Notes under the pieces: generated by a model
Database searches by the model: none
Told to the model about the DNA's origin: nothing
Seen by the model: only the letters and a program-made list of their open reading frames with translations
Part shown: piece by piece, positions 1 to 64,000 of the stretch
Position numbering within the stretch: the stretch's first letter is position 1
Layout of the letters: every line of letters begins with the position of its first letter
Made by a program: the position numbers and the translations under genes
NCBI GenBank assembly: GCA_038255915.1
Contig: JBBSKY010000001.1
Location: 15,268-79,267, forward strand
DNA: 64,000 nucleotides
Direction of reading: 5' to 3'
Source: Acidimicrobiales bacterium
GTDB lineage: Bacteria; Actinomycetota; Acidimicrobiia; Acidimicrobiales; JAUJNH01

Positions 1-483
1 CTCGTAGGCGATCAGCTGGCCCGCGGCCCGCAGGGCGCCGATGAGCGAGTACTTGTTGGCGCTGGCCCAGCCGGCCATCATCACGCCGATCGTCGACAGC
101 GACGACACGGCCAGGGCCAGGAAGATGCCGGTGTCGAAGTCGGCCACCTGCAGGTTCTTGGCGGGCGGGATGACGATGAAGAGCAGGAACGTGCTCATCA
201 GCACCACGATCGGGGCAAAGGCGAACACCTTGCGGTCGGCGCCGTCGGGGAAGATGTCCTCCTTCTGGAGGAACTTGGCCCCGTCGGCCAGCAGCTGCAT
301 GGTGCCGAACGGCCCCGCCTCGTTGGGGCCGATGCGGCTCTGCATGCCGCTCATCACCTTGAACAGGAACACGTACCCGAACAGCAGGGCGCCCGAGGGG
401 ACGACCACCAGCGCCGCCAGCACCTTGATGGTGGTGGAGGTCCAGTAGGCGAACTCGAGCCCGAAGAGGCCGGCTTCGATCAC
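1..483 (-). CDS. nuoH: NADH-quinone oxidoreductase subunit H, N-terminal part (gene runs off the window start); belongs to the second, EFG-less nuo cluster
   Basis: Manual minus-strand translation gives VIEAGLFGLEFAYWTSTTIKV...KVMSGMQSRIGPNEAGPFG...AGWASANKYSLIGALRAAGQLIAYE, a NuoH/ND1 signature. The GTG start overlaps the nuoD stop (GTGA). Absent from the ORF track because it is truncated. Confidence 0.85.
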   Translation of the reverse strand, partial: MIEAGLFGLEFAYWTSTTIKVLAALVVVPSGALLFGYVFLFKVMSGMQSRIGPNEAGPFGTMQLLADGAKFLQKEDIFPDGADRKVFAFAPIVVLMSTFLLFIVIPPAKNLQVADFDTGIFLALAVSSLSTIGVMMAGWASANKYSLIGALRAAGQLIAYE

Positions 484-1655
484 CGGTCGATGTCTCCCAG
501 GATGAAGTAGAGCGAGGCCAGGATGGTGATGACGTCGGGAACGTACACGCCCTTCAGGACCCACGAGGCGATCGAGATGTTGTTGAACGAGGGGGTGCGG
601 ATCTTGAGCCGGAAGGGGCCGAGGCCGCCCTGGCTCACCAGGTAGTAGCCCATGACGCCGAGCGGGTTCTCGGTCTCGACGTAGGACTCGCCGGCCGGCA
701 CCTTGATGATCTTGGGCACCTTGGCCATGATCGGCCCGGCCGGCAGGCCCTCGCACAGCTGGCGCACGATCTTGGCCGACTCCCGCACCTCCTGGAGGCG
801 TACCCAGCAGCGGGCGAAGCTGTCGCCGTCGGGGTGAGTGATGACCTTCCAGTCGGCGTGCTTCCAGGCCAGCGGCGAGTCGGCGTCGCGGCGCAGGTCC
901 CAGTCGACCCCGGACGAGCGGATGTTGGCCCCGGTCAGGCCGTACTCCAGCGCCACCTCGGCGGGGATGACCCCGACGCCCCGGGTGCGCTGCTGGAAGA
1001 TGGTGCCGCCGATCATCAGGTCCTCGATCTCGTCGCAGAAGTCCTCGACCCGCTGCATGCAGCCCACCGTCTCGTCGAGCCAGCCCTTCGGCAGGTCGTC
1101 CTTCAGGCCGCCGATGCGGTCGAAGTTCGGGTGGAACCGGCCCCCGGTGGCCGACTCGATCAGGTTCAGAACGTGCTCGCGGTCTCGGAAGGCCAGGAAC
1201 ACCGGGGTGATGGCGCCCAGCTGGGTGCCGACGTCGCCCAGGAACAGGATGAGGTTGGCCTGGCGGCCCAGCTCGAAGAAGATGGTGCGGATCCACTGGG
1301 CCCGCTCGGGCGCCTCGACCCCCATCAGCTGCTCGGCGGCCAGGATGAAGGGCACCTCGTTGCAGAAGCTGCCGAGCCAGTCGATCCGGTTGATGAGCGT
1401 GGTGACCTGGGGGTAGTTGCGGACCTCGCACAGCTTCTCGTAGCCCCGGTGCATGTAGCCGGGCATCGGGTCGGCCCAGATGACCTGCTCGCCGTCCAGG
1501 CGGCAGACGATGCGCAGCGTCCCGTGGGTGGCCGGGTGCTGGGGCCCGATGTTGAGGGTCATCCCCTCGGCCTCGAGCTCGACGTTGACCCGGGCGTCGG
1601 CGGCCTGAGCGGCGATGTAAGCCGCCTTCTTCCAGTCGGGCATGGTGGCGGTCAT
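480..1655 (-). CDS. nuoD: NADH-quinone oxidoreductase subunit D (cluster 2)
   Basis: Motifs NIGPQHPATHGTLR and a C-terminal ...ASLYFILGDIDR. Start trimmed to MTATMPDW, whose ATG overlaps the nuoC stop (ATGA at 1652-1655). Confidence 0.9.
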   Translation of the reverse strand: MTATMPDWKKAAYIAAQAADARVNVELEAEGMTLNIGPQHPATHGTLRIVCRLDGEQVIWADPMPGYMHRGYEKLCEVRNYPQVTTLINRIDWLGSFCNEVPFILAAEQLMGVEAPERAQWIRTIFFELGRQANLILFLGDVGTQLGAITPVFLAFRDREHVLNLIESATGGRFHPNFDRIGGLKDDLPKGWLDETVGCMQRVEDFCDEIEDLMIGGTIFQQRTRGVGVIPAEVALEYGLTGANIRSSGVDWDLRRDADSPLAWKHADWKVITHPDGDSFARCWVRLQEVRESAKIVRQLCEGLPAGPIMAKVPKIIKVPAGESYVETENPLGVMGYYLVSQGGLGPFRLKIRTPSFNNISIASWVLKGVYVPDVITILASLYFILGDIDR

Positions 1656-2392
1656 CCGGCGGCCCCTCCCTCGGCGGAGGCGGGGGGCGGCTCGGCGGGC
1701 GGAGCCGCAGGCTCGGGGGCCGGCTGGTTCTTCGGGTCGAGGTGGAACGGGATCTGCTCGACGTTGACCAGGCCCGGCCACGGCTTCACCTCACGCGACA
1801 GCAGGGGGAAGTCCTTGCGCAGCGGGTGGCCCTCGAACTCGCCGGGGAGGTAGAGGTGGCGCAGGCCGGGGTGGCCGTCGAAGCTGAACCCGAACATCTC
1901 CCACGCCTCCCGCTCGTGCCAGTCGGCGCCCCGGAACAGGTCGGTGACCGTGGCCACCCGGGGGTCCTGGTCGTCGAGGTCGGCCTTCAGGGTGACCCCG
2001 AGGTGTTGGCGCACGTCGTGGAGGCGGGCGAAGACCTGGAAGCGAGTGTCGCCCCCGGCCACGCCTGTGCGGATCTCGGCGACCACCTCGTCGACCTCGA
2101 CCGGCTCGTCGCCCTCGCCGGCCTCCTCGCCCTTGAAGGTGTTCTCGCCGGAGAGGCCCGGAGCCGGCGCCCAGTCGATGCCCGAGAGGAAGCTGAAGAA
2201 GGTGAGGCCCAGCTTGCGCTTGCAGGTCTCGAGCGCCTTGTGCCAGCTGGCACGGTCGACCCGGACCCACAGGTCGCCCCGGTCGAGGACCGACTCGAGG
2301 AGGCCCTCCCCCAGGGAGCGGCGCAGGCCGTCGACGATGCGTTGGTGGTTCGCCGCCTCGAGAGCGGGCGCGTCGGCCGCGGTGGTGCTCAT
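1652..2392 (-). CDS. nuoC: NADH-quinone oxidoreductase subunit C (cluster 2)
   Basis: NuoC motifs [40 protein letters not shown]. Start trimmed to MSTTAADAP (ATG at 2392). Pro/Ala-rich C-terminal tail. Confidence 0.85.
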   Translation of the reverse strand: MSTTAADAPALEAANHQRIVDGLRRSLGEGLLESVLDRGDLWVRVDRASWHKALETCKRKLGLTFFSFLSGIDWAPAPGLSGENTFKGEEAGEGDEPVEVDEVVAEIRTGVAGGDTRFQVFARLHDVRQHLGVTLKADLDDQDPRVATVTDLFRGADWHEREAWEMFGFSFDGHPGLRHLYLPGEFEGHPLRKDFPLLSREVKPWPGLVNVEQIPFHLDPKNQPAPEPAAPPAEPPPASAEGGAAG

Positions 2393-2438
2393 GGCCGGTC
2401 CCCGGTCCGTTCCCTGTTGTGCAGGCCCCCCCGAGCGC

Positions 2439-3023
2439 TCATGCTGGTGTTGGGCTCTTCCTGCGCGGCTTCTTGAGGAGGGCGACCGGCTTGGCCTCGG
2501 GGACCGCTCCGTGCTCCAGCCCGCCACCCACCACCAGCGGCTCGCCCCTCCACCGCTCGGCCATGTCCTCGCCCCTGATCTTCATCTGGAGCAGGACGAT
2601 GCCCTCGAGCAGGGCCTCGGGCCGGGGAGGGCAGCCGGGGACGTAGACATCGACCGGGATGATCTGGTCGACGCCCTTCAGCACCGAGTAGCTGTCCCAG
2701 TAGGGGCCGCCCGAGTTGGCGCAGCTGCCCATCGAGATCACGTACTTCGGGTCGGGCATCTGCTCGTAGAGGCGCCGGATCGGCGGGGCCATCTTGTCGG
2801 TGGCCGTGCCCGAGACGCACACGAAGTCGGCCTGGCGGGCCGAGGCGGGGAAGGGGATGACCCCGAGGCGCATCACGTCGTACCGGGGCGAGCCGAAGGC
2901 GGCGCCCATCTCGATGGCGCAGCAGGCCAGACCCCACTGGTACACCCACAGGCTGTAGCTGCGGGCGGTGTTGAGCAGCTTGGTGAGGGGCTTGGGCAGC
3001 AGGCCCTTCTCTACTAGACCCAC
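2439..3023 (-). CDS. nuoB: NADH-quinone oxidoreductase subunit B (cluster 2)
   Basis: Motifs [16 protein letters not shown] and [23 protein letters not shown]. The GTG at 3023 was chosen because it overlaps the nuoA end. The exact start is uncertain. Confidence 0.85.
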
Positions 3024-3379
3024 CGCAGGACCTGCTTCCGCCAGGCGTACACCAGGCCGAGGGCCAGGATGACGATGAAGATCAGCATCTCGATGAGCCC
3101 GAAGACGGCCAGCTCCTCGAGGTTCACCGCCCACGGGAAGATGAACACTGCCTCGACGTCGAACATGACGAAGAGCAGGGCGAACAGGTAGTAGCGGATC
3201 TGGCTCTGCGACCAGGCCCCCGGCACCGGGTCGACCCCCGACTCGTACACCAGGTACTTCTGGGCGGTGGGCCGGGTCGGCCGGATCAGGCGTCCGAGGG
3301 TGAGGGTCCCGCCGGCAAAAGCGATCGCGGCGCCGCCGAACAACACGACCAACAGGTAGTCACGCAGGAAGGCCGACAT
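3014..3379 (-). CDS. nuoA: NADH-quinone oxidoreductase subunit A (cluster 2)
   Basis: 121 aa with three hydrophobic segments. Motif YESGVDP...[24 protein letters not shown] is typical of NuoA/ND3. First gene of an A-B-C-D-H run. Confidence 0.85.
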
Positions 3380-3476
3380 GGCACGCCGGAGCGTAGTGAG
3401 GCGCCGACCCGACAGTCGAACTGACGACGATCCGCCCGAACCGCCCCACCCGGTCCGAGGCCGTCAACATCCCCGG

Positions 3477-4658
3477 TCAGGGGTTGAAGACCACCTTGAT
3501 GGCGCCGTCCTGCTTCTTCTGAAAGGTGGCGTAGGCCGCGGGAGCATCGTCGAGCGGGACGTGGTGGGTGGCCAGGTCGTCGACGCCGAGGGGGTCGTCG
3601 TCGCCGAGGAGGGGCAGGAGGTCGTCGACCCACCGCTTCACGTTGGCCTGGCCCATCCGCACCGTCAGCTGCTTGTCGAACATCTGGAGCAGGGGCATCG
3701 GGTCGACGTTGCCGCCGTAGACGCCGCTGATGGACAGCGTGCCGCCTCGGCGGACGATGTCGATGCCGGCCAGGAGGGCGGCCAGCCGGTCGATGCCGGC
3801 CTTCTGCATCAGCGGGGAGGCCACGGCGTCGGGCAGCAGGCCGACGAAGGCCTGGGCCGCCTTGGCCCCACCCGAGCCGTGCGCCTCCATGCCCACTGCG
3901 TCGATGACCGAGTCGGGCCCGCGGCCGCCGGTGCGCTCCCGCAGCTCGGCAGCCAGGTCGTCGTGCCCGGTGAGGTCCAGCGCCTCGATGCCGTGGTCGG
4001 CGGCCGTCTTGAGGCGCTCGGGCACCAGGTCGATGCCGAAGACCCGGCTGGCCCCGCGGTGGCGGGCGATGCAGGCCGACATCTGGCCGATGGGACCGAG
4101 GCCGAGCACGGCGACCGTCCCCCCCGGCGGGACGTTGGCGTACTCGACCGCCTGCCACGCGGTGGGCAGCACGTCGGACAGGTAGAGGAAGCGGTCATCG
4201 GCAGGCCCCTCGGGCACCTTGATCGGGCCGTACTGGGCCTGGGGCACCCGCAGGAGCTCGGCCTGGCCGCCGGCCACCTGCCCGTACAGCTTGGTGTAGC
4301 CGAACAGCGAGGCACCCGTGCCGTGCTCGTGGACCTGGGTGGTCTCGCACTGGGACTGCAGGGCGTGGGTGCACATCCAGCAGTGGCCGCACGAGATGTT
4401 GAAGGGGATGACGACCCGGTCGCCGGGCTTGACGTGGGTCACCTCGGCGCCGACGGCCTCCACGACGCCCATCGGCTCGTGGCCGAGGATGTCACCCGGA
4501 TCGATGAACGGCCCGAACAGCTCGTAGAGGTGGAGGTCGGAGCCGCACAGGCCGGTGGAGGTGATGCGGACGATGGCGTCGGTCGGCGCCTGGATGGTCG
4601 GGTCGGGAACGGTGTCGACGCGGACGTCACGCTTGCCGTGCCAGGTCAGTGCCTTCAT
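3477..4658 (-). CDS. Zn-dependent alcohol/formaldehyde dehydrogenase family (MDR superfamily)
   Basis: MKALTWHGKRDVRV..GLCGSDLHLY..GHEPMGVVEAVG..ISCGHCWMC..VLGLGPIG: catalytic and structural Zn ligands plus a Rossmann GxGxxG. Start trimmed to the ATG at 4658. Confidence 0.85.
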   Translation of the reverse strand: MKALTWHGKRDVRVDTVPDPTIQAPTDAIVRITSTGLCGSDLHLYELFGPFIDPGDILGHEPMGVVEAVGAEVTHVKPGDRVVIPFNISCGHCWMCTHALQSQCETTQVHEHGTGASLFGYTKLYGQVAGGQAELLRVPQAQYGPIKVPEGPADDRFLYLSDVLPTAWQAVEYANVPPGGTVAVLGLGPIGQMSACIARHRGASRVFGIDLVPERLKTAADHGIEALDLTGHDDLAAELRERTGGRGPDSVIDAVGMEAHGSGGAKAAQAFVGLLPDAVASPLMQKAGIDRLAALLAGIDIVRRGGTLSISGVYGGNVDPMPLLQMFDKQLTVRMGQANVKRWVDDLLPLLGDDDPLGVDDLATHHVPLDDAPAAYATFQKKQDGAIKVVFNP

Positions 4659-4866
4659 CGGGTGGCTCCTCGGTGCGGTGGTGGTGGGACGGCCGTCATG
4701 CCACCCTCCCCGAGGCGGATGCCGAAGGCCAGGGCCCACTGCTACCCCGAAGAGCGGACCGAAACGCTAAAACGCGTGAAGCTCTCTGCCGTCGTCAAGC
4801 GACGCCGGGGCCAAGTGGAGCACCACGCTGCTCGACGCCCGGCATGCGGAACCGGGCGCGGGTGGC

Positions 4867-5268
4867 TCAGCGGAGGCGACGGACGACGAGAGGCCGGATC
4901 TCGGCGATGCGCTCGAAATCCCGGTCGACGTGGACCACCCCCAGGTTGTGATGCAGGGCGGTTTCGGCGATGACCAGATCCGGGATGGGCGTGCGGTGCC
5001 ACATCCCGTGGTGATGGGCCAGAGCTGCCTGAAGGGCGAGCGCCCGCTCCAGGATGTCAGGCGGCGCCGCAACGAGCTCCAGGCTCGTGCCCAGCTCCGA
5101 CTTGAGCAGGTCGTAGTCCTGTACCGATCGAGCCGAGTAGAGCTGCTCGAGCTGGCCCATGGGGCAGAGGTGGAGCGAGCCGGCCAGCTCGGCCAGCTGA
5201 GGTCCGACGACGGGATCGGCCGCTCGCGCCGCCGCGCTCTTGTCCACCAGCCAACCGTCTACCTCCAC
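4867..5268 (-). CDS. vapC: PIN-domain toxin (VapC-like)
   Basis: 133 aa. Acidic residues in PIN-like positions (LVDKSA ... IPDLVIAETA ... HVDRDFERI). Overlaps the upstream antitoxin by 10 nt. Confidence 0.75.
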   Translation of the reverse strand: MEVDGWLVDKSAAARAADPVVGPQLAELAGSLHLCPMGQLEQLYSARSVQDYDLLKSELGTSLELVAAPPDILERALALQAALAHHHGMWHRTPIPDLVIAETALHHNLGVVHVDRDFERIAEIRPLVVRRLR

Positions 5269-5492
5269 ATCTCCTCCGAGGACAGCACCGCGAGGTCGAC
5301 CCTGGTGCCGAGCCGCTCCAGGTAGCGGTGCTGCCGGTCGATTCGGTCCGCCTGTTCGCTCTCGGCTCCCTCGGCGGCCAGGCGCAGCGCCTCTTCCACC
5401 GTCGCCCGGGTCGTCGTCGCTCCCAGCGCCCGCTTCGCTCGTCGGAGGAGCTGTTCATCGATCTCGATGGTGGTCCGCTTCGGCATGCACAC
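5259..5492 (-). CDS. vapB: VapB-type antitoxin (DUF2191-like)
   Basis: 77 aa. KRTTIEIDEQLLRRAKRALGATTTRATVEEALR matches the usual VapB/DUF2191 N-terminus. Sits directly upstream of the PIN gene. Confidence 0.7.
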   Translation of the reverse strand: MCMPKRTTIEIDEQLLRRAKRALGATTTRATVEEALRLAAEGAESEQADRIDRQHRYLERLGTRVDLAVLSSEEMWR

Positions 5493-5567
5493 ACACTAGG
5501 CCATCGATGTGCACGCCTTGCGCGGCAAGCGCAAAGGCGCAAAGGCCGGGATGATCCTTGGCGGGGC

Positions 5568-7127
5568 TCAGCTGGGGAAGAAGATGGTGGCCCGCTTGGC
5601 GAAGTCGAGGAGAGGGCCGGCCCACAGGCCGGCGCCGACCGTCATGGCCACGCTGACGGCGATGACCGCCGCGGTGGCCGGCATCACCTTCAGGCCGGTA
5701 CGCGCCTGGGTGAGGACGGCGATGGAACCGGCACTGTCGGGGTGCTCTGCGTCGACGCCTTCAGGCGTGGCGTACATCGTGACGATGAGGCGCAGATAGA
5801 AGAAGGCGGCCACGGCGGTGACGAGCATGGCGATGATGCCGAGCGAGTAGTCGCCCTCGGTGGTGGCGGCCCGGATGACGGAGAACTTGGCCAGGAAGCC
5901 GGTGGTGAGCGGCACCCCGGCCTGGGCGGCCAGAAGGAGGGTGAAGGCCACGGCCAGCAGCGGCTTGCGGAAGTACAGGCCCCGGTAGTCCTCGATGCTG
6001 GTGCTGCTGTCACCCTGGCGGGCCACGACCGACACCACGGCGAAGCTGCCGAGCACGGTGAAGGCGTAGGTGAGCAGGTAGTACTGGGAGCCGGCCACGC
6101 CGTCGATGTTGTTGGCGTGGAGGCCGACGAGCACGTAGCCGGCGTGGTTGATCGAGCTGTAGGCCAGCATCCGCTTGACGTCGATCTGGACGATGGCGAG
6201 CACCGACCCGACGACCAGGGTGAGCACGGCCAGGGCCCAGATCGCCGGCCGCCAGTCCTCGCGCAGGGGCTGCAGGCCGAAGATGAGCACCCGGATGAGC
6301 CCGGCGAACCCGGCGGCCTTGGCCGCGGCAGCCATGAACCCGGTGACCGGCGAAGGCGAGCCCTGGTAGACGTCGGGGGTCCAGGTGTGGAACGGCACGG
6401 CGGCCACCTTGAACCCGAGGCCGACGATCATCAGGGCCATGCCGGCCAGGGCCAGGTTGCGGTCGCCGCCGGCGAAGCGCAGGGAGGTGAGCAGCCGGTT
6501 CACCTGGTCGAGGCGGGTGGAGCCGGTGGCGCCGTAGGTGAGGGCCACCCCGTAGAGGAAGATGGCCGAGGAGAAGGCGCCGAGGACGAAGTACTTCATG
6601 GCCGCCTCGCCCGACTCGTCGCGGCGGCGGTGGAACCCGGCCATCACATAGAGGGCGATCGACAGGATCTCGAGGCCGAGGAACAGGACCAGGAGGTCGT
6701 TGGCGAAGGCCATCAGCAGCCCGCCGCTGGCCGAGAGCAGGGCGAGGACGTGGATCTCGGGGCCGCCGAGGCGCTCGCGCTGCACGTAGCCGTCGGCCAT
6801 GAGGCTGAACAGCAGGACGGCCGAGCAGATGACCAGGCTGAACCACACCGAGAAACCGTCGATGCGCAGGGCGTCACTGACCGCCGTACCGGGACCGTCG
6901 CGTTGGATGTCGTTCCACAGCCAGCACGAGGCGGCGATGGCGGCGCCGGCGGTGGCCACCGACAGGGCCGTCCACCAGCCCTCGGCCACCCGGCCGCCGA
7001 TGAGGGAGGCCAGGACGAGGATGCCGAGGGCCCCGCCGATCAGGATGAGGATGGGCAGGAAGCGGGAGTACTCGACGTTCGGCAGGTCGAAAGTGGTGGC
7101 CTGGGCCACCAGAAGGCGCCCGCTCAT
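5568..7127 (-). CDS. nuoN: NADH-quinone oxidoreductase subunit N (14-subunit operon)
   Basis: C-terminal 519 aa of the 947-aa run-on ORF. Polytopic antiporter-like sequence (MSGRLLVAQATTFDLPNVEYSRFLPILILIGG...). Its ATG overlaps the nuoM stop (ATGA at 7124-7127). Confidence 0.9.
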   Translation of the reverse strand: MSGRLLVAQATTFDLPNVEYSRFLPILILIGGALGILVLASLIGGRVAEGWWTALSVATAGAAIAASCWLWNDIQRDGPGTAVSDALRIDGFSVWFSLVICSAVLLFSLMADGYVQRERLGGPEIHVLALLSASGGLLMAFANDLLVLFLGLEILSIALYVMAGFHRRRDESGEAAMKYFVLGAFSSAIFLYGVALTYGATGSTRLDQVNRLLTSLRFAGGDRNLALAGMALMIVGLGFKVAAVPFHTWTPDVYQGSPSPVTGFMAAAAKAAGFAGLIRVLIFGLQPLREDWRPAIWALAVLTLVVGSVLAIVQIDVKRMLAYSSINHAGYVLVGLHANNIDGVAGSQYYLLTYAFTVLGSFAVVSVVARQGDSSTSIEDYRGLYFRKPLLAVAFTLLLAAQAGVPLTTGFLAKFSVIRAATTEGDYSLGIIAMLVTAVAAFFYLRLIVTMYATPEGVDAEHPDSAGSIAVLTQARTGLKVMPATAAVIAVSVAMTVGAGLWAGPLLDFAKRATIFFPS

Positions 7128-8725
7128 GGCGTGTGCCCTTCTGCTTGGTGGGGGCCGGCGAGGATGGCCGGCTCCTTCCGGGTGTCGCCGCCGTTGGCCT
7201 GGACGTGCTCGACCAGGGCGGCCACCGACGGCTCGATGCGGTCGAGCATCGGCTTGGGGTAGACGCCGAGCAGCACGATGAGCACCAGCAGGGGGGCGAT
7301 CACCGCCCGCTCGCGCATCGTGAGGTCGGGCACGGTGCGGTTGGCCTCGTCGGGCTCGCCCTGGAAGACCCGCTGGAAGGCCCAGAGGAGGTAGAGGGCG
7401 GCCAGGATCACCGCGGTGGTGCCCACCACCACCCACCACTTGGCGGTGGGGTAGGCGCCGATGAGCACCAGGAACTCGCCGACGAACCCGTTGAGGCCGG
7501 GGAGACCGATCGAGGAGAAGGCGACGAGGAGGAAGACGCCTCCCATCACCGGAGCCACCTTCCAGATGCCCTTCAGCTCGGAGATCTGACGGGTGTGGCG
7601 CCGCTCGTACAGCCACCCGACGAGCAGGAACAGGGCCGGGGTGGAGATGCCGTGGTTGATCATCTGCACCACCGAGCCCTGCAGGCCCTGACGGGTGAAG
7701 GCGAAGGCGCCGAGCACGATGAAGCCGAGGTGGGCCACCGACGAGTAGGCCACCAGGCGCTTGAGGTCCTTCTGCATGGTGGCCACCACGGCCCCGTAGA
7801 CCATGCCGATCACGGCCAGGGTGAGCCACACCCAGGCCAGCTCCTTGGCCGCCTGGGGGAACAGGAAGATGGCGAAGCGCAGGATGCCGTAGGTGCCCAG
7901 CTTCAGCATCACCCCGGCCAGGATGATCGAGCCGGCGGTCGGGGCCTCGGTGTGGGCGTCGGGCAGCCAGGTGTGCAGCGGAAAGACGGGCACCTTCACG
8001 GCGAAGGCGACCATGAAGGCCAGGAACAGCAGCTGGCTGCCGGCGATGCCCGGCGTCTTGGCCAGCTCGACCACGTCGAAGGTGAGGGGGCCGCCGGTGC
8101 GGGTGGCGTGGAGGTTGGCCAGGACGATGATCCCGACGAGGAGGAACGCCGAGCCGACCAGGGTGTACACGAAGAACTTCAGCGCCGCGTAGGTGCGGTT
8201 GGCGTAGCCCCAGCCGCCGATGAGGAAGTACATCGGGACGAGCACGACCTCGAAGAAGACGAAGAACAGGAACAGGTCGAGGCTGACGAAGGCGCCGATC
8301 ATCGACGCCTCGAGTAGCAGCAGCCAGGCCGTATAGGCCTTCAGGTCCTTGTGCACCTTGGGGCCGAGCAGGGCGATGGGGAACAGCAGCCCGGTGAGGA
8401 CCACCAGCCACAGGCTGATGCCATCAACGCCCAGGTTCCACGAGATGCCGAACGACTTGATCCAGGGGTGGCGGCTCACCATCTGGTAGCCCGCCTCGTG
8501 GCGGTCGAACTGGACGGCGATGATCACGGTGAGGGCCGCAGTGGTAACCGTGCCGAGCACGCCGAGGGCCTTGATGACCTCCTCGCGGCGGCGGGGCACC
8601 AGGGCCACGGCCACCCCGACCAGGGCTGGGAGGATGATGGCGACGGTGAGGTAGGGGAAGTCTCCGCCGGTCGCGGCTCGTGCTCCCTCGGCGGCCCCCT
8701 CGGCGGCGAGGAGCAGCGACATCAC
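7124..8725 (-). CDS. nuoM: NADH-quinone oxidoreductase subunit M
   Basis: 533 aa. Motifs FVAFAVKVPVFPLHTWLPDAHTEAPTAGS and AYSSVAHLGF are typical of NuoM/ND4. Start overlaps the nuoL stop. Confidence 0.9.
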   Translation of the reverse strand: MMSLLLAAEGAAEGARAATGGDFPYLTVAIILPALVGVAVALVPRRREEVIKALGVLGTVTTAALTVIIAVQFDRHEAGYQMVSRHPWIKSFGISWNLGVDGISLWLVVLTGLLFPIALLGPKVHKDLKAYTAWLLLLEASMIGAFVSLDLFLFFVFFEVVLVPMYFLIGGWGYANRTYAALKFFVYTLVGSAFLLVGIIVLANLHATRTGGPLTFDVVELAKTPGIAGSQLLFLAFMVAFAVKVPVFPLHTWLPDAHTEAPTAGSIILAGVMLKLGTYGILRFAIFLFPQAAKELAWVWLTLAVIGMVYGAVVATMQKDLKRLVAYSSVAHLGFIVLGAFAFTRQGLQGSVVQMINHGISTPALFLLVGWLYERRHTRQISELKGIWKVAPVMGGVFLLVAFSSIGLPGLNGFVGEFLVLIGAYPTAKWWVVVGTTAVILAALYLLWAFQRVFQGEPDEANRTVPDLTMRERAVIAPLLVLIVLLGVYPKPMLDRIEPSVAALVEHVQANGGDTRKEPAILAGPHQAEGHTP

Positions 8726-10719
8726 CGGCCCCGGTTCACGAAGTAGGCGAGGAGCAGGACGGTGCCGGCGGTGATGCCGAGGGCGTAGCTGCGCACGTAG
8801 CCGCTCTGCAGGCGACGCAGCTGGCCGCCGCCGGTGCGCACCAGGGTGGCCACGCCGTTGACGGCGCCGTCGATAACGCCGGCGTCGATCTTGTAGGCAA
8901 TGGCGTCGGCCGCCTTGCGACCGGGCCCGCCGAACAGGGCGGCCAGGACGTGGTCGTAGCCGAAGCCGCGTCGCAGCAGCTTGGGCTCGAACGCCGGCTG
9001 GTCAGGGCCGCGACGCCAGATGCGCAGGCCGGCGGCGATGCCGAGGACACCGGCGGCGGTGGCGATGGCGCTGAACAGGACCTTGGTGGCGCTGGAGACG
9101 CCCGACAGGTGGAGTGGGTCGCCGGCCTCGATCACCGGCTCGAGCCAGTGCTCAAGCGGGTAGTTCAGCAGCACCGGGGCGTTGATGACCCAGCCCACGA
9201 CGGCCAGGACCCCGAGCACCACCAGCGGGACGGTCATGGTGGGCGGCGACTCGTGCGGCAGGCCCGGTGCCCCGTGGCCGCCGTGCCCGCCGTCGGCCAC
9301 GGGCTCGGGGCTGGTGAGCTGGCCCTCCTCCTCCTTGTGGCCTTCAACCTGTGCATGGCCGCCGTGCTCATCGACGTGGCCGTAGCGGGCGTCGCCGAAG
9401 AAGACGAGCTGGATCTGGCGGGTCATGTAGTAGGCGGTGAGCAGGGCGGTGAGCAGCCCGACGGCGTAGAGGGCGACGCCCAGGGGGCCGTCGAAGCTCT
9501 CCAGGGCGCTGAGCAGGATCTCGTCCTTGCTCCAGAAGCCGGCGAAGGGCGGGATGCCGGCGATGGCCAGCCACCCGGCCAGGAACGTGAGGGCGGTGAT
9601 GGGCATGAGCTTGCGCAGCGCCCCCATCCGCTTCATGTCCTGCTCCTCGTGCATCCCGTGGATGACCGAGCCCGAGCCGAGGAACATCAGCGCCTTGAAG
9701 AAGGCGTGGGTGACCATGTGGAAGATGGCGGCCACGTAGGCCCGGCTCCCGACGGCCAGGAACATGTAGCCCAGCTGGCTGATGGTGGAGTAGGCCAGGA
9801 CCTTCTTGATGTCGTCCTGGCTGGTGGCGATGAGGGCCGCGTACAGGGCGGTGGCGGCCCCGACGATGGCCACCACCTTCATGGCGCTGGCGTCGACGCC
9901 CACGAACGGGTTGACCCGCACCAGCAGATAGACGCCGGCGGTGACCATGGTGGCGGCGTGGATGAGGGCCGACACCGGGGTCGGGCCCTCCATGGCGTCG
10001 GGCAGCCAGACGTAGAGAGGCAGCTGGGCGCTCTTGCCGCACGCCCCGACGAACAGAAGCAGCAGGATGGCCGTGGCCACGCTCTTGGAGAAGACGCCCT
10101 CCTCGACCGACTCGAACACCGTGGAGAAGGTGAGCGAGCCAACCTTGGAGAAGATGACGAACATGGCGATCATGAGCCCGACGTCGCCGACCCGGTTGGC
10201 GACGAACGCCTTCTTGGCCGCCGTCGAGGCCGAGTCGCGCTCGAACCAGAAGGAGATGAGCAGGTAGGAGCAGGCCCCGACGCCCTCCCACCCGAGGAAC
10301 ATCAGCAGGAAGCTGTCGCCCAGCACCAGCAGCAGCATCGAGGCCAGGAACAAGTTGAGGTAGAGGAAGAACCGGGAGAACCGGGGGTCGCCGTGCATGT
10401 AGCCGATGGAGAACAGGTGGATGAGGGTGCCCACCCCGGTGACGAACAGCACCATCGTCATCGACAGCGGATCGATCAGGAAGGCCATGTTCACGTCGAG
10501 GGACGGGATCCACTCGAAGACCACCTTGGTCACCGAGCGGTGGTGGCTGTCCTCGCCGAGGAGCCCGACGAAGGTGACGAGGGCGGCCAGGAAGGCGGCG
10601 CCGCTGGCCAGAGTGCCCACCACGCCGGCCTGCGGTTCCTTGAGCCTGGACCCGACGCACAGCAGCACGACGAAGCCGAGGATGGGGAACGCCGGGATCA
10701 GGTAGGCGGCGTCGAGCAT
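8722..10719 (-). CDS. nuoL: NADH-quinone oxidoreductase subunit L
   Basis: 665 aa. Motifs GWEGVGACSYLLISFW, GKSAQLPLYVWLPDAMEGPTPVSALIHAATMV, and a long C-terminal amphipathic/TM region typical of NuoL/ND5. Confidence 0.9.
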   Translation of the reverse strand: MLDAAYLIPAFPILGFVVLLCVGSRLKEPQAGVVGTLASGAAFLAALVTFVGLLGEDSHHRSVTKVVFEWIPSLDVNMAFLIDPLSMTMVLFVTGVGTLIHLFSIGYMHGDPRFSRFFLYLNLFLASMLLLVLGDSFLLMFLGWEGVGACSYLLISFWFERDSASTAAKKAFVANRVGDVGLMIAMFVIFSKVGSLTFSTVFESVEEGVFSKSVATAILLLLFVGACGKSAQLPLYVWLPDAMEGPTPVSALIHAATMVTAGVYLLVRVNPFVGVDASAMKVVAIVGAATALYAALIATSQDDIKKVLAYSTISQLGYMFLAVGSRAYVAAIFHMVTHAFFKALMFLGSGSVIHGMHEEQDMKRMGALRKLMPITALTFLAGWLAIAGIPPFAGFWSKDEILLSALESFDGPLGVALYAVGLLTALLTAYYMTRQIQLVFFGDARYGHVDEHGGHAQVEGHKEEEGQLTSPEPVADGGHGGHGAPGLPHESPPTMTVPLVVLGVLAVVGWVINAPVLLNYPLEHWLEPVIEAGDPLHLSGVSSATKVLFSAIATAAGVLGIAAGLRIWRRGPDQPAFEPKLLRRGFGYDHVLAALFGGPGRKAADAIAYKIDAGVIDGAVNGVATLVRTGGGQLRRLQSGYVRSYALGITAGTVLLLAYFVNRGR

Positions 10720-10830
10720 GTCGCCGCGGGACCTTAGTGAAGGAGCAGGTCCCGAGGCGAGAGCATCCGGGCGCCGCCCCCACGACCCGGCCTCGGGTCA
10801 TGGGCGACGGGTGGGGGCTACCGTCAACTC

Positions 10831-11223
10831 GTGGCTGGCACGGCACCGGGATGGCACCCCGACCCGGCCGGCCGCTGGCAGGTGCGCTGGTGGGACGGAG
10901 TGGCGTGGACCGACCGGGTGGCCACGGGCGGCCGCCTGGCCACCGACCCCGTTCCCGGCGGGGAGGCGACCGCGGCGCTGGTGAACCGGGTCGTGGCCAC
11001 CGCCCTTGGCTACGTCGACCTCGCCGAGAGCCTGACCGCCAGCGTGCCGGCAGCGACCGTCGTCGCCGGCCTGTGGCGCGACGCTCAGGGCCGCCGCGAC
11101 ATCGTTCTCCTGGCCCACGCCCACCTGGCCACGCTGGAGCGACAGGGCAGCGAGCCGGCCCGGGCCCGGGCGCTGGCCTGGCTCGCCGCCGCCCTCGACC
11201 AGCCGCCCCTGGTCGCCGGCTGA
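10831..11223 (+). CDS. DUF2510-domain protein (hypothetical)
   Basis: N-terminus GWHPDPAGRWQVRWWDGVAWTDRV matches the GWxPDP..RxWDG..WT DUF2510 motif. GTG start. Lies on the strand opposite the nuo genes on both sides. Confidence 0.55.
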   Translation: MAGTAPGWHPDPAGRWQVRWWDGVAWTDRVATGGRLATDPVPGGEATAALVNRVVATALGYVDLAESLTASVPAATVVAGLWRDAQGRRDIVLLAHAHLATLERQGSEPARARALAWLAAALDQPPLVAG

Positions 11224-11297
11224 CGATGGCGACGGCCTGCGGTCAGCCTTGCCAGACGGTGTGACAGCGAGCCTGAGGTTCTCGGTCTGGAGGGCGA

Positions 11298-12044
11298 TTG
11301 CCGATGGCTGCCTACGCTGGCGGGGTGGAGGTCGAGCAGGTGCTGGCCGCCCTGGCCGGAGCCGACGTCCGCTACGTGGTGGTGGGCGGCGTGGCCGTCG
11401 TCCTGCACGGGCACCCCCGGCTGACCGCCGACCTCGACCTGGTGATCGACCTCGAGGTCGGACCGGCGGGCCGGGCGATGCAGGTCCTGACGGGGCTCGG
11501 CCTCGTGCCCAGGCTGCCGGTGCCCGCCTCAGCCTTTGTCGATCCGGCGACCAGGGAACGCTGGGTGGCGGAGCGGAACCTGATGGTCTTCACCCTGACC
11601 GACCCGGACGGCGGCTTGCTCGAGGTCGACCTGTTCGCCCGCTCACCACTGCCGTTCGAGGCCCTCTGGTCCCACGCGGTCACGGTGCTCGTCGGCGAGA
11701 CCGAGGCGCGGATCGCCTCCCTCGACGACCTGATCACCATGAAGCGGGAGGCCGGCCGCCCCCAGGACCTGGCCGAGTCACCGCCCTGGAAGCGCTCCGT
11801 GACCGGTAGCGGCCCGACCGATCCAGACCCTGACGAGGGTCTGCCGACCGATCTGGGCTTCGAAGCGGCCCGAGCAGCCCAGGTCGCCCATTGGGCCACG
11901 ACCACCCCCGCCCAACGCCTGGCCTGGCTCACCGAAGCCCAACACCTCGCCCACCAATCCGGCGCCCTCCCCCGCCCCCGCCCGAAGGCCGACCTGGACG
12001 GCTGGAGCGACCCCGCAGAAACGAAGCCGCAAGACCCCGACTAA
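11298..12044 (+). CDS. Nucleotidyltransferase-fold protein (AbiEii/MenT-like or MNT-like; the family cannot be resolved by eye)
   Basis: VRYVVVGGVAVVLHGHPRLTADLDLVID (GG..hG..R.T.DlD NTase motif) and ARIASLDDLITMKREAGRPQDL. Acidic, Pro-rich C-terminal tail. Confidence 0.6.
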   Translation: MPMAAYAGGVEVEQVLAALAGADVRYVVVGGVAVVLHGHPRLTADLDLVIDLEVGPAGRAMQVLTGLGLVPRLPVPASAFVDPATRERWVAERNLMVFTLTDPDGGLLEVDLFARSPLPFEALWSHAVTVLVGETEARIASLDDLITMKREAGRPQDLAESPPWKRSVTGSGPTDPDPDEGLPTDLGFEAARAAQVAHWATTTPAQRLAWLTEAQHLAHQSGALPRPRPKADLDGWSDPAETKPQDPD

Positions 12045-12189
12045 GCCGCCGCAGATCCACCGAAGCGACAACGGCCGGCGACGTCAGGAGGGGGTGTCGG
12101 GGGGCACCCCCTGACAGATGGCCCGCAGGGCCGCTTGCGGCCCGAGGAGCCTGAGCCAGGCCGAAGGCCTGTCCACAGGAGGGGGGAGA

Positions 12190-12217
12190 TCGAGGGGGGA
12201 GCTTGCTCCCCCCTCGA
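12190..12217. terminator. Strong GC hairpin 7 nt downstream of the nuoK stop (candidate bidirectional terminator)
   Basis: TCGAGGGGGGAGC tt GCTCCCCCCTCGA, a perfect 13-nt inverted repeat. A second, imperfect hairpin lies at about 12083-12115. No U-tract. Confidence 0.45.
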
Positions 12218-12223
12218 CGGGCG

Positions 12224-12571
12224 TCAGCCCGAAAGGATGTGGAGGTCGTCGGCCGTTGCCCTGCCCTTGTGGCGGCGGAAGATGGCGACGACGATGCCGA
12301 GGCCGACGACGACCTCGGCGGCGGCGACGACCAGGGTGAAGAACACCGCGACCTGGCCGTTGATGTCGCCCAGTCGGCTGGCGAAGGCGACGAAGGACAG
12401 GTTGACGGCGTTGAGCATCAGCTCGACGCACATGAACATGACCAGCACGTTGCGGCGAACGAGGACGCCGACGGCGCCGATGGTGAAGAGGAGGGCGGCG
12501 ATGATGAGGTAGGCGCCGTGGCCCACCGTCGGGGCCCGGTCGGCGACGGCCACCAGGTCGAGCGGGCTCAC
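12224..12571 (-). CDS. nuoK: NADH-quinone oxidoreductase subunit K
   Basis: 115 aa, three TM segments. Motif [19 protein letters not shown] is typical of NuoK/ND4L. Start overlaps the nuoJ stop. Confidence 0.9.
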
Positions 12572-13188
12572 GCACCCACCTCGGCGGAGTCGTCCTCGCC
12601 CCGGGGGGCCAGGAGGCCGAAGCTGCGGCCCGGCTTGCGGGCCAGGACCACGGCGCCGACGACGGCGATGACGAGCAGGATCGAGGTGACCTCGAAGGCC
12701 AGCATGTAGCGGGTGAAGATGGCCTCGGCCAGCTGCTCGACGTTGGTCTTGTCAGCCACCACCGGGGTGATGGCGTCGGCCACAGCCTCGGGGGGCGGGG
12801 CCCGGAAGCGCATGCTGGAGAGCAGGGCCAGCTCGCCGAGGAGGAGAGCACCGAGGGCCGCTGCCACCGGGCGCTGGCCCTTCAGCGGCTCGGCCTCCAG
12901 CGCCTCCTCGCGGTCCACGCCGAGGAGCATGATGACGAACAGGAAGAGGATGACGATGGCGCCGGCGTAGACGATCACCTGCACCGCGGCCAGGAACGTG
13001 GCGTGGAGGCTGACGAACAGCACGGCGACCCCGAACAGGGTGACGACCAGGTTGAGCGCTGAGTGCACCGGGTTGCGGCTGGTGACCACGAAGAAGGCGC
13101 CGACCAGGGCGACGATGGCCCCGACGACGAAGACGACGTTATCGACCGAGAAGAGCTCTGCGGCGAAGAGCCCGGCGCCCGGCGGCAT
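12568..13188 (-). CDS. nuoJ: NADH-quinone oxidoreductase subunit J
   Basis: Trimmed to [48 protein letters not shown]... (NuoJ/ND6-like). The ATG overlaps the nuoI stop (TGATG). Confidence 0.85.
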
Positions 13189-13808
13189 CAGTGGTGGCCC
13201 TTCGGGGGCGGGGTCTTGGTAGGTGCGTCCTGCTGGGCCGGCTCGGCCGGGCGGACGCCGAAGCCCAGCTCGCCCGACCAGAGGATGCTGCCCTCGAAGC
13301 TGGCGTCGCCGCCCGGCGAGGTGGCCCGGACCCAGGCCGAGGTGTCGTCGATGGAGGTCTCGTTCCAGTCCTCCCACGGCAGCTGCTGGGGCTTGCCGTC
13401 GTCGTCGACGACCAGCTCGTCCTTGCCGTAGATGGCGTCCTGGCGGTTGCGGAAGGAGAACTCGAACAGCTTCGACTCGGTGATGGCCTCGGTGGGGCAG
13501 GCCTCGACGCACAGGTCGCAGTGGATGCAGCGCAGGTAGTTGATCTCGTAGACGTAGCCGTAGCGCTCGCCGGGCGAGACGGGGGCGTCGGGCGGGTTGT
13601 CAGCGCCGCGCACATAGATGCAGCGGGCCGGGCACACCCCGGCGCACAGCTCGCAGCCGATGCACTTCTCCATGCCGTCCTCGTACCGGTTCAGCACGTG
13701 GCGGCCGTGGAAGCGCTCGGGCTTCGGCCGCTTGTGCTCGGGGTACTGGACGGTGATCGTGTGCCCGATCTGGCGGGCGGTGATGGCGAAGCCCTCGAAG
13801 TAGCCCAT
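13188..13808 (-). CDS. nuoI: NADH-quinone oxidoreductase subunit I (2x[4Fe-4S])
   Basis: CIGCELCAGVCP and CIHCDLCVEACP motifs. N-terminus MGYFEGFAITARQ is typical of NuoI. Confidence 0.9.
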   Translation of the reverse strand: MGYFEGFAITARQIGHTITVQYPEHKRPKPERFHGRHVLNRYEDGMEKCIGCELCAGVCPARCIYVRGADNPPDAPVSPGERYGYVYEINYLRCIHCDLCVEACPTEAITESKLFEFSFRNRQDAIYGKDELVVDDDGKPQQLPWEDWNETSIDDTSAWVRATSPGGDASFEGSILWSGELGFGVRPAEPAQQDAPTKTPPPKGHH

Positions 13809-15064
13809 CAGGTGGTGCCTTCCCGGGTGGTCGGTTGCAGCGCTCGCTCGGGTTCGGCCTGGGGGGCTTCCTCTTCGTTGGTTCGGCGCCGGCCCACGCT
13901 CACGGCCCGGGCCAACAGGGCGTAGGTGAGGAGGCCGCCAACCAGCACCGCGGCCACCGAGACCGCCTGGCGGCCACCGCCGTCACCTTCGGTCGACTTG
14001 AGGGCGGCCAGGGCCAGCAGCCACACCAGGCTGGCGGGGATGAGCTTCTTCCAGCCCAGGTCCATCAGCTGGTCGTAGCGGAAGCGGGGCAGGGTGGCCC
14101 GCAGCCAGACGTACATGAAGAGGAAGCAGAGCAACTTGAGGAAGAACCAGGCCAGCCCCCACAGCCACGCCGGCCCGAACGGCACCGGTCCGGCCGGGCC
14201 TCCCAGGAACAGGGTCACGATGATGGCCGACATGGTGACGGTGTTGCCGAACTCGGCGAAGTAGAAGAGCATGAACCCGCCGGCCGAGTACTCGGTCATG
14301 AAACCGCCCACCAGCTCCTGCTCGGCCTCGACCAGGTCGAACGGGGGTCGGTTGAGCTCGGCGGTGGCGGCCACCACGAACACGAAGAAGGGCAGGAAGC
14401 CAAGCCGAAGGATGTTCCAGTTGGGGAGGTAGCCGAATGGTCCCTCGGCGGCCTGGCTGATGACGATCTCGCTGGTGAGCAGCGACCCGGTGAACAGCAC
14501 CACGGCGAGGATGGCAAGGCTGAGGGCGGCCTCGTAGCTGACCATCTGGGCGCTGGCCCGGACCGAGCCCAGCAGCGGGTACTTCGAGCCGGACGCCCAG
14601 CCGGCCAGCATCACGCCGTAGACGGCGATCGACGAGCACACCAGCAGCAACAGGATCCCCCAGGACGGGTCGGCGATCTGCAGGCGGGTCTGCCTGCCGA
14701 AGATCTCGACCGGCTCGACCGAGAACGGGATGATGGAGAAGACGACCACCGCCGGCACCGCGACGAGCCAGGGGGCCAGTTTGAACACCGTCTTGTCGGC
14801 CTTGGCCGGCAGCAGGGGCTCCTTGGTGAACAGCTTGATGCCATCGGCCACGGTCTGGAGCAGGCCGATCGGGCCGGCCCGGTTGGGGCCGATCCGGTTC
14901 TGCATGAAGCTGATGACCTTGCGCTCGAACCAGATCATGTTGGCCACGGCGGTGAGGTACACCACGAAGCCGATGAGGCACTTCAAGGCCACGATGAGCA
15001 GGACGGCGCCGTCGACCCCGTCGTCGAACAGCGGGTCGCCGACGGCGAGCAGAGCACCCATCAT
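13808..15064 (-). CDS. nuoH: NADH-quinone oxidoreductase subunit H
   Basis: WFERKVISFMQNRIGPNRAGPIGLLQTVADGIKL and AGWASGSKYPLLGSVRASAQMVSYE. Start trimmed to the ATG at 15064, which overlaps the nuoG stop (ATGA). Confidence 0.9.
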   Translation of the reverse strand: MMGALLAVGDPLFDDGVDGAVLLIVALKCLIGFVVYLTAVANMIWFERKVISFMQNRIGPNRAGPIGLLQTVADGIKLFTKEPLLPAKADKTVFKLAPWLVAVPAVVVFSIIPFSVEPVEIFGRQTRLQIADPSWGILLLLVCSSIAVYGVMLAGWASGSKYPLLGSVRASAQMVSYEAALSLAILAVVLFTGSLLTSEIVISQAAEGPFGYLPNWNILRLGFLPFFVFVVAATAELNRPPFDLVEAEQELVGGFMTEYSAGGFMLFYFAEFGNTVTMSAIIVTLFLGGPAGPVPFGPAWLWGLAWFFLKLLCFLFMYVWLRATLPRFRYDQLMDLGWKKLIPASLVWLLALAALKSTEGDGGGRQAVSVAAVLVGGLLTYALLARAVSVGRRRTNEEEAPQAEPERALQPTTREGTT

Positions 15065-17715
15065 GCCGACTCGACCGCCAGGTCGGTGATCGGCTCGTTG
15101 GCGTCGATGAGGTCGGCGGCGCCCGGGCTGCCCAGGTTGAAGGCCAGCCAGCACGCCCCCCGGGGCAGGGTCGGGTCGGCCATCACCGTGAGGGTGGCCA
15201 CCGAGCGGCTGCTGGTGACCCGCACCAGCCCGCCGTCGCCGAGGGAGAAGCGGTTGATGTCGGAGGGGTGCACGTGCAGGGCCGGCGTGGCCGCCAGCTT
15301 GGCCAGCGCCCCGCTCTCCTGCACGATCGTGCCGGCGTCGTACAGGGTGCGGGAGGAGACCAGGCGCAGCTTGTAGGCGTCGGTCTTCACCCCGGCCGCC
15401 GGCGAGGGGGCCGGGGGCCGCACCCGGGCAGGGGCCGGCGCCGACGAGGGTGCCGCCACCGGACCGCCGGGCTCGCCGCCGGTGTCGGGGCCCACCCCGG
15501 CCGGGGCGCCGGTCTCGACGTGGCCCTGCACCGCGGCCACGCCCGGGTCGTCGTTGGCCTCGATCTCGCCCGGCACGGGCGGGGCGTCGGCCGTGGCCAG
15601 GGGGACGACCAGCCCGTCGCGGGCGGCCCGGTCGTCGATGCGGGCCGGGGTGAGCCCGGCCCGGGAGGGGGCGAGCCGCTCGATCTCAGTGGCGATGCCG
15701 GCGAGGGACTCGAGGCCGAGGTCGGCGTCCAGGGCGAAGGCCAGCTCGGAGGCCACCATCCAGTCGGCCCAGGCCACGCCCGGCGGCACCACCTTCTGGC
15801 CCAGGCGGGTGACCCGGCCCTCGATGTTGGTGGTGGTGCCGGGCCGCTCGCCCCAGATGGCCACGGGCAGGACCACGTCGGCCTGCTCGACCGAGGGGGT
15901 CCGGAAGGCGTCGACGGCCACCACGAACCCGGCGCCCGAGAGGCCGCGGCGGGCCAGCCACCGGTCGGGGTGGTCGGTGAGGGGGTCGGCGCCGAGGAGG
16001 ACCAGACCGTGGAGCCGGCCGTCGGCGGCCTCGGCCAGGGCGGCGGTGGTGTCGAGACCCCGGGCGCCGGGGACCGAGCCCCAGGCCTCGGCGAAGCGAG
16101 TGGCGCCATCGGCCAGCGAGGTGGCGCCTGGCAGCAGACCGGGGGCCAGGCCCAGCTCGAGGGCCCCGTTCACGTTGCCCCGGCGCAGGGCGGGCAGGAA
16201 GGTGGCCGACGGGCGGGCCCGGTGAAGGGCCAGGGCGGCCTGGACGGTGGGCTCGGCCGACTCGGCGAGGGAGCCCCGGCCGAGGACGACCACGACCGAG
16301 CGGTCGGGGGCGAGGAGGCGGCGGGCCCGCTGCAGCGCCTCGGGGGCGACGCCGGCCACCGACTCGGTGGGGTCGCCCTCCGCGAGCAGGGCGGCCATGA
16401 CGGCCGGGGCCCAGCCCGGCTGGTGGCGCAGGCTGGCCTTGGCGTCGACGGTGAGGCCGGTGGCCCGGGACGACAGCTCGATGATGGCCACGCCGTGGTC
16501 GCGGGCCGCCTCGCGCAGGCGCAGGTGGAGGACGGGCAGCTCCTCCTTCAGGTCAGGAGCGAGGAGGATGACCGTGTCGGCCCAGGTGGCATCTTCGATG
16601 GTGGCCCGGGGCAGCCCGAGGACAACCTCGGCCGGCAGGCCGTCGCCCATCTGGCAGTCGACGTTGTCGGTGCCGAGCACCCCCTTGGCCAGCTTGGCCC
16701 AGGCGTAGGCGTCCTCGTCGGCCAGGCGGGCCCCGCCGAGGACGGCCAGGGTGGAGGGGCCGTGCAGGTCGCGGGCGGCCCGCAGGCCGGCGGCCGCAGC
16801 GTCGAGCGCCTCACCCCACGACGCCTCGACCAGCTCGCCGTCGCGGCGGACCAGCGGGGTCGAGAGGCGGTTCTCGGAGTTGACGGCGTCGATGGAGAAG
16901 CGGCCCTTGTCGCACAGCCAGCCGTGGTTGACCGGTTCGGAGTCGAGGCCGAGCATGCGGGTGAGCCGGTTCGACGACGACTGGAGGGCGACCCGGCAGC
17001 CGACGGCGCAGACGGTGCAGGTGCTCTCGACCTGGTCGAGGTCCCAGGGCCGGGCCTTGAACCGGTACGGCGAGGCGGTGAGGGCGCCCACCGGGCAGAT
17101 CTGCACGGTGTTGCCCGAGAAGTACGAGGCGAACGGCTCGTCGGGGAAGACGTTGATCTGGGACCCGTTGCCCCGGTCGATGATCTGGATGAACGGGTCA
17201 CCGGCCACCTCATCGGCGAAGCGGGTGCAGCGGGCGCACATGATGCACCGCTCACGGTCGAGCAGCACCAGGTCGCTGATCGGGATCGGCTTCTCGAAGT
17301 GGCGCTTCTCCTCGGCCATGCGCGTCTCGCCGGGACCGAAGGCCAGGGTGTGGTCCTGCAGGGGGCACTCGCCGCCCTTGTCGCACACCGGGCAGTCGAG
17401 GGGGTGGTTGATGAGGAGGAGCTCGAGGATGCCGTCCTGGGCCTTCTTCACCCGCGGGCTCTGGGTGTTGACCTCCATGTTGGGGCCGACCGGCACGTAG
17501 CAGGCGGGCACCAGGCCCCAGCCCCTCGGGCCCTTCACGTCGACCACGCACATGCGGCACATCCCGACCGGCTTCATGCGGGGGTGCCAGCAGAACCGGG
17601 GGATGTAGGTGCCCCCCCGCTCGGCGGCGGCGATGATCATCTCGCCCTTTTCGGCCTCGACCTCGCGGCCGTCGACGGTGATCGTGAACGTCTCCACCGT
17701 CGGCTTGGTCGGCAT
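15061..17715 (-). CDS. nuoG: NADH-quinone oxidoreductase subunit G
   Basis: 884 aa. N-terminal 2Fe-2S/4Fe-4S Cys clusters (CWHPRMKPVGMCRMC, HPLDCPVCDKGGECPLQD, CIMCARCTRF) followed by a molybdopterin-oxidoreductase-like fold. Confidence 0.9.
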   Translation of the reverse strand: MPTKPTVETFTITVDGREVEAEKGEMIIAAAERGGTYIPRFCWHPRMKPVGMCRMCVVDVKGPRGWGLVPACYVPVGPNMEVNTQSPRVKKAQDGILELLLINHPLDCPVCDKGGECPLQDHTLAFGPGETRMAEEKRHFEKPIPISDLVLLDRERCIMCARCTRFADEVAGDPFIQIIDRGNGSQINVFPDEPFASYFSGNTVQICPVGALTASPYRFKARPWDLDQVESTCTVCAVGCRVALQSSSNRLTRMLGLDSEPVNHGWLCDKGRFSIDAVNSENRLSTPLVRRDGELVEASWGEALDAAAAGLRAARDLHGPSTLAVLGGARLADEDAYAWAKLAKGVLGTDNVDCQMGDGLPAEVVLGLPRATIEDATWADTVILLAPDLKEELPVLHLRLREAARDHGVAIIELSSRATGLTVDAKASLRHQPGWAPAVMAALLAEGDPTESVAGVAPEALQRARRLLAPDRSVVVVLGRGSLAESAEPTVQAALALHRARPSATFLPALRRGNVNGALELGLAPGLLPGATSLADGATRFAEAWGSVPGARGLDTTAALAEAADGRLHGLVLLGADPLTDHPDRWLARRGLSGAGFVVAVDAFRTPSVEQADVVLPVAIWGERPGTTTNIEGRVTRLGQKVVPPGVAWADWMVASELAFALDADLGLESLAGIATEIERLAPSRAGLTPARIDDRAARDGLVVPLATADAPPVPGEIEANDDPGVAAVQGHVETGAPAGVGPDTGGEPGGPVAAPSSAPAPARVRPPAPSPAAGVKTDAYKLRLVSSRTLYDAGTIVQESGALAKLAATPALHVHPSDINRFSLGDGGLVRVTSSRSVATLTVMADPTLPRGACWLAFNLGSPGAADLIDANEPITDLAVESA

Positions 17716-19076
17716 CAGACCACCCCCGCTGTCTCAGGCTTGCCGGGCAGGCTACCGGCCGGGGCCGAGCCGACCCGGCGCTCGAACTCCTCGGGGAACA
17801 TGGTCAGGGCGCTCATGATGGGCATGGCCGCCGACGGCCCGAGGAAGCAGATGGTGGTCATGGCGTAGGGGAAGGCCAGGCCGGGGGCGATGTTGTCGCA
17901 CACGTCGCGGAGCAGCTCGAGGTCGCCGGGCCGGCCGTGGCCGTCGACGATGCGCTTCATCACCTTGTCGAGCCAAGAGGTGCCCTCGCGGCACGGGGTG
18001 CACTTGCCGCACGACTCGCGGGCGAAGAAGCGGGCCAGCCGCCAGGCGGCGCGCACCACGTCGGTGTCCTGGTCCATCACCACGATCGACCCCGAGCCCA
18101 GCATCGACCCGCCGCCGCCGGGAAGCACGCCGTTGGACTTTCCCACCTCGTCCTGGCCGAGGGGCAGGTCGAGGTGCTGAGGCCCGAACCACGGGGCGCT
18201 GGCCCCCCCCGGCACGAAGCACTTCAGCTCCTTGCCGCCCCGGATGCCCCCGCCCAGGCCCTCGTCGTAGATGAGGTTGCGGAAGGTGGTCTTCACCATC
18301 TCGACCTCGTAGTTGGCGGGGTTGTTGACGTGACCGGACAGGGCGAAGATGCGGGTCCCGGTGCTGCGGCCGGCGCCAAGGGCGGCGAAGGCGGCGCCGC
18401 CGTTCGAGATGATCCACGGCATGTTCGCCATGGTCTCGACGTTGTTGACGATGGTCGGCTCGCCGTAGAGGCCCATAGCCGCCGGGAAGTACGGGGGCTT
18501 GATGCGGGGCATGCCCCGGCGGCCCTCGAGGCTCTCGAGCAGCGCCGTCTCCTCGCCGCATATGTAGGCGCCAGCCCCCGGCTGCACCACGATGTCGAGG
18601 CTGAAGCCCGACCCGAAGATGTCCTCGCCCAGGGCGCCGTTGCGGTAGGCGTCGTTGACGGCCTGCTGCACCCGCTCGAGGCCGAGGGCGAACTCGCCCC
18701 GCAGGTAGATGAAGGCCTGGCAGGCCTGGATGGCGTAGGCGCTGATGATCGTGCCCTCGACCAATTGGTTGGGGTCGCCCTCGACCAGCATGTGGTCTTT
18801 GAAGGTGGCCGGCTCGCTCTCGTCGCCGTTGATGACGAGGTAGCGGGTGGGGGCCTTGCGCATCATCGACCACTTCTTGCCTGCCTCGAAGCCGGCGCCG
18901 CCCCGGCCGAGGAGGTTGGAGGTGAGGACCTCGGCCTGCACCTGCTCGGGGGTCATCGACAGCGCCTTGCGCAGGCCGTCGTAGCCCCCCGTGGCCAGGA
19001 AGCGCTCGATGGTGTGGCTGTCGTCGTAGGCCGTTATCCGGCTGGTGACGATGCGGGGAACCGTGCGGGTCTCCAT
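17715..19076 (-). CDS. nuoF: NADH-quinone oxidoreductase subunit F
   Basis: GRGGAGFEAGKKW (FMN site), GAGAYICGEETALLESLEG, and ESCGKCTPCREG (N3 cluster). Confidence 0.92.
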   Translation of the reverse strand: METRTVPRIVTSRITAYDDSHTIERFLATGGYDGLRKALSMTPEQVQAEVLTSNLLGRGGAGFEAGKKWSMMRKAPTRYLVINGDESEPATFKDHMLVEGDPNQLVEGTIISAYAIQACQAFIYLRGEFALGLERVQQAVNDAYRNGALGEDIFGSGFSLDIVVQPGAGAYICGEETALLESLEGRRGMPRIKPPYFPAAMGLYGEPTIVNNVETMANMPWIISNGGAAFAALGAGRSTGTRIFALSGHVNNPANYEVEMVKTTFRNLIYDEGLGGGIRGGKELKCFVPGGASAPWFGPQHLDLPLGQDEVGKSNGVLPGGGGSMLGSGSIVVMDQDTDVVRAAWRLARFFARESCGKCTPCREGTSWLDKVMKRIVDGHGRPGDLELLRDVCDNIAPGLAFPYAMTTICFLGPSAAMPIMSALTMFPEEFERRVGSAPAGSLPGKPETAGVV

Positions 19077-19777
19077 CAGCTTTCCTTCTTCTCTTCAGCG
19101 CCGGCCTTGGCCTCGTCGGCCTGGCGCTTGGCCTCGGCCTCCTCGGTGGCCTTCTTGGCCGCGGCCGCCCCGGCGGCCCGGTCGGCGATCTGGCCGGTGA
19201 CGATGGCCCGCTCCTCGGCGATGCGCTCGGGCGCCACCCGGAGGGAGCCCTCGCGCCGGACTCGGATGAGCGTGCCGTGGGAGGGGACCTGGTCGGCCAG
19301 GGCGCCGGCGGCCAGGTCGTCGATCAGCTGGTCGAAGTCGTCGTCGGCCAGGGGGCCGAAGTAGCGGTAGTTCACCTGGGCGCAGGGAGCCTTGTTGCAG
19401 TGGGCCACGCACTCCACCTCCTCCAGGGTGAACAGGCCGTCGGGGGTGGTGGCCCCGTGCTTGATGCCCAGGCGCTGCTCGGCGTGGTGCAGCAGCTCCT
19501 CGGCACCATCCAGCATGCAGGCGATGTTCGTGCAGATCCCCACCAGGTAGCGGCCCACGGGCTCGGTGTGGAACATGTCGTAGAAGCTGGCCACCGACAG
19601 CACCTCGGCCGGCAGCAGGCCGACCAGCTCGGCCACGTGCTCCATGCCGTCCTCGGAGAGGTAGCCGTCCTGCTCCTGCAGCACGTGCAGGAGCGGCAGC
19701 AGGGCGCTGCGGGGCTGGGGGTAGAGGGCCATCAGGTCGACGGCCCGCTTCTCGAACTCGGGCGCCAGACGGCTCAT
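19076..19777 (-). CDS. nuoE: NADH-quinone oxidoreductase subunit E
   Basis: YPQPRSALLPLLH..., ICTNIACML and VECVAHCNKAP 2Fe-2S ligands. Lys/Glu/Ala-rich C-terminal tail. Confidence 0.9.
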   Translation of the reverse strand: MSRLAPEFEKRAVDLMALYPQPRSALLPLLHVLQEQDGYLSEDGMEHVAELVGLLPAEVLSVASFYDMFHTEPVGRYLVGICTNIACMLDGAEELLHHAEQRLGIKHGATTPDGLFTLEEVECVAHCNKAPCAQVNYRYFGPLADDDFDQLIDDLAAGALADQVPSHGTLIRVRREGSLRVAPERIAEERAIVTGQIADRAAGAAAAKKATEEAEAKRQADEAKAGAEEKKES

Positions 19778-19787
19778 GTCGCACCCC

Positions 19788-21155
19788 TCATCTGTCGACC
19801 TCGCCCATGACGGGGTCGATCGAGCTGATGACGGCCACCGCGTCGGCGATGAGGCCGCCCCGAAGCATGACCGGCAGGCTCTGGAGGTTCACGAAGCTGG
19901 GGCCCCGGATATGCAGGCGGTAGGGCTTGGGCCCGCCGTCGGCCACCAGGTAGCAGCCCAGCTCCCCCCGGGGCGACTCGACGGCCACGTAGGTCTCCCC
20001 CTCGGGCACCTTGAAGCCCTCGGTGAAGAGCTTGAAGTGGTGGATGAGCGCCTCCATCGACTCGTCGATGCGGCTGCGGGGCGGCGGGGTGACCTTCTTG
20101 TCCTGCACCCGGTAGTCGCCCTTCGGCATCAGGTCGACGATCTGCTCGACGATGTGCAGGCTCTGGCGGATCTCCTCCAGGCGGATGGCGTAGCGATCGA
20201 AGGCGTCGCCGTAGGTGCCCACGATCACGTCGAACTCGACCTGGTCGTAGTACAGGTACGGGGCGTCGCGCCGCAGGTCCCAGTCGACCCCGGACGAGCG
20301 CAGCAGCGGCCCGGTAGCCGACAGGGCGATGGCCTGCTCGGGGGTGATGACCCCGACGCCCTGGGTGCGGTCGGTGAAGATCGGCTGGCCGGTGAGCAGC
20401 ACGTCGTACTCGTCGAGCCGAGGCGGCAGGACCTTGCACAGCTCGAGGACGTCGGCCTGCCAGCCGGCCGGCAGGTCGGCCGCCGAGCCGCCGGGGCGGA
20501 TGAAGTTGTGGTTCATCCGCAGACCGGTGACCTTCTCGAAGAACGACAGCACCAGCTCGCGCTCGCGCCAGCCGTAGATCATCATCGACACGGCGCCCAG
20601 GTCCATGCCGTTGGTGGCCATGAACAGCAGGTGGCTGGAGACGCGGTTCAGCTCCATCAGGAGCATGCGGATCCACACCGCCCGGGGTGGCAGCTCGACC
20701 CCGAGGAGCTCCTCGACGGCCATGGCGAACACGCTCTCGTTGAACAGCGGCGCCAGGTAGTCCATGCGGGTGACGTTGGTGCCGCCCTGGACGTAGGTGA
20801 GGTCCTCGCCGGTGCGCTCCATGCCGGTGTGGAGGTAGCCGATGACCGGCTTGGTCCGCAAGACGGTCTCGCCGTCGAGCTCGAGCATGAGGCGCAGCAC
20901 CCCGTGGGTGCTGGGGTGCTGAGGCCCCATGTTGATGATCATCGTCTCGTCCTCGCCCACCTCGGTGACGAGGTCGCCGGGGTCGAGGGTGATGCCCTCG
21001 GGCAGGCGGAGGGCGGCGCCGGTCTCGCGGAGCAGCTCGAGCGAGTCGGTGTCGGCCCGCCCGTGCATCTCCTGGGAGGGATCGAGGTCGCCGCTCGGCG
21101 CCAGGGCGTCGGTGGGCGGGACAGCGTCGGTGGGCAGGTGCCCGGTGGTGGCCAA
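19788..21155 (-). CDS. nuoD: NADH-quinone oxidoreductase subunit D
   Basis: NMGPQHPSTHGVLRL ... C-terminal SIDPVMGEVDR. A TTG at 21155 is preceded by GGAGGAG just after the nuoC stop. An alternative ATG (MHGRADTD) lies 90 nt downstream. Confidence 0.88.
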   Translation of the reverse strand: MATTGHLPTDAVPPTDALAPSGDLDPSQEMHGRADTDSLELLRETGAALRLPEGITLDPGDLVTEVGEDETMIINMGPQHPSTHGVLRLMLELDGETVLRTKPVIGYLHTGMERTGEDLTYVQGGTNVTRMDYLAPLFNESVFAMAVEELLGVELPPRAVWIRMLLMELNRVSSHLLFMATNGMDLGAVSMMIYGWRERELVLSFFEKVTGLRMNHNFIRPGGSAADLPAGWQADVLELCKVLPPRLDEYDVLLTGQPIFTDRTQGVGVITPEQAIALSATGPLLRSSGVDWDLRRDAPYLYYDQVEFDVIVGTYGDAFDRYAIRLEEIRQSLHIVEQIVDLMPKGDYRVQDKKVTPPPRSRIDESMEALIHHFKLFTEGFKVPEGETYVAVESPRGELGCYLVADGGPKPYRLHIRGPSFVNLQSLPVMLRGGLIADAVAVISSIDPVMGEVDR

Positions 21156-21163
21156 GGCTCCTC

Positions 21164-21672
21164 CTAGCGGGTGCTCGGCGCGGCGCGGAACTGGACGGGG
21201 ACCCGCCCGGGGGCCAGGTCCTTGCGGAGGGGGTGGCCCTCCCAGTCGTCGGGCAGCAGGATGCGGGTGGGGTCGGGATGGCCGCCGAAGATGATCCCCA
21301 TGAGGTCGTAGGCCTCGCGCTCCATGGCCTCGGAGCCGGGCCACAGCTGAAAGGCGGTGGGCACCGTGGTGTCGGCCTCGGGCACCTGGCACCGCACCCG
21401 CAGGTGGCGGTGGGTGGCCAGGTCGCGCACGGTGAGGACGACCTCGAAGCGCTCGGCCTCGATGCCGTCCGGCACGGTGCGGTCACCGTTGGTGAGCTGG
21501 TCGACGGCGCACAGGTCGGCGCAGAAGGCGTAGCCGTCGGCGTGAAGCGCCTGCAGCAGGCCCAGGTAGCGGGCGACGTCGGTGTGCACCACGGTGGTCC
21601 CCCGCACCTGCACGGCGGGCAGGCCGTGCAGGGTGAGCGGCTCGGCCGCAGCGACCTCAGTCGCCTGCTCGC

Positions 21673-21676
<4 letters not shown>
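21164..21676 (-). CDS. nuoC: NADH-quinone oxidoreductase subunit C
   Basis: [42 protein letters not shown]. The GTG start overlaps the nuoB stop (GTGA at 21673-21676). Confidence 0.85.
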
Positions 21677-22263
<587 letters not shown>

Positions 22264-22317
22264 GGGCCGGAGGCTAGGCCAGGGAGGGGGGTGGGAGGCG
22301 AAACGTCGGCCGGGGCC

Positions 22318-22770
22318 TCAGGCGGCTCGGTTGGGCCGGGTGACCTTGCGCACGGTGGTGCGGCTGGTGCGGGCCTGGCCGGCGGTCTCGGGGGCCACCG
22401 AGCGGCTGGTCTTGGAGGGACCCCAGTCGAGGGCGCCGTTGGACAGCAGGTAGGCGAACGACACGAAGACGGCCAGGGCGAAGACCACCATCTCCACCAG
22501 ACCGAAGAGGCCGAGCTGGTCGAAGATCACCGCCCACGGGTAGAGGAAGATGATCTCGATGTCGAAGATGATGAAGATCATGGCGATCAGGTAGAAGCGC
22601 ACCGGAAAGCGCTCGGCCGGCTCGTGGGAGGGCACGATGCCGCACTCGTACGGCGCCTCCTTGGCCAGCGTCGGCTTGCGCACGGCCAGCAGCCCGGGGA
22701 GGAAGGCGGCGGAGGCGGCGAAGACCATGCCGAGCGCCACCATGATGACCACGGGCAGGAAGCCGTCCAC
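22318..22770 (-). CDS. nuoA: NADH-quinone oxidoreductase subunit A
   Basis: YECGIVPSHEPAERFPVRFYLIAMIFIIFDIEIIFLYPWA is typical of NuoA/ND3. About 35 aa of basic C-terminal extension. Confidence 0.85.
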   Translation of the reverse strand: MDGFLPVVIMVALGMVFAASAAFLPGLLAVRKPTLAKEAPYECGIVPSHEPAERFPVRFYLIAMIFIIFDIEIIFLYPWAVIFDQLGLFGLVEMVVFALAVFVSFAYLLSNGALDWGPSKTSRSVAPETAGQARTSRTTVRKVTRPNRAA

Positions 22771-22780
22771 GGTCGGGACC

Positions 22781-23665
22781 CTAGGCGCGGGCGGGGGCGG
22801 CGCGGGAGGAGCCGGCCGCCTTGCGAGCCATGATCTCCTTGTCGCGCTGGTGCAGCGACCAGGTGGTCACGGCGAACACGACGAACCAGAAGAACGCGAA
22901 CATGGCCGGGGGGAAGCGCAGCGAGCCCCGGTCGCGCACCATGACGAGCGTCTGCGTCGGCTGCGACAGGTCGGGCCGGGCCTCCTCGGTGAGGTCCTCG
23001 GCGTTCAATTCCGGCGCCTTCTTCTGGACGGTGATGACCACCCGGTTGGCCGGTGCCCGGAACCAGCCGACCGGGTTGTACCAGGCGCCCTGCTTGAAGA
23101 AGCGGTGGTTCTTGATCTTGAACCAGACGCCAGCGTCACGGCCGCCGTGCTGGTAGGCCGCCACCTGCAGGTAGTCGTTGGGCGAGCCGTAGGGCGGCTG
23201 GAACTTCGGCGGCTCCTTGGTCTGGCCCTCGGGCGCCTCTCCGGTGTCGGGGGCCAACAGCTTGTCGGCCGCGGCGGTGGCGTCGCCCCGCACCGGGTCG
23301 CCCTGGGGCAGCTCGCGCCACCCTCCGGTGGGCTCCTCGCCGATGCGAGCGGGTAGCCCGTCGGTCCCCTCGCTGAGGGCGGCTGCGGGCGGCCCGGCGG
23401 CGATCTCGGTCGCCTTCCAGGACGGCTGGCGTCCGACCAGCCCGCCAGCGTTGAAGGTCCAGAGCAGGCCCAGCATGGCGCAGAAGCCGGAGAGCCCGGC
23501 CACGGTGATGAGGAATCCCACCCGTGCCCCGACGTTGGTGCTGGTGATGAGGAAGACGCTGCCGACCAGCACCGCCACCGCGAACAGCACGATGACGATG
23601 CCGCGGATCTGGGGGTCCCAGGAGAACTCGGCCAGGAGGGGGGCGGCGCCCAGGAGGAAGGTCAT
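22781..23665 (-). CDS. Uncharacterised membrane protein (two N-terminal TM segments, one C-terminal) lying between the cytochrome c gene and nuoA
   Basis: 294 aa. Hydrophobic segments IVIVLFAVAVLVGSVFLI, FLITVAGLSGFCAMLGLLW and AMFAFFWFVVFAVTTW flank a soluble domain of about 170 aa. 3-nt gap to the upstream gene and 10-nt gap to nuoA. No family recognised. Confidence 0.6.
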   Translation of the reverse strand: MTFLLGAAPLLAEFSWDPQIRGIVIVLFAVAVLVGSVFLITSTNVGARVGFLITVAGLSGFCAMLGLLWTFNAGGLVGRQPSWKATEIAAGPPAAALSEGTDGLPARIGEEPTGGWRELPQGDPVRGDATAAADKLLAPDTGEAPEGQTKEPPKFQPPYGSPNDYLQVAAYQHGGRDAGVWFKIKNHRFFKQGAWYNPVGWFRAPANRVVITVQKKAPELNAEDLTEEARPDLSQPTQTLVMVRDRGSLRFPPAMFAFFWFVVFAVTTWSLHQRDKEIMARKAAGSSRAAPARA

Positions 23666-23668
23666 GGC

Positions 23669-24715
23669 CTAGAGCGACCGCTCGTAGGCGACGATGGCGG
23701 CGATGTCCTCATCGCTGAGGACCTCGCCGAAGTAGGGCATGCCGCCGCCGGCGTCGTGGCCGATGCCGCCCTCGCCGTAGGGCTCGCCGTACTGGGCGCC
23801 CTCCTTGATGAACTCGATCATCTCCTCGACCTTCGGGAACTGACGGACGGTGGAGCCGTCACGCAGGTTGGGGCCGTAGCGACCGCCGCCCGAGACCTCG
23901 GGGCGGTTGAAGCTGAACCCACGGGTGTGGCAGCGGGCGCAGTTGCCGTTGAACAGGCTCTCGCCGTCGATCAGCGGCTCGCCGGCCAGATCGAGCTTGT
24001 CCGCCTTTCGGGCCTCGCCGGCCGCGTTGGCGAGGGCCTGGGCCTTCGCGGCCTCCGGATCGACCTTCAGCCCGTGGTCCTCGACGCTCGTCTGCATGAA
24101 CTGGACCAGATCCTCGATCTGTTGGTCGTTCATGGGGCCACCGCCCTTGATGCCCCACGCCGGCATGGGCGTGCCGGCCCGCCCGTAGACCAGGATCTGA
24201 CGGATCTGCTCGGTGCTGTAGCGGTAGGCCACGGTGTTGATGGCCGGCGCCGCCCAGGTCACCTGCTCGGTGCGGCCCAGGAAGTCGGTGATCGTGTACT
24301 TGGTCACCCCGCCGCCGCCGTCGGCCCCGTGGCAGGTGGCGCACCCGAAGTGGGCGCCGTGCTCAGGCGAGTCGGTGGGCTGGTACAGCGAGTGGCCCCG
24401 CTTCACCGCCCGGTTGTCGAAGCCCTTGATGGCGTTGACCTGCCGGCCCGACTCCATCACCCAGTAGGCGGGCAGCCCCACGGCGCTGACCGCGGTGAGC
24501 AGCAGGGCGACCCCGAGGGCGGCGTCGAGCTTCTTGGTCTCGAGCTGGTCGTCGTCGAAGTACGGCTTGCGGTTGGGGGCGAGCTCGATCTCCGAGCCTG
24601 GAGGGGCCCCGGCCTTCATGAGGTGGGTGATGAGGTAGCCGAGCCAGCCCAGGATGAGGACGGCGCCGATGACCACCCCCACCTTCTGCTGGCTGGAGAA
24701 CGCGGCGACGATCAT
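23669..24715 (-). CDS. Membrane-anchored dihaem c-type cytochrome (QcrC/PetX-like)
   Basis: Two CxxCH motifs (CATCH, CARCH), each followed by a Met-containing segment, plus two N-terminal TM segments. The ATG overlaps the Rieske gene stop (ATGA at 24712-24715). Confidence 0.85.
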
Positions 24716-25557
24716 GCGCAGTGGGGCCCTTCGATCTGCTGGCCCGTGGTGTCGGTGCCGATGGGGGGGCCGCTGATGACCGTGGCGGTGTCGACGACGA
24801 TGTCGCCGCCGTCGATCGAGATGGTGAAGTGGTCGCAGCCGCGAGGCGCCGGGCCACCCTTCTTCTCGCCCACCCGGTTGTACTGCGAGCCGTGGCACGG
24901 GCACTCGAACCACTGCGAGCTGGCGCACCACGGCACCCGGCAGCCCAGGTGCACGCACTTCTGGTAGATGGCCACGACCCCGGCCTCGAAGCCAGGGATC
25001 AGGGCCGAGTACGAGGCGACGCTCTTCGCCTTCTCGACGCCGGACTTCGGGTAGGGGTTGAGGTAGAACCGGCCCTCCGGGTTGTACACCGGCTCCTTGG
25101 TCTCGGCCATCTCGGCCAGGGCGTCGGTCAGGGGACCGACGGTGATCTTGGAGCCGAAGCCGCCCTTCAGCGTGGGCCACAGGAAGGCGATGCAGGCGGC
25201 CCCGAAGCCGGAGAGGGCGAAGGCGAACATCCCGCCCACGCTGCGGTTCAGGAACTGGCGGCGGGTGACGCCGAAGGCATCGGCGTCGAGCGGCTCCCGC
25301 AGGGCCACGGGGGCCGGCCGGGCCGGGGCCAGGTCGCCGCCGCGACGGGCCAGGGCCGAGGTGCGCTCGACCTCACGGCCGCTGGTGGCGAGCCCCCCGG
25401 CGGCGGTGTCGCCCATGGCCGGGTTGGCCTTGTCGCGCCTGGCGGTCTCACGGCTCACCGAGCCGGTGGCCCGCTCGCGATCGCGACGGGCGAAGGTCAC
25501 GGCGAGGAAGACGATGACCAGCACCGCAACCACGACGACGGCGACGACGAACAGCAC
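24712..25557 (-). CDS. Rieske 2Fe-2S subunit of a cytochrome bc/b6c complex
   Basis: CVHLGC...CPCHGS Rieske boxes. Twin-arginine-like TRRQFLN followed by a TM segment, plus one extra N-terminal TM segment. Confidence 0.88.
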
Positions 25558-25569
25558 GAACGGAGCCCC

Positions 25570-26265
25570 TTAGAGGTCGAAGATGTCGTGGACGCCCTGG
25601 CGCCACGGGAGGATGAAGTTGAAGCCTTCGCCCCGGAAGAACGAGCCGATGATCACGAGCACGGCCCAGAACATCATGAAGAAGGTGAACAGGGCGATGG
25701 CGAACTTCCGGTCTTCCGGCTTGTTCGACGGGTTCCGGTCGATGTAGCCGGCGACGGCCAGTCCGGCCATGCCCACCCCGGGGATGGCCACCCCGGCCAC
25801 CATCGGGTGGAACATCTTGAGCAGCTCCTGCAGCCCGAGGAAGTACCAGGGGGCCTTGGAGGGGTTGGGGGTGAGGTTGTAGTTGGCGGCGCCGAGCAGC
25901 GGCGCGTTCACGAAGACGGAGAAGACGAGCAGGAACGCGGTCATGGCCAGCACCGAACAGAACTCGACGACCAGCAGGTGGGGCCAGACGTGCACCTTGT
26001 CGGTGGGCACCGCCTTGACGTCCTGGATCGACCCCGCCTTGACGACGGTGAGCAGGCGCTGGGTGTGCCCGGTGGCGCCCACGCTGGGCGGCGGGGCGGC
26101 GGGGCGGGTGGCCTCGGCCGTGGCGGCCGGGCGCTCGGCGGTGGCCACGGCCGAGCCGCTGTCCTTGGGCGCGGCGTCTTCGGCGCCGCCCCCCTCCTTC
26201 TTGGCCAGCGCCGCATCGCGGGCGGCCTGAGCCCGCTTCAGCAGGTGCTCGGGGATCTCACCCAT
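25570..26265 (-). CDS. Cytochrome b C-terminal domain / b6f subunit IV-like protein with a long N-terminal extension
   Basis: NPSKAPWYFLGLQELLK (PEWYF-type motif) and three TM segments. About 85 aa of cytoplasmic Ala/Pro-rich N-terminal extension beginning MGEIPEHLLKR. Confidence 0.8.
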   Translation of the reverse strand: MGEIPEHLLKRAQAARDAALAKKEGGGAEDAAPKDSGSAVATAERPAATAEATRPAAPPPSVGATGHTQRLLTVVKAGSIQDVKAVPTDKVHVWPHLLVVEFCSVLAMTAFLLVFSVFVNAPLLGAANYNLTPNPSKAPWYFLGLQELLKMFHPMVAGVAIPGVGMAGLAVAGYIDRNPSNKPEDRKFAIALFTFFMMFWAVLVIIGSFFRGEGFNFILPWRQGVHDIFDL

Positions 26266-26295
26266 GGTCTGCTCTCCTCCCCTTCGCGCACACGA

Positions 26296-27081
26296 TCACA
26301 ACGGACCTGAGATCCCGCCGTCCTTGCGGACCCGCCAGAAGTGGACCGCCATGAAGATGACGATCACGAACGGGAACATCAACACGTGCAGGACGTACCA
26401 TCGCAGCAGCGTCTCCGGCCCGATCTCCACGCCGCCGAGCAGCACGAAACGGACCTGGGAGCCCACCACAGGTGAGTAGCCGATCATGTTGGTGCCCACG
26501 GTCACCGCCCACAGCGCCAGCTGGTCCCAGGGCAGCAGGTACCCCGTGAACGACAGCAGCAGGGTGAGGGTCAGCAGGATGACGCCGATGACCCAGTTGA
26601 ATTCCCGCGGCGCCTTGTAGGCGCCGTGGTAGAAGACCCGCGCCATGTGCAGGAACACGCTGATCACCATGAGGTGGGCGCCCCATCGGTGCATGTTTCG
26701 TACGAGCAGCCCGAACGTGACCGAGGTGTGGAGCGCTTTGATGTCGTTCCAGGCCTGCACGTCGGTCGGTCGGTAGAAGAACATCAAGAAGATGCCCGTG
26801 ACCGTGAGGATGATGAAGAGGAAGAACGACAGGCCGCCGAGGCACAGCGTGTAGCTGACCTTGACGGCGTGGCGCTTCACCTTGACCGGGTGCAGGTGGT
26901 ACAGCACCGAGTTCATGACCACGTAGGACCGGTTCCTCGGGCTGTCGGTGTAGCCCTTGCGGAACACCGATCCGGGCCGGAAGATCGAGTTCCACACCTG
27001 GCCGCCCTGGACCTTGGTCCAGGTCTGGCTGAGCCGCTGCCCCGGGCTGAGGTGGGGCTTGTCTTCGAGTCGCTTGGCCAT
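26296..27081 (-). CDS. Cytochrome b6-type (N-terminal, four-helix) cytochrome b
   Basis: 261 aa. ...CLGGLSFFLFIILTVTGIFLMFFY..., RNMHRWGAHLMVISVFLHMARVFYHGAYK, and LLSFTGYLLPWDQLALWA: haem-ligand His pairs with cytochrome b spacing. Confidence 0.88.
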   Translation of the reverse strand: MAKRLEDKPHLSPGQRLSQTWTKVQGGQVWNSIFRPGSVFRKGYTDSPRNRSYVVMNSVLYHLHPVKVKRHAVKVSYTLCLGGLSFFLFIILTVTGIFLMFFYRPTDVQAWNDIKALHTSVTFGLLVRNMHRWGAHLMVISVFLHMARVFYHGAYKAPREFNWVIGVILLTLTLLLSFTGYLLPWDQLALWAVTVGTNMIGYSPVVGSQVRFVLLGGVEIGPETLLRWYVLHVLMFPFVIVIFMAVHFWRVRKDGGISGPL

Positions 27082-27095
27082 CGAACCTCAGTCTC

Positions 27096-27509
27096 CTAGA
27101 ACCGCATGCCGTAGCCGTAGCCGTGCTTGTTGTCTCTGCCGTGGGGGTCGCCCTCACGGGCGGCGACGCCGACCTTGCCCATGACGATGACCCCGGTGGG
27201 GCACCGGTCGACGCACAGGCCGCACCGGGTGCACACGTCCTCGTCGACCACGAAGATCACGTGGTCGTCGGGGTCGTCGCCGGGAAGCTCGGTGTTGTCG
27301 GCCTCGGCCACCGTGCCGGCCGACAGCATGTGGATGCACTTCCACGGGCAGATGTCTACGCAGCCCTCGCACATGATGCACTCGGCCTGGTCGATGTGCA
27401 GGAACTGCTTCGGCTTCACCGCCCGGGTGAGGGCGCTGGTGTCGATCTCGGTGAGGGTGTACTCGCCCGGGAACAGCGGCAGCGGCGGGTTGGCATCGGT
27501 CTTGGCCAT
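27096..27509 (-). CDS. 2x[4Fe-4S] ferredoxin-like protein encoded inside the bc cluster
   Basis: CIMCEGCVDICP and CTRCGLCVDRCP (CxxCxxCxxxCP twice), separated by an insert of about 45 aa. Trimmed to MAKTDANPP (ATG at 27509). 4-nt gap to the upstream gene and 14-nt gap to the downstream gene. Confidence 0.8.
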   Translation of the reverse strand: MAKTDANPPLPLFPGEYTLTEIDTSALTRAVKPKQFLHIDQAECIMCEGCVDICPWKCIHMLSAGTVAEADNTELPGDDPDDHVIFVVDEDVCTRCGLCVDRCPTGVIVMGKVGVAAREGDPHGRDNKHGYGYGMRF

Positions 27510-27513
27510 GGCC

Positions 27514-28041
27514 TTACACCTGCGCCTTCTGGAGAGGGCGCCCGTAGGCGCTGGTGGTGAGCGCCTCGCGCTCGGCCCGCTGCTTGGCCACCTTGCCTCG
27601 CTTCTGCCAGAAGGCCCACAGCGTGAACTGGGCGGCCAGCATCCCGATGTAGATGGTGGCACCGATGATGTCACGGAAGTGCTCGGCGTTGAGCAGGATC
27701 CGGCCCCGGCCGAAGAAGGTGAGCCCGTTCGGCCACATGACGCCCTTGTCCACCGGGATGAACCAGAGGGCCTTGCCGGGCTTGCCGTCCCAGATCGCCC
27801 CGAGGGGGCCGAGGGGGATCCCCACCTTGTCCCGCCGCCACGCCAACCCGGTGTCGGCCCAGTCGAGCCAGTAGTGCGGGATGAGGCCGTAGGCCAGGAT
27901 GAAGCCGAAGAAGACCCAGGCGGCGGCGACGAAGGCCTCGCCCCAGGTGAGGGGCTGGCCCGGGGGCCGACGGCGCGCCACCGCGAACACGACGCCAACG
28001 ACGAGAAGCCCGCCGAGGATGGAGGAGACGAAGGCCGTCAC
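27514..28041 (-). CDS. Uncharacterised membrane protein (about 3 TM), first gene of the bc cluster
   Basis: VTAFVSSILGGLLVVGVVFAV..., AAAWVFFGFILAYGLIPHYW..., IIGATIYIGMLAAQFTLWAFW. GTG at 28041 with an upstream AGGAG. The start is uncertain and no family was recognised. Confidence 0.55.
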   Translation of the reverse strand: MTAFVSSILGGLLVVGVVFAVARRRPPGQPLTWGEAFVAAAWVFFGFILAYGLIPHYWLDWADTGLAWRRDKVGIPLGPLGAIWDGKPGKALWFIPVDKGVMWPNGLTFFGRGRILLNAEHFRDIIGATIYIGMLAAQFTLWAFWQKRGKVAKQRAEREALTTSAYGRPLQKAQV

Positions 28042-28211
28042 GGTGGTGTTGAAGCTCCTGGCATGGTGCTCGTGATTCGCTGCACAAAGTGTACCGGTGA
28101 GTCCGGGGGATGTCCCACCCGAGGCCAGATGGTCTACCACCGGGCCCGCCCAGAGGGCACATCGTCGCCCGGTTGGTACCCCCCATCCGACCACGACTAC
28201 CTTGCGCAGCG

Positions 28212-28847
28212 ATGGCTGAGATCCCCGAGCACCTCCTGCGGCGGTCGAAGGAGCGCCGAGCGGCCCTCTCTGACGAGGCGCCCTCCGCCGAGGCACCGGC
28301 CGAAAGCGACCCCCCCGCCGGGGCTGCGGCAGCTCCTGCGGCCTCGGCCAAGCCGGCCGCGGCGGCCGCCCCGGCCAAGGCTGCCGCGCCCTCCCTGCCG
28401 ACCGTGGCTCCCCAGCCCAAGCCACCGGCCGTCGGGATCCTCCCGCCCTCCAAGGCCCGGCTGCCCTTCTGGGTCACCCCGCTCTTCGCCGCCCTCCCGG
28501 TCTTCGGCTTCTTCTACATGAACGGCTACCAGACCCGACCGGTCGAGGGCCCCACCGACCCGCTCGTCCTCGGCGCCGAGATCTACCGCTCCGCCGGCTG
28601 CTCCGGCTGCCACGGCGGCGCCGGCGAGGGCGGTGTCGGCCCCAAGCTCAACGAGGGCGAGTCCCTCCTGTCCTTCCCCGAGGAGCAGGACCAGATCGAC
28701 TGGGTGAAGGGCGGCTCCCAGCCCCTGATCGGCCAGGTGTACAACGCCCAGGGTCGGGTGGCCGCCGGCGGCATGCCCGGCTTCGCCGGCCAGCTGAGCG
28801 ACGAGGAGATCGAGGCCGTCGTCCTGTACGAGCGGGAGCAGCTCTAG
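28212..28847 (+). CDS. Membrane-anchored monohaem c-type cytochrome, divergent from the bc cluster
   Basis: A single CSGCH motif plus a distal GGMPGF Met ligand region. One TM segment (LPFWVTPLFAALPVFGFFYM). The N-terminus MAEIPEHLLRR is followed by an Ala/Pro-rich linker. Confidence 0.8.
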   Translation: MAEIPEHLLRRSKERRAALSDEAPSAEAPAESDPPAGAAAAPAASAKPAAAAAPAKAAAPSLPTVAPQPKPPAVGILPPSKARLPFWVTPLFAALPVFGFFYMNGYQTRPVEGPTDPLVLGAEIYRSAGCSGCHGGAGEGGVGPKLNEGESLLSFPEEQDQIDWVKGGSQPLIGQVYNAQGRVAAGGMPGFAGQLSDEEIEAVVLYEREQL

Positions 28848-29125
28848 GGCCTCGGGCCTCGGGCCTTCGGCCTCGGCCTGACTGCCTGGACGGCCTTCGG
28901 CCGGCTGCCTTGTTGTTTCGACGAGGCGATGCTCCTTCGTCGCCGCCTCGTCGACGTGGCGGCGAACATTAGGTGCCGCGCCAGGTCTGACTTCTGTTCC
29001 TCCGAGTTCGCCGCCACGCGGTGCAACCTGGGAATCGATCGGCTGGTGGGTGAAGCCGCAGGCCGGGCAGCCCGCAGGGCCGGCAGCCCGCAGGGCCGGG
29101 CGCAGCACTGGGTACGGTCGCTGGC

Positions 29126-30196
29126 GTGGGTGACGTGGTCGAACAGGTGCGGGAGGTGGCCGAGGGGCTGCTGGTGCCGACGGCGGAGGAGACCGACCGG
29201 GCCGAGCGGGTGCCCGAGGGGCACCTTCGGGCCCTGGCCGCAGCGGGGGCGTTCGGGATCCTGCAGTCGCTCGAGCCGGTGGAGCGGCGGGAGGTCCACC
29301 GGATCCTCGGCGGGGCCTGCGGGGCCACCTCGTTCGTGTGGGCCCAGCACGAGGGGCCGGTGCGCATCATCTCGGCCTCCGGCAACGAGGCCCTGAAGGC
29401 CCGCTGGCTGGACGGGCTGCAGGCCGGCGACGTGATCGGCGGCACGGCCTTCGCCCACCTGCGCCGCCCCGGGCCGGCCCTGGTGCGGGCAGAGCCCGAT
29501 GGGACAGGCTGGCGCCTGCACGGCGAGGCGCCGTGGGCGACGGGGTGGGGCATGGCCGGGGTGTACTCCATCGGCGCCTACACCCCGACCGGCTCGGTGC
29601 TTTGGGTGCTCCTCCCCCCAGACCGTCTCACCGCCACCCCACCCCTCGACCTGGCCGTGCTGCAGGCTACCGCCACCGTCCGCCTCCGCTTCGACAGCAC
29701 CCTGGTCGCCGCCGACGACGTGGCCTTCGAGCTCGACCGGGCCCTGTGGGACGCCCTCGACGCGTCGATCGGCAACCGGGGTAACCCGGCGGTGCAGGGC
29801 GTGGCCCGGCGCGCCCTGGCCCTGCTGGAGGCCAGCGGACCGGCCGGCGCCGACCTCTCCGGTGCCTTGGGCCCGGCGGTCGATCGGACCATCGCCGAGA
29901 ACGAGGCGCTGATCGAGGCGGCCGACGCCGGCCAGGTCGACGTGCCCGCCCTGGCCGCGGCCCGGGCCGGTTCCATCGAGCTGGCCCAGCGAGCCACCCT
30001 GGCCCTCCTGGCCGCGGTGGGCGGTCGGGGCGTGGAGCGGGGCCATCCCGCCCAGCGCCTGGTGCGCGAAGCCGCCTTCTACGCCATCCAGGGCCAGACC
30101 ACCGAGGGCAAGGCGGCGGCGCTGGCCCTGGCCGCCACAGCCTCGGGGAGAGCCGGCGACAGCACGACCTTGCGGGCCGCACAACAGGATCCGTGA
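29126..30196 (+). CDS. Acyl-CoA dehydrogenase-family protein
   Basis: 356 aa. ACAD-like layout (..TSFVWAQHEGP.., ..GGTAFAHLRRPG..GWRLHGEAPWATG..). GTG start. Specificity unknown. Confidence 0.6.
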   Translation: MGDVVEQVREVAEGLLVPTAEETDRAERVPEGHLRALAAAGAFGILQSLEPVERREVHRILGGACGATSFVWAQHEGPVRIISASGNEALKARWLDGLQAGDVIGGTAFAHLRRPGPALVRAEPDGTGWRLHGEAPWATGWGMAGVYSIGAYTPTGSVLWVLLPPDRLTATPPLDLAVLQATATVRLRFDSTLVAADDVAFELDRALWDALDASIGNRGNPAVQGVARRALALLEASGPAGADLSGALGPAVDRTIAENEALIEAADAGQVDVPALAAARAGSIELAQRATLALLAAVGGRGVERGHPAQRLVREAAFYAIQGQTTEGKAAALALAATASGRAGDSTTLRAAQQDP

Positions 30197-30289
30197 CCAG
30201 TCGCGCCGAGGTCGGACGGCGGTCCGGACGTCAGCGCGCCACGTCCCACATTTCGTGACCTGTCGCGCTGAGGTCGGGCGTCAGCGCCT

Positions 30290-31555
30290 TCAGCGCACCG
30301 TCGCGCAGGCGGCAGCGAACCGCTCGATGGTCTGGTCGACGACTGCGTCGTCGTGGGCCAGGCTGGAGAACAGCACCTCGTAGGGACCGGGAGCCAGGGC
30401 AACGCCCCGGTCGAGCAGGGCCCGGAACAGGCGAGCGTAGAGGCCGGTTTCGGCCGCCGCCTTGGCGCCGGGCCAGGCCGTGACGGCAGTCTCGGCGCCG
30501 GCGAACAGGCCGACCAGGGTGCGGTAGCGGGGCACCTGGACGGCCAGGCCGGCGGTCGCCGCCACCTCCTGCAGGCCGACCTGGAGCCGGGTGGCGGTGG
30601 CCTCGAGCCGCTGGTAGGCGGCGGCGTCGAGCTGGCCGAGGGCGGCCAGGCCGGCGGCGGTGGCCAGGGGGTTCCCGCTGAGGGTGCCCCCCTGGTACAC
30701 CGGCCCGAGGGGGGCCACGTTGGCCATCAGCTCGGCGCTGGCCCCGAACATCCCGACAGGCAGGCCGCCGCCGATGACCTTGCCGAAGCACCACAGGTCG
30801 GGCGCCACACCCGTGGTCTCGGTGGCGCCCCCCACCGCCACCCGGAACCCGGTGATCACCTCGTCGAACAGCAGCAGGGCGCCGGCCGCGTCGCAGGCCT
30901 GCCGCAGGCCCTCCAGGAACCCGGGTGCCGGGGGGACCAGGCCCATGTTGGCGGCCACCGGCTCGACGCAGACGACCGCCACCTCCTCGGTCACCTCGGG
31001 CACCTCGTTGTAGGGGACCACCAGCGTGTCGGCCACCACCGCGACGGGGACGCCGGCCGAGCCGGGGAGGCCCTGGTTGGCCACGCCGCTGCCGGCGGCG
31101 GCCAGCAGGGCATCGGCGTGGCCGTGGTAGCAGCCGTCGAACTTGATGATCCTGGTGCGCCCGGTGGCGCCCCGGGCCAGGCGGATGGCGCTCATCGTGG
31201 CCTCGGTGCCGCTGCTGGTCATCCGCACCATGCCGAGGCCCGGCACCCGCCGGCACACCTCCTCGGCCAGCAGCACCTCGGCCTCGGTGGGCGCCCCGTA
31301 GGTCGTGCCCCGAGCGGCCGCCTCCTGGACGGCGCTGACCACGGCGGGGTGGGCGTGGCCCAGGATGCTGGCCCCGTAGGACTGCACGTAGTCGACCAGC
31401 ACCCGGCCGTCGGTGTCCCACACGCACGCCCCCTCGCCCCGGGCCACGAAGTACGGCGTCCCCCCGCCGACGCTGCGAAACGACCGCACCGGCGAGTTCA
31501 CCCCCCCAGGCAGAACCGCCTGCGCCCGCGCCCACAGCTCTTCGTTCCTCGACAT
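30290..31555 (-). CDS. hemL: Glutamate-1-semialdehyde 2,1-aminomutase
   Basis: LPGGVNSPVRSFRSVGG, YVQSYGASILGHAHP, FDEVITGFRV, CFGKVIGGGLPVG (PLP Lys context). Confidence 0.92.
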   Translation of the reverse strand: MSRNEELWARAQAVLPGGVNSPVRSFRSVGGGTPYFVARGEGACVWDTDGRVLVDYVQSYGASILGHAHPAVVSAVQEAAARGTTYGAPTEAEVLLAEEVCRRVPGLGMVRMTSSGTEATMSAIRLARGATGRTRIIKFDGCYHGHADALLAAAGSGVANQGLPGSAGVPVAVVADTLVVPYNEVPEVTEEVAVVCVEPVAANMGLVPPAPGFLEGLRQACDAAGALLLFDEVITGFRVAVGGATETTGVAPDLWCFGKVIGGGLPVGMFGASAELMANVAPLGPVYQGGTLSGNPLATAAGLAALGQLDAAAYQRLEATATRLQVGLQEVAATAGLAVQVPRYRTLVGLFAGAETAVTAWPGAKAAAETGLYARLFRALLDRGVALAPGPYEVLFSSLAHDDAVVDQTIERFAAACATVR

Positions 31556-31598
31556 CGCACCCGAGCCTACGAGGGCGCCTGAAGCCCGCGGCCGTCCG

Positions 31599-33386
31599 CT
31601 ACAGCTGATCGGCCGACAGGGCGAAGAGGTCGTCCTTGCCGGCGGTGATGGTGGGGAGGAGGCCGTGGCCGGTGGGGAGGATGTGGTGGGCGAAGAAGCG
31701 GGCGGTGGCCACCTTGGCCTCGGCGAAGCCCGCTGGCAGGGTGGCGGCGGCGCCGGTGGCGGCCAGGGCCTCGACCCCGAGGAGCCAGCCGCCCACCACC
31801 TGGCTGAACAGGCGGAGGTAGGGAGTGGCGGCGGCCAGGGCCTGCACCGGGTCGGCGGCGCCGTTGGCCACGACCCAGTCGGTGGCCTGCTGCAGGACGT
31901 CGAGGCCGTCGGCCAGGGCGACGCCGATGGAGGCCAGGTCCTCGACGCCCTGCAGCTCGCCGGCGGTCGCCCGCATGCGGGCCACCAGGTCGGCCACCAC
32001 GCCGCCGCCCCGCATCGGCAGCTTGCGGCCCACCAGGTCCATGGCCTGGATGCCGTTGGTGCCCTCGTAGATGGCGGTGATCCGGGCGTCGCGATACAGC
32101 TGGGCCACCCCGGTCTCCTCGATGAAGCCCATGCCCCCGAAGACCTGGATGGCCAGGCTGGTGACCTCGTTGGCCAGATCGGTGCCCCAGCCCTTGGACA
32201 TCGGCGTGAGGAGGCCCGCCAGCTCGACGGCGGCGGTCCGCTCGGCCTGTTCGGGGTGGTGGCGGCCCAGGTCGATCTGGCGGGCGTCGAAGTAGTGGAG
32301 GGCCCGCAGGGCCTCGGTGGACGACCGCATCGTCATGAGCATCCGCCGGACGTCGGCGTGGTCGACGATGGCCGAGGGTCCGGTCCCGGCGGCGCCGGGG
32401 GCCCGGCCCTGGCGTCGGTCCCGGGCGTGCTGGCGGGCCCGCTGGTAGGCCGCCTCGCACAGGCCGAGGCCCTCGACGCCCACGCTGAGCCGGGCGTTGT
32501 TCATCATCGTGAACATCGAGCGCATCCCGGTGTTCTCGTCGCCGATGAGGGTGCCGACGGCCTCGTCGAACTCGAGGACGCAGGTGGGGCTGGCCCGGAT
32601 GCCCAGCTTGTGCTCGACCGACACGACTTTCACGCCGTTGCGGGCCCCGAGCGAGCCGTCGGCCTGGACAAGGTGCTTGGGGACGAGGAAGCAGCTGACG
32701 CCCCGGGTGCCCGGGGGGCTGTCGGGCGTGCGGGCCAGCACGAGGTGGATGATGTTCTCGGCCAGATCGTGCTCGCCGTAGGTGATGTAGATCTTGGTGC
32801 CGCTGATCCGGTAGGTGCCGTCGTCGGCGGGCACCGCCCGGGTGCGCAGGGCGCCGACGTCGGAGCCGGCGTCGGGCTCGGTCAGGTTCATGGTGCCCGT
32901 CCAGCGGCCGCTCACCATGTTGGGCAGGTAGGCGTTCTTCTGCTCGTCGCTGCCGTGGGCGTGGAGCAGGTCGAGGGCGCCCTGGGTCAGCAGGGGGGCC
33001 AGGGCGAAGGCCAGGTTGCCGCTGTTCAGCACCTCCTGCATGGCCACGCCGACCACCCAGGGAAAGCCGCCGCCGCCGAAGTCCGGGTCCGCGGCCACCG
33101 TGCCCCACCCGGACTCGACGTACTGGGCGTAGGCCTCCTTGAACCCATCAGCGGTGACCACCGTCGGGTCGTCTGCGGTGCCGGCGACGCGGCTGCCCTG
33201 TTCGTCGCCGACCCGGTTGGTGGGCGCCACCTTGTCGACCACGAACCGCCCGAACTCGCCGAGCACCTCCATCGTGGCGTCAGGATCGGCGTGGTCGAAC
33301 CCGTTGAGCGTGCTGAGCTCGGCCAGCCCGGCCACGTGCTCGAGCACGAACCGGATCTCTTCGAGCGGCGGCGCGTAATCAGCCAT
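31599..33386 (-). CDS. Large acyl-CoA dehydrogenase (about 600 aa, FadE5/AidB-like architecture)
   Basis: 595 aa. MADYAPPLEEIRFVL..., LTEPDAGSDVG, GEHDLAENIIHLVLAR, IYEGTNGIQAMDLVGRK, followed by the long C-terminal helical domain of this subclass. Confidence 0.85.
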   Translation of the reverse strand: MADYAPPLEEIRFVLEHVAGLAELSTLNGFDHADPDATMEVLGEFGRFVVDKVAPTNRVGDEQGSRVAGTADDPTVVTADGFKEAYAQYVESGWGTVAADPDFGGGGFPWVVGVAMQEVLNSGNLAFALAPLLTQGALDLLHAHGSDEQKNAYLPNMVSGRWTGTMNLTEPDAGSDVGALRTRAVPADDGTYRISGTKIYITYGEHDLAENIIHLVLARTPDSPPGTRGVSCFLVPKHLVQADGSLGARNGVKVVSVEHKLGIRASPTCVLEFDEAVGTLIGDENTGMRSMFTMMNNARLSVGVEGLGLCEAAYQRARQHARDRRQGRAPGAAGTGPSAIVDHADVRRMLMTMRSSTEALRALHYFDARQIDLGRHHPEQAERTAAVELAGLLTPMSKGWGTDLANEVTSLAIQVFGGMGFIEETGVAQLYRDARITAIYEGTNGIQAMDLVGRKLPMRGGGVVADLVARMRATAGELQGVEDLASIGVALADGLDVLQQATDWVVANGAADPVQALAAATPYLRLFSQVVGGWLLGVEALAATGAAATLPAGFAEAKVATARFFAHHILPTGHGLLPTITAGKDDLFALSADQL

Positions 33387-33420
33387 CCGCGGACGCTACC
33401 CGCCTCCTAGCCGAGGCGGA

Positions 33421-34422
33421 TCACGATCCCGGGGGGCGGCCCAAGAGGAGCTCGGCGGCTTCGGCGGCGAGGTAGGTGAAGATGAGGTCGGCGCCGGCGC
33501 GCTTGATCGAGGTGAGGTGCTCGAGGGCCACGGCGTCGTGGTCGATCCAGCCCCGCTCGGCGGCCGCCTTGAGCATGGAGTACTCGCCGCTGACGTGGTA
33601 GGCGGCGACGGGGATGTCGACCGCGACCCGCACCGCAGCGATGACGTCGAGGTAGGCGAGCGCTGGCTTCACCATGACCACGTCGGCCCCCTCGTCGAGG
33701 TCGAGCTGGACCTCGGCGAGCGCCTCACGCCGGTTGCGGGGGTCCTGCTGGTAGCCCCGGCGGTCGCCGCCGCCGGCGATGCTGACGTCAACGGCGTCCC
33801 GGAAGGGGCCGTACAGGGCCGAGGCGTACTTGGCCGCGTAGGCCACGATCGCCACCTGCTGGTGGCCGCCGCCGTCGAGGGCCCGGCGGATGGCGGCGAC
33901 CTGGCCGTCCATCATCCCCGAGGGGGCGCACACGTCGGCTCCTGCGTCGGCCTGGGCCAGGGCCACCTGGCTGTACAGCTCGAGGGTGCGGTCGTTGTCG
34001 GGCTGGCCGCTGGCATCGAGCACCCCGCAGTGGCCGGAGTCGGTGTACTCGTCGAGGCAGAGGTCGGCCATGAGGACGAGGGCGTCGCCCACCTCGTCCC
34101 GCACGTCGCGCAGGGCCAACTGCACGATCCCGTCGGGGGCGAAGGCCTGGCTGCCCTCGGCATCCTTCACCGTCGGCACCCCGAACACCAGCAGGCCGGG
34201 AACGCCGAGATCGACTAGGCGGCGGGCCTCCTTTCGCAGGCTGTCCCGGGTGTGCTGGACGACGCCGGGCAGCGACCCGATGGGCCGGGGCTCGTCGATC
34301 CCCTGACGGACGAAGGCCGGCAGGACGAGGTCGTCGACGCCGAGCCGGGTCTCGGCCACGAGGCGGCGCAGGGCCGGCGTGCGCCGCAGCCGCCGCATGC
34401 GCCGCTCTGGAAAGGACATCAC
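33421..34422 (-). CDS. hemB: Porphobilinogen synthase (delta-aminolevulinate dehydratase)
   Basis: RRMRRLRRTPALRRLVAE, PSGMMDGQV, VMVKPALAYLD (Schiff-base Lys), AYHVSGEYSM. Confidence 0.92.
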   Translation of the reverse strand: MMSFPERRMRRLRRTPALRRLVAETRLGVDDLVLPAFVRQGIDEPRPIGSLPGVVQHTRDSLRKEARRLVDLGVPGLLVFGVPTVKDAEGSQAFAPDGIVQLALRDVRDEVGDALVLMADLCLDEYTDSGHCGVLDASGQPDNDRTLELYSQVALAQADAGADVCAPSGMMDGQVAAIRRALDGGGHQQVAIVAYAAKYASALYGPFRDAVDVSIAGGGDRRGYQQDPRNRREALAEVQLDLDEGADVVMVKPALAYLDVIAAVRVAVDIPVAAYHVSGEYSMLKAAAERGWIDHDAVALEHLTSIKRAGADLIFTYLAAEAAELLLGRPPGS

Positions 34423-34477
34423 GGCGAGGCTACGGCCCGCCGCCGCCCAGTCTGAACATATGCCTTACCATAGGCCG

Positions 34478-34723
34478 ATGGCTCGCCGTGAGGTCCTGGT
34501 TCAGCTGGACGACGAGCTCGTCCGACGTCTCGACGAGGTCGCCGCCCGCCTCTCCACCAACCGTTCCGCCCTGCTTCGAAGAGGCGCGCTGGCCGTCCTG
34601 GAGGCCACTGAGCTCGCCACCGCTGATCGTGAGCTGCAGGAGGCCTACCGCAGGCAGCCCCCGGACCCGCTCCTGGTGCAGGCAGCCGTCCGGCTAGCCG
34701 CTGAGACGGCGCCGCCGTGGTAG
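34478..34723 (+). CDS. Ribbon-helix-helix antitoxin (MazE/CopG-like)
   Basis: MARREVLVQLDDELVRRLDEVAARLSTNRSALLRRG is an RHH pattern. Overlaps the downstream PemK/MazF gene by 7 nt. Confidence 0.65.
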   Translation: MARREVLVQLDDELVRRLDEVAARLSTNRSALLRRGALAVLEATELATADRELQEAYRRQPPDPLLVQAAVRLAAETAPPW

Positions 34724-35040
34724 CCCGCAACGAGATCTACTGGGCCGATCTGGGTGCTCCCGCCGGGCGACGGCCGGTGTGCATCCTCACCCGTGATGCG
34801 GCGATCGACGTGCTCACCGCCGTGACCTGCGCGCCGATCACTCGGACGATGCGCGGCATCCGCTCCGAGGTCGAGGTCGGGCCACCGGAGGGTCTGCCCG
34901 AGCCATCGGTCATCAGCTGCGACACCCTTTTCACGGTCCAGAAGCGAGCGCTGGACCACGAACCCATCGGCAGGCTCGGGGCCGAGACCCGGGCCGCGCT
35001 GGACCGCGCCCTCGGCTACGCCCTGGACGTCCTCTACTGA
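34717..35040 (+). CDS. mazF: MazF/PemK-family endoribonuclease toxin
   Basis: ARNEIYWADLGAPAGRRPVCILTRDAAI...VTCAPITRTMRGIRSEVEV...SVISCDTLFTV is a typical PemK layout. Confidence 0.8.
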   Translation: MVARNEIYWADLGAPAGRRPVCILTRDAAIDVLTAVTCAPITRTMRGIRSEVEVGPPEGLPEPSVISCDTLFTVQKRALDHEPIGRLGAETRAALDRALGYALDVLY

Positions 35041-35170
35041 CCTGAGGCGCTGGTGTTGCGCTCGTCTGGTTCCTCATCCTTCTCGTACCGACTGCGGCCG
35101 GCGGCGCTGGCCTGACCTGGCTCTACAGCAGCGCCCGGGCCGGGCGCGCTCGGCCTGCGGATCGGTTCGC

Positions 35171-35401
35171 ATGGCAGGCGCCTGGTACCTCGCGCTCGGC
35201 GCGCTCTGCGGTCTCCCGGCTGTGTACTTCCTCGTCGGGTTCGCCTCGAAGGCGCTGATCGGCCTGGGCGTGACCCTTGCCGTGGCCGGGGTCGGCCAGG
35301 ACACAGCTTCGCCCCTCATCGCCGGTGCCGTCCTCGTGGTGGCGGCTGCCGGACCGGTTCCCTTCTTGTTCTGGGGTGGAGCCCGGGACCAGGAGCCGTG
35401 A
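35171..35401 (+). CDS. Possible small membrane protein (hypothetical)
   Basis: 76 aa with two or three hydrophobic stretches. No recognisable family. A hydrophobic reading frame just upstream in another frame hints at a frameshifted larger gene. Confidence 0.3.
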   Translation: MAGAWYLALGALCGLPAVYFLVGFASKALIGLGVTLAVAGVGQDTASPLIAGAVLVVAAAGPVPFLFWGGARDQEP

Positions 35402-35458
35402 GGGGCCTCGCTTTCCGGTCGGTCGAACCGCGGTTGGGGCCCCTTCGCGGCCCTGCGC

Positions 35459-36922
35459 TCACACCGGGGTGGTGATCCGGCTGATCAGGGCGGTCACCAG
35501 AGCTGCGACGTTGGCCTCGTCCGCCTCGACGGTGACCTGCAGGCCGTGGCGTTCGGCCGCGGCGGTGGTGACCGGGCCGATGGAGGCCACCACGGGCGGG
35601 GTGGCGGGGCCGGCGGCGGCGACCCAGCTGTCGACGGTGGAGCCGGAGGTGAAGCAGATGGCGTCGGCCGCCAAGGACCGCTCGAGCAGATCCGACGGAA
35701 CGGCGACCGGCACGGTGCGGTAGGCCTCGACGGCCTCGACGTGCCACCCCAGGGCGGCGAGGCCGTCGGCCAGCGTCGGGCGGGCCCGGTCGGCCTGCGG
35801 GAGGAGCACCTGGCCGCCGCCGGCCGGTGGGGGCGGGAAGGCCGCGAGGACGGCCTCGGCGTTGGCCTTGGCCGGCACCAGGTCGGCGACGACACCGTGG
35901 GCCCGGAGGGCGTCGGCCGTGGCCCGGCCCACCGCAGCCACGCGCACTCCGGCCAGCTGGCGGGCGTCGTGCAGGTGTTCGAAGAGGGCGTCGACGCCGT
36001 TGGTGGAGGTCAGCACCAGCCACGATCCGGTGTGCTCGGGCAGGCCGGCGACGGCGGCGGCCAGGGCGGCGCCACCGTCGGAGGGGCCGGCGACGGCGAT
36101 GGTCGGGACCTCGAGCACCTCGGCGCCTTGGGCCCGCAGGCCGGCCACCAGGGTGGGCGACTGGGCCCGGGCCCGGGTCACCACCACGGTGCGGCCGAAC
36201 AGCGGTCGGCGCTCGAACCAGCCCAGGTCCAGGGCGGCCACCTCGCCGATGACGATGGCCACGGGGGCTTCGAGTGCGGCGTCGGCCAGGCCGGCGAGGG
36301 TGGTGCGGATGGTGCGCTGGTCGGGCCGGGTGCCCCAGCGGACACAGGCCACCGGGGTGGTCGGGGGGCGACCGGCCTCGACCAGGCGGCGGGCTATCTC
36401 GGCCCGGTGGCTCACTCCCATCAGCACGATGATGGTGTCGCCGGCCCGGGCCAGCGAGGTCCAGTCGATGGCGGTGTCGACCGAGTGGCGGCTGTGGCCG
36501 GTGACCACGGTGAAGCTGGTGGACAGGCCCCTGTGTGTCACGGGGATGCCGGCGTAGGCGGGGGCGGCGACGGCGCTGGAGATGCCCGGCACGACCTCGA
36601 AGGCGATGCCCGCCTCGATCAGGGCCAGCGCCTCCTCGCCGCCCCGGCCGAAGACGAACGGGTCGCCGCCCTTCAGCCGCACCACGTGGCGGCCGGCGGC
36701 GCCGTGCTCGACGAGGAGCCGGTTGATGCCCGCCTGGTCGATGGGGCCACCCGGCGACTTCCCCACGTCGATGCGCAGCGCCCCCGGGGGCGCCAAGTCG
36801 AGCAGTCTGACCTCGGCCAGCCGGTCGTGCACCACCACCTCGGCCCCGGCCAGCAGCTCGGCCGCCCGGACCGTCAGGAGCCCCGGGTCCCCCGGCCCCG
36901 CCCCCACCAGGTAGACGGTCAT
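35459..36922 (-). CDS. Fused uroporphyrinogen-III C-methyltransferase / uroporphyrinogen-III synthase
   Basis: N-terminus VYLVGAGPGDPGLLTVRA..VVVHDRL..RLKGGDPFVFGRGGEE (SUMT/CobA). The C-terminal half is HemD-like (about 230 aa). Confidence 0.88.
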   Translation of the reverse strand: MTVYLVGAGPGDPGLLTVRAAELLAGAEVVVHDRLAEVRLLDLAPPGALRIDVGKSPGGPIDQAGINRLLVEHGAAGRHVVRLKGGDPFVFGRGGEEALALIEAGIAFEVVPGISSAVAAPAYAGIPVTHRGLSTSFTVVTGHSRHSVDTAIDWTSLARAGDTIIVLMGVSHRAEIARRLVEAGRPPTTPVACVRWGTRPDQRTIRTTLAGLADAALEAPVAIVIGEVAALDLGWFERRPLFGRTVVVTRARAQSPTLVAGLRAQGAEVLEVPTIAVAGPSDGGAALAAAVAGLPEHTGSWLVLTSTNGVDALFEHLHDARQLAGVRVAAVGRATADALRAHGVVADLVPAKANAEAVLAAFPPPPAGGGQVLLPQADRARPTLADGLAALGWHVEAVEAYRTVPVAVPSDLLERSLAADAICFTSGSTVDSWVAAAGPATPPVVASIGPVTTAAAERHGLQVTVEADEANVAALVTALISRITTPV

Positions 36923-37013
36923 CGGGTCCCACCCGCCGTTCTGCCGGGACGAGTGGTGCGCCAGGCGACACCTACTCCCGGCAGAAGCTGGGGGTTGGGG
37001 TTCGGCGGCCGGA

Positions 37014-37874
37014 TCACCGGGACGGACCGGCGAGGACGGCCTCGGCCACGGCCAGGCCGAGGGGGGTGGGGTCGTCGCCGTCGGCCACCACCCGGAAGGG
37101 GGTCGGGTCGGCCAGGAGGCCCTCGAGGCGCAGGCGGCCGCCGCCGAGATCGGTGGCCAGGCCCCCGACCGGCAGGTCGCAGCCGCCGCCGAGGCGGGCC
37201 AGGAAGGCGCGCTCGGCGTCGACGCACCGCCGGGCGACAGGGTCCTCGATGCGGGCCAGGCGCTCGAGCACCTCGGGGTCGTCGACCCGGCACTCGACGG
37301 CCAGGGCGCCCTGGGCCACCTGGGGCAGCAGGACCTCGGGGTCGAGGAGCTGGGCGATGCGGTCGGCCCAGCCCAGCCGCTGCAGGGCGGCGGCGGCCGC
37401 GACCACGACCCCCCCGGGTGGCACCTGGCCCAGGCGGGTGGCCATGTTGCCCCGCAGCTCGACGAACACCAGGTCGGGGCGCAGGGCCTTCAGCTGGGCC
37501 CGCCGACGCACGCTGCCGGTGGCGACGGTGGCACCGGGGAGGAGCTGGTCGAGGGCCCGCCCCACCAGGCAGTCGCGCACGTCAGCCCGCTCGGGGACGC
37601 ACGCCAGCACCAGCCCGTCGGCCGAGGGCCCCGAGGGAAGGTCCTTGGCCGAGTGCACAGCCAGATCGGCAGCACCGCTCAGCACCGCGGCCTGCACCTC
37701 CTTGACGAACACCCCCTGGCCCCCGAGCTGGTGCAGGGGCCGGTCCTGCACCCGGTCCCCCAGGCTCTCGACGGCCACCAGCTCGCACACCTCCCCCAGC
37801 AGGGTCGCCACCCGGTCGGCCTGCCACCGGGCCAGCGGTGAGGCCCGGGTGGCGATGCGCAAGGCCCGGGTCAC
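37014..37874 (-). CDS. hemC: Hydroxymethylbilane synthase (porphobilinogen deaminase)
   Basis: LRIATRASPLARWQA, GGQGVFVKEVQ, DLAVHSAKDLP, GGCDLPVG (dipyrromethane Cys). GTG start. Confidence 0.9.
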   Translation of the reverse strand: MTRALRIATRASPLARWQADRVATLLGEVCELVAVESLGDRVQDRPLHQLGGQGVFVKEVQAAVLSGAADLAVHSAKDLPSGPSADGLVLACVPERADVRDCLVGRALDQLLPGATVATGSVRRRAQLKALRPDLVFVELRGNMATRLGQVPPGGVVVAAAAALQRLGWADRIAQLLDPEVLLPQVAQGALAVECRVDDPEVLERLARIEDPVARRCVDAERAFLARLGGGCDLPVGGLATDLGGGRLRLEGLLADPTPFRVVADGDDPTPLGLAVAEAVLAGPSR

Positions 37875-37938
37875 TCGGCCAGTCTGACTGAGGGCGCGAC
37901 CCGCTAACCGGCCCGACCGAGCGAGCGGGTTGCTCCGG

Positions 37939-38069
37939 TCAGCGGCGTCGGTACGCGTCGGAGCGGTGCTCCAACGCGATCACCTCGACCGACGACGAAC
38001 CCTGTCGGTGTGGAAGATGACCCGGTAGTCGCCGCGACGGGCACTGTGCAGCCCTTCGAGGCCCAGCTT
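37939..38069 (-). pseudogene. RelE/ParE-family toxin remnant (N-terminally truncated, one frameshift)
   Basis: Manual translation gives KLGLEGLHSARRGDYRVIFHTDRV in one frame and SVEVIALEHRSDAYRRR* in the next. Together they form the RelE/ParE C-terminal pattern (GDYRVIY..D...V.V..I.HR...Y). A TAG lies directly upstream and no antitoxin is seen. Confidence 0.5.
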
Positions 38070-38103
38070 CTAAAGACTTGCCGACGCGCCCCTGCTGGGT
38101 GTG

Positions 38104-39363
38104 TTACAGGCCGAAGAGGGTGCGCACGGCGTCGCTGAGGCGGTCGCCCTGGGCGGTGCCGGCGTTGTCCTTCAGGCGGACGGTGGGGTCGTGGAGCAGC
38201 TTGGCCACGATGCCGCGGGTGAGGGCCTCGACGGCAGCGCGGTCCTTGTCGGCCAGGCCACCCAGGCGGGACCGGAATCGCTCGAGCTCGGCCAGGCGGA
38301 GGGCCTCGGCCCGCTCGTGGAGGGAGACGACGAGGGGGGCGACCTCGCGACTGGCGGTGGAGGCCCGGTAGCGGGCCACCTCCTCCTCGATGATGGCCCC
38401 CACCGAGCTCACCTCGCCGGCCCGGGCGGCGAGGCCCAGGCGGGCGAAGGCGCTGATGTCGCTCATGTCGAGCAGGGTGACGCCGTCGAGGTCGGCGGCA
38501 GCCGGCTCGACGTCGCGAGGCACGGCGACATCGACGATGAGCAGGGGCCGACCGGCCCGCTCGGCCTGCACGGCCTCGAGGTCCTCGACGGTGAGGACGT
38601 ACTCCTCGGAGGAGGTGGAGCTGAGGAGGACGTCGACCTCGGTGAGGTGCTGGGCCAGGTCGCCGACGGCCACCGGGACCCCGCCGACCCGCTGCGCCAC
38701 CTCGGCGGCCTTGCGGGCGGTGCGGTTGGCCACCCGGATGGAGGCGCCGCTGCGCTCCTTCAGGGCCTGGGCCATGGTCTCGCCGGACTCGCCGGCGCCG
38801 AGGACCAGGACGCTGCAGTCGGTCAGGCTGCCGTGGGTGCGCTCGGCCAGGGCGACCGCGGCATGGGACACCGAGGTGACGCCGCGGGCGATGGCGGTCT
38901 CGCTGCGGGCCCGCTTGCCCACCAGGGCGGCGTGGCGGAACAGCGAAGACAGCACGGCGCCACAGGTGCCCTCGACCCGGGCCATCTCGGCGGCCCGGCC
39001 GACCTGGCCCAGGATCTCGCCCTCGCCCAGCACGGCCGAGTCGACGCCCGAGGCCACCCGGAACAGGTGCTGCACCGCGGCGTCGCCGTAGAAGTCGTAG
39101 AGGTGGTCACCGAACTCCTCGGGAGCGGTGAAGAACTGCTCAGCCAGGAAGTCCCGCACGCTCTGCAGGGCGCCGTGGAACTTGTCGGCCACGACGTAGA
39201 TCTCGGTGCGGGCGCAGGTGCTGAGCAGGACGGCCTCGGCCAGGTGGCGGCGGCCCCTCAGGTCGTGCAGCGCCTTGGGCAGGCGCGTCGAGGAGACCGT
39301 CATGCGCTCCAGCACCGGCAGGGGCACGGTGCGGTGGTTCAGCCCGACTACGACAACAGACAC
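38104..39363 (-). CDS. hemA: Glutamyl-tRNA reductase
   Basis: VVVGLNHRTVPLPVLE, LSTCARTEIY, SAVLGEGEILGQV, VLGAGESG. GTG at 39363 preceded by AGGAG. The rest of the 686-aa ORF is run-on. Confidence 0.9.
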   Translation of the reverse strand: MSVVVVGLNHRTVPLPVLERMTVSSTRLPKALHDLRGRRHLAEAVLLSTCARTEIYVVADKFHGALQSVRDFLAEQFFTAPEEFGDHLYDFYGDAAVQHLFRVASGVDSAVLGEGEILGQVGRAAEMARVEGTCGAVLSSLFRHAALVGKRARSETAIARGVTSVSHAAVALAERTHGSLTDCSVLVLGAGESGETMAQALKERSGASIRVANRTARKAAEVAQRVGGVPVAVGDLAQHLTEVDVLLSSTSSEEYVLTVEDLEAVQAERAGRPLLIVDVAVPRDVEPAAADLDGVTLLDMSDISAFARLGLAARAGEVSSVGAIIEEEVARYRASTASREVAPLVVSLHERAEALRLAELERFRSRLGGLADKDRAAVEALTRGIVAKLLHDPTVRLKDNAGTAQGDRLSDAVRTLFGL

Positions 39364-39983
39364 GCCTGCAGGCGCTCCTTTGCTCTCCCGACATCTCCCA
39401 GTCGGATCATCTCCAGCATCCCTGAGTCTATGGCCGACAGCCAATCCAGGCCCTCGGTGCTCCGTCCCTCGGCCTGCAGCGCAGCCCGGGCCTCGGCCAG
39501 GAGGAGGGCCAGCTGGGCGTACTCGGGGCCCAGCTCGCCGGCCACGTGGCGGCCGAGCCAGGTGGCCAGGGCCGGGCTGTGGCCGCCGGTGGCGACGGTG
39601 ACCATGATCGGGCCCTGGCGCACCACCGACGGAAGGGTGAACGAGCAGGACACCGGGTCGTCGGCGGCGTTGACCCAGATCCGCCGGGCCTCCCCGTCGG
39701 AGAAGACGGCCCGGTTCACCGCTCGGTCGTCGGTGGCGGTGACGACCAGCCAGACGGCGTCGAGGTCGTCGGCCCGGTAGGCCCGCCGGCAGAGGTCGAC
39801 GGCCCCGGCGGCGGCCAGGGCGGCGATGGCCTCGCCGACCACAGGCGCCACCACGACCACGTCGGCCCCACAGGCCAAGAGGCCCTCTACCTTGCGGGCG
39901 GCGATGGCGCCGGCGCCGACCACCAGCACCCGGCGGCCCTGGAGGACCAGGTTGGCTGGGTACTGGGGCCCCTCGACCGGCAT
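39348..39983 (-). CDS. Precorrin-2 dehydrogenase / sirohydrochlorin ferrochelatase-like (siroheme synthase N-terminal domain)
   Basis: LVLQGRRVLVVGAGAIAARKVEGLLACGADVVVVAP is the Rossmann fold typical of the CysG N-domain/SirC, followed by ...VATGGHSPALA. Overlaps the hemA start by 16 nt. Confidence 0.78.
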   Translation of the reverse strand: MPVEGPQYPANLVLQGRRVLVVGAGAIAARKVEGLLACGADVVVVAPVVGEAIAALAAAGAVDLCRRAYRADDLDAVWLVVTATDDRAVNRAVFSDGEARRIWVNAADDPVSCSFTLPSVVRQGPIMVTVATGGHSPALATWLGRHVAGELGPEYAQLALLLAEARAALQAEGRSTEGLDWLSAIDSGMLEMIRLGDVGRAKERLQACLLS

Positions 39984-40633
39984 CAGACCCCCTCCGCCAG
40001 CTGCGACGCCACCCGCTGGCTGTGGAAGCTGAGGATCTGCAGCTCCATCGACAGATCGACCGAGCGCACGGCGATGCCCTCCGGCACCTCGAGGACGGTG
40101 GGGGCGAAGGAGAGGAGGCTGGAGACGCCGGCGGCGACGAAGGCATCGGCCACATCCTGGGCAACCCCGGGAGGGGTGCAGATGATCCCGATCGCCACGC
40201 CCCGGTCGGCCGTCACCCGTGTCAGGTCTCGGGCGGAGAGGACCTCGACGCCCCCGACCTGCTGGCCCACCTTGGCTGCGTCCACGTCGAACACAGCTAT
40301 GAGGCGGAACCCACGGGCCCCGAACCCGGCATAGCCGGCCAGGGCCTGACCCAGGTTCCCGGCCCCGGCGATCGCCACCGGCCAGTCCTGGGTGAGGCCC
40401 AGCTCGCGTCGGATCTGGAAGCTGAGGAACTCGACGTCGTAGCCCACCCCCCGGGTGCCGTAGGAACCGAGGTGGGACAGGTCCTTGCGGACCTTGGCTG
40501 CGTTGACCCCGGCCTGCTCGGCCAGCTGCTCGCTGGACAGGGTCGCCACGCCCTGCTTGGCCACCACGAACAGGCAGCGCAGGTAGAGCGGCAGCCGGGC
40601 CACCGTGGCCTCGGGGATGTCGCGCCTGGCCAT
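39983..40633 (-). CDS. rex: Redox-sensing transcriptional repressor Rex
   Basis: IPEATVARLPLYLRCL, LSHLGSYGTRGVGYDV, VAIAGAGNLGQALAGY (NADH-binding Rossmann). Confidence 0.9.
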   Translation of the reverse strand: MARRDIPEATVARLPLYLRCLFVVAKQGVATLSSEQLAEQAGVNAAKVRKDLSHLGSYGTRGVGYDVEFLSFQIRRELGLTQDWPVAIAGAGNLGQALAGYAGFGARGFRLIAVFDVDAAKVGQQVGGVEVLSARDLTRVTADRGVAIGIICTPPGVAQDVADAFVAAGVSSLLSFAPTVLEVPEGIAVRSVDLSMELQILSFHSQRVASQLAEGV

Positions 40634-40760
40634 CGGCGCAACCTAGGGGCACCTCGATGCGCTTGTGAAGCTGTGATGCCGCTCGGGGCGAGTGTGCATC
40701 TTTGCCAGGAAGGCCGGCCGCCTCATCAAGGTCCTCAAGTCGGGTCCCGATGCAGCGGAC

Positions 40761-42440
40761 ATGCGCCGAACCCTCGCCCTCCTCGCAGCCGCTGGCGTGG
40801 CGGCGCTGCTCCTCGTCGCCGTCGGGAGCACGTCGTCGGCAGTTGCCGCGCCAGGGACATGGCTGCCCCGGATCAACACCTACCGGGCCCAGAACGGGTT
40901 GGGCCCGCTGGCCGAGGACCTGGTGACGAGCGTGGTCGCCCAGACCTGGACCCAGGCCATGGCGACGACGAACAACCTGGCCCACAACCCGCTGCTCGCC
41001 CAGCAGGTGACGACGCCATGGACCCGGCTCGGCGAGAACGTCGGGTACGGCGGCGACGAGGCCTCGCTCTTCCAGGCCTTCCTCGGCTCGGCCGGCCACC
41101 GGGCCAACATCCTCGGGGCCTACAACGCCATCGGGATCGGCCAGGCCTACGCGAACGGCCAGCTGTGGACGACGCACGTCTTCCTCCTCACCAACGCGGT
41201 GCTGCAGCCGCCCCCGCCGCCGCCCGCCTGCCCGCCCGCGAGCAGTGGGCCCATCCCGGGTGCCGGGACCACCCCGACCGGCCAGCCGACCTACGTGTCG
41301 ATCACGCCGGCCCGCCTCATGGACACCCGTCCCGGGGGCGCCACCACCGACGGCATCTCCGTCGGCGGCGGAGCGCTGGGCCCGTGCACCACCCGCACCT
41401 TCACCGTCACCGGCCGAGGCGGCGTGCCCGCCACCGGCGTCGGCGCCGTGGTCCTGAACGTCACCGCCACCGGCCCCACCACCGGCGGCTACCTCACCGT
41501 CTCGCCCGCTGGGCAGGCGAGGCCGGCCACCTCCAACCTGAACTTCGGCCCCGGACAGACCATCGCCAACTCGGTGATCGCCAAGGTCGGGGCCAACGGC
41601 CAGGTGGCGATCTACAACGACCAGGGCTCGACCCAGGTCATCGTCGACATCGCCGGCTGGTTCCCGAGCACGGGGGCCTTCAGCCCGCTCAGCCCCGCCC
41701 GCCTGCTCGACACCAGGCCCGGGGCGGCGACGATCGACGGCGTCTCCGCCGGCACCGGGGCGCTCGCCCCGGGCGCCGTCCGCACCCTCACCGTCACCGG
41801 CCGGGGGGGCGTGCCCGCCAGCGGCGTCGGCGCCGTCGTCCTCAACCTCACAGCGACCAGCCCCACCGCCGGCGGCTACCTCACCGTCTATCCCGCGGGG
41901 ACCGCCCGCCCCGGCACCTCCAACCTGAACTTCGGGGCCGGCCAGACGATCCCCAACCTGGTCATCGCCAAGGTCGGCGCCTACGGCCAGGTGTCGATCT
42001 TCAACGCCAGCGGCTCGACCCAGGTCATCGCCGACGTCGCCGGCTGGTTCCCGACCACCGCCTACAACGCCCTGTCGCCGGCCCGGCTGCTGGACACCAG
42101 GCCCGGGGCGCCCACCGTCGACGGCATCTCGGCCGGCGCCGGGGCGCTGGCCCCTGGCGCCACCCGCACCCTGACGGTCACCGGCCGAGGCGGCGTGCCC
42201 GCCACCGGGGTCAGCGCCGTGGTCCTCAACCTCACCGTCACCGGGCCCACCACCGGCGGCTACCTCACCATCTTCCCCGCCGGCACGGCGAGGCCGGCGA
42301 CGTCCAACCTCAACTTCGGGGCGGGCCAGACCATCGCCAACCTGGTCATCGCCAAGGTCGGCGCCTACGGCCAGGTGTCGATCTACAACGGCAGCGGATC
42401 GACCCAGGTGATCGGCGACGTCGCCGGCTGGTTCGCCTGA
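40761..42440 (+). CDS. Secreted CAP/SCP (PR-1-like) domain protein with three tandem repeats of about 128 aa
   Basis: Signal-like MRRTLALLAAAGVAALLLVAVG. CAP-like block INTYRAQNGLGPL...GENVGYG...GHRANIL. Poly-Pro linker, then three copies of ..SPARLLDTRPG...TVTGRGGVPA.GV.AVVLN.T...GYLT..PAG..RP.TSNLNF..GQTI.N.VIAKVG..GQV.I.N..GSTQVI.D.AGWF. Confidence 0.8.
   Translation: MRRTLALLAAAGVAALLLVAVGSTSSAVAAPGTWLPRINTYRAQNGLGPLAEDLVTSVVAQTWTQAMATTNNLAHNPLLAQQVTTPWTRLGENVGYGGDEASLFQAFLGSAGHRANILGAYNAIGIGQAYANGQLWTTHVFLLTNAVLQPPPPPPACPPASSGPIPGAGTTPTGQPTYVSITPARLMDTRPGGATTDGISVGGGALGPCTTRTFTVTGRGGVPATGVGAVVLNVTATGPTTGGYLTVSPAGQARPATSNLNFGPGQTIANSVIAKVGANGQVAIYNDQGSTQVIVDIAGWFPSTGAFSPLSPARLLDTRPGAATIDGVSAGTGALAPGAVRTLTVTGRGGVPASGVGAVVLNLTATSPTAGGYLTVYPAGTARPGTSNLNFGAGQTIPNLVIAKVGAYGQVSIFNASGSTQVIADVAGWFPTTAYNALSPARLLDTRPGAPTVDGISAGAGALAPGATRTLTVTGRGGVPATGVSAVVLNLTVTGPTTGGYLTIFPAGTARPATSNLNFGAGQTIANLVIAKVGAYGQVSIYNGSGSTQVIGDVAGWFA
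41292..42437 (+). repeat. Three in-frame tandem coding repeats (periods 387 and 384 nt)
   Basis: The PAR codons of the SPARLLDTR motif start at 41307, 41694 and 42078. The repeats also produce three near-identical antisense shadow ORFs in the track. Confidence 0.85.
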
Positions 42441-42575
42441 TCCCCTGGCGACCGGGCCGGGGCGCGCCCCCTGGTCAGTTGAGCAGGACGAGCTGGATGG
42501 TGGCGGCCAGGAACACGGCCAGCAGGAGCAGGCCGAGGACGATGGTGGTGGCCGGGCGCATCCTGGCCGCTGACG

Positions 42576-43388
42576 CTACCGCGGGACGCTGAGGTCGACC
42601 GGCGCCCCGGGCCCGAGGCCCAGCTCGTCGGCGGCCGAGCCCCGGTCGAGAACCAGGGCGACCAGGCCGTAGCTGTCGACCACCAGGCCGAGCTGGCCGG
42701 GGGCCAGCGCCGCGAAGGTGGGGACCCTCGACCCGGCGCGAGTGCGGTCGCCGACGGTGACGGTGAGGCGGTCGCCGAAGCCGGCCAGCTCATCAGGGTC
42801 GACGTTCAGCTGGGCGTTGCCGAACCGGTCGACCCACAGGACCTCCGCCTTCAGCACCTCGTCCTCCAGGCGGGTGAGCGGCACGATGCCCGGCAGCAGC
42901 GAGAACGGGTCGACGGCGGGCCCGAGCTCGCTCAGCTCGACCCCGTTGCACAGGTGGGCGGCGGCCGGCACCAGCACGTCGCGGGCGGCGAAGGTGGGCC
43001 CGCCGGCGGCCGGGAGCCGGTGCTCGGCGCTGAGCAGCTCGACGACCCGGTCGGCGCCGCCGCAGAGGCTCACGGCCGGGGCGAGCAGCCCGTTGTCGGG
43101 CCCCACCAGCACAGACGTGCCGCCGCCGACCTCGACGGCGATCGTGCGGCGCTCGGTGCCCGCCCCGGGGTCGACGCCCGCCACGACGACACCGGCGGCC
43201 AGGTACTGCGCCGCCCGCACCAGGGCGAGGCTGGCGGCCCGCACGTCGTGCGGGGCGATGTCGTGGGTGATGTCGATGACCACAGCGTGCGGCGCGATCG
43301 AGCGGACAACCGATCGCAGCACCCCCGCCAGCTCGTCGGTCGTCCCGAGGTCGGTGAGGAGCGAGACGGTGTCGTAGGCAGGGCCCAT
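42576..43388 (-). CDS. SAM hydroxide adenosyltransferase / chlorinase-fluorinase family (DUF62)
   Basis: VSLLTDLGTTDELAGVLRSVV..VIDITHDI.PHDV...VVAGVDPGAGTERR...LVGPDNGLL is a DUF62 pattern. Confidence 0.8.
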   Translation of the reverse strand: MGPAYDTVSLLTDLGTTDELAGVLRSVVRSIAPHAVVIDITHDIAPHDVRAASLALVRAAQYLAAGVVVAGVDPGAGTERRTIAVEVGGGTSVLVGPDNGLLAPAVSLCGGADRVVELLSAEHRLPAAGGPTFAARDVLVPAAAHLCNGVELSELGPAVDPFSLLPGIVPLTRLEDEVLKAEVLWVDRFGNAQLNVDPDELAGFGDRLTVTVGDRTRAGSRVPTFAALAPGQLGLVVDSYGLVALVLDRGSAADELGLGPGAPVDLSVPR

Positions 43389-43696
43389 GTGCGGGCGGAC
43401 GCTACCGCCGGGTGAGCGACATGGCCGCGAGCACGAGCACGCTGGCCGGCACCGTGGAGGGGTCGCCGGGCAGCCAGGTGGTGCCGCCGCAGCGGTCGCA
43501 GCGGTCGGCCAGCGTCGACCTGCCGATCCGCCGCCGCTTCAGCTCGGCCGCCAGCACCTGCCCGTCCACCTCCACGCTCACGACCCCCGTCCCCTGCGCT
43601 GGTTCCTAGGGACGCGAGCCTTCAACCGCAGCGTTGTGGAGCACAAGGGCCACTTCCTGTGGAAACCGACGCCAGGCTGTGGACGAACGGTGGCTT

Positions 43697-43888
43697 TCAG
43701 CCGGTGGCGTGGAAGCGGGCCGACAGGAAGCGGTCGATGTCCTCCTCGCGCAGGCGGTAGCTCTTGCCGATCCGGGCGGCCGGCAGGTCGCCGGCCTGGA
43801 TCAGCCGATAGACGGTCATCGTCGAGACCCGAAGTCGATCGGCGACCTCGGCCACGGTGACGAACCGTGCCTCGTTCTCGGTGCTCAT
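43697..43888 (-). CDS. Small excisionase-family / MerR-like HTH DNA-binding protein
   Basis: 63 aa. FVTVAEVADRLRVSTMTVYRLIQAGDLPAARIGKSYRLREEDIDRFL. Adjacent to proC, as is common for this small actinobacterial gene. Confidence 0.8.
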   Translation of the reverse strand: MSTENEARFVTVAEVADRLRVSTMTVYRLIQAGDLPAARIGKSYRLREEDIDRFLSARFHATG

Positions 43889-43970
43889 GTGAGTATCACC
43901 CCTCTCCGCAGCCCTCCATGCTATGGGGTGGGGACGGTGGGGGGGAAGTGGGTGCTGTGGCGGCCTGGCC

Positions 43971-44759
43971 TCAGGCCCGGCCGAGGGCCTGGCTCCGCTC
44001 GGTGGCGGCCCGTACGGCCGCCAGGAAGGCGGCCCGCACGGCCCGGTCCTCGAGGACGGCGAGCCCCGCCGCCGTGGTGCCTCCGGGCGAGGTGACCGCC
44101 GCCCGCAGCGCCTCCGGCCCCTCAGCCCCCTCGGCCAGCAGCCGGGCCGAGCCGAGGAGGGTCTGCACCGCCAGGGTGGAGGCCACGTCGCGAGGCAGGC
44201 CCACCAGGACGCCGGCGTCGATCAGGGCCTCGGCCACCAGGAACACATAGGCCGGCCCCGATCCGGACAGGCCGGTGACGGCGTCGAGCAGGGGCTCGGC
44301 CACCCGCACCACCACCCCTACGGCGCCCAGCACCTCCTCGGCCCACCCGAGGTCCTCCTCGGTGGCGGCCCGCCCTCCCGCGACGGCCGCCGCCCCGGCT
44401 CCGACCAGGGCGGGGGTGTTCGGCATGGCCCGCACCACCGGCGTGCCCGCCGGGAGGGCGGCTTCGAGGGTGGCTGTGCTCACTCCGGCCGCGATCGACA
44501 GGAGCCGCCGGCAGCCGGCTTGGCCCGCGGCGCGGGCGGCGGCGGCGGCGTGGCCCGGCTTGACGGCCAGCACGACGCCCTCGGCCGCGAGTGGCCCGTC
44601 GTTGACGATCACTCCGGGGAAGCGCTCCTCGAGGGCCCGCTGGCGCCCGGCCACGGGCTCGACCACGGCGAGATCGGCCGGGCCGCGACCGGCAGCGAGC
44701 AGACCCCCGAGGAGCGCCTCACCCATTCGGCCTCCGCCCACGATCACGAGCTGGTGCAT
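43971..44759 (-). CDS. proC: Pyrroline-5-carboxylate reductase
   Basis: VIVGGGRMGEAL, VVRAMPNTPALVG, GLSGSGPAYVFLVAEAL, VTSPGGTTAAG. Trimmed to the MHQLV ATG at 44759. Confidence 0.9.
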   Translation of the reverse strand: MHQLVIVGGGRMGEALLGGLLAAGRGPADLAVVEPVAGRQRALEERFPGVIVNDGPLAAEGVVLAVKPGHAAAAARAAGQAGCRRLLSIAAGVSTATLEAALPAGTPVVRAMPNTPALVGAGAAAVAGGRAATEEDLGWAEEVLGAVGVVVRVAEPLLDAVTGLSGSGPAYVFLVAEALIDAGVLVGLPRDVASTLAVQTLLGSARLLAEGAEGPEALRAAVTSPGGTTAAGLAVLEDRAVRAAFLAAVRAATERSQALGRA

Positions 44760-44830
44760 CGGACTCCGACCGTACCGGGCAGCCGTCCTGGCCGCCCCAC
44801 CGCCGGCGGCGGGCACCCGCAGGCGCGGCG

Positions 44831-45244
44831 TCAGATGTCGATGACGCCCGGTCCCGCCGGACCGTCCGATCGGCTGCGGATGAAGGTGGCCCTGGCTGCC
44901 AAACGGCGCAGGACCACCGGGCGGACCACGGCGCGGGTCGGCGGGAAGAGCAGGATCAGGGCGAGGGCGTCGGTGGCGAAGCCAGGGGTCAGCAGCAGCG
45001 CACCGGCCAGGAGCACCAGACCACCGTCGACCAGCTCGGGTCCCGGCACCTCGCCAGCCTGAACCCGACGGGTGATGCGCCCCCACAAGGCCCACCCCTC
45101 GCGCTTCACCAGCCACGACCCGGCCACCGAGACAGCGAGGACGAGGAGGATGGTCCACCACACCCCGATGCCCTGGCCGACCTGGATCAGCACGAACAGC
45201 TCGACGAACGGCACGACCAGGAACGCCAGCGCCAGCCACCCCAC
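44831..45244 (-). CDS. fxsA: FxsA-family membrane protein
   Basis: LVVPFVELFVLIQVGQGIG..., GALLLTPGFATDALALILLFPPTR is an FxsA signature. Confidence 0.8.
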   Translation of the reverse strand: MGWLALAFLVVPFVELFVLIQVGQGIGVWWTILLVLAVSVAGSWLVKREGWALWGRITRRVQAGEVPGPELVDGGLVLLAGALLLTPGFATDALALILLFPPTRAVVRPVVLRRLAARATFIRSRSDGPAGPGVIDI

Positions 45245-45288
45245 GTGACCAGAGGCTACGGGGCCGGCAGGGCTAGCGTCGGACGCCT

Positions 45289-46284
45289 ATGGCCTACCGT
45301 GACGTGGAGCCCGAGGCGCCGGACGGCCCGCCGCCCACCTGGCTCGACAGCCGGCGGGAGAAGCAGCAGGCGTGGAGGGCGAACAGCCCGGAGTGGCGCG
45401 AGCGCATGGTGCCGAAGACGGTGCTCGGCATCTCGACGATCATCCTAGCCTTCGCCGTCGGCAGCGCCTTCTCGGGCGTGGCGCTCTACGCCTACTACCA
45501 GAACAAGATCGATGAGGACGCCAAGTTCAACACCGACTTCGCCAACCAGTTCGGCGAGCAGTTCGACAATGCCAAGAAGACCATCGAGAACGAGGCCACC
45601 AACGCCAGGGCGGCCATCCAGGGGGAGCTCGAGCCGCTCCGGCGCTCCGCGGCCGGCGGTGACACGCTGACCAACCTGCAGAAGGTGGTGGCCCCCGCCA
45701 CCTTCTTCGTGCAGACCCAGGACGAGGCGGGGGCTCCTTCGGTGGGCTCGGCCTTCGTGGTGGCGAGCGACAGCAAGCAGTCGTTCCTTCTCGCCTCCTA
45801 CGCCACGGTGAAGTCGAGCACCCGGGCGCCGGGGCCGGGGATCATGGCGCGCCAGGGCGGCAACCAGATCAAGGCCACCCTGTGGACCTGGGACGAGAGC
45901 AAGGACCTGGCCCTCCTGATCATCGACCGCGGCAGCCTGCCCAAGGTGGCCTTCGCACCGGCGGCGCCGGCCCTCAAGCTGGGCGAGCGGGTGTTCGCCG
46001 TCAGCGGCCTGGGCGGGGCCGGCACCCCGATCACCCAGGGCTTCGTGGCCGACATCTCGGCCGCCGGGATCATGCACGACGCCGCCGTGGGCCAGGGGTT
46101 CCAGGGTGGCCCGCTCATCAACTCCGACGGCAAGGTGCTGGGAGTGGCCAGCCGCCGCTACGCCCCCCTCGGCTACGAGAGCGACGGGGTCACCTTCGCC
46201 ATCCCCAGCCGGACGGCGTGTGACAAGGTGCTGAAGTGCCCGAACAGCGACCCCGGCGGCGCCACCCCCGGAGCCAAGGCGTAG
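45289..46284 (+). CDS. Membrane-anchored trypsin-like (S1C/HtrA-like) domain protein with a degenerate catalytic triad
   Basis: One TM segment, a coiled linker, then GSAFVV...LLASYATV, DLALLII, and HDAAVGQGFQGGPLINSDGKVLGV. The fold motifs are present, but the His and Ser positions are substituted. Confidence 0.75.
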   Translation: MAYRDVEPEAPDGPPPTWLDSRREKQQAWRANSPEWRERMVPKTVLGISTIILAFAVGSAFSGVALYAYYQNKIDEDAKFNTDFANQFGEQFDNAKKTIENEATNARAAIQGELEPLRRSAAGGDTLTNLQKVVAPATFFVQTQDEAGAPSVGSAFVVASDSKQSFLLASYATVKSSTRAPGPGIMARQGGNQIKATLWTWDESKDLALLIIDRGSLPKVAFAPAAPALKLGERVFAVSGLGGAGTPITQGFVADISAAGIMHDAAVGQGFQGGPLINSDGKVLGVASRRYAPLGYESDGVTFAIPSRTACDKVLKCPNSDPGGATPGAKA

Positions 46285-46294
46285 CTCGCAGGGG

Positions 46295-48547
46295 CTACGG
46301 CCCGAAGAGCCCCGTGCGCCGGCTGGTGGTGGTGGTCGTGGACGGCGGGATCGTCGTGGACGTGGGGGCCACGGGGCGGGTCGTCGGCGTCGGCCTGACG
46401 TTGCCACCGATGATCTCGTAGGGGCCGCCGGGGCTGGTGGGGATGGCCTCGCGCTTGTCGCCCGGGTCGATGAGGCCCCGCTCGCGGCGGCGGGCCTCGT
46501 CCTCGACGTTGCTCACCGGCGGCGGGACGTTGAAGTCGGTGGGCGGGACCCCCTCGAGGGCCTGGTTCATGAAGCCCTGCCAGGTGGCGGCCGGGATGGT
46601 GCCGCCGAACACCGTGGCCACGCCCTTGATGCCCTTGAGGGGCTGGCCCTCGTCGTAGCCCAGGCTGACCGCCGTCGACAGGTTGGGGGTGTAGCCCACG
46701 AACCAGGCGTCGAAGTTGTCGTTGGTCGAGCCGGTCTTGCCGGCCGCGGGCCGGCCGATCCCCTTGCCTCGGGCCGTCCCCGACTCGAGCGGGCCCCGCA
46801 GCAGGCTGTTCATGGTGTCGGCCACGCCCTCCTCCATCACCCGGGTGCCGTCGGGCTGGAGGTTGTCCTCGATGACCTTGCCGTCCTTGTCGACGATCTT
46901 GACGATGGGGGTGGCGGGCACCCGCACCCCCCGGTTGGCGAACACCCCGTAGGCCGCGGCCATGTCGAGGCTGGACACCTCGATGGCCCCGAGGGTGTAG
47001 CTGGCGCCGTGCACGCTCGGGCTCAACCACACCTGGCTCATCCCCAGCTTGGTGGCCTCCTCGGCGATGGCCTTGTTGCCGATCTCGGCGGCGAGACGGG
47101 CGAACACCACGTTGACCGAGCCGGTGGTGGCCTGGGCCAGCGTGAGCGAGCCGCCGCCCGAGATGTTGTCGCCGGCGTTGTTGATGTCGCACTTGTCGCC
47201 CTTGCAGCCCGGCACCCGGTAGGGGGCGGCGGAGGAGTACGTCTTGGCCGGGGAGATCCCCTTCTCGAGGGCGGCGGCGAGGGTGAAGGCCTTGAACGTC
47301 GATCCGGGCTGGTCGCCCGAGCCTCCACCCTCGATGGGCAGGGTATCCTTCCAGCACGGGGCCGGCACATCGACCCTGACGTCAGGCTTGGGCTTGAAGC
47401 AACGCCCGAGGGCGGTGTTCACCTTGCCCACGAAGGGGTCGTTGGGGTCACGGCCCCCGACGAGGGCCTTGACCCGCCCGGTGCCGGGCTCGACCGCCAC
47501 CAGGGTCATGTTCAGCAGGTTCGGGTCGCCGTTGCGCTTCGGGTCCTTGAAGGGCTTGGTGCCGGCCAGGGCGTCGGCCACCTGCTTCTCGGCCTTGGCC
47601 TGGAGGTCGGGCTCCACCGTGGTCTGGATGGTGAGGCCGCCCCGGAAGACGAGGTCCTCGCCGTACTTGTTGAGGAGGAAGCGCCGCACGTAGTCGACGA
47701 AGTACGGGTAGCGCGACTGCGGCTGCTCCCGCGGGTACACCACGGTGGCCAGCTTCGGGTTGGCCGGCTTGTCGCCCGGGACGAGCTTGGCCCGGAGGGC
47801 GTCGGCGTGCTCGGTGGGGGTGAGGAAGCCCTGGGCCAGCATCTTGTCGAGGACGATCACCCGCTTCTGCTCGGCCCGGTCGGGGAAGTCGCGGGGCGAG
47901 TAGAACGACGGCGCGGGGATGACCCCGGCGATCGTGGCGGCCTCGCTGGCCGACAGCTGGAAGACCGACTTGCGGAAGTAGGTCTCGGCGGCGGCGCCCA
48001 CGCCGAAGGTGCCCTCGCCGAGGGAGATGATCGAGAGGTACTTGAAGAGGATCTCGTCCTTGTCGATCTTGCGGTCGAGCTGGCTGGCCAGGACCGCCTC
48101 CTTGACCTTGCGGGCCAGGGTGCGCTCCTTGCCGGTGTAGGTCTGCTTGACGTACTGCTGGGTGATGGTGGAGCCGCCCTGCAGGGCGTTTCCTTGGAGG
48201 TCGTTCACCAGCGCCCGGGCGGAGCCCCGGATGTCGACGCCGCTGTGCTGGTAGAAGCGGCTGTCCTCGGCGGCGATCACCGCCTGCTTGAGGACCAGCG
48301 GGATGTCCTGGGGCTGCACGGGCACGTTCTGCTCGAAGGCCTTGAAGACCCCGATCTCGTTGCCCTGGGCGTCGAGCACGCGACTTGACTGGCTCGACTC
48401 GACCACCCGGGCCTCGGGCAGGGTGGCCGGGAGCGGGACGAACAGCAGCGTGGCCAGCATGATGACGGCAACGACGATCGGGACCACCGTCGTGCAGAAC
48501 AGGAACAGGACCACGCCCCGGCCCACCATCTTCGCCGCACGCCACAT
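46295..48547 (-). CDS. Class A penicillin-binding protein (glycosyltransferase + transpeptidase)
   Basis: GT51 motifs AAEDSRFYQHSGVD and GGSTITQQYVK. Transpeptidase motifs GSTFK and KTGST. N-terminal TM segment and a Thr/Pro-rich C-terminus. Confidence 0.9.
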   Translation of the reverse strand: MWRAAKMVGRGVVLFLFCTTVVPIVVAVIMLATLLFVPLPATLPEARVVESSQSSRVLDAQGNEIGVFKAFEQNVPVQPQDIPLVLKQAVIAAEDSRFYQHSGVDIRGSARALVNDLQGNALQGGSTITQQYVKQTYTGKERTLARKVKEAVLASQLDRKIDKDEILFKYLSIISLGEGTFGVGAAAETYFRKSVFQLSASEAATIAGVIPAPSFYSPRDFPDRAEQKRVIVLDKMLAQGFLTPTEHADALRAKLVPGDKPANPKLATVVYPREQPQSRYPYFVDYVRRFLLNKYGEDLVFRGGLTIQTTVEPDLQAKAEKQVADALAGTKPFKDPKRNGDPNLLNMTLVAVEPGTGRVKALVGGRDPNDPFVGKVNTALGRCFKPKPDVRVDVPAPCWKDTLPIEGGGSGDQPGSTFKAFTLAAALEKGISPAKTYSSAAPYRVPGCKGDKCDINNAGDNISGGGSLTLAQATTGSVNVVFARLAAEIGNKAIAEEATKLGMSQVWLSPSVHGASYTLGAIEVSSLDMAAAYGVFANRGVRVPATPIVKIVDKDGKVIEDNLQPDGTRVMEEGVADTMNSLLRGPLESGTARGKGIGRPAAGKTGSTNDNFDAWFVGYTPNLSTAVSLGYDEGQPLKGIKGVATVFGGTIPAATWQGFMNQALEGVPPTDFNVPPPVSNVEDEARRRERGLIDPGDKREAIPTSPGGPYEIIGGNVRPTPTTRPVAPTSTTIPPSTTTTTSRRTGLFGP

Positions 48548-48606
48548 GCGGGGAGTCTCCCACGAGACCGGGACATCAAGGGCGTCGGCGCCTACGCTGC
48601 GGCCCA

Positions 48607-49860
48607 GTGGAGGGGCGCCCGCCGTCGGTCGACCGGCTGGCCCGGTCCCTGGCCGGTTCGGGCCTTCCCCACCCCCTGTGCGTCGAGGTGGCCCGCGCCG
48701 CCATCGACGACGACGACTGGGAGGCGGCGCCGGCCCGGGCCGATGATCTGGCCGCCGCCCTGCTCGGCCCCGTGGTCAACGCCACCGGTGTGCTGCTGCA
48801 CACCAACCTCGGGCGGGCGCCGCTGTCCGCCCCGGCCGGCGGCGGCCCGGTCCGCTACCAGAGCCTCGAGGTCGACGTCTCCTCGGGTCGGCGCGGCAGC
48901 CGCCAGGGGTATGGCCGGCCCGCCGACCTGCTGTGCCAGCTCACCGGCGCCGAGGCCGCCCTCGTGGTCGGCAACGGGGCCGGCGCCATCCTCCTGGCCC
49001 TGGCCGCCACCGCGGCCGGTCAGCGGGTCAGCGTCGGGCGGGGCCAGCTGGTGGAGATCGGGGGCGGCTTCCGGGTCCCCGAGGTGGTCGAGCAGTCGGG
49101 CTGCCACCTGGTCGAGGTGGGCACCACCAACCGGACCCGGGCCGCCGACCACGCCGCCGCCGTCGCCGAGGTGGTCCTCCACGTGCACGCCTCGAACTAC
49201 CGGATCGTGGGCTTCACCGAGCAGCCGACGATCGCCCAGCTGGCCGCCCTCGGCCGCCCCGTCATCGCCGATGTAGGCTCGGGCCTCCTCGACGCCGCCT
49301 GCCCGTGGCTGCCCGGCCCCCCGCCGCCCTGGCTGGCCGACGAGCCCGCCGTCCGCCAGGCCCTCGACGACGGCGCCGCCCTCGTCACCTTCTCCTGCGA
49401 CAAGCTCCTCGCCGGCCCTCAGGGCGGGGTGATCGCCGGCCGACGCGACCTGGTCGAGGCCTGCGCCCGCCACCCCCTCGCCCGGGCCCTGCGCCCCGGT
49501 GGCCTGGTCCTCCAGGCCCTCTCGGACGTTCTGCTCGCCTACCTCCGCCGCGATGTCGCCACCACCGTCCCGTTCTGGCGCATGGCGCTCACCCCGGTCG
49601 GCCAGCTGCGCGACCGGGCGGCCGCCCTCGGCGTCGGTGACGTGGTGGACACCGTCGCCGTGCCCGGCGGCGGCAGCGTGCCGGGCCAGGAGGTGCCGAG
49701 CGCCGGGGTGGCCCTCGACGGCGATCTGGCCGCCGCCCTGCGCCGCAACCACCCGCCGGTGATGGCCCGGGTCGAGGCCGGCCGCACCATCTGCGACCTC
49801 CGCACCGTCGACCCGGCCGACGACGAGGTCCTGAAGGCGGCGCTGACCCCGCTGGCTTAG
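48607..49860 (+). CDS. selA: L-seryl-tRNA(Sec) selenium transferase
   Basis: PSVDRLAR..., VVNATGVLLHTNLGRAPLS, and FSCDKLLAGPQGG (PLP Lys). GTG start. The N-terminal domain looks shorter than in E. coli SelA. Confidence 0.85.
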   Translation: MEGRPPSVDRLARSLAGSGLPHPLCVEVARAAIDDDDWEAAPARADDLAAALLGPVVNATGVLLHTNLGRAPLSAPAGGGPVRYQSLEVDVSSGRRGSRQGYGRPADLLCQLTGAEAALVVGNGAGAILLALAATAAGQRVSVGRGQLVEIGGGFRVPEVVEQSGCHLVEVGTTNRTRAADHAAAVAEVVLHVHASNYRIVGFTEQPTIAQLAALGRPVIADVGSGLLDAACPWLPGPPPPWLADEPAVRQALDDGAALVTFSCDKLLAGPQGGVIAGRRDLVEACARHPLARALRPGGLVLQALSDVLLAYLRRDVATTVPFWRMALTPVGQLRDRAAALGVGDVVDTVAVPGGGSVPGQEVPSAGVALDGDLAAALRRNHPPVMARVEAGRTICDLRTVDPADDEVLKAALTPLA

Positions 49861-49881
49861 ACGGTCGAGGACCTCTGATGC

Positions 49882-50442
49882 TCAGCAGCGGTTGATCGTG
49901 CCGTCCGGGAGTCGCACCTCGAGAACCGACCCGTCCGCCCGCCGGAAGGCGACCCCCAGGGCGCAGGGCACCCAGCCGTTCTCATCGGGGGGCACCGGGC
50001 GGAACGCGCCGTCGGCAGGACGGAGCAGCGTGACGGCGGCGCTGTCGCGCTCGATGATGAGCAGCTCTTCCACGCCGAAGCGGGCATAGAACGGCATCTT
50101 GGTGTCCGTCTCGTCGCCCGGCGAACGGATCTCGACGACGAGCACCGCTCCACCCTCCACACCCCGGTGGGTCGCCTGCTCGGGCCGGAGCACCACCAGA
50201 TCGGGCACGCGCCACGACTTCGAACCTTGGTAGAGGCCAGCCTCTGCCACCACCTCCAGCCCAGCCTCGTCGGCGATAGGCCCAAGTGCGCGGAGGAGGA
50301 GGGCCTCTCTGCGCTGGTGGCCGAAGCTCGGCGGCGGGACCATGTGCAGCTCGCCCTCCCACATCTCGTCGCGACCGTCGAGGCCGAGGCGTTCACGCTC
50401 GGCGAGGAGATGCTCCGGGGCTTCGAGGAAGACCACCCGCAC
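49882..50442 (-). CDS. Uma2-family (DUF820) putative endonuclease
   Basis: [16 protein letters not shown]..., VPDLVVL..., [32 protein letters not shown] is a PD-(D/E)xK-like Uma2 pattern. The GTG start at 50442 or 50436 is uncertain. Confidence 0.7.
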
Positions 50443-50498
50443 AACTGCCGATGGTACCCGTGACGCATACCGGTTCCGGGCCGGGAGGAGCCGGATGC

Positions 50499-51190
50499 TC
50501 AGCGCGGTGTGGCCGCCGCGGCCTGGAGGCGCAGGGCGGGCTTGTCGATCTTGCCGGTGGCGTTGCGGGGGATCTCGGTGACCAGGTGCACCACCCGCGG
50601 CATGGCGTCGTCGGCCATCTGGGCCCGCACCCACTCGCGCACGTCGCCGGCCGTCAGCGACGCACCGGGGCTGGCCACCACGAAGGCGGTGACGGTCTCA
50701 AAGGCGACGGGGTTGGGGACCCCGACGACCGCGGCGTCATCGATGTCGGGGTGGGCCACCAGCAGCTGCTCGACCTCGGCCGAGAAGATCTTGTGGCCAC
50801 CCCGGTTGATCATGTCCTTCTTACGGTCGAGGATGAACACATAGCCCTCGGCGTCGATGCGGGCGATGTCGCCGGTGCGGAACCAGCCGTCGGGCGTTAT
50901 GGCCGCGGCGGTGGCCTCCGGGTCGCCGTAGTAGCCGGTGGTCACGAGGGACCCCCGGAGCCACAGCTCTCCCGGTTCGCCGGCGCTGAGCGGCACACCG
51001 TCGTCGTCGACCACCTGGGCCTCCATGCACGGCAGCGGCCGGCCCACCGACCCCGGCTTCGCTCGGAACTCGCCGTCGAGGAGCATGGTGGCCGGCGAGT
51101 GGGTCTCGGAGAGCCCGTAGATGTCGTGCAGGCGGGCCTGCATCGCCAGGGCGCGCGGAGCCTCGGTGGCCGACGGCTCCCTCCCCCTCG
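50499..51190 (-). pseudogene. C-terminal half of an AMP-dependent synthetase/ligase (acyl-CoA synthetase); N-terminal half missing
   Basis: [55 protein letters not shown] and [11 protein letters not shown] are present. The SGTTGxPKG region of about 300 aa is absent, and homology stops just before the mazE start. Confidence 0.7.
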
Positions 51191-51278
51191 CCTCCAGATG
51201 CACGGCGCAGATCCCGCAGCACACGGAACGGCATCGGGAGGGCAGCCACACGTGGCGGAATCATGCCACAATCCTGGC

Positions 51279-51515
51279 ATGGCCCGAGTACGCGTGAGCA
51301 CAACGGTTGACGAGCACCTCCTGCAGGAGGCGAGGCGCTTGCGGGCCGGCGGGACCGATGCCGCCCTGCTCGACGAGGCCCTTCAGTCGCTGCTCGCCCG
51401 CCACCGGGCGACCGAGATCGATGCTGGTTACGCCGCCTACGACGAGCACCCCCTCGACGAGCCCGATGCCTGGGGTGACCTCGCCTCGTTCAGCAACGCT
51501 GCTGGGGCCTCGTGA
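51279..51515 (+). CDS. Putative antitoxin partnered with MazF/PemK
   Basis: [39 protein letters not shown]. Overlaps the toxin start by 4 nt. It is the only coherent part of the 409-aa run-on ORF. Confidence 0.6.
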
Positions 51516-51847
51516 GGCAGGCACCGCAGCGGGGAGAGCTCTGGTGGTGCGAGCTGCCTCACCTCGGCCCGCGCCCGGTTGTCGTGCTCTCCAGGGACGC
51601 AGCGATCCCGCGGTTGCGACGTTGCCTCGTCGGCCCGTGCACCACGACGGTGCGGGGGCTGGCGAGCGAGGTCGTCCTCGAGCCAGGCGACGACCCGATC
51701 GGACAGCGCAGCGCCATCAACCTCGATTCGATCGAGAACGTCTCCGTAGCCACGCTCGTCGACCGCATCGGCCGCCTGAGCGACGACCGCATGCGCCAGG
51801 TGTGCCAGGCGTTGAAGGTGGCGGTCGACTGCGGCTCGTCATCGTGA
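51512..51847 (+). CDS. mazF: MazF/PemK-family endoribonuclease toxin (second copy)
   Basis: [27 protein letters not shown]...[14 protein letters not shown]...[11 protein letters not shown]. Same layout as the 34717-35040 product. Confidence 0.8.
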
Positions 51848-52277
51848 TCCCTTGGCGTGTCGGGCCGGGGGTGCTGGAGCTGCCGGACGGGCGCAGGATC
51901 CGCGGTCGAGGGTTTCGGCGACCACTGCCCGAGGGCGGCCAGGAACCACAGTTCGGCGTGTACCTCTGGCCGGCGGCAGAGCCCCCTGAAGCGCTCAGGA
52001 GCCGGTGGTGCTGAGGACGGCCCGCCGCAGGGCGGAGGTCTGGGCGAACACCAGGTGGAAGGTGGCCTCGCGGGCCCAGCGCTGCGCCGGCTGGGAGGTG
52101 GCCAGGTCGGCCACCAGCCCCTCGGCCACCTCCACCAGCTGGTCCTGCGATTTCAACATGGGTTGAATCTAGGCCAGGCCCGGATTGGCGGCCGGACACC
52201 ACCTGGCAACGGCTCGGGACGGGTTGCCGGCTGATCGCTCGGGTGACTAGCGGCAACGTCGGGGCCATGCTGGAGGC

Positions 52278-54005
52278 GTGCCCGTCGTCGCCACCGCCGG
52301 CCACGTCGACCACGGCAAGTCGACGCTGGTGCTGGCGCTGACCGGCACCGACCCGGACCGCTGGGCCGAGGAGAAGGCAAGGGGCCTGACCATCGACCTC
52401 GGGTTCGCCGCCACCGACCTCGGGGAAGACCGCCTCGAGCTGGTCGACGTGCCCGGCCACGTGCGCTTCCTGCCCAACATGCTGGCCGGGGTGGGCGCAG
52501 TGGACGCCTGCCTGTTCGTGGTGGCCGCCACCGAGGGCTGGAAGCCGCAGACCGAGGAGCACCTGCGCATCCTCGAGCTGCTGGGCGTCAACCGCGGGAT
52601 CGTGGCCCTGACCAAGGTGGGGCTGGTCGACGACGACACCCAGCAGCTGGCCCGCTGGGAGGTGGAGGAGCGCCTGGCCGGCTCACCGCTGGCCGATGCC
52701 CCGGTCGTGGCGGTCGACGCCCTGGCCGGCATCGGCCTCGTCGACCTGCGGGCCGCCCTGGCCGAGCTGCTGGGCCAGCTGCCCCCGCCGACCGACCGGG
52801 GCCGGGCCCGGCTGTGGGTGGACCGCTCCTTCGCGGCCCGGGGCTCGGGGACGGTGGTGACCGGCACGCTGGCCGGGGGGACCCTGGGGGTGGGCGACGA
52901 GGTGGAGCTGCGCCCCTCGGGCCGGCGGGCCCGGGTGCGGGGCCTGCAGACCCACGGCGCCGCCCGCGAACAGGTGGGCCCGGGGCACCGGTTGGCGGTG
53001 AACCTCGTCGGGGTCAGCCATCAGGACGTGCGCCGGGGCGAGGCGGTCGTGCACCCCGGGCGGTGGGCGGCCAGCTCCCGCTTCGACGGATCGCTCGGGG
53101 TGCTCGCCGCCCTCGACCACGAGGTGTCCCGGCGGGGTGCCCACATCCTCCACGTCGGGACTGCGGCCGTACCTTGCAGGCTTCGGGTGCTGGGACCTGA
53201 CCGGCTGGCTCCGGGCGAGCACGGCCTGGTGCGCATCCACCTGCCCGGCCCGCTGCCGCTGCAGCCCGGCGACCGGTTCGTGGTGCGCGAGCACGGGCGG
53301 GGCGAGACGATCGGCGGCGGCGAGGTGCTCGACGTCGACCCGGTGGTGCGGGTGTCGCGGGCCAAGCCCGACCGCTCGGTGGCCCGGGTGGTGGCCGAGC
53401 GGGGCTGGGTCACCGCCGACATGCTCGAACGGCTGACCGGCGAGCCAGCCGTGCCGACGGTCGGGCGCTGGGTGGCCTCGCCCGAGGCCCTGGCCGAGAC
53501 GATCGCTCTGGTGGCCGCCGCCGTTGAGGGCGCCGGCCCCCTCGGGCTCGACGCCGCCGCCCTCGACAAGAAGCAGCGCCTGGTGGCCGAGGCCGGGCTG
53601 GTCGAGGGCGTGGCCCTGCTCGACGGCCGGTGGCGCCTGGCCGCCGCCGCCCCCGACCCGCTGGAGGGCCACCCGTGGCTGGCCGCGGTGCGGGCCGAGC
53701 TGTTCTCGCCGCCCCCGCCCGACGGGGTGGACCGGACCGAGCTGCGCGAGCTGGCCCGTCGTGGCGCGGTCCTCGAGCGCGACGGCACCTGGTTCGCGGC
53801 CGAGGCGGTCGACGCCGCCGCCGTCACCGCCGCCGTCCTCCTGGCCCAGCACCCCGACGGCGTCACCCTGTCCCAGCTGCGCGAGGTGTGGGGCACCACC
53901 CGCAAGTGGGCCGTGCCCCTCGCCTCCCTCCTCGACGCCAGCGGCGCCACCCGCCGGCGCGGCGACCTCAGGGTGGCGGGGCCCCGTCTGCCCAGCGGTT
54001 CGTGA
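52278..54005 (+). CDS. selB: Selenocysteine-specific translation elongation factor
   Basis: VATAGHVDHGKSTL, DVPGH, ALTKVGLVD (G1-G4 motifs), followed by EF-Tu-like domains II/III and C-terminal winged-helix repeats. GTG start. Confidence 0.9.
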   Translation: MPVVATAGHVDHGKSTLVLALTGTDPDRWAEEKARGLTIDLGFAATDLGEDRLELVDVPGHVRFLPNMLAGVGAVDACLFVVAATEGWKPQTEEHLRILELLGVNRGIVALTKVGLVDDDTQQLARWEVEERLAGSPLADAPVVAVDALAGIGLVDLRAALAELLGQLPPPTDRGRARLWVDRSFAARGSGTVVTGTLAGGTLGVGDEVELRPSGRRARVRGLQTHGAAREQVGPGHRLAVNLVGVSHQDVRRGEAVVHPGRWAASSRFDGSLGVLAALDHEVSRRGAHILHVGTAAVPCRLRVLGPDRLAPGEHGLVRIHLPGPLPLQPGDRFVVREHGRGETIGGGEVLDVDPVVRVSRAKPDRSVARVVAERGWVTADMLERLTGEPAVPTVGRWVASPEALAETIALVAAAVEGAGPLGLDAAALDKKQRLVAEAGLVEGVALLDGRWRLAAAAPDPLEGHPWLAAVRAELFSPPPPDGVDRTELRELARRGAVLERDGTWFAAEAVDAAAVTAAVLLAQHPDGVTLSQLREVWGTTRKWAVPLASLLDASGATRRRGDLRVAGPRLPSGS

Positions 54006-54564
54006 CGGCGGTGAGGACCATGTCGAGGAGGGCCTTGGCGTAGGCCTCGTCGGGGCGCTCGTGGTGCACCAGCTTCTTGTAGAACATCGGGCCGGCGACC
54101 AGGTCGGCCACGATGGACAGGTCGAGGCCGGGACGCAGCTCGCCCCGCTCGGCGGCCCGCTCCAGGGCGGCCACCAGGTGGCGGCGGCGGCGGGACACGA
54201 AGTCCTTGTGGACGGTGGCCAGCTCGGGGTCGCGGCTGGCGGCCTCGGCCAGGGTGGGGAGCACCTGCGACAGGATCCCGGTGCTGCACACCTGGCCGAT
54301 GCGCTCGTAGGCCGCCTCGAGGTCGCCGCGCAGGCTGCCCCGGTCGACGGCTTCGTCCTCGGTGATCAGCGAAGAGATGGCGTCGACGATGAGGTCGGCC
54401 CGCGACGCCCAGTGCCGGTACACGGTGGCCTTGCCCACCCCGGCCCGGGTGGCCACGGCATCGACCGTGAGGCCACCCACCCCCTCCTCGGCCAGGAGGG
54501 CCAGCGTGGCGGCCATGATCGCCGCCTTCGAGCGCTCCGTTCGGGGCGAGGTGGTGAGCGGCAC
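53968..54564 (-). CDS. TetR-family transcriptional regulator
   Basis: [40 protein letters not shown] is a TetR HTH. Starts 3 nt after the MFS gene stop. Its 3' end overlaps the selB 3' end by 38 nt (convergent). Confidence 0.85.
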   Translation of the reverse strand: [198 protein letters not shown]

Positions 54565-54566
54565 GG

Positions 54567-56279
54567 CTAGATCGCCTCGGGCGTCGGCGAGCTGGAGCGG
54601 ACGCTCAGCCCCTGCGTCTCCCGCTCCGGCACGCCGTGGGGGCGCTCCGGCGCCAGGTCGGCGGGATCACCCGAGCCCCGTGGCTGCCGGTCGGGCGGCC
54701 CCGGGCCTTCGGCCTGGCGCTCGGCCGGCTCGTTCGGACCCGCGGGGGCCTTGCCGGGCAGGTAGCGCAGGACAAGGCCCACGGCCAGCAGGGCGACGGC
54801 TGCGGCGACGACCAGGGCCAGGTGCATCCCCGAGACGTAGCCCTGCTTCGCCCCGTCGACCAGCTGGCGGGCGGCGTCCGGGTCGGTCTGGCCCAGCCGC
54901 TCGGCCGCCTGCAGCGCCGCCCCGAGGCTCCTGCGAGCCACGTCGCGAACTGGCTCGGGCACCGCCTCGAGATCACCGATCTTGGCGCTGTAGGCCGACT
55001 GCAGCAGCGAACCGAGCACGGCCACCCCGAGGGCGCCGCCCAGCTCGCGGGTGGTGTCGTTCACCGCCGAGCCCACGCCCGACTTCCCGAGGGGGATCGA
55101 GCCCATGATCGACGCCGTCAGCGGCGCCATGGCCACGCCCATGCCCGAGGCCAGCACCACCATCGACAGGGCGATGTAGGGGTAGGGGGTGTCGACCTGG
55201 GCGCCGATGAGCAGGAGCAGCCCGGCCCCGACCAGACCCAGACCGCCGGCCACGGTGAGCTTGGGGCCGAAGCGCACCACCAGCTTGGCCGAGTTCGGGG
55301 CGGTGGCCATGATGGCGAGGGCGATGGGGATCCCCCGCAGGCCGGCGCCGAGCGGGGTGTAGCCGAGCACCAGCTGGAAGTACTGGGTGATGAGGAAGAA
55401 CATCCCGAACATCGTGAAGAAGATGAGCGTGACGCCGCCGGACGCCACCCCGAAGCGGGGGTTCTTGAAGTAGCGCAGGTCGAGCATCGGGTGGTCGCTG
55501 CGCACCTCCCACCAGGCGAACACCGCCAGCACGGCCAGGCCAGCCAGCCCGGTGCCGAGGGTGCGGCTGGAGGCCCACCCGTGGGTGGGGCCTTCGATGA
55601 TGGCGTACACCACGGTCGACAGGCCGACGATGGTGAGGAGGGCGCCGACGGAGTCGAGGCGGGTCTGGGCCGCGTCCTTCGACTTCGGGAGCAGGAAGTG
55701 CCCGGCGACGAGAGCGACGGCGATGATCGGCAGGTTGACGAAGAAGACCGAGCCGTAGGAGAAGTAGTTCAGCAGGAAGCCGCTGGCGATCGGCCCGATG
55801 GCCCCGCCGGCGCCGGAGAGCCCGGCCCAGATGGCGATGGCCCTGGGCCGCTCGTCGGGGGGGAAGACGTTGGCCAGGATCGACAGGGTGCCCGGCATGA
55901 CGAAGGCGGCGCCGATCCCCATGACCGCTCGCATGGCGATGATCCCGCCGGTCGACTCGATCACCCCGGCCAGGAGCGACCCGACGAAGAAGATTCCCAG
56001 GCCCGCCTGGAGGGCGCCCTTGCGGCCGAAGCGGTCACCGATGGCGCCGGCGGTGAGGAGCAGGCCGGCGAAGACCAGGCCGTAGGCGTCGACCATCCAC
56101 TGCAGGGCGGTCTGGCTGGCCCCGAGCTCGCGCTGGATGGTGGGGATGGCGACGTTGAGCGAGGTGTTGCCGACGATGACCACGACCAGGCTGGTGCACA
56201 GGACGGCCAGCACCTGGTAGCGCCGGTCGTAGGACCGTTGGTCGGGTGGTGCCCAGGGGATCGTTGCTGTTCCGGCCAT
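54567..56279 (-). CDS. MFS transporter, DHA2/EmrB-like (about 14 TM)
   Basis: VVIVGNTSLNVAIPTIQRELG, GAIGDRFGRK and many TM segments. Trimmed to MAGTATIPW (ATG at 56279). Confidence 0.88.
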   Translation of the reverse strand: MAGTATIPWAPPDQRSYDRRYQVLAVLCTSLVVVIVGNTSLNVAIPTIQRELGASQTALQWMVDAYGLVFAGLLLTAGAIGDRFGRKGALQAGLGIFFVGSLLAGVIESTGGIIAMRAVMGIGAAFVMPGTLSILANVFPPDERPRAIAIWAGLSGAGGAIGPIASGFLLNYFSYGSVFFVNLPIIAVALVAGHFLLPKSKDAAQTRLDSVGALLTIVGLSTVVYAIIEGPTHGWASSRTLGTGLAGLAVLAVFAWWEVRSDHPMLDLRYFKNPRFGVASGGVTLIFFTMFGMFFLITQYFQLVLGYTPLGAGLRGIPIALAIMATAPNSAKLVVRFGPKLTVAGGLGLVGAGLLLLIGAQVDTPYPYIALSMVVLASGMGVAMAPLTASIMGSIPLGKSGVGSAVNDTTRELGGALGVAVLGSLLQSAYSAKIGDLEAVPEPVRDVARRSLGAALQAAERLGQTDPDAARQLVDGAKQGYVSGMHLALVVAAAVALLAVGLVLRYLPGKAPAGPNEPAERQAEGPGPPDRQPRGSGDPADLAPERPHGVPERETQGLSVRSSSPTPEAI

Positions 56280-56302
56280 CGGATCTCCTCGCTGGGGGAC
56301 TA

Positions 56303-56355
56303 GAACGGAACGGTATCGTCTCGCTGAGACGATACGATACGGTCTCGTTCCGTTC
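56303..56355. promoter_or_regulatory. Nested palindrome upstream of the MFS-TetR operon (candidate TetR operator)
   Basis: GAACGGAAC (56303-56311) pairs with GTTCCGTTC (56347-56355). These enclose GTATCGTCTC-gct-GAGACGATAC (56313-56335), a perfect 10-bp inverted repeat. Confidence 0.5.
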
Positions 56356-56378
56356 ACGTCAACCCCTTTTCCCGGCGG

Positions 56379-57287
56379 CTACAGCGAGGGGGCGTCCTTG
56401 GGCTCGGGCGGGGGCTGGCCGGCGGCCAGGGCCTCGTCGACCTCGAGCTGGCGGGCCAGCTTGGCCACGTGCAGGACGTTGGTCATGACCTCACCGAAGG
56501 CGTCAGGGTCAGCCAGCAGCCAGGAGTGGGAGCCGTCGACGACCTCGCCGCTCTGGCCGATGGCTGCGCAGAGCGCGTCGAAGCTGTGCTTGGGGAGCAC
56601 CTGGTCCTGCACGCTCCACAACAGCACGACCGGGGTCTTGCGCCGCTTCAGCTCTTCGAGCTGGGCCCGCAGGTCGGCCTTGCGGGCCAGCTGGCCCACC
56701 CGCCACAGCGCCATCGGGTTGCGCAGGGCGTTGGGCACCAGGTCCTCGAGCACCGACGGAAGGACGCGGCTGACCTCGAACAGAGGGAACAGCTCGGCCC
56801 GGAAGCGCAGCCCCCAGTCCCACAGCGGCCGCTGAGCCAGGGTGCGGGGGGTGTCGCCGTCGCCCCGCCAGGTGGCTCCGCCGACAGAGTTGACCAGCAC
56901 CAGGTAGCGCACCCGCTCGGGGTGGTCGTGGGCGAACTGGATGGCGCAGCCGCCGCCGAAGGAGTGGCCGACCAGGAAGACCGGCTCGTCGATCTCCATC
57001 ACGTCGCAGAACTCGCTGACCCAGGCGGCGTAGCCCTCGAAGTCCGGATCGGAGCCGGGGAGATCGGCGGTGCCGCCGAAGCCGGGCAGCGCGGGGGCAT
57101 AGACACGGCAGCCCAGGAGCACCAGGCGCTTCAGGGCCCGCTTGTAGGCGTGCTGACCCAGGGCCCAGCCGTGCAGGAACAGCACCGGCAGGCCTTCGCC
57201 GGCCACCCCGTAGAGCGCGGCCCGACCGGCCACCGTGGTCTCCATCCAGACCAGGTGGTCCTCACGACCTCGGGCGGGGGCGGCCAT
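56379..57287 (-). CDS. Alpha/beta-fold hydrolase
   Basis: LPVLFLHGWA and the GHSFGG nucleophile elbow. The start is at the ATG at 57287 or at METTVAG about 42 nt downstream. Confidence 0.8.
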   Translation of the reverse strand: MAAPARGREDHLVWMETTVAGRAALYGVAGEGLPVLFLHGWALGQHAYKRALKRLVLLGCRVYAPALPGFGGTADLPGSDPDFEGYAAWVSEFCDVMEIDEPVFLVGHSFGGGCAIQFAHDHPERVRYLVLVNSVGGATWRGDGDTPRTLAQRPLWDWGLRFRAELFPLFEVSRVLPSVLEDLVPNALRNPMALWRVGQLARKADLRAQLEELKRRKTPVVLLWSVQDQVLPKHSFDALCAAIGQSGEVVDGSHSWLLADPDAFGEVMTNVLHVAKLARQLEVDEALAAGQPPPEPKDAPSL

Positions 57288-57327
57288 GGCAGCCCCGGAG
57301 GCTATCGGGGTGTGAAACCCCGGCCGG

Positions 57328-57594
57328 CTACGCCGTGCGCTGGGCCAGCAGGGCCTTGCGCTCGACCTCGTTGGTGCCGCCCCAGATGCCGTGCAGCTCC
57401 CGGATGGCGATGGCGTGCTCGAGGCAGGCCTTGCGGACCGGGCAGCCCTGGCAGATGGCCTTGGCCCGCCGCTCGCGCTGCTCCTTGTCGTCTTTGCGCT
57501 CGAAGCTGCTGGGCGGGAAGAACATGGTCGTGCCCTGCGGGCCACGGCACGCGGCCTTCACCTGCCAGTCCTCGACCTTTTGCGCTGCGCTCAT
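57328..57594 (-). CDS. WhiB-family (Wbl) transcriptional regulator
   Basis: 88 aa. C..(29)..CxxCxxxxxC arrangement (AACRG...ICQGCPVRKAC) and GIWGG turn. Confidence 0.88.
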   Translation of the reverse strand: MSAAQKVEDWQVKAACRGPQGTTMFFPPSSFERKDDKEQRERRAKAICQGCPVRKACLEHAIAIRELHGIWGGTNEVERKALLAQRTA

Positions 57595-57708
57595 GAAACC
57601 GTGCTCATAAGAAGGACTCCCCCACCGCCGTGCCGGCTACCGCCCGCCGAAACGTATCTGTTGGCTGGGGCCGCGGACAAGAGGCAACTTTCGCGAGCGC
57701 GCCTCGTT

Positions 57709-59001
57709 TCAGCCTTGTGACCTGCGGCTTTGGCGCTTCTCGGCGTGCGAGGGTTCCAGCTCGGTGCCCTCGGGGATGACCTCGAGGACAAGCCCCTCGA
57801 TGGCCACGACCTCGATGGACTGGCCCGCGGCGATGGGCTTGGGGAAGGTGCGGGCCCGCCACGGCGCCCCCCGGACCTCGATGGTGCCTTCGGGATCGAT
57901 GGCCGTGGTGGCGGTGCCGACGGCGCCCACCAGGTCCTCGCGGCCGATGGTCGGGGTGGAGAACCGGGTGCGCACCGTGGAAGGGATGCCGAACAGCACG
58001 GCGAGGAGCCCGCCGCCGATCACCAGCCCCAGGGCCAACCACCCGGGCCGGCGCCCGTCGAACATCGTCAGGCTGCCCATGACCAGGGCGACGGTGCCCA
58101 CCCCGGTCCAGAAGCGGGGCGAGCCAGCCTGGATGTCGACCCCGAAGGCCACGACGGCGAGCAGGGTGAGGCCGAGGCCGAGCGGCTGGGTGTCGAGGCT
58201 GCCGACGCCGTAGGCCGACAGGGCCAGGCACACCGCCCCTGTGCCGGCGGCGATCCCGATGCCGGCCGAGAAGAACTCGAACAGGACCAGGAGAAGCCCG
58301 GCGACGACGAAGAAGTAGGCGGCCGAAGGACTGCCGAGGCCGTGCAGGGTGCGGTCGACCAGCCCGGGCTTGCGGAACCGGATGTCGAGGTCGTCTCGCA
58401 GCACGAAGGGCGACTTGGACTGGGCGGTGGAGATCGACTGGCCCTTGGCCTCACGACCGTCGAGCTGGCCGATGAAGTCGGACAGGGTGGGGGCGACGAT
58501 GTCGACCAGGCCGAGCTGGCGGGCGTCTTCGGGGCCGACCGTCCGGTTCCGCAGGCCCAGGGACGGGGGCTCGGCCAGCCTGCCGACCTCGGTGCCATCG
58601 GCCATCCCGGCGACGTCGGCCCGCGCAACCAGGAGGGCAGGCAGGCCCACGGCCCGGCCGGCGCCGGTGGGGCCGACCCACACCGTCACCGGCACCCGCG
58701 AGTCGGCGAAGAGGGACCCGAGGGCGGCCACCTCGGCGGCGGGCACCGTTGCGTCGCCGCTGTCCAGCTGGATGACCACGGCGGTGGTCCCCCGGCCAGG
58801 GGCCTCCCGGATCGAGCGCCGGATGAGCTCGGCGTTGATCGGGTCGAGGAGGCCGCCCACCTGGACGACATCGAGGGCCGGCCGGGGGCCGGGCGGGGTC
58901 TGGGCCGCGGCGGGACGGGCCAGGGCGAGGCTCACGAGCAGCCCGCAGGCCGCCAGTAGGGTCCTCATGAGTGGAACCGGCGGCATTCTGCGCGTTGACA
59001 C
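57709..59001 (-). CDS. NfeD-like membrane protein (ClpP-class N-terminal domain, TM core, C-terminal OB-like domain)
   Basis: Signal sequence, periplasmic ClpP/SppA-like region (VVQVGGLLDPINAELIRRSI...VVIQLDSGD), four or five TM segments, and C-terminal EVRGAPWRARTF...IEVVAIEGLVLEV. Confidence 0.7.
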   Translation of the reverse strand: MSTRRMPPVPLMRTLLAACGLLVSLALARPAAAQTPPGPRPALDVVQVGGLLDPINAELIRRSIREAPGRGTTAVVIQLDSGDATVPAAEVAALGSLFADSRVPVTVWVGPTGAGRAVGLPALLVARADVAGMADGTEVGRLAEPPSLGLRNRTVGPEDARQLGLVDIVAPTLSDFIGQLDGREAKGQSISTAQSKSPFVLRDDLDIRFRKPGLVDRTLHGLGSPSAAYFFVVAGLLLVLFEFFSAGIGIAAGTGAVCLALSAYGVGSLDTQPLGLGLTLLAVVAFGVDIQAGSPRFWTGVGTVALVMGSLTMFDGRRPGWLALGLVIGGGLLAVLFGIPSTVRTRFSTPTIGREDLVGAVGTATTAIDPEGTIEVRGAPWRARTFPKPIAAGQSIEVVAIEGLVLEVIPEGTELEPSHAEKRQSRRSQG

Positions 59002-59942
59002 GGCTCCTGATAGTCGCCGGGAAGGGCGGCGTCGGCAAGACGACGGTCACGGCCACGGTGGCGGCGATGGCCGCCGACGCCGGCCTGACGACCTGCATCA
59101 TCGAGGTCGAGGGCAAGTCGGGGCTGGGTTCGATGTTCGGCCGGCCGGGGCCGCTGCCCTACGAGGAGGTGGTGCTGCGGGCCGGCGGCGGGCCGGGCGG
59201 GGCGGCCGACGTGCTGGCCCGCACCATCGACCCGGAGGCGGCGCTGGTCGAGTACCTCGAGGACCACGGGCTGCGCCGCCTGTCGAAGCGGCTGGCGGCC
59301 ACCGGGGCCATCGACGTGGCCGCCACCGCCGCCCCGGGCATCAAGGACATCCTCGTGCTCGGCAAGGTGAAGCAGATGGAGCGGGCCGGCGAGTTCGACC
59401 TGCTCCTGCTCGACGCCCCCGCGGCCGGGCACGCCCTCACCTTCCTCACCAGCGCCCGGGGGCTGCTCGACGCCGTGAGGGTCGGGCCCATCCGGGCCCA
59501 GGCCGAGGACGTCCTCGAGCTGCTGGCCGACGCCTCCCGCTGCCAGGTGCTGCTCGTGACCCTGCCCGAGGAGACGCCGGTGAACGAGGTGGTCGAGGCG
59601 GCGTTCGCCCTCGAGGACCGGGTGGGCATCTCCCTCGCTCCCGTGGTCGTGAACGGGCTGTACGAGCCGCTTGACCTGGTCGACGACGCCGCCGCGGCGG
59701 CCGCCGAGGCGGGCATCACGCTGGGGCCCTCGCGACTGGCAGCGCTGGAGGCGGCGGCCGCCTTCCGCCGCCAGCGCCAGGCGATGCAGGCCGAGCAGGT
59801 CGAGCGGCTCCGGGCCGCCCTGCCCCTCCCCCAGCTGTGCCTGCCCTACGTCTTCTCCGGCGAGGTGGGCCCGGCCGAGATCGACCACCTGGCCGCCGCC
59901 TTCGCCACCAGCGTGGCCGCCCTTGGCAACTGCCGGGAGTAG
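58971..59942 (+). CDS. ArsA/Get3-like P-loop ATPase (copy 1)
   Basis: LLIVAGKGGVGKTTV (deviant Walker A), LLLDAPAAGHAL, VTLPEETPVNE. The true start may be the TTG at 58994. Confidence 0.8.
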   Translation: MEPAAFCALTRLLIVAGKGGVGKTTVTATVAAMAADAGLTTCIIEVEGKSGLGSMFGRPGPLPYEEVVLRAGGGPGGAADVLARTIDPEAALVEYLEDHGLRRLSKRLAATGAIDVAATAAPGIKDILVLGKVKQMERAGEFDLLLLDAPAAGHALTFLTSARGLLDAVRVGPIRAQAEDVLELLADASRCQVLLVTLPEETPVNEVVEAAFALEDRVGISLAPVVVNGLYEPLDLVDDAAAAAAEAGITLGPSRLAALEAAAAFRRQRQAMQAEQVERLRAALPLPQLCLPYVFSGEVGPAEIDHLAAAFATSVAALGNCRE

Positions 59943-59983
59943 GTGTCGCTGGGCGGCTCCCTGCTCCCGGCAGCTCGGCGGGG

Positions 59984-61063
59984 TCAACCCGGGAAGAGGG
60001 CGGCGCCGACGAGGCGCAGGCCGTCGAGGTCGTGCACGTCGCCCGGCAGGAAGGGCACGGTGACGGTGGGCGCCCCGGCCAGCTTCTGGGTGAGGCCGGC
60101 CAGGTGGGCCCGCTCCCGCCCGGCGACGGCGTCGAGCTCGGCCAGGTTCCGCTCGAGCCGGCCGAGGGCCGACGCCTCGGGTGCGGGCCTGCCACCCCTG
60201 GGCGGCAGGCCCGCACCGAACGCCGGGTGGACCCGGTTGACAACCAGCGCCTGGACGGTGATGTTGGCCTCGCCCAGCTTCTCGGCGAAGAAGAGGGCCT
60301 CGTCGACGGCGTCGCGCCGGGGCGAGGCGACCAGGACGAAGGCGGTGCTCGGGTCCTCGAGGAGGTCGTACACGGCCTTGGCCCGCTCCCGGAACCCCTC
60401 CTCCATCCCCTCGAAGGCGGTGAAGAAGGCCAGGACGTCGGCCACCACCTCGCCGCCGACGACCCGGGTGATGGCCCGCAGGAACGCCTGGGCGGCGATG
60501 GCCACGGCCCGGAGGTAGCTGCGGGCCGGCATGGTGAGCAGCCGGAACAGCTTGTGGTCGAGGAAGCGGGTGAGCCGGCGGGGGGCGTCGAGGAAGTCGA
60601 GGGCGTTGCGGGTCGGCGGGGTGTCGACGATGACCAGGTCGAAGCGGCCGTCGGCGTGGAGATCGTGCAGCTTCTCCATCGCCATGTACTCCTGGGTGCC
60701 TGACAGCGACCCGGAGATGTTCCGGTAGATCCGGTTGGCCAAGATGGTCTCGGCCTGCTCGGGCGAGGCGGCGTGGCGGCGGACGACGTCGTCGAAGGTG
60801 GCCGTGGTGTCGAGCATCATCGCCCACAGCTCGCCGCCGTCCCGGCCGGCGCCGGCCACCCGGCTGGGCTCGTTGGTGAGGGCGTCGAGGCCCAGGGCGT
60901 CGGCCAGGCGCTTGGCCGGGTCGATGGTCACCACGCAGGCCCTCCGGCCCCGGTCGGCGGCCGCCACGGCCACCGCCGCCGCCGCGGTGGTCTTGCCCAC
61001 GCCGCCCGACCCGCAGCAGACGATGATCGACCGCTCGGCGGCGATCTCGTCGAGGGAGGCCAC
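59984..61063 (-). CDS. ArsA/Get3-like P-loop ATPase (copy 2)
   Basis: IIVCCGSGGVGKTTAAA, TIDPAKRLADALG, DLVIVDTPPTRNALDFL, VLVASPRRDAVDEA. Confidence 0.85.
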   Translation of the reverse strand: MASLDEIAAERSIIVCCGSGGVGKTTAAAAVAVAAADRGRRACVVTIDPAKRLADALGLDALTNEPSRVAGAGRDGGELWAMMLDTTATFDDVVRRHAASPEQAETILANRIYRNISGSLSGTQEYMAMEKLHDLHADGRFDLVIVDTPPTRNALDFLDAPRRLTRFLDHKLFRLLTMPARSYLRAVAIAAQAFLRAITRVVGGEVVADVLAFFTAFEGMEEGFRERAKAVYDLLEDPSTAFVLVASPRRDAVDEALFFAEKLGEANITVQALVVNRVHPAFGAGLPPRGGRPAPEASALGRLERNLAELDAVAGRERAHLAGLTQKLAGAPTVTVPFLPGDVHDLDGLRLVGAALFPG

Positions 61064-61167
61064 CGGCCCTGTCTACAGCAGGGCTCTGCCTCCTCCGGAC
61101 GGGCGACCGGCGCCAGGATCCGCACGGAGGGTGTCGGCCACCCCCAGATCAGGCCGCCGGGAAGGTC

Positions 61168-61518
61168 TCAGCTGGCGGGCTCGGCCGGCCGGAGGGCGGC
61201 GGCGGCCTCCTCCAGGGTGTCGGCCACGGTGACGATGCGGTCGAAGCCGGTGGTGCGCAGCAGCCGGACGAGGGTGGGCCGGTTGCAGCAGACGCTGACG
61301 TCGCCGCCCAGCTCGCGGGCCCGGCGGATGCCGCCGATCAGGGCGCCGAGGCCGGCCGAGTCGACGAACGGCACGCTGGACATGTCGATGATCAGTCGTG
61401 GCGTGGAGGCCAGCTCGGCCAGCGCCTGACGGAACTGGCTGACCGTGAAGGCGTCCAGCTCTCCCACCGGCCGGCAGACCTTGAAGCCGTTGACCTCGTC
61501 GAGCTGGATATCGAGCAC
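61168..61518 (-). CDS. STAS-domain anti-sigma-factor antagonist (SpoIIAA-like)
   Basis: 116 aa. ...IIDMSSVPFVDSAGLGALIGG... carries the conserved phosphorylatable Ser context. Confidence 0.8.
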   Translation of the reverse strand: MLDIQLDEVNGFKVCRPVGELDAFTVSQFRQALAELASTPRLIIDMSSVPFVDSAGLGALIGGIRRARELGGDVSVCCNRPTLVRLLRTTGFDRIVTVADTLEEAAAALRPAEPAS

Positions 61519-61562
61519 GGCGAGGATGGTACCCGTGGACCTGCCGCCGCTACCCTGGGCTC

Positions 61563-61979
61563 GTGCCGGACGTCCTCGTCGCCAGTGATGCCGAGTGGGT
61601 GTACCAGGAGGTCCTCCAGGTGCTGCGGGGCCCCGACCTCGCCGTCCGCTGGGTCCGATCCGGTCCTGAGGCCATCGCTGCGGTGACCGAGCGCACCCCC
61701 GACCTGGCCGTCCTCGACCTCCAGATCGGCAACATGGGGGCCATGGCCATCAGCCTCGAGCTGCACCTCGAGGAGGGCATGGGCCGCCTCCCCCACGTCC
61801 CCATCCTGATCCTGCTCGACCGCCGGCCCGACGTCTTCCTGGCCCGCCGCAGCGGCGCCCAGGGCTTCGTGGTCAAGCCGCTCGACCCGATCCGCCTCCG
61901 CAAGGCCGTCACCGCCCTCCTCGCCGGCGGCACCTACGAGGACGAAAGCTACAAGCCGCCCACGGTCCTGCCCGCCTGA
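61563..61979 (+). CDS. Single-domain response-regulator receiver protein
   Basis: DLAVLDLQIGNMGA (phospho-acceptor Asp context) and GAQGFVVKPLD (conserved Lys-Pro). The N-terminal acidic pair is reduced to SD. Confidence 0.7.
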   Translation: MPDVLVASDAEWVYQEVLQVLRGPDLAVRWVRSGPEAIAAVTERTPDLAVLDLQIGNMGAMAISLELHLEEGMGRLPHVPILILLDRRPDVFLARRSGAQGFVVKPLDPIRLRKAVTALLAGGTYEDESYKPPTVLPA

Positions 61980-62020
61980 GGTGTAACGTCAGTCCGCCCC
62001 CGCCACCGGGGCCTTCACAA

Positions 62021-62097
62021 CGGGGTGTGGCGCAGTTTGGCAGCGCGCTGCGTTCGGGACGCAGAGGTCCCGGGTTCAAATCCCGGCACCCCGACCA
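62021..62097 (+). tRNA. tRNA-Pro (anticodon CGG), CCA encoded
   Basis: Hand-folded cloverleaf. Acceptor CGGGGTG/CACCCCG, D arm GCGC..GCGC, anticodon stem CTGCG/CGCAG with loop TTCGGGA (CGG at 62055-62057), T arm CCGGG-TTCAAAT-CCCGG, discriminator A, CCA. Confidence 0.9.
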
Positions 62098-62297
62098 CAG
62101 GAGATGCACAAACCGCAGGTCAGGGGCCCTTTCGGGGGCCTCTCGATTTGTCCGGGGTTGACCGTGACAACCCCCTGCGTGCCACTCCATCTGGCACGGG
62201 AGTGGCACGCGTGTGGCACGGGAGTGACCGCCAGTGACCACGACGATCCGCCGTGCCGCGGGCTGCTTGATCGGAGGGCGCACCGATGGCCGGTCCT

Positions 62298-62834
62298 CTA
62301 CCTCAGGTGGCCCTCAACACGTTCGAGGAGGGCAGTCGGGAACGGGTGCTCGATCCATTGCTGCTTGTAACCCTTCTCCCCCCACTCGTCGAGCACCGCC
62401 CGAAGCCCGACGGCGAAGCTCTGGGCCATCTCATTCAGGGACGTCCGTGCTTCGAAGACGACAGTCCCCTCGGCGTCTGGCTGAGGAGGCCAGGAGTCAG
62501 GAAAGGCCAGGACCTTCAGCGTCACATCGTCGGCCTCCCGCCGGAAGAGCCAGCGGTACTCCCCGGGCTCCTGCTCCCAAGAGGCGGTGGCCGCAATATC
62601 ACCGTCCTGAAGTTGTGCGAGCGCAAGGAGCAGCTCCCCCACGGTGTCGGAAAGATACGAGGCCGACAGCTCGGTCCAGTCGTCTCCATGTGCCAGACGT
62701 GCATCGGCCCAGCCAGACCCGGTCAGGCGGTAAGAGAACTCCACCAGCGCAGATTGCCCGCTCTCGAGCAGCCCGGTCACATTCGGTCCCGAACCGGGAG
62801 AAGTCCCGGTGGAGGTTCCCCTTACGGGATGCAC
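62298..62834 (-). CDS. Hypothetical protein (no recognisable family) in a locally less GC-rich patch
   Basis: 178-aa ORF with normal amino-acid composition (..FSYRLTGSGWADARLAHGDDWTELSASYL..EPGEYRWLFRREADDVTLKV..). The start is uncertain. Confidence 0.4.
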   Translation of the reverse strand: MHPVRGTSTGTSPGSGPNVTGLLESGQSALVEFSYRLTGSGWADARLAHGDDWTELSASYLSDTVGELLLALAQLQDGDIAATASWEQEPGEYRWLFRREADDVTLKVLAFPDSWPPQPDAEGTVVFEARTSLNEMAQSFAVGLRAVLDEWGEKGYKQQWIEHPFPTALLERVEGHLR

Positions 62835-62884
62835 CGCTTGCGACAGCGGACTGCGGATGCACAGCAGCGACGGTGCTATCGCCG

Positions 62885-63748
62885 TCAGAGCTCGATGCTG
62901 GCGGCATCGACGATTCGGGTGGTGTAGCGGCCGAGGTCGGGATGGGCGGCCTCGGCGGCCTCGTTGACGTCTCGGAGCACTCGAGGCTGACGGCGGTCAC
63001 CGATCCATCGTCGTGTCGGGCGGTGAGTTGCCAGCGGTCACCGTTGGCCACCCACGCTCCGGTGGTGGTCACGAGCTGGCGGTTGTTGCGGAGAGTCATG
63101 ATGTCGTCGCCGACGCCGACCACCTGGCCCCGGGCCGCGGGGAGGCCGTCAGCTTCGACGAGGCCGGCGGCCACGAGGTGAGCTCGGGCCAGCATGGCGA
63201 GCTGGTCGACGGTGTCGTGGTCGCCGGCCAACACGAGCCTCCCACGGCTGGCTGAAGCGGCGGATGGTGTCGAGCTCGGCGGCATGGGTGTCGTGCGCCA
63301 GGAGGCGGAACAGGCCCCCTGGGCCGACCGGTCCCAGCTGGCGGGGATCGCCCACCAACGCCACCTTCGCCCCAGACTCCACGGCCTGACCGACCAGGCG
63401 GGCCACATCGGGGGTCGACGCCATGCCCGCCTCATCGACGAAGACGACCTCACCAGCGGCGAGGCGGTCGGCCGTGTGGATGTGGCGGGCGATCGTGTCA
63501 GCCGGCATGCCGGCCTGCTCGTTGAGGACCCGGGCGGCAGACGCCGACACGGTCAAGCCGCGGACCGGGTGGCCAGCCTCGGTGAAGGCGGCGGCGGCGG
63601 CCAGGGACCGGCTCTTGCCGGCGCCGGCCGGACCGACCAGGCACACCACCTGCTCGCCGCCCGCGCACAGGCGGACCACCGCCCGGGCCTGATCGGCCCC
63701 CAACCCGGCCGCCTCGGCGTGCATCCGGGCCTGGCCGGCGGCGACCAC
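62885..63748 (-). pseudogene. Remnant of a TraA/TrwC-associated (MobF-type) RecD-like helicase domain; frameshifted and truncated at both ends
   Basis: Frame A: VCLVGPAGAGKS, VFVDEAGM, LVGDPRQLGPV, DTIRRF. Frame B, after a shift near 63245: LVLAGDHDTV...VGVGDDIMTLRNNRQL...NGDRWQL. A third frame carries the final 30 codons. No relaxase domain is present. Confidence 0.6.
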
Positions 63749-63879
63749 AGCGACGCCGGCGGTCCCCTGGCTGTATCCATACGCCGCCGGGCCGGTTGTC
63801 GCCGGTGGCGGTTCGGCCGTGCGGGGCGGGACCGTGTGCGGCGCGACCGTGCGCGGTTGAGCGATGGGGGAAGGCTGGT

Positions 63880-64000
63880 CAGGCGATGCCCGTGAGGTGG
63901 ATGGAGATGCCGAGGTCCGCTGCGGTGGTGGCGAGCCGGTCGCCGATGTTGCGGGGACTGCCGAACCACAGCTGGTGGCCGAATGCGAGGCCGGCGGCGA
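63880..64000 (-). CDS. 3' end of an unidentified gene (C-terminus weakly resembles luciferase-like/LLM oxidoreductases)
   Basis: Manual translation gives ...AAGLAFGHQLWFGSPRNIGDRLATTAADLGISIHLTGIA*. The G.P..I.DRL....A.LGI pattern is weak evidence only. Confidence 0.3.

Follow-up and report, generated by a model that had tools for sequence, protein, structure and literature searches.

The seven tightly packed genes at positions 28041 to 22781 (minus strand) of the window, the whole stretch of 64,000 nucleotides from an Acidimicrobiales bacterium analysed here, are best read as encoding a Rieske/cytochrome b complex with an iron-sulfur subunit that branches off the low-potential chain on the cytoplasmic side. 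The genes occur in identical order in every related locus with enough sequence, an arrangement far beyond chance. This complex III, with its split, chloroplast-like b6 form, is encoded by a group of actinobacteria from soil and water. A split cytochrome b is itself already known, but no published description of a ferredoxin accompanying such a complex, or of the two orphan membrane proteins encoded with it (unkN and unkC), was found in the literature. The features of the locus are listed below.

27514-28041, minus strand: unkN, 175 aa, GTG start; three transmembrane helices, small periplasmic loop
27096-27509, minus strand: ferredoxin, 137 aa; Fer4 families (Pfam)
26296-27081, minus strand: cytochrome b6, 261 aa; Pfam Cytochrome_B
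25570-26265, minus strand: subunit IV, 231 aa; Pfam Cytochrom_B_C
24712-25557, minus strand: Rieske protein, 281 aa; Pfam Rieske
23669-24715, minus strand: dihaem cytochrome c, 348 aa; two cytochrome c stretches in Pfam
22781-23665, minus strand: unkC, 294 aa; without Pfam or NCBIfam family
12224-22770, minus strand: nuoA-nuoK (complex I); Pfam match for each gene
22318-22770, minus strand: nuoA, starting 10 nt past the unkC stop codon
13188-13808, minus strand: nuoI of the nuo operon
28212-28847, plus strand: divergent monohaem cytochrome c (cytc1); Pfam Cytochrom_C and Cytochrome_CBB3
28070-28087, no strand assigned: Rex-operator-like inverted repeat TCGTGATTCGCTGCACAA, match to TTGTGAANNNNTTCACAA

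The coordinates were checked in the sequence, and all seven genes of the initial annotation are present. From unkN to unkC the successive junctions comprise gaps of 4, 14, 30 and 12 nt, a 4-nt ATGA overlap of the dihaem cytochrome c gene with the Rieske stop codon, and a gap of 3 nt, after which nuoA follows at 10 nt. Pfam and NCBIfam agree on the five products with an assignable identity and back the names these had been given. The proposed co-directional string of 18 genes is likewise borne out, as the seven genes plus nuoA-K. After nuoK an insert of ∼1.5 kb with plus-strand ORFs sets nuoL-N apart. In the window the cluster is flanked by haem biosynthesis genes on one side and by nuo on the other.

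Cytochrome b6 is of the four-helix type, with four haem-ligand histidines and the CxGG cysteine for haem ci (Cys80). Its best match in the PDB is chloroplast b6, of which Cys35 (haem ci) and the histidine ligands align, and it scores 304 bits with the NCBIfam model cytb_ExtP (cut-off 290). The protein starts with a cytoplasmic N-terminal extension of ∼25 residues with the near-invariant motif W[KN]S[IV]FRPGS.[FY]R.GY.D..R[DN]R, which, like CxGG, is kept in all three lineages described below. Such an extension is absent from Geobacter ExtP, for which the model alignment begins at residue 55, and also from chloroplast b6. Subunit IV consists of three transmembrane helices with an invariant Qo motif APWY, preceded by a long cytoplasmic N-terminus that begins with an IPEHLLKR motif; NPSKAPWYFLGLQELL is shared without change by the window and 8 of the 9 loci selected from the two other lineages, the ninth having a conservative N to S replacement. 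This cytochrome b falls within the "APWY clade", which has been published but not characterised and in which Kao and Hunte placed Ilumatobacter in 2014 (PMC4122944). The split cytochrome b of the initial annotation is real, as the Pfam matches confirm, and had already been published for Acidimicrobiia.

The Rieske protein has an internal Tat motif (TRRQFL) and the cluster boxes CVHLGC and CPCHGSQY, all kept in the three lineages. The second box carries the S-Y signature (CPCHGS.Y), which by a sequence heuristic predicts a potential above 260 mV (PMC4122944). The dihaem cytochrome c is membrane-anchored, with CATCH and CARCH as its two CxxCH motifs.

The ferredoxin contains two CxxCxxCxxxCP motifs of the 2×[4Fe-4S] type, the eight cluster cysteines of which are invariant in all lineages, together with a ninth cysteine. 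Lacking both an export signal (Sec or Tat) and a transmembrane helix, the protein is assigned to the cytoplasm. Both termini carry conserved extensions, and its median identity across Acidimicrobiia (76%) exceeds that of the Rieske protein (56%) and cytochrome c (40%). Its gene lies directly upstream of b6 without exception in three lineages. The ferredoxin scores under the NuoI cut-off of NCBIfam, and its closest PDB relatives are polyferredoxins and NuoI/NdhI, with no link to a bc complex among the nearest of them. The source annotations are generic (4Fe-4S binding protein, PreA, NuoI-like).

The two remaining products have no family in Pfam or NCBIfam. For unkN, 479 homologues were found, nearly all unnamed or hypothetical and, where labelled with a taxon, from Acidimicrobiales; its C-terminal tail SAYGRPL is invariant (alignment A1). 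The predicted topology of unkC comprises two N-terminal transmembrane helices, a periplasmic α/β domain of ∼170 residues and one C-terminal transmembrane helix. Its 243 homologues (alignment A2) are all unnamed or hypothetical, those with a taxon label being from Acidimicrobiales or Acidimicrobiaceae. The AF2 models have pLDDT values of 81 (unkN) and 78 (unkC), and Foldseek and PDB profile searches gave no match for unkN and no significant match for unkC. Neither alignment displays a conserved His, Cys or Met pattern suggestive of a cofactor. Neither the ferredoxin nor unkN or unkC could be placed in a characterised unrelated family by Pfam, NCBIfam, Foldseek or searches of the PDB by sequence and profile; such membership had been named as a possible objection to a new complex III variant. 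We propose that unkN is a membrane anchor or partner of the ferredoxin.

Co-conservation of the three additional proteins with b6, subunit IV and Rieske, another point on which that suggestion hinged, is found in Acidimicrobiia and two further lineages. In Acidimicrobiia the order unkN, ferredoxin, b6, subunit IV, Rieske, dihaem cytochrome c, unkC, nuoA is present in all loci with room for it (74/74, 63/63, 60/60, 58/58, 56/56, 51/51 and 51/51); only loci with enough DNA were counted. Directly after unkC comes nuoA in 51/51 of these loci. The seven-gene module without nuo occurs in two more distant Actinomycetota lineages as well. The second lineage, with flanks that differ from those of Acidimicrobiia, has b6 in 51/51, subunit IV in 44/44, Rieske in 31/31 and cytochrome c in 27/27 loci, a diverged unkN homologue upstream of the ferredoxin (hhalign, 94.6%) and an unkC homologue at the same position (hhalign, 97.9%). 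In the third, where the module adjoins ccmABCDEF and a cbb3-like oxidase, analogous genes take the places of unkN and unkC, the former overlapping the ferredoxin gene by 4 nt, compared with a separation of 4 nt in the window. Neither nuo nor hem genes are adjacent to the module in these two lineages, and the seven genes still have the same order. Among 160 loci recovered via unkN or the ferredoxin, b6 adjoins the ferredoxin in all with enough sequence. Of the three lineages only Acidimicrobiia has the nuo fusion, which lies outside the conserved module.

The Rex-like box TCGTGATTCGCTGCACAA lies between unkN and the divergent cytochrome c gene, 29 nt ahead of the unkN start, and is the sole match to TTGTGAANNNNTTCACAA within the 64 kb window (≤3 mismatches). 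The Rex consensus and footprinted sites are those of Streptomyces (PMC5355995). A site of at least 11/14 is present within 300 nt upstream of unkN in 78/82 related loci, mostly 12-65 nt from the start, compared with 30 such sites in 1.16 Mb elsewhere; the conserved box occurs upstream of the first gene, unkN, only. No terminator-like site was detected on the coding strand at any junction, which argues against the transcript termination between genes that had been considered. In Acidimicrobiia the module and nuoA-K would be transcribed together from a promoter with a Rex (NADH/NAD+) operator, to which Rex presumably binds. The divergent monohaem cytochrome c noted earlier is real, with a Pfam match, and has this divergent placement in 78/83 Acidimicrobiia loci. 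It is membrane-anchored, with a MAEIPEHLLRRS motif at its N-terminus, and comparison with orthologues favours ATG 28212 as its probable start over the alternative upstream ATG 28110.

From these features we infer the physical association of the subunits, the occupancy of their cofactor sites, and the pathway and direction of the electrons. The enzyme would be a b6c-type menaquinol:cytochrome c oxidoreductase of the APWY clade, with a core of b6 (haems bL, bH and probably ci), subunit IV, Rieske and dihaem cytochrome c, with which the three extra subunits would stay. The 2×[4Fe-4S] ferredoxin would lie on the cytoplasmic (N) face, probably held by the three-helix unkN, whose gene would be translationally coupled, together with the N-terminal extension conserved in b6. 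Much as PsaC does in photosystem I, it would link the low-potential chain, at its haem bH/ci end, with the cytoplasm, while unkC would be a supernumerary subunit of the P side and the membrane. Oxidation of menaquinol at Qo by a Rieske centre with a high-potential signature would leave a very low-potential electron, which could pass via bL, bH/ci and the two iron-sulfur clusters to a cytoplasmic acceptor, in place of quinone reduction at Qi. In favour of this stand the high potential predicted from the Rieske signature and the quinone of cultured Iamiaceae, MK-9(H6/H8) (PMC12263773). The closest analogues are the Rieske/cytochrome b complexes of anammox bacteria, which have an N-side iron-sulfur flavoprotein and in which the same mismatch has been argued to permit reduction of a low-potential acceptor (PMC12954380). 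The ferredoxin is probably a true redox subunit of the complex. The full model, a b6c complex with the ferredoxin as exit for the low-potential electron, is put forward tentatively, and the outward direction taken by itself is, if anything, slightly more tentative. Against it, electrons moving towards the N side run counter to the membrane potential, and the representatives of these lineages in culture live as aerobic or microaerophilic heterotrophs, without an obvious need for quinol-driven ferredoxin reduction. Such a lifestyle is documented in PMC12263773.

The opposite direction, from ferredoxin to ci and menaquinone, suits the same anatomy, all of which counts equally for it. The bound ferredoxin would then be an N-side entry, through which a cytoplasmic low-potential donor delivers electrons via the two clusters and ci/bH to menaquinone at Qi; the donor might be soluble ferredoxin reduced by 2-oxoacid:ferredoxin oxidoreductases, or else a flavoenzyme. 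Electron flow in this sense is thermodynamically downhill and suits a heterotrophic metabolism, and for b6f it has been proposed that haem ci accepts electrons delivered by ferredoxin (Dibrova et al. 2017, PMC5600118). However, no donor gene is conserved beside the module, the flanks of which differ between the three lineages, and the retention of both the high-potential-type Rieske signature and APWY is left unexplained. An entry role appears rather unlikely.

An assembly factor, or a soluble carrier under common regulation, would account for the gene adjacency as well. All or some of ferredoxin, unkN and unkC could be biogenesis factors, co-transcribed for stoichiometric supply and absent from the mature enzyme, with possible roles in covalent haem ci attachment, iron-sulfur delivery to Rieske, or insertion into the membrane. 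Chloroplasts need dedicated CCB membrane proteins to attach haem ci; the loci showed none of the known haem ci maturation genes, and this, the constant presence of the accessory genes within the operon and the lack of a cofactor-like pattern in unkN and unkC are consistent with such roles. Assembly factors, however, are mostly less constrained and often encoded elsewhere, whereas the ferredoxin is conserved above the catalytic Rieske and cytochrome c, has a fixed place between unkN and b6 in three lineages, and is matched by the conserved N-side extension on b6. We know of no role of a dicluster ferredoxin in thioether haem attachment, and consider this explanation improbable. Less probable still is a mere co-regulation with respiration, in which a soluble carrier (the ferredoxin) and two unrelated membrane proteins (unkN and unkC) would serve, for example, haem or menaquinone biosynthesis or complex I, with no physical or electronic tie to the bc complex. 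The position of the cluster between haem biosynthesis genes and nuo and the generic annotation of the ferredoxin would agree with this, but the unchanged order in two lineages without adjacent nuo or hem, the nuo operon's own NuoI, and the adjacency of b6 and ferredoxin in every adequate locus of the 160 argue against it.

Returning to the preferred reading, a ferredoxin wired to the low-potential chain, the arrangement may open an additional route by which electrons pass from the enzyme to the cell interior. If electrons instead enter through the ferredoxin, complex III would contain a ferredoxin:menaquinone reductase, a respiratory equivalent of the route from ferredoxin to b6f that has long been proposed for cyclic electron flow.

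The seven tightly packed minus-strand genes described in the initial annotation are borne out by the ORF listing, by inspection of start codons, and by Pfam and NCBIfam searches. Together with nuoA, nuoI and a gene for a Rex-type protein, they are located in the window as follows:

27514-28041, minus strand, unkN, a 175-aa orphan protein with three TM helices (ORF listing and start-codon inspection)
27096-27509, minus strand, ferredoxin (Pfam Fer4, two clusters)
26296-27081, minus strand, cytochrome b6 (Pfam Cytochrome_B)
25570-26265, minus strand, subunit IV (Pfam Cytochrom_B_C)
24712-25557, minus strand, Rieske protein (Pfam Rieske)
23669-24715, minus strand, dihaem cytochrome c (two cytochrome c domains, Pfam)
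22781-23665, minus strand, unkC, a 294-aa orphan membrane protein (ORF listing and start-codon inspection)
22318-22770, minus strand, nuoA (NuoA, Pfam/NCBIfam), starting 10 nt past unkC
13188-13808, nuoI, a separate gene within the nuo operon
39983-40633, rex-like gene for a Rex-type protein

From unkN to unkC, the genes of this seven-gene module are separated by 4, 14, 30, 12 and, at the last junction, 3 nt, except that the Rieske and dihaem cytochrome c genes overlap by 4 nt (ATGA). Behind nuoA, nuoB-nuoK continue unbroken, in agreement with the 18 co-directional genes counted initially. The gene nuoK ends at 12224 and is followed by approximately 1.5 kb with plus-strand ORFs, and then by nuoL, nuoM and nuoN. 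This insert breaks the nuo operon between nuoK and nuoL, so that nuoL-N would need their own promoter. It spans 10719-12224 and contains two plus-strand ORFs with coding-like GC3, at 10737-11264 and 11298-12044, the second of which shows a weak match to a DUF6036 nucleotidyltransferase (E 8e-4). The monohaem cytochrome c said to be transcribed divergently from the module is real as well, with a start at 28212 indicated by its orthologues. Upstream of the module lie hemL, hemB, cobA-hemD, hemC and the Rex-type regulator (30290-40633); two acyl-CoA-dehydrogenase-like genes (29126-30196 and 31599-33386) interrupt this series of haem biosynthesis genes. The genes for haem synthesis, complex III and complex I are thus gathered in one respiratory neighbourhood. 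An Rfam search revealed no RNA elements in the cluster, the sole match in the window being a tRNA at 62021-62094.

The core of the module is of a known kind, a split Rieske/cytochrome b complex of the APWY clade, with a predicted b6c-like way of working, and its products are predicted to form one membrane complex with quinol:cytochrome c activity. Cytochrome b6 contains a four-helix cytochrome b domain (Cytochrome_B, 157 bits), in which the four histidines align with the bL/bH ligands of spinach and Chlamydomonas b6. The nearest solved structures are those of chloroplast and cyanobacterial b6 (E 1e-47, compared to 1e-23 for mycobacterial QcrB). Cys80, in the motif TLCLGG, aligns with Cys35 of b6, the covalent ligand of haem cn (haem ci), and this CxGG cysteine is invariant in 59 b6 orthologues and in two more distant Actinomycetota lineages that carry the module, here called lineages 2 and 3. 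The protein would accordingly be classed as a haem ci-type b6, with a putative haem ci bound via the CxGG cysteine. Its N-terminal segment, W[KN]S[IV]FRPGS.[FY]R.GY.D..R[DN]R, is near-invariant in all three lineages and, by homology with b6, is predicted to lie on the cytoplasmic side. The segment is absent from chloroplast b6 and from Geobacter ExtP, which lacks the first ~54 residues of b6 (the alignment begins at residue 55), and it forms an obvious candidate docking surface for the ferredoxin.

Subunit IV contains three predicted TM helices and an invariant Qo motif, APWY; the motif NPSKAPWYFLGLQELL, identical or nearly so in all loci examined, represents the APWY variant of the Qo motif. 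The Rieske protein shows the CVHLGC and CPCHGSQY boxes and an RRxF[LF] (Tat) motif ahead of its TM helix, and across the lineages the boxes read C[VA]HLGCRVP and CPCHGS.YN. The CPCHGSQY box presumably matches the S-Y box of plant b6f. By the S-Y rule, as given in Kao & Hunte 2014 (PMC4122944), a high-potential centre of >260 mV is predicted from this box. Cultured Iamiaceae contain MK-9(H6/H8) (PMC12263773).

In Kao & Hunte 2014, cytochromes b of delta-proteobacteria, Chloroflexi, Nitrospirales, Planctomycetes and some actinobacteria make up the APWY clade, a split cytochrome b (APWY or PEWY) is listed for Ilumatobacter (Acidimicrobidae) and Rubrobacteridae, and the clade is without any biochemically characterised member, a reverse operation being suggested by the authors. 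The module is placed in this clade, as delineated in the paper, on the basis of the APWY motif and of the best NCBIfam model, Geobacter ExtP, which scores above its cut-off. Like the clade as described there, it combines a split b6 and subunit IV, APWY in place of PEWY/PDWY and a CxGG cysteine for a putative haem ci, although the context of this cysteine is TLCLGG/TFCLGG here and usually WCMGG in the clade. The paper covers cytochrome b and Rieske sequences only, and term searches of its text gave no linked ferredoxin, 3-TM or 294-aa protein. The linkage of the module to nuo, cytochrome c maturation genes and a cbb3-like oxidase points to ordinary aerobic respiration, in contrast to the reverse operation proposed there for the APWY clade.

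Other known systems resemble the module in part. It shares with b6f a three-helix subunit IV, and the four histidines, Cys35 (haem cn) and the C-terminal ...GISGPL can all be aligned. However, b6f has cytochrome f and PEWY, where the module has a dihaem cytochrome c and APWY. A true b6f complex was rejected, given 212 bits against a cut-off of 325 for PRK03735 (b6), 65 against 250 for PetC, and no cytochrome f. The QcrCAB complex of Mycobacterium, Corynebacterium and Streptomyces, the bc1 part of the CIII2CIV2 supercomplex, occurs in the same phylum, does the overall job predicted for the module, that of a menaquinol:cytochrome c oxidoreductase, and likewise pairs a dihaem cytochrome c with a Rieske protein whose Tat motif is internal. 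QcrB, however, is a single long cytochrome b without the haem ci cysteine, whereas the cytochrome b is split here. Assignment to actinobacterial QcrCAB was also rejected, since the NCBIfam Qcr models score far under their cut-offs (120/500, 21.5/275 and 28/200 bits) and the subunit content differs; PDB profile searches gave no match between the accessory subunits of the solved supercomplexes and unkN or unkC.

Geobacter ExtOPQ, the Rieske/cytochrome b module of extHIJKLMNOPQS, belongs to the same APWY-type group. The b6 matches the NCBIfam ExtP equivalog with 304 bits (cut-off 290), while subunit IV is weakly ExtQ-like (49 vs 150 bits). The ext cluster encodes multihaem cytochromes and porin-like and rhodanese-like proteins, and no ferredoxin (PMC5877670). 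A Geobacter-type Ext system was discarded because subunit IV stays below the ExtQ cut-off and the locus has neither multihaem cytochromes nor a porin. Automatic annotation would probably name the b6 (26296-27081) a 'selenite/tellurite reduction operon b-type cytochrome', while no ext-type genes are present; such an ExtP-style name would be a misnomer and is a likely mis-annotation. Relatives of the ferredoxin are named 'dihydropyrimidine dehydrogenase PreA subunit' by JGI.

The three products regarded initially as non-canonical were searched against Pfam and NCBIfam. The ferredoxin falls into Fer4, with matches to Fer4 and Fer4_7, and contains two CxxCxxCxxxCP motifs, CIMCEGCVDICP and CTRCGLCVDRCP. 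There is no variation in these cluster motifs among 69 orthologues and distant relatives, and the eight cluster cysteines are kept in all lineages. Residues 55-61, CPWKCIHM, contain a ninth cysteine (CPW.C) directly past the first cluster motif and a methionine three residues on. Both residues are invariant in the three lineages and lie outside the canonical 2x[4Fe-4S] ligand set; they could serve in cluster tuning or in an inter-subunit contact. No signal peptide, Tat motif or TM helix was found in the ferredoxin, which is thus expected to be cytoplasmic. Its nearest solved relatives are polyferredoxins (MvhB, FwdF), NuoI/NdhI and PscB, none of which is related to a bc complex. PsaC/PscB and NuoI-type subunits are likewise small 2x[4Fe-4S] proteins that are bound on the N side (the cytoplasmic face) of a membrane redox complex and act as two-cluster wires, and they are distant sequence matches. 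Only the ferredoxin core is alike, however (E 1e-5 to 1e-3), and both terminal extensions, as well as the CPW.C..M signature, are specific to the family described here. The idea of a displaced NuoI was dismissed, as TIGR01971 scores 45.5 vs 113 bits and the nuo operon has its own nuoI.

For unkN and unkC no family was found, with nothing significant in Pfam, NCBIfam, PDB profile searches or Foldseek searches with AF2 models (best E-values 0.85 and 0.11, respectively). The unkN model, of good confidence (pLDDT 81), consists of three TM helices and a small loop domain, and the cytoplasmic C-terminal SAYGRPL peptide of the protein is invariant. The unkC model (pLDDT 78) begins with two TM helices and ends with one, with an alpha/beta domain in the periplasm between them. 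Alignments of neither protein show conserved residues suggestive of a cofactor.

A further N-terminal peptide, M[GA]EIPEHLL[KR]R[AS], is common to subunit IV (26238-26265) and the divergent cytochrome c (28212-28245), followed by an Ala/Pro-rich linker and then the first TM helix. Six-frame translation of 83 related Acidimicrobiia loci (L001-L083) yields 145 occurrences of the pattern, all at the N-terminal regions of these two proteins. It is often duplicated in subunit IV and is absent from lineages 2 and 3. The shared peptide may be a common cytoplasmic docking peptide.

Homologues are detectable for both orphan proteins (479 for unkN and 243 for unkC), nearly all unnamed or hypothetical, and those with a taxon label derive from Acidimicrobiales or Acidimicrobiaceae MAGs. 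When one genome of each GTDB species was scanned with the unkN alignment, 162 genomes contained relatives, and the labels of the best 80 are almost all Acidimicrobiia, Acidimicrobiales, Microthrixaceae, Iamiaceae or the broader Actinomycetota/Actinomycetes. The window proteins were compared by tblastn with these best 80 loci and three further contigs (83 loci). Gene order and strand are identical everywhere. Counted over those loci with enough downstream DNA, unkN is accompanied by the ferredoxin in 74/74, b6 in 63/63, subunit IV in 60/60, the Rieske protein in 58/58, the dihaem cytochrome c in 56/56, and unkC and nuoA each in 51/51. Co-conservation of the three extra proteins with b6, subunit IV and Rieske, which had been proposed as a check, therefore holds in every Acidimicrobiia locus with room for it; the divergent cytochrome c is found in 78 of the 83 loci. 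Median identity to the window is 84% for b6, 76% for the ferredoxin, 72% for subunit IV and 56% for both Rieske and nuoA, and at the lower end 41% for unkN, 40% for the dihaem cytochrome c and 35% for unkC. The ferredoxin, behind b6 only, is thus the second most constrained protein of the set.

Besides the Acidimicrobiia orthologues, an exhaustive HMMER search with the ferredoxin revealed full-length relatives at 38-49% identity. These carry the family signature, which consists of an N-terminal DY.L..VD..WL, then C.D.CPW.C[IL].M, and then FV.DD..CTRC..CV.RCP; their source is given as 'Actinomycetota bacterium' and their names as '4Fe-4S binding protein', 'PreA subunit' or 'NuoI-like'. A metagenome scan that started from them yielded lineage 2, with 80 loci of 63-74% G+C. 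Where there is room downstream of the ferredoxin, b6 follows in 51/51 of these loci, subunit IV in 44/44, Rieske in 31/31 and a cytochrome c in 27/27; an unkC-like gene comes next in 16/23 (tblastn) and nuoA in 0/21. Profile comparison identifies a diverged unkN in the ORF ahead of the ferredoxin (hhalign 94.6%, E 7e-8) and an unkC homologue in the ORF behind cytochrome c (97.9%, E 6e-13). In lineage 3 the ferredoxin is of a type that has diverged further yet, and the seven genes are arranged in the same way, with an unkN-like gene that overlaps the ferredoxin gene by 4 nt, and the module lies downstream of ccmABCDEF and adjoins a COX1+FixO oxidase. The module is thus kept across three lineages with different flanks, which identifies the seven genes as the conserved unit, and the nuo fusion, the divergent cytochrome c and the Rex-type box are features of the Acidimicrobiia lineage.

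The cytochrome c after Rieske varies within lineage 2: it is monohaem (~220-250 aa, one CxxCH) in L087, L096, L130, L157 and L161 and dihaem (~340 aa) in L111 and L113, the ORF starts being automatic and some possibly truncated. Lineage 2 flanks (L087 5941-6711, L111 12734-15673, L161 6610-7371) contain CcdA/ResA/ResB-like genes, i.e., System II, and the lineage 3 flank (L164/L165 3500-8300) contains ccmABCDEF, i.e., System I, and the oxidase genes; the module hence travels with differing cytochrome c biogenesis systems. Apparent ferredoxin-b6 fusions and long variants in the representative library (e.g., P0322, P0256 and P0284) were set aside, as their sequences look like frameshifted calls from error-prone assemblies.

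A Rex-operator-like box, TCGTGATTCGCTGCACAA, is located at 28070-28087, 29 nt upstream of the unkN start. It has 3 mismatches to the consensus (a TTGTGAANNNNTTCACAA-like palindrome) and is the sole consensus match in the window. Sites scoring at least 11/14 occur within 300 nt upstream of unkN in 78/82 related loci, mostly 12-65 nt from its start and typically of the form ATGTGA...TTCACGA or TTGTGA...TTCACGA; comparable sites elsewhere in these loci number 30 in 1.16 Mb. In Streptomyces avermitilis, sites like these have been footprinted for Rex upstream of nuoA1-N1, atpI (TTGTGATACGGTTCACGA), cydA1 and rex-hemAC1DB (PMC5355995). The equivalent Streptomyces box stands directly upstream of nuoA, and the Acidimicrobiia box ahead of the first gene of the bc-nuo string. 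Transcript termination between the extra genes and the bc or nuo genes had been named in advance as something that would refute the initial reading; a sequence scan of the coding strand detected no terminator-like structure at any module junction, and one plus-strand site behind the divergent cytochrome c. A promoter consensus scan of 21500-29500 found no sigma-70-like site, a result that is uninformative for an actinobacterium of 70% G+C. The conserved putative Rex box, the lack of terminators at the junctions and the rex-like gene in the window fit, without proving, one Rex-controlled unit running from unkN into nuo.

Within this arrangement the ferredoxin is probably an N-side subunit, held stably in place by unkN and the b6 N-terminus, that would link haem bH/ci to the cytoplasm. 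The b6f complex has ferredoxin and FNR as transient partners at most (PMC5600118), whereas here the operon always includes a ferredoxin gene. A closer functional parallel is offered by the anammox complexes of Kuenenia stuttgartiensis (Kuste4569-4574 and Kustd1480-1485), which are likewise of b6/subunit IV type with haem cN and a high-potential Rieske centre (PMC12954380). An extra subunit on their cytoplasmic side contains a [4Fe-4S]/[3Fe-4S] chain, modelled at 15-20 Å from the N-side haems (PMC12954380). That subunit, however, is a large oxidoreductase that binds FAD and NAD(P), in contrast to the bare 137-aa dicluster ferredoxin, and Pfam finds no flavin or nucleotide-binding domain in the seven module proteins. 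Moreover, the anammox complexes have multihaem or HAO-like partners, whereas the module has a dihaem cytochrome c on the P side (the periplasmic face) as well as unkN and unkC, and its hosts are respiring heterotrophs, not anammox bacteria. The resemblance is one of function and not of family membership.

It is conceivable, and we propose it tentatively, that the module encodes an electron-branching complex III, in which haem ci would be the gate between the quinone pool and cytoplasmic low-potential FeS chemistry in either direction. For the direction, our analysis leans, with reservation, towards exit, in which a low-potential electron from bL/bH would pass to the ferredoxin and on to a cytoplasmic acceptor. 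If a Rieske protein of the high-potential type works on menaquinol, it follows that the bL/bH chain is of very low potential, and the same argument has been made for the anammox complexes, where the N-side FeS chain is proposed to carry the low-potential electron out of the complex and the FeS flavoprotein to receive it (PMC12954380). Entry, with reduced ferredoxin donating via ci to menaquinone, appears rather unlikely to us, even though the anatomy fits it equally well and it suits heterotrophs better than exit. That the extra proteins serve in assembly seems improbable, and that they are merely co-regulated with the complex more improbable still, given that they are conserved in three lineages with different flanks.

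An N-side FeS module as such is not a new concept, as it exists for anammox bacteria in the form of a flavoprotein. In the literature search, whose coverage is incomplete, no account was found of bc complexes from actinobacteria or Acidimicrobiia that have a ferredoxin subunit, nor of respiring Actinomycetota in which a minimal ferredoxin is conserved together with two orphan membrane subunits. The proposal is drawn from genome comparison, and co-conservation lends it unusually good support.

Few energy-converting enzymes have been studied as much as the Rieske/cytochrome b complexes, and two questions are still asked of them: what purpose haem ci serves, and whether ferredoxin-level electrons can enter or leave on the N side. 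The second lies beneath both the debate on ferredoxin-to-b6f cyclic flow and the proposals for NAD(P)H production in anammox bacteria. In 162 species-level genomes of Acidimicrobiia, and in two further Actinomycetota lineages often met in soil and freshwater metagenomes, the operon of a predicted haem-ci-type b6 invariably includes a highly conserved dicluster ferredoxin, a finding that provides a functional context for three sizeable families of 'hypothetical' or mis-named proteins. The genomic arrangement also suggests that complexes III and I of Acidimicrobiia may be expressed as one Rex-controlled unit. Families bearing the module include cultured aerobes (Iamiaceae, and Ilumatobacter according to PMC4122944), so that the complex could be purified from oxygen-respiring members, the FeS-to-haem link measured directly and the question of haem ci and ferredoxin put to the test. 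If exit is true, quinone-based bifurcation with a soluble low-potential product would take place in ordinary aerobes, pulled by cytochrome c and oxygen, and in either direction this would be the first b6-type complex with a hard-wired connection from ferredoxin to haem ci.
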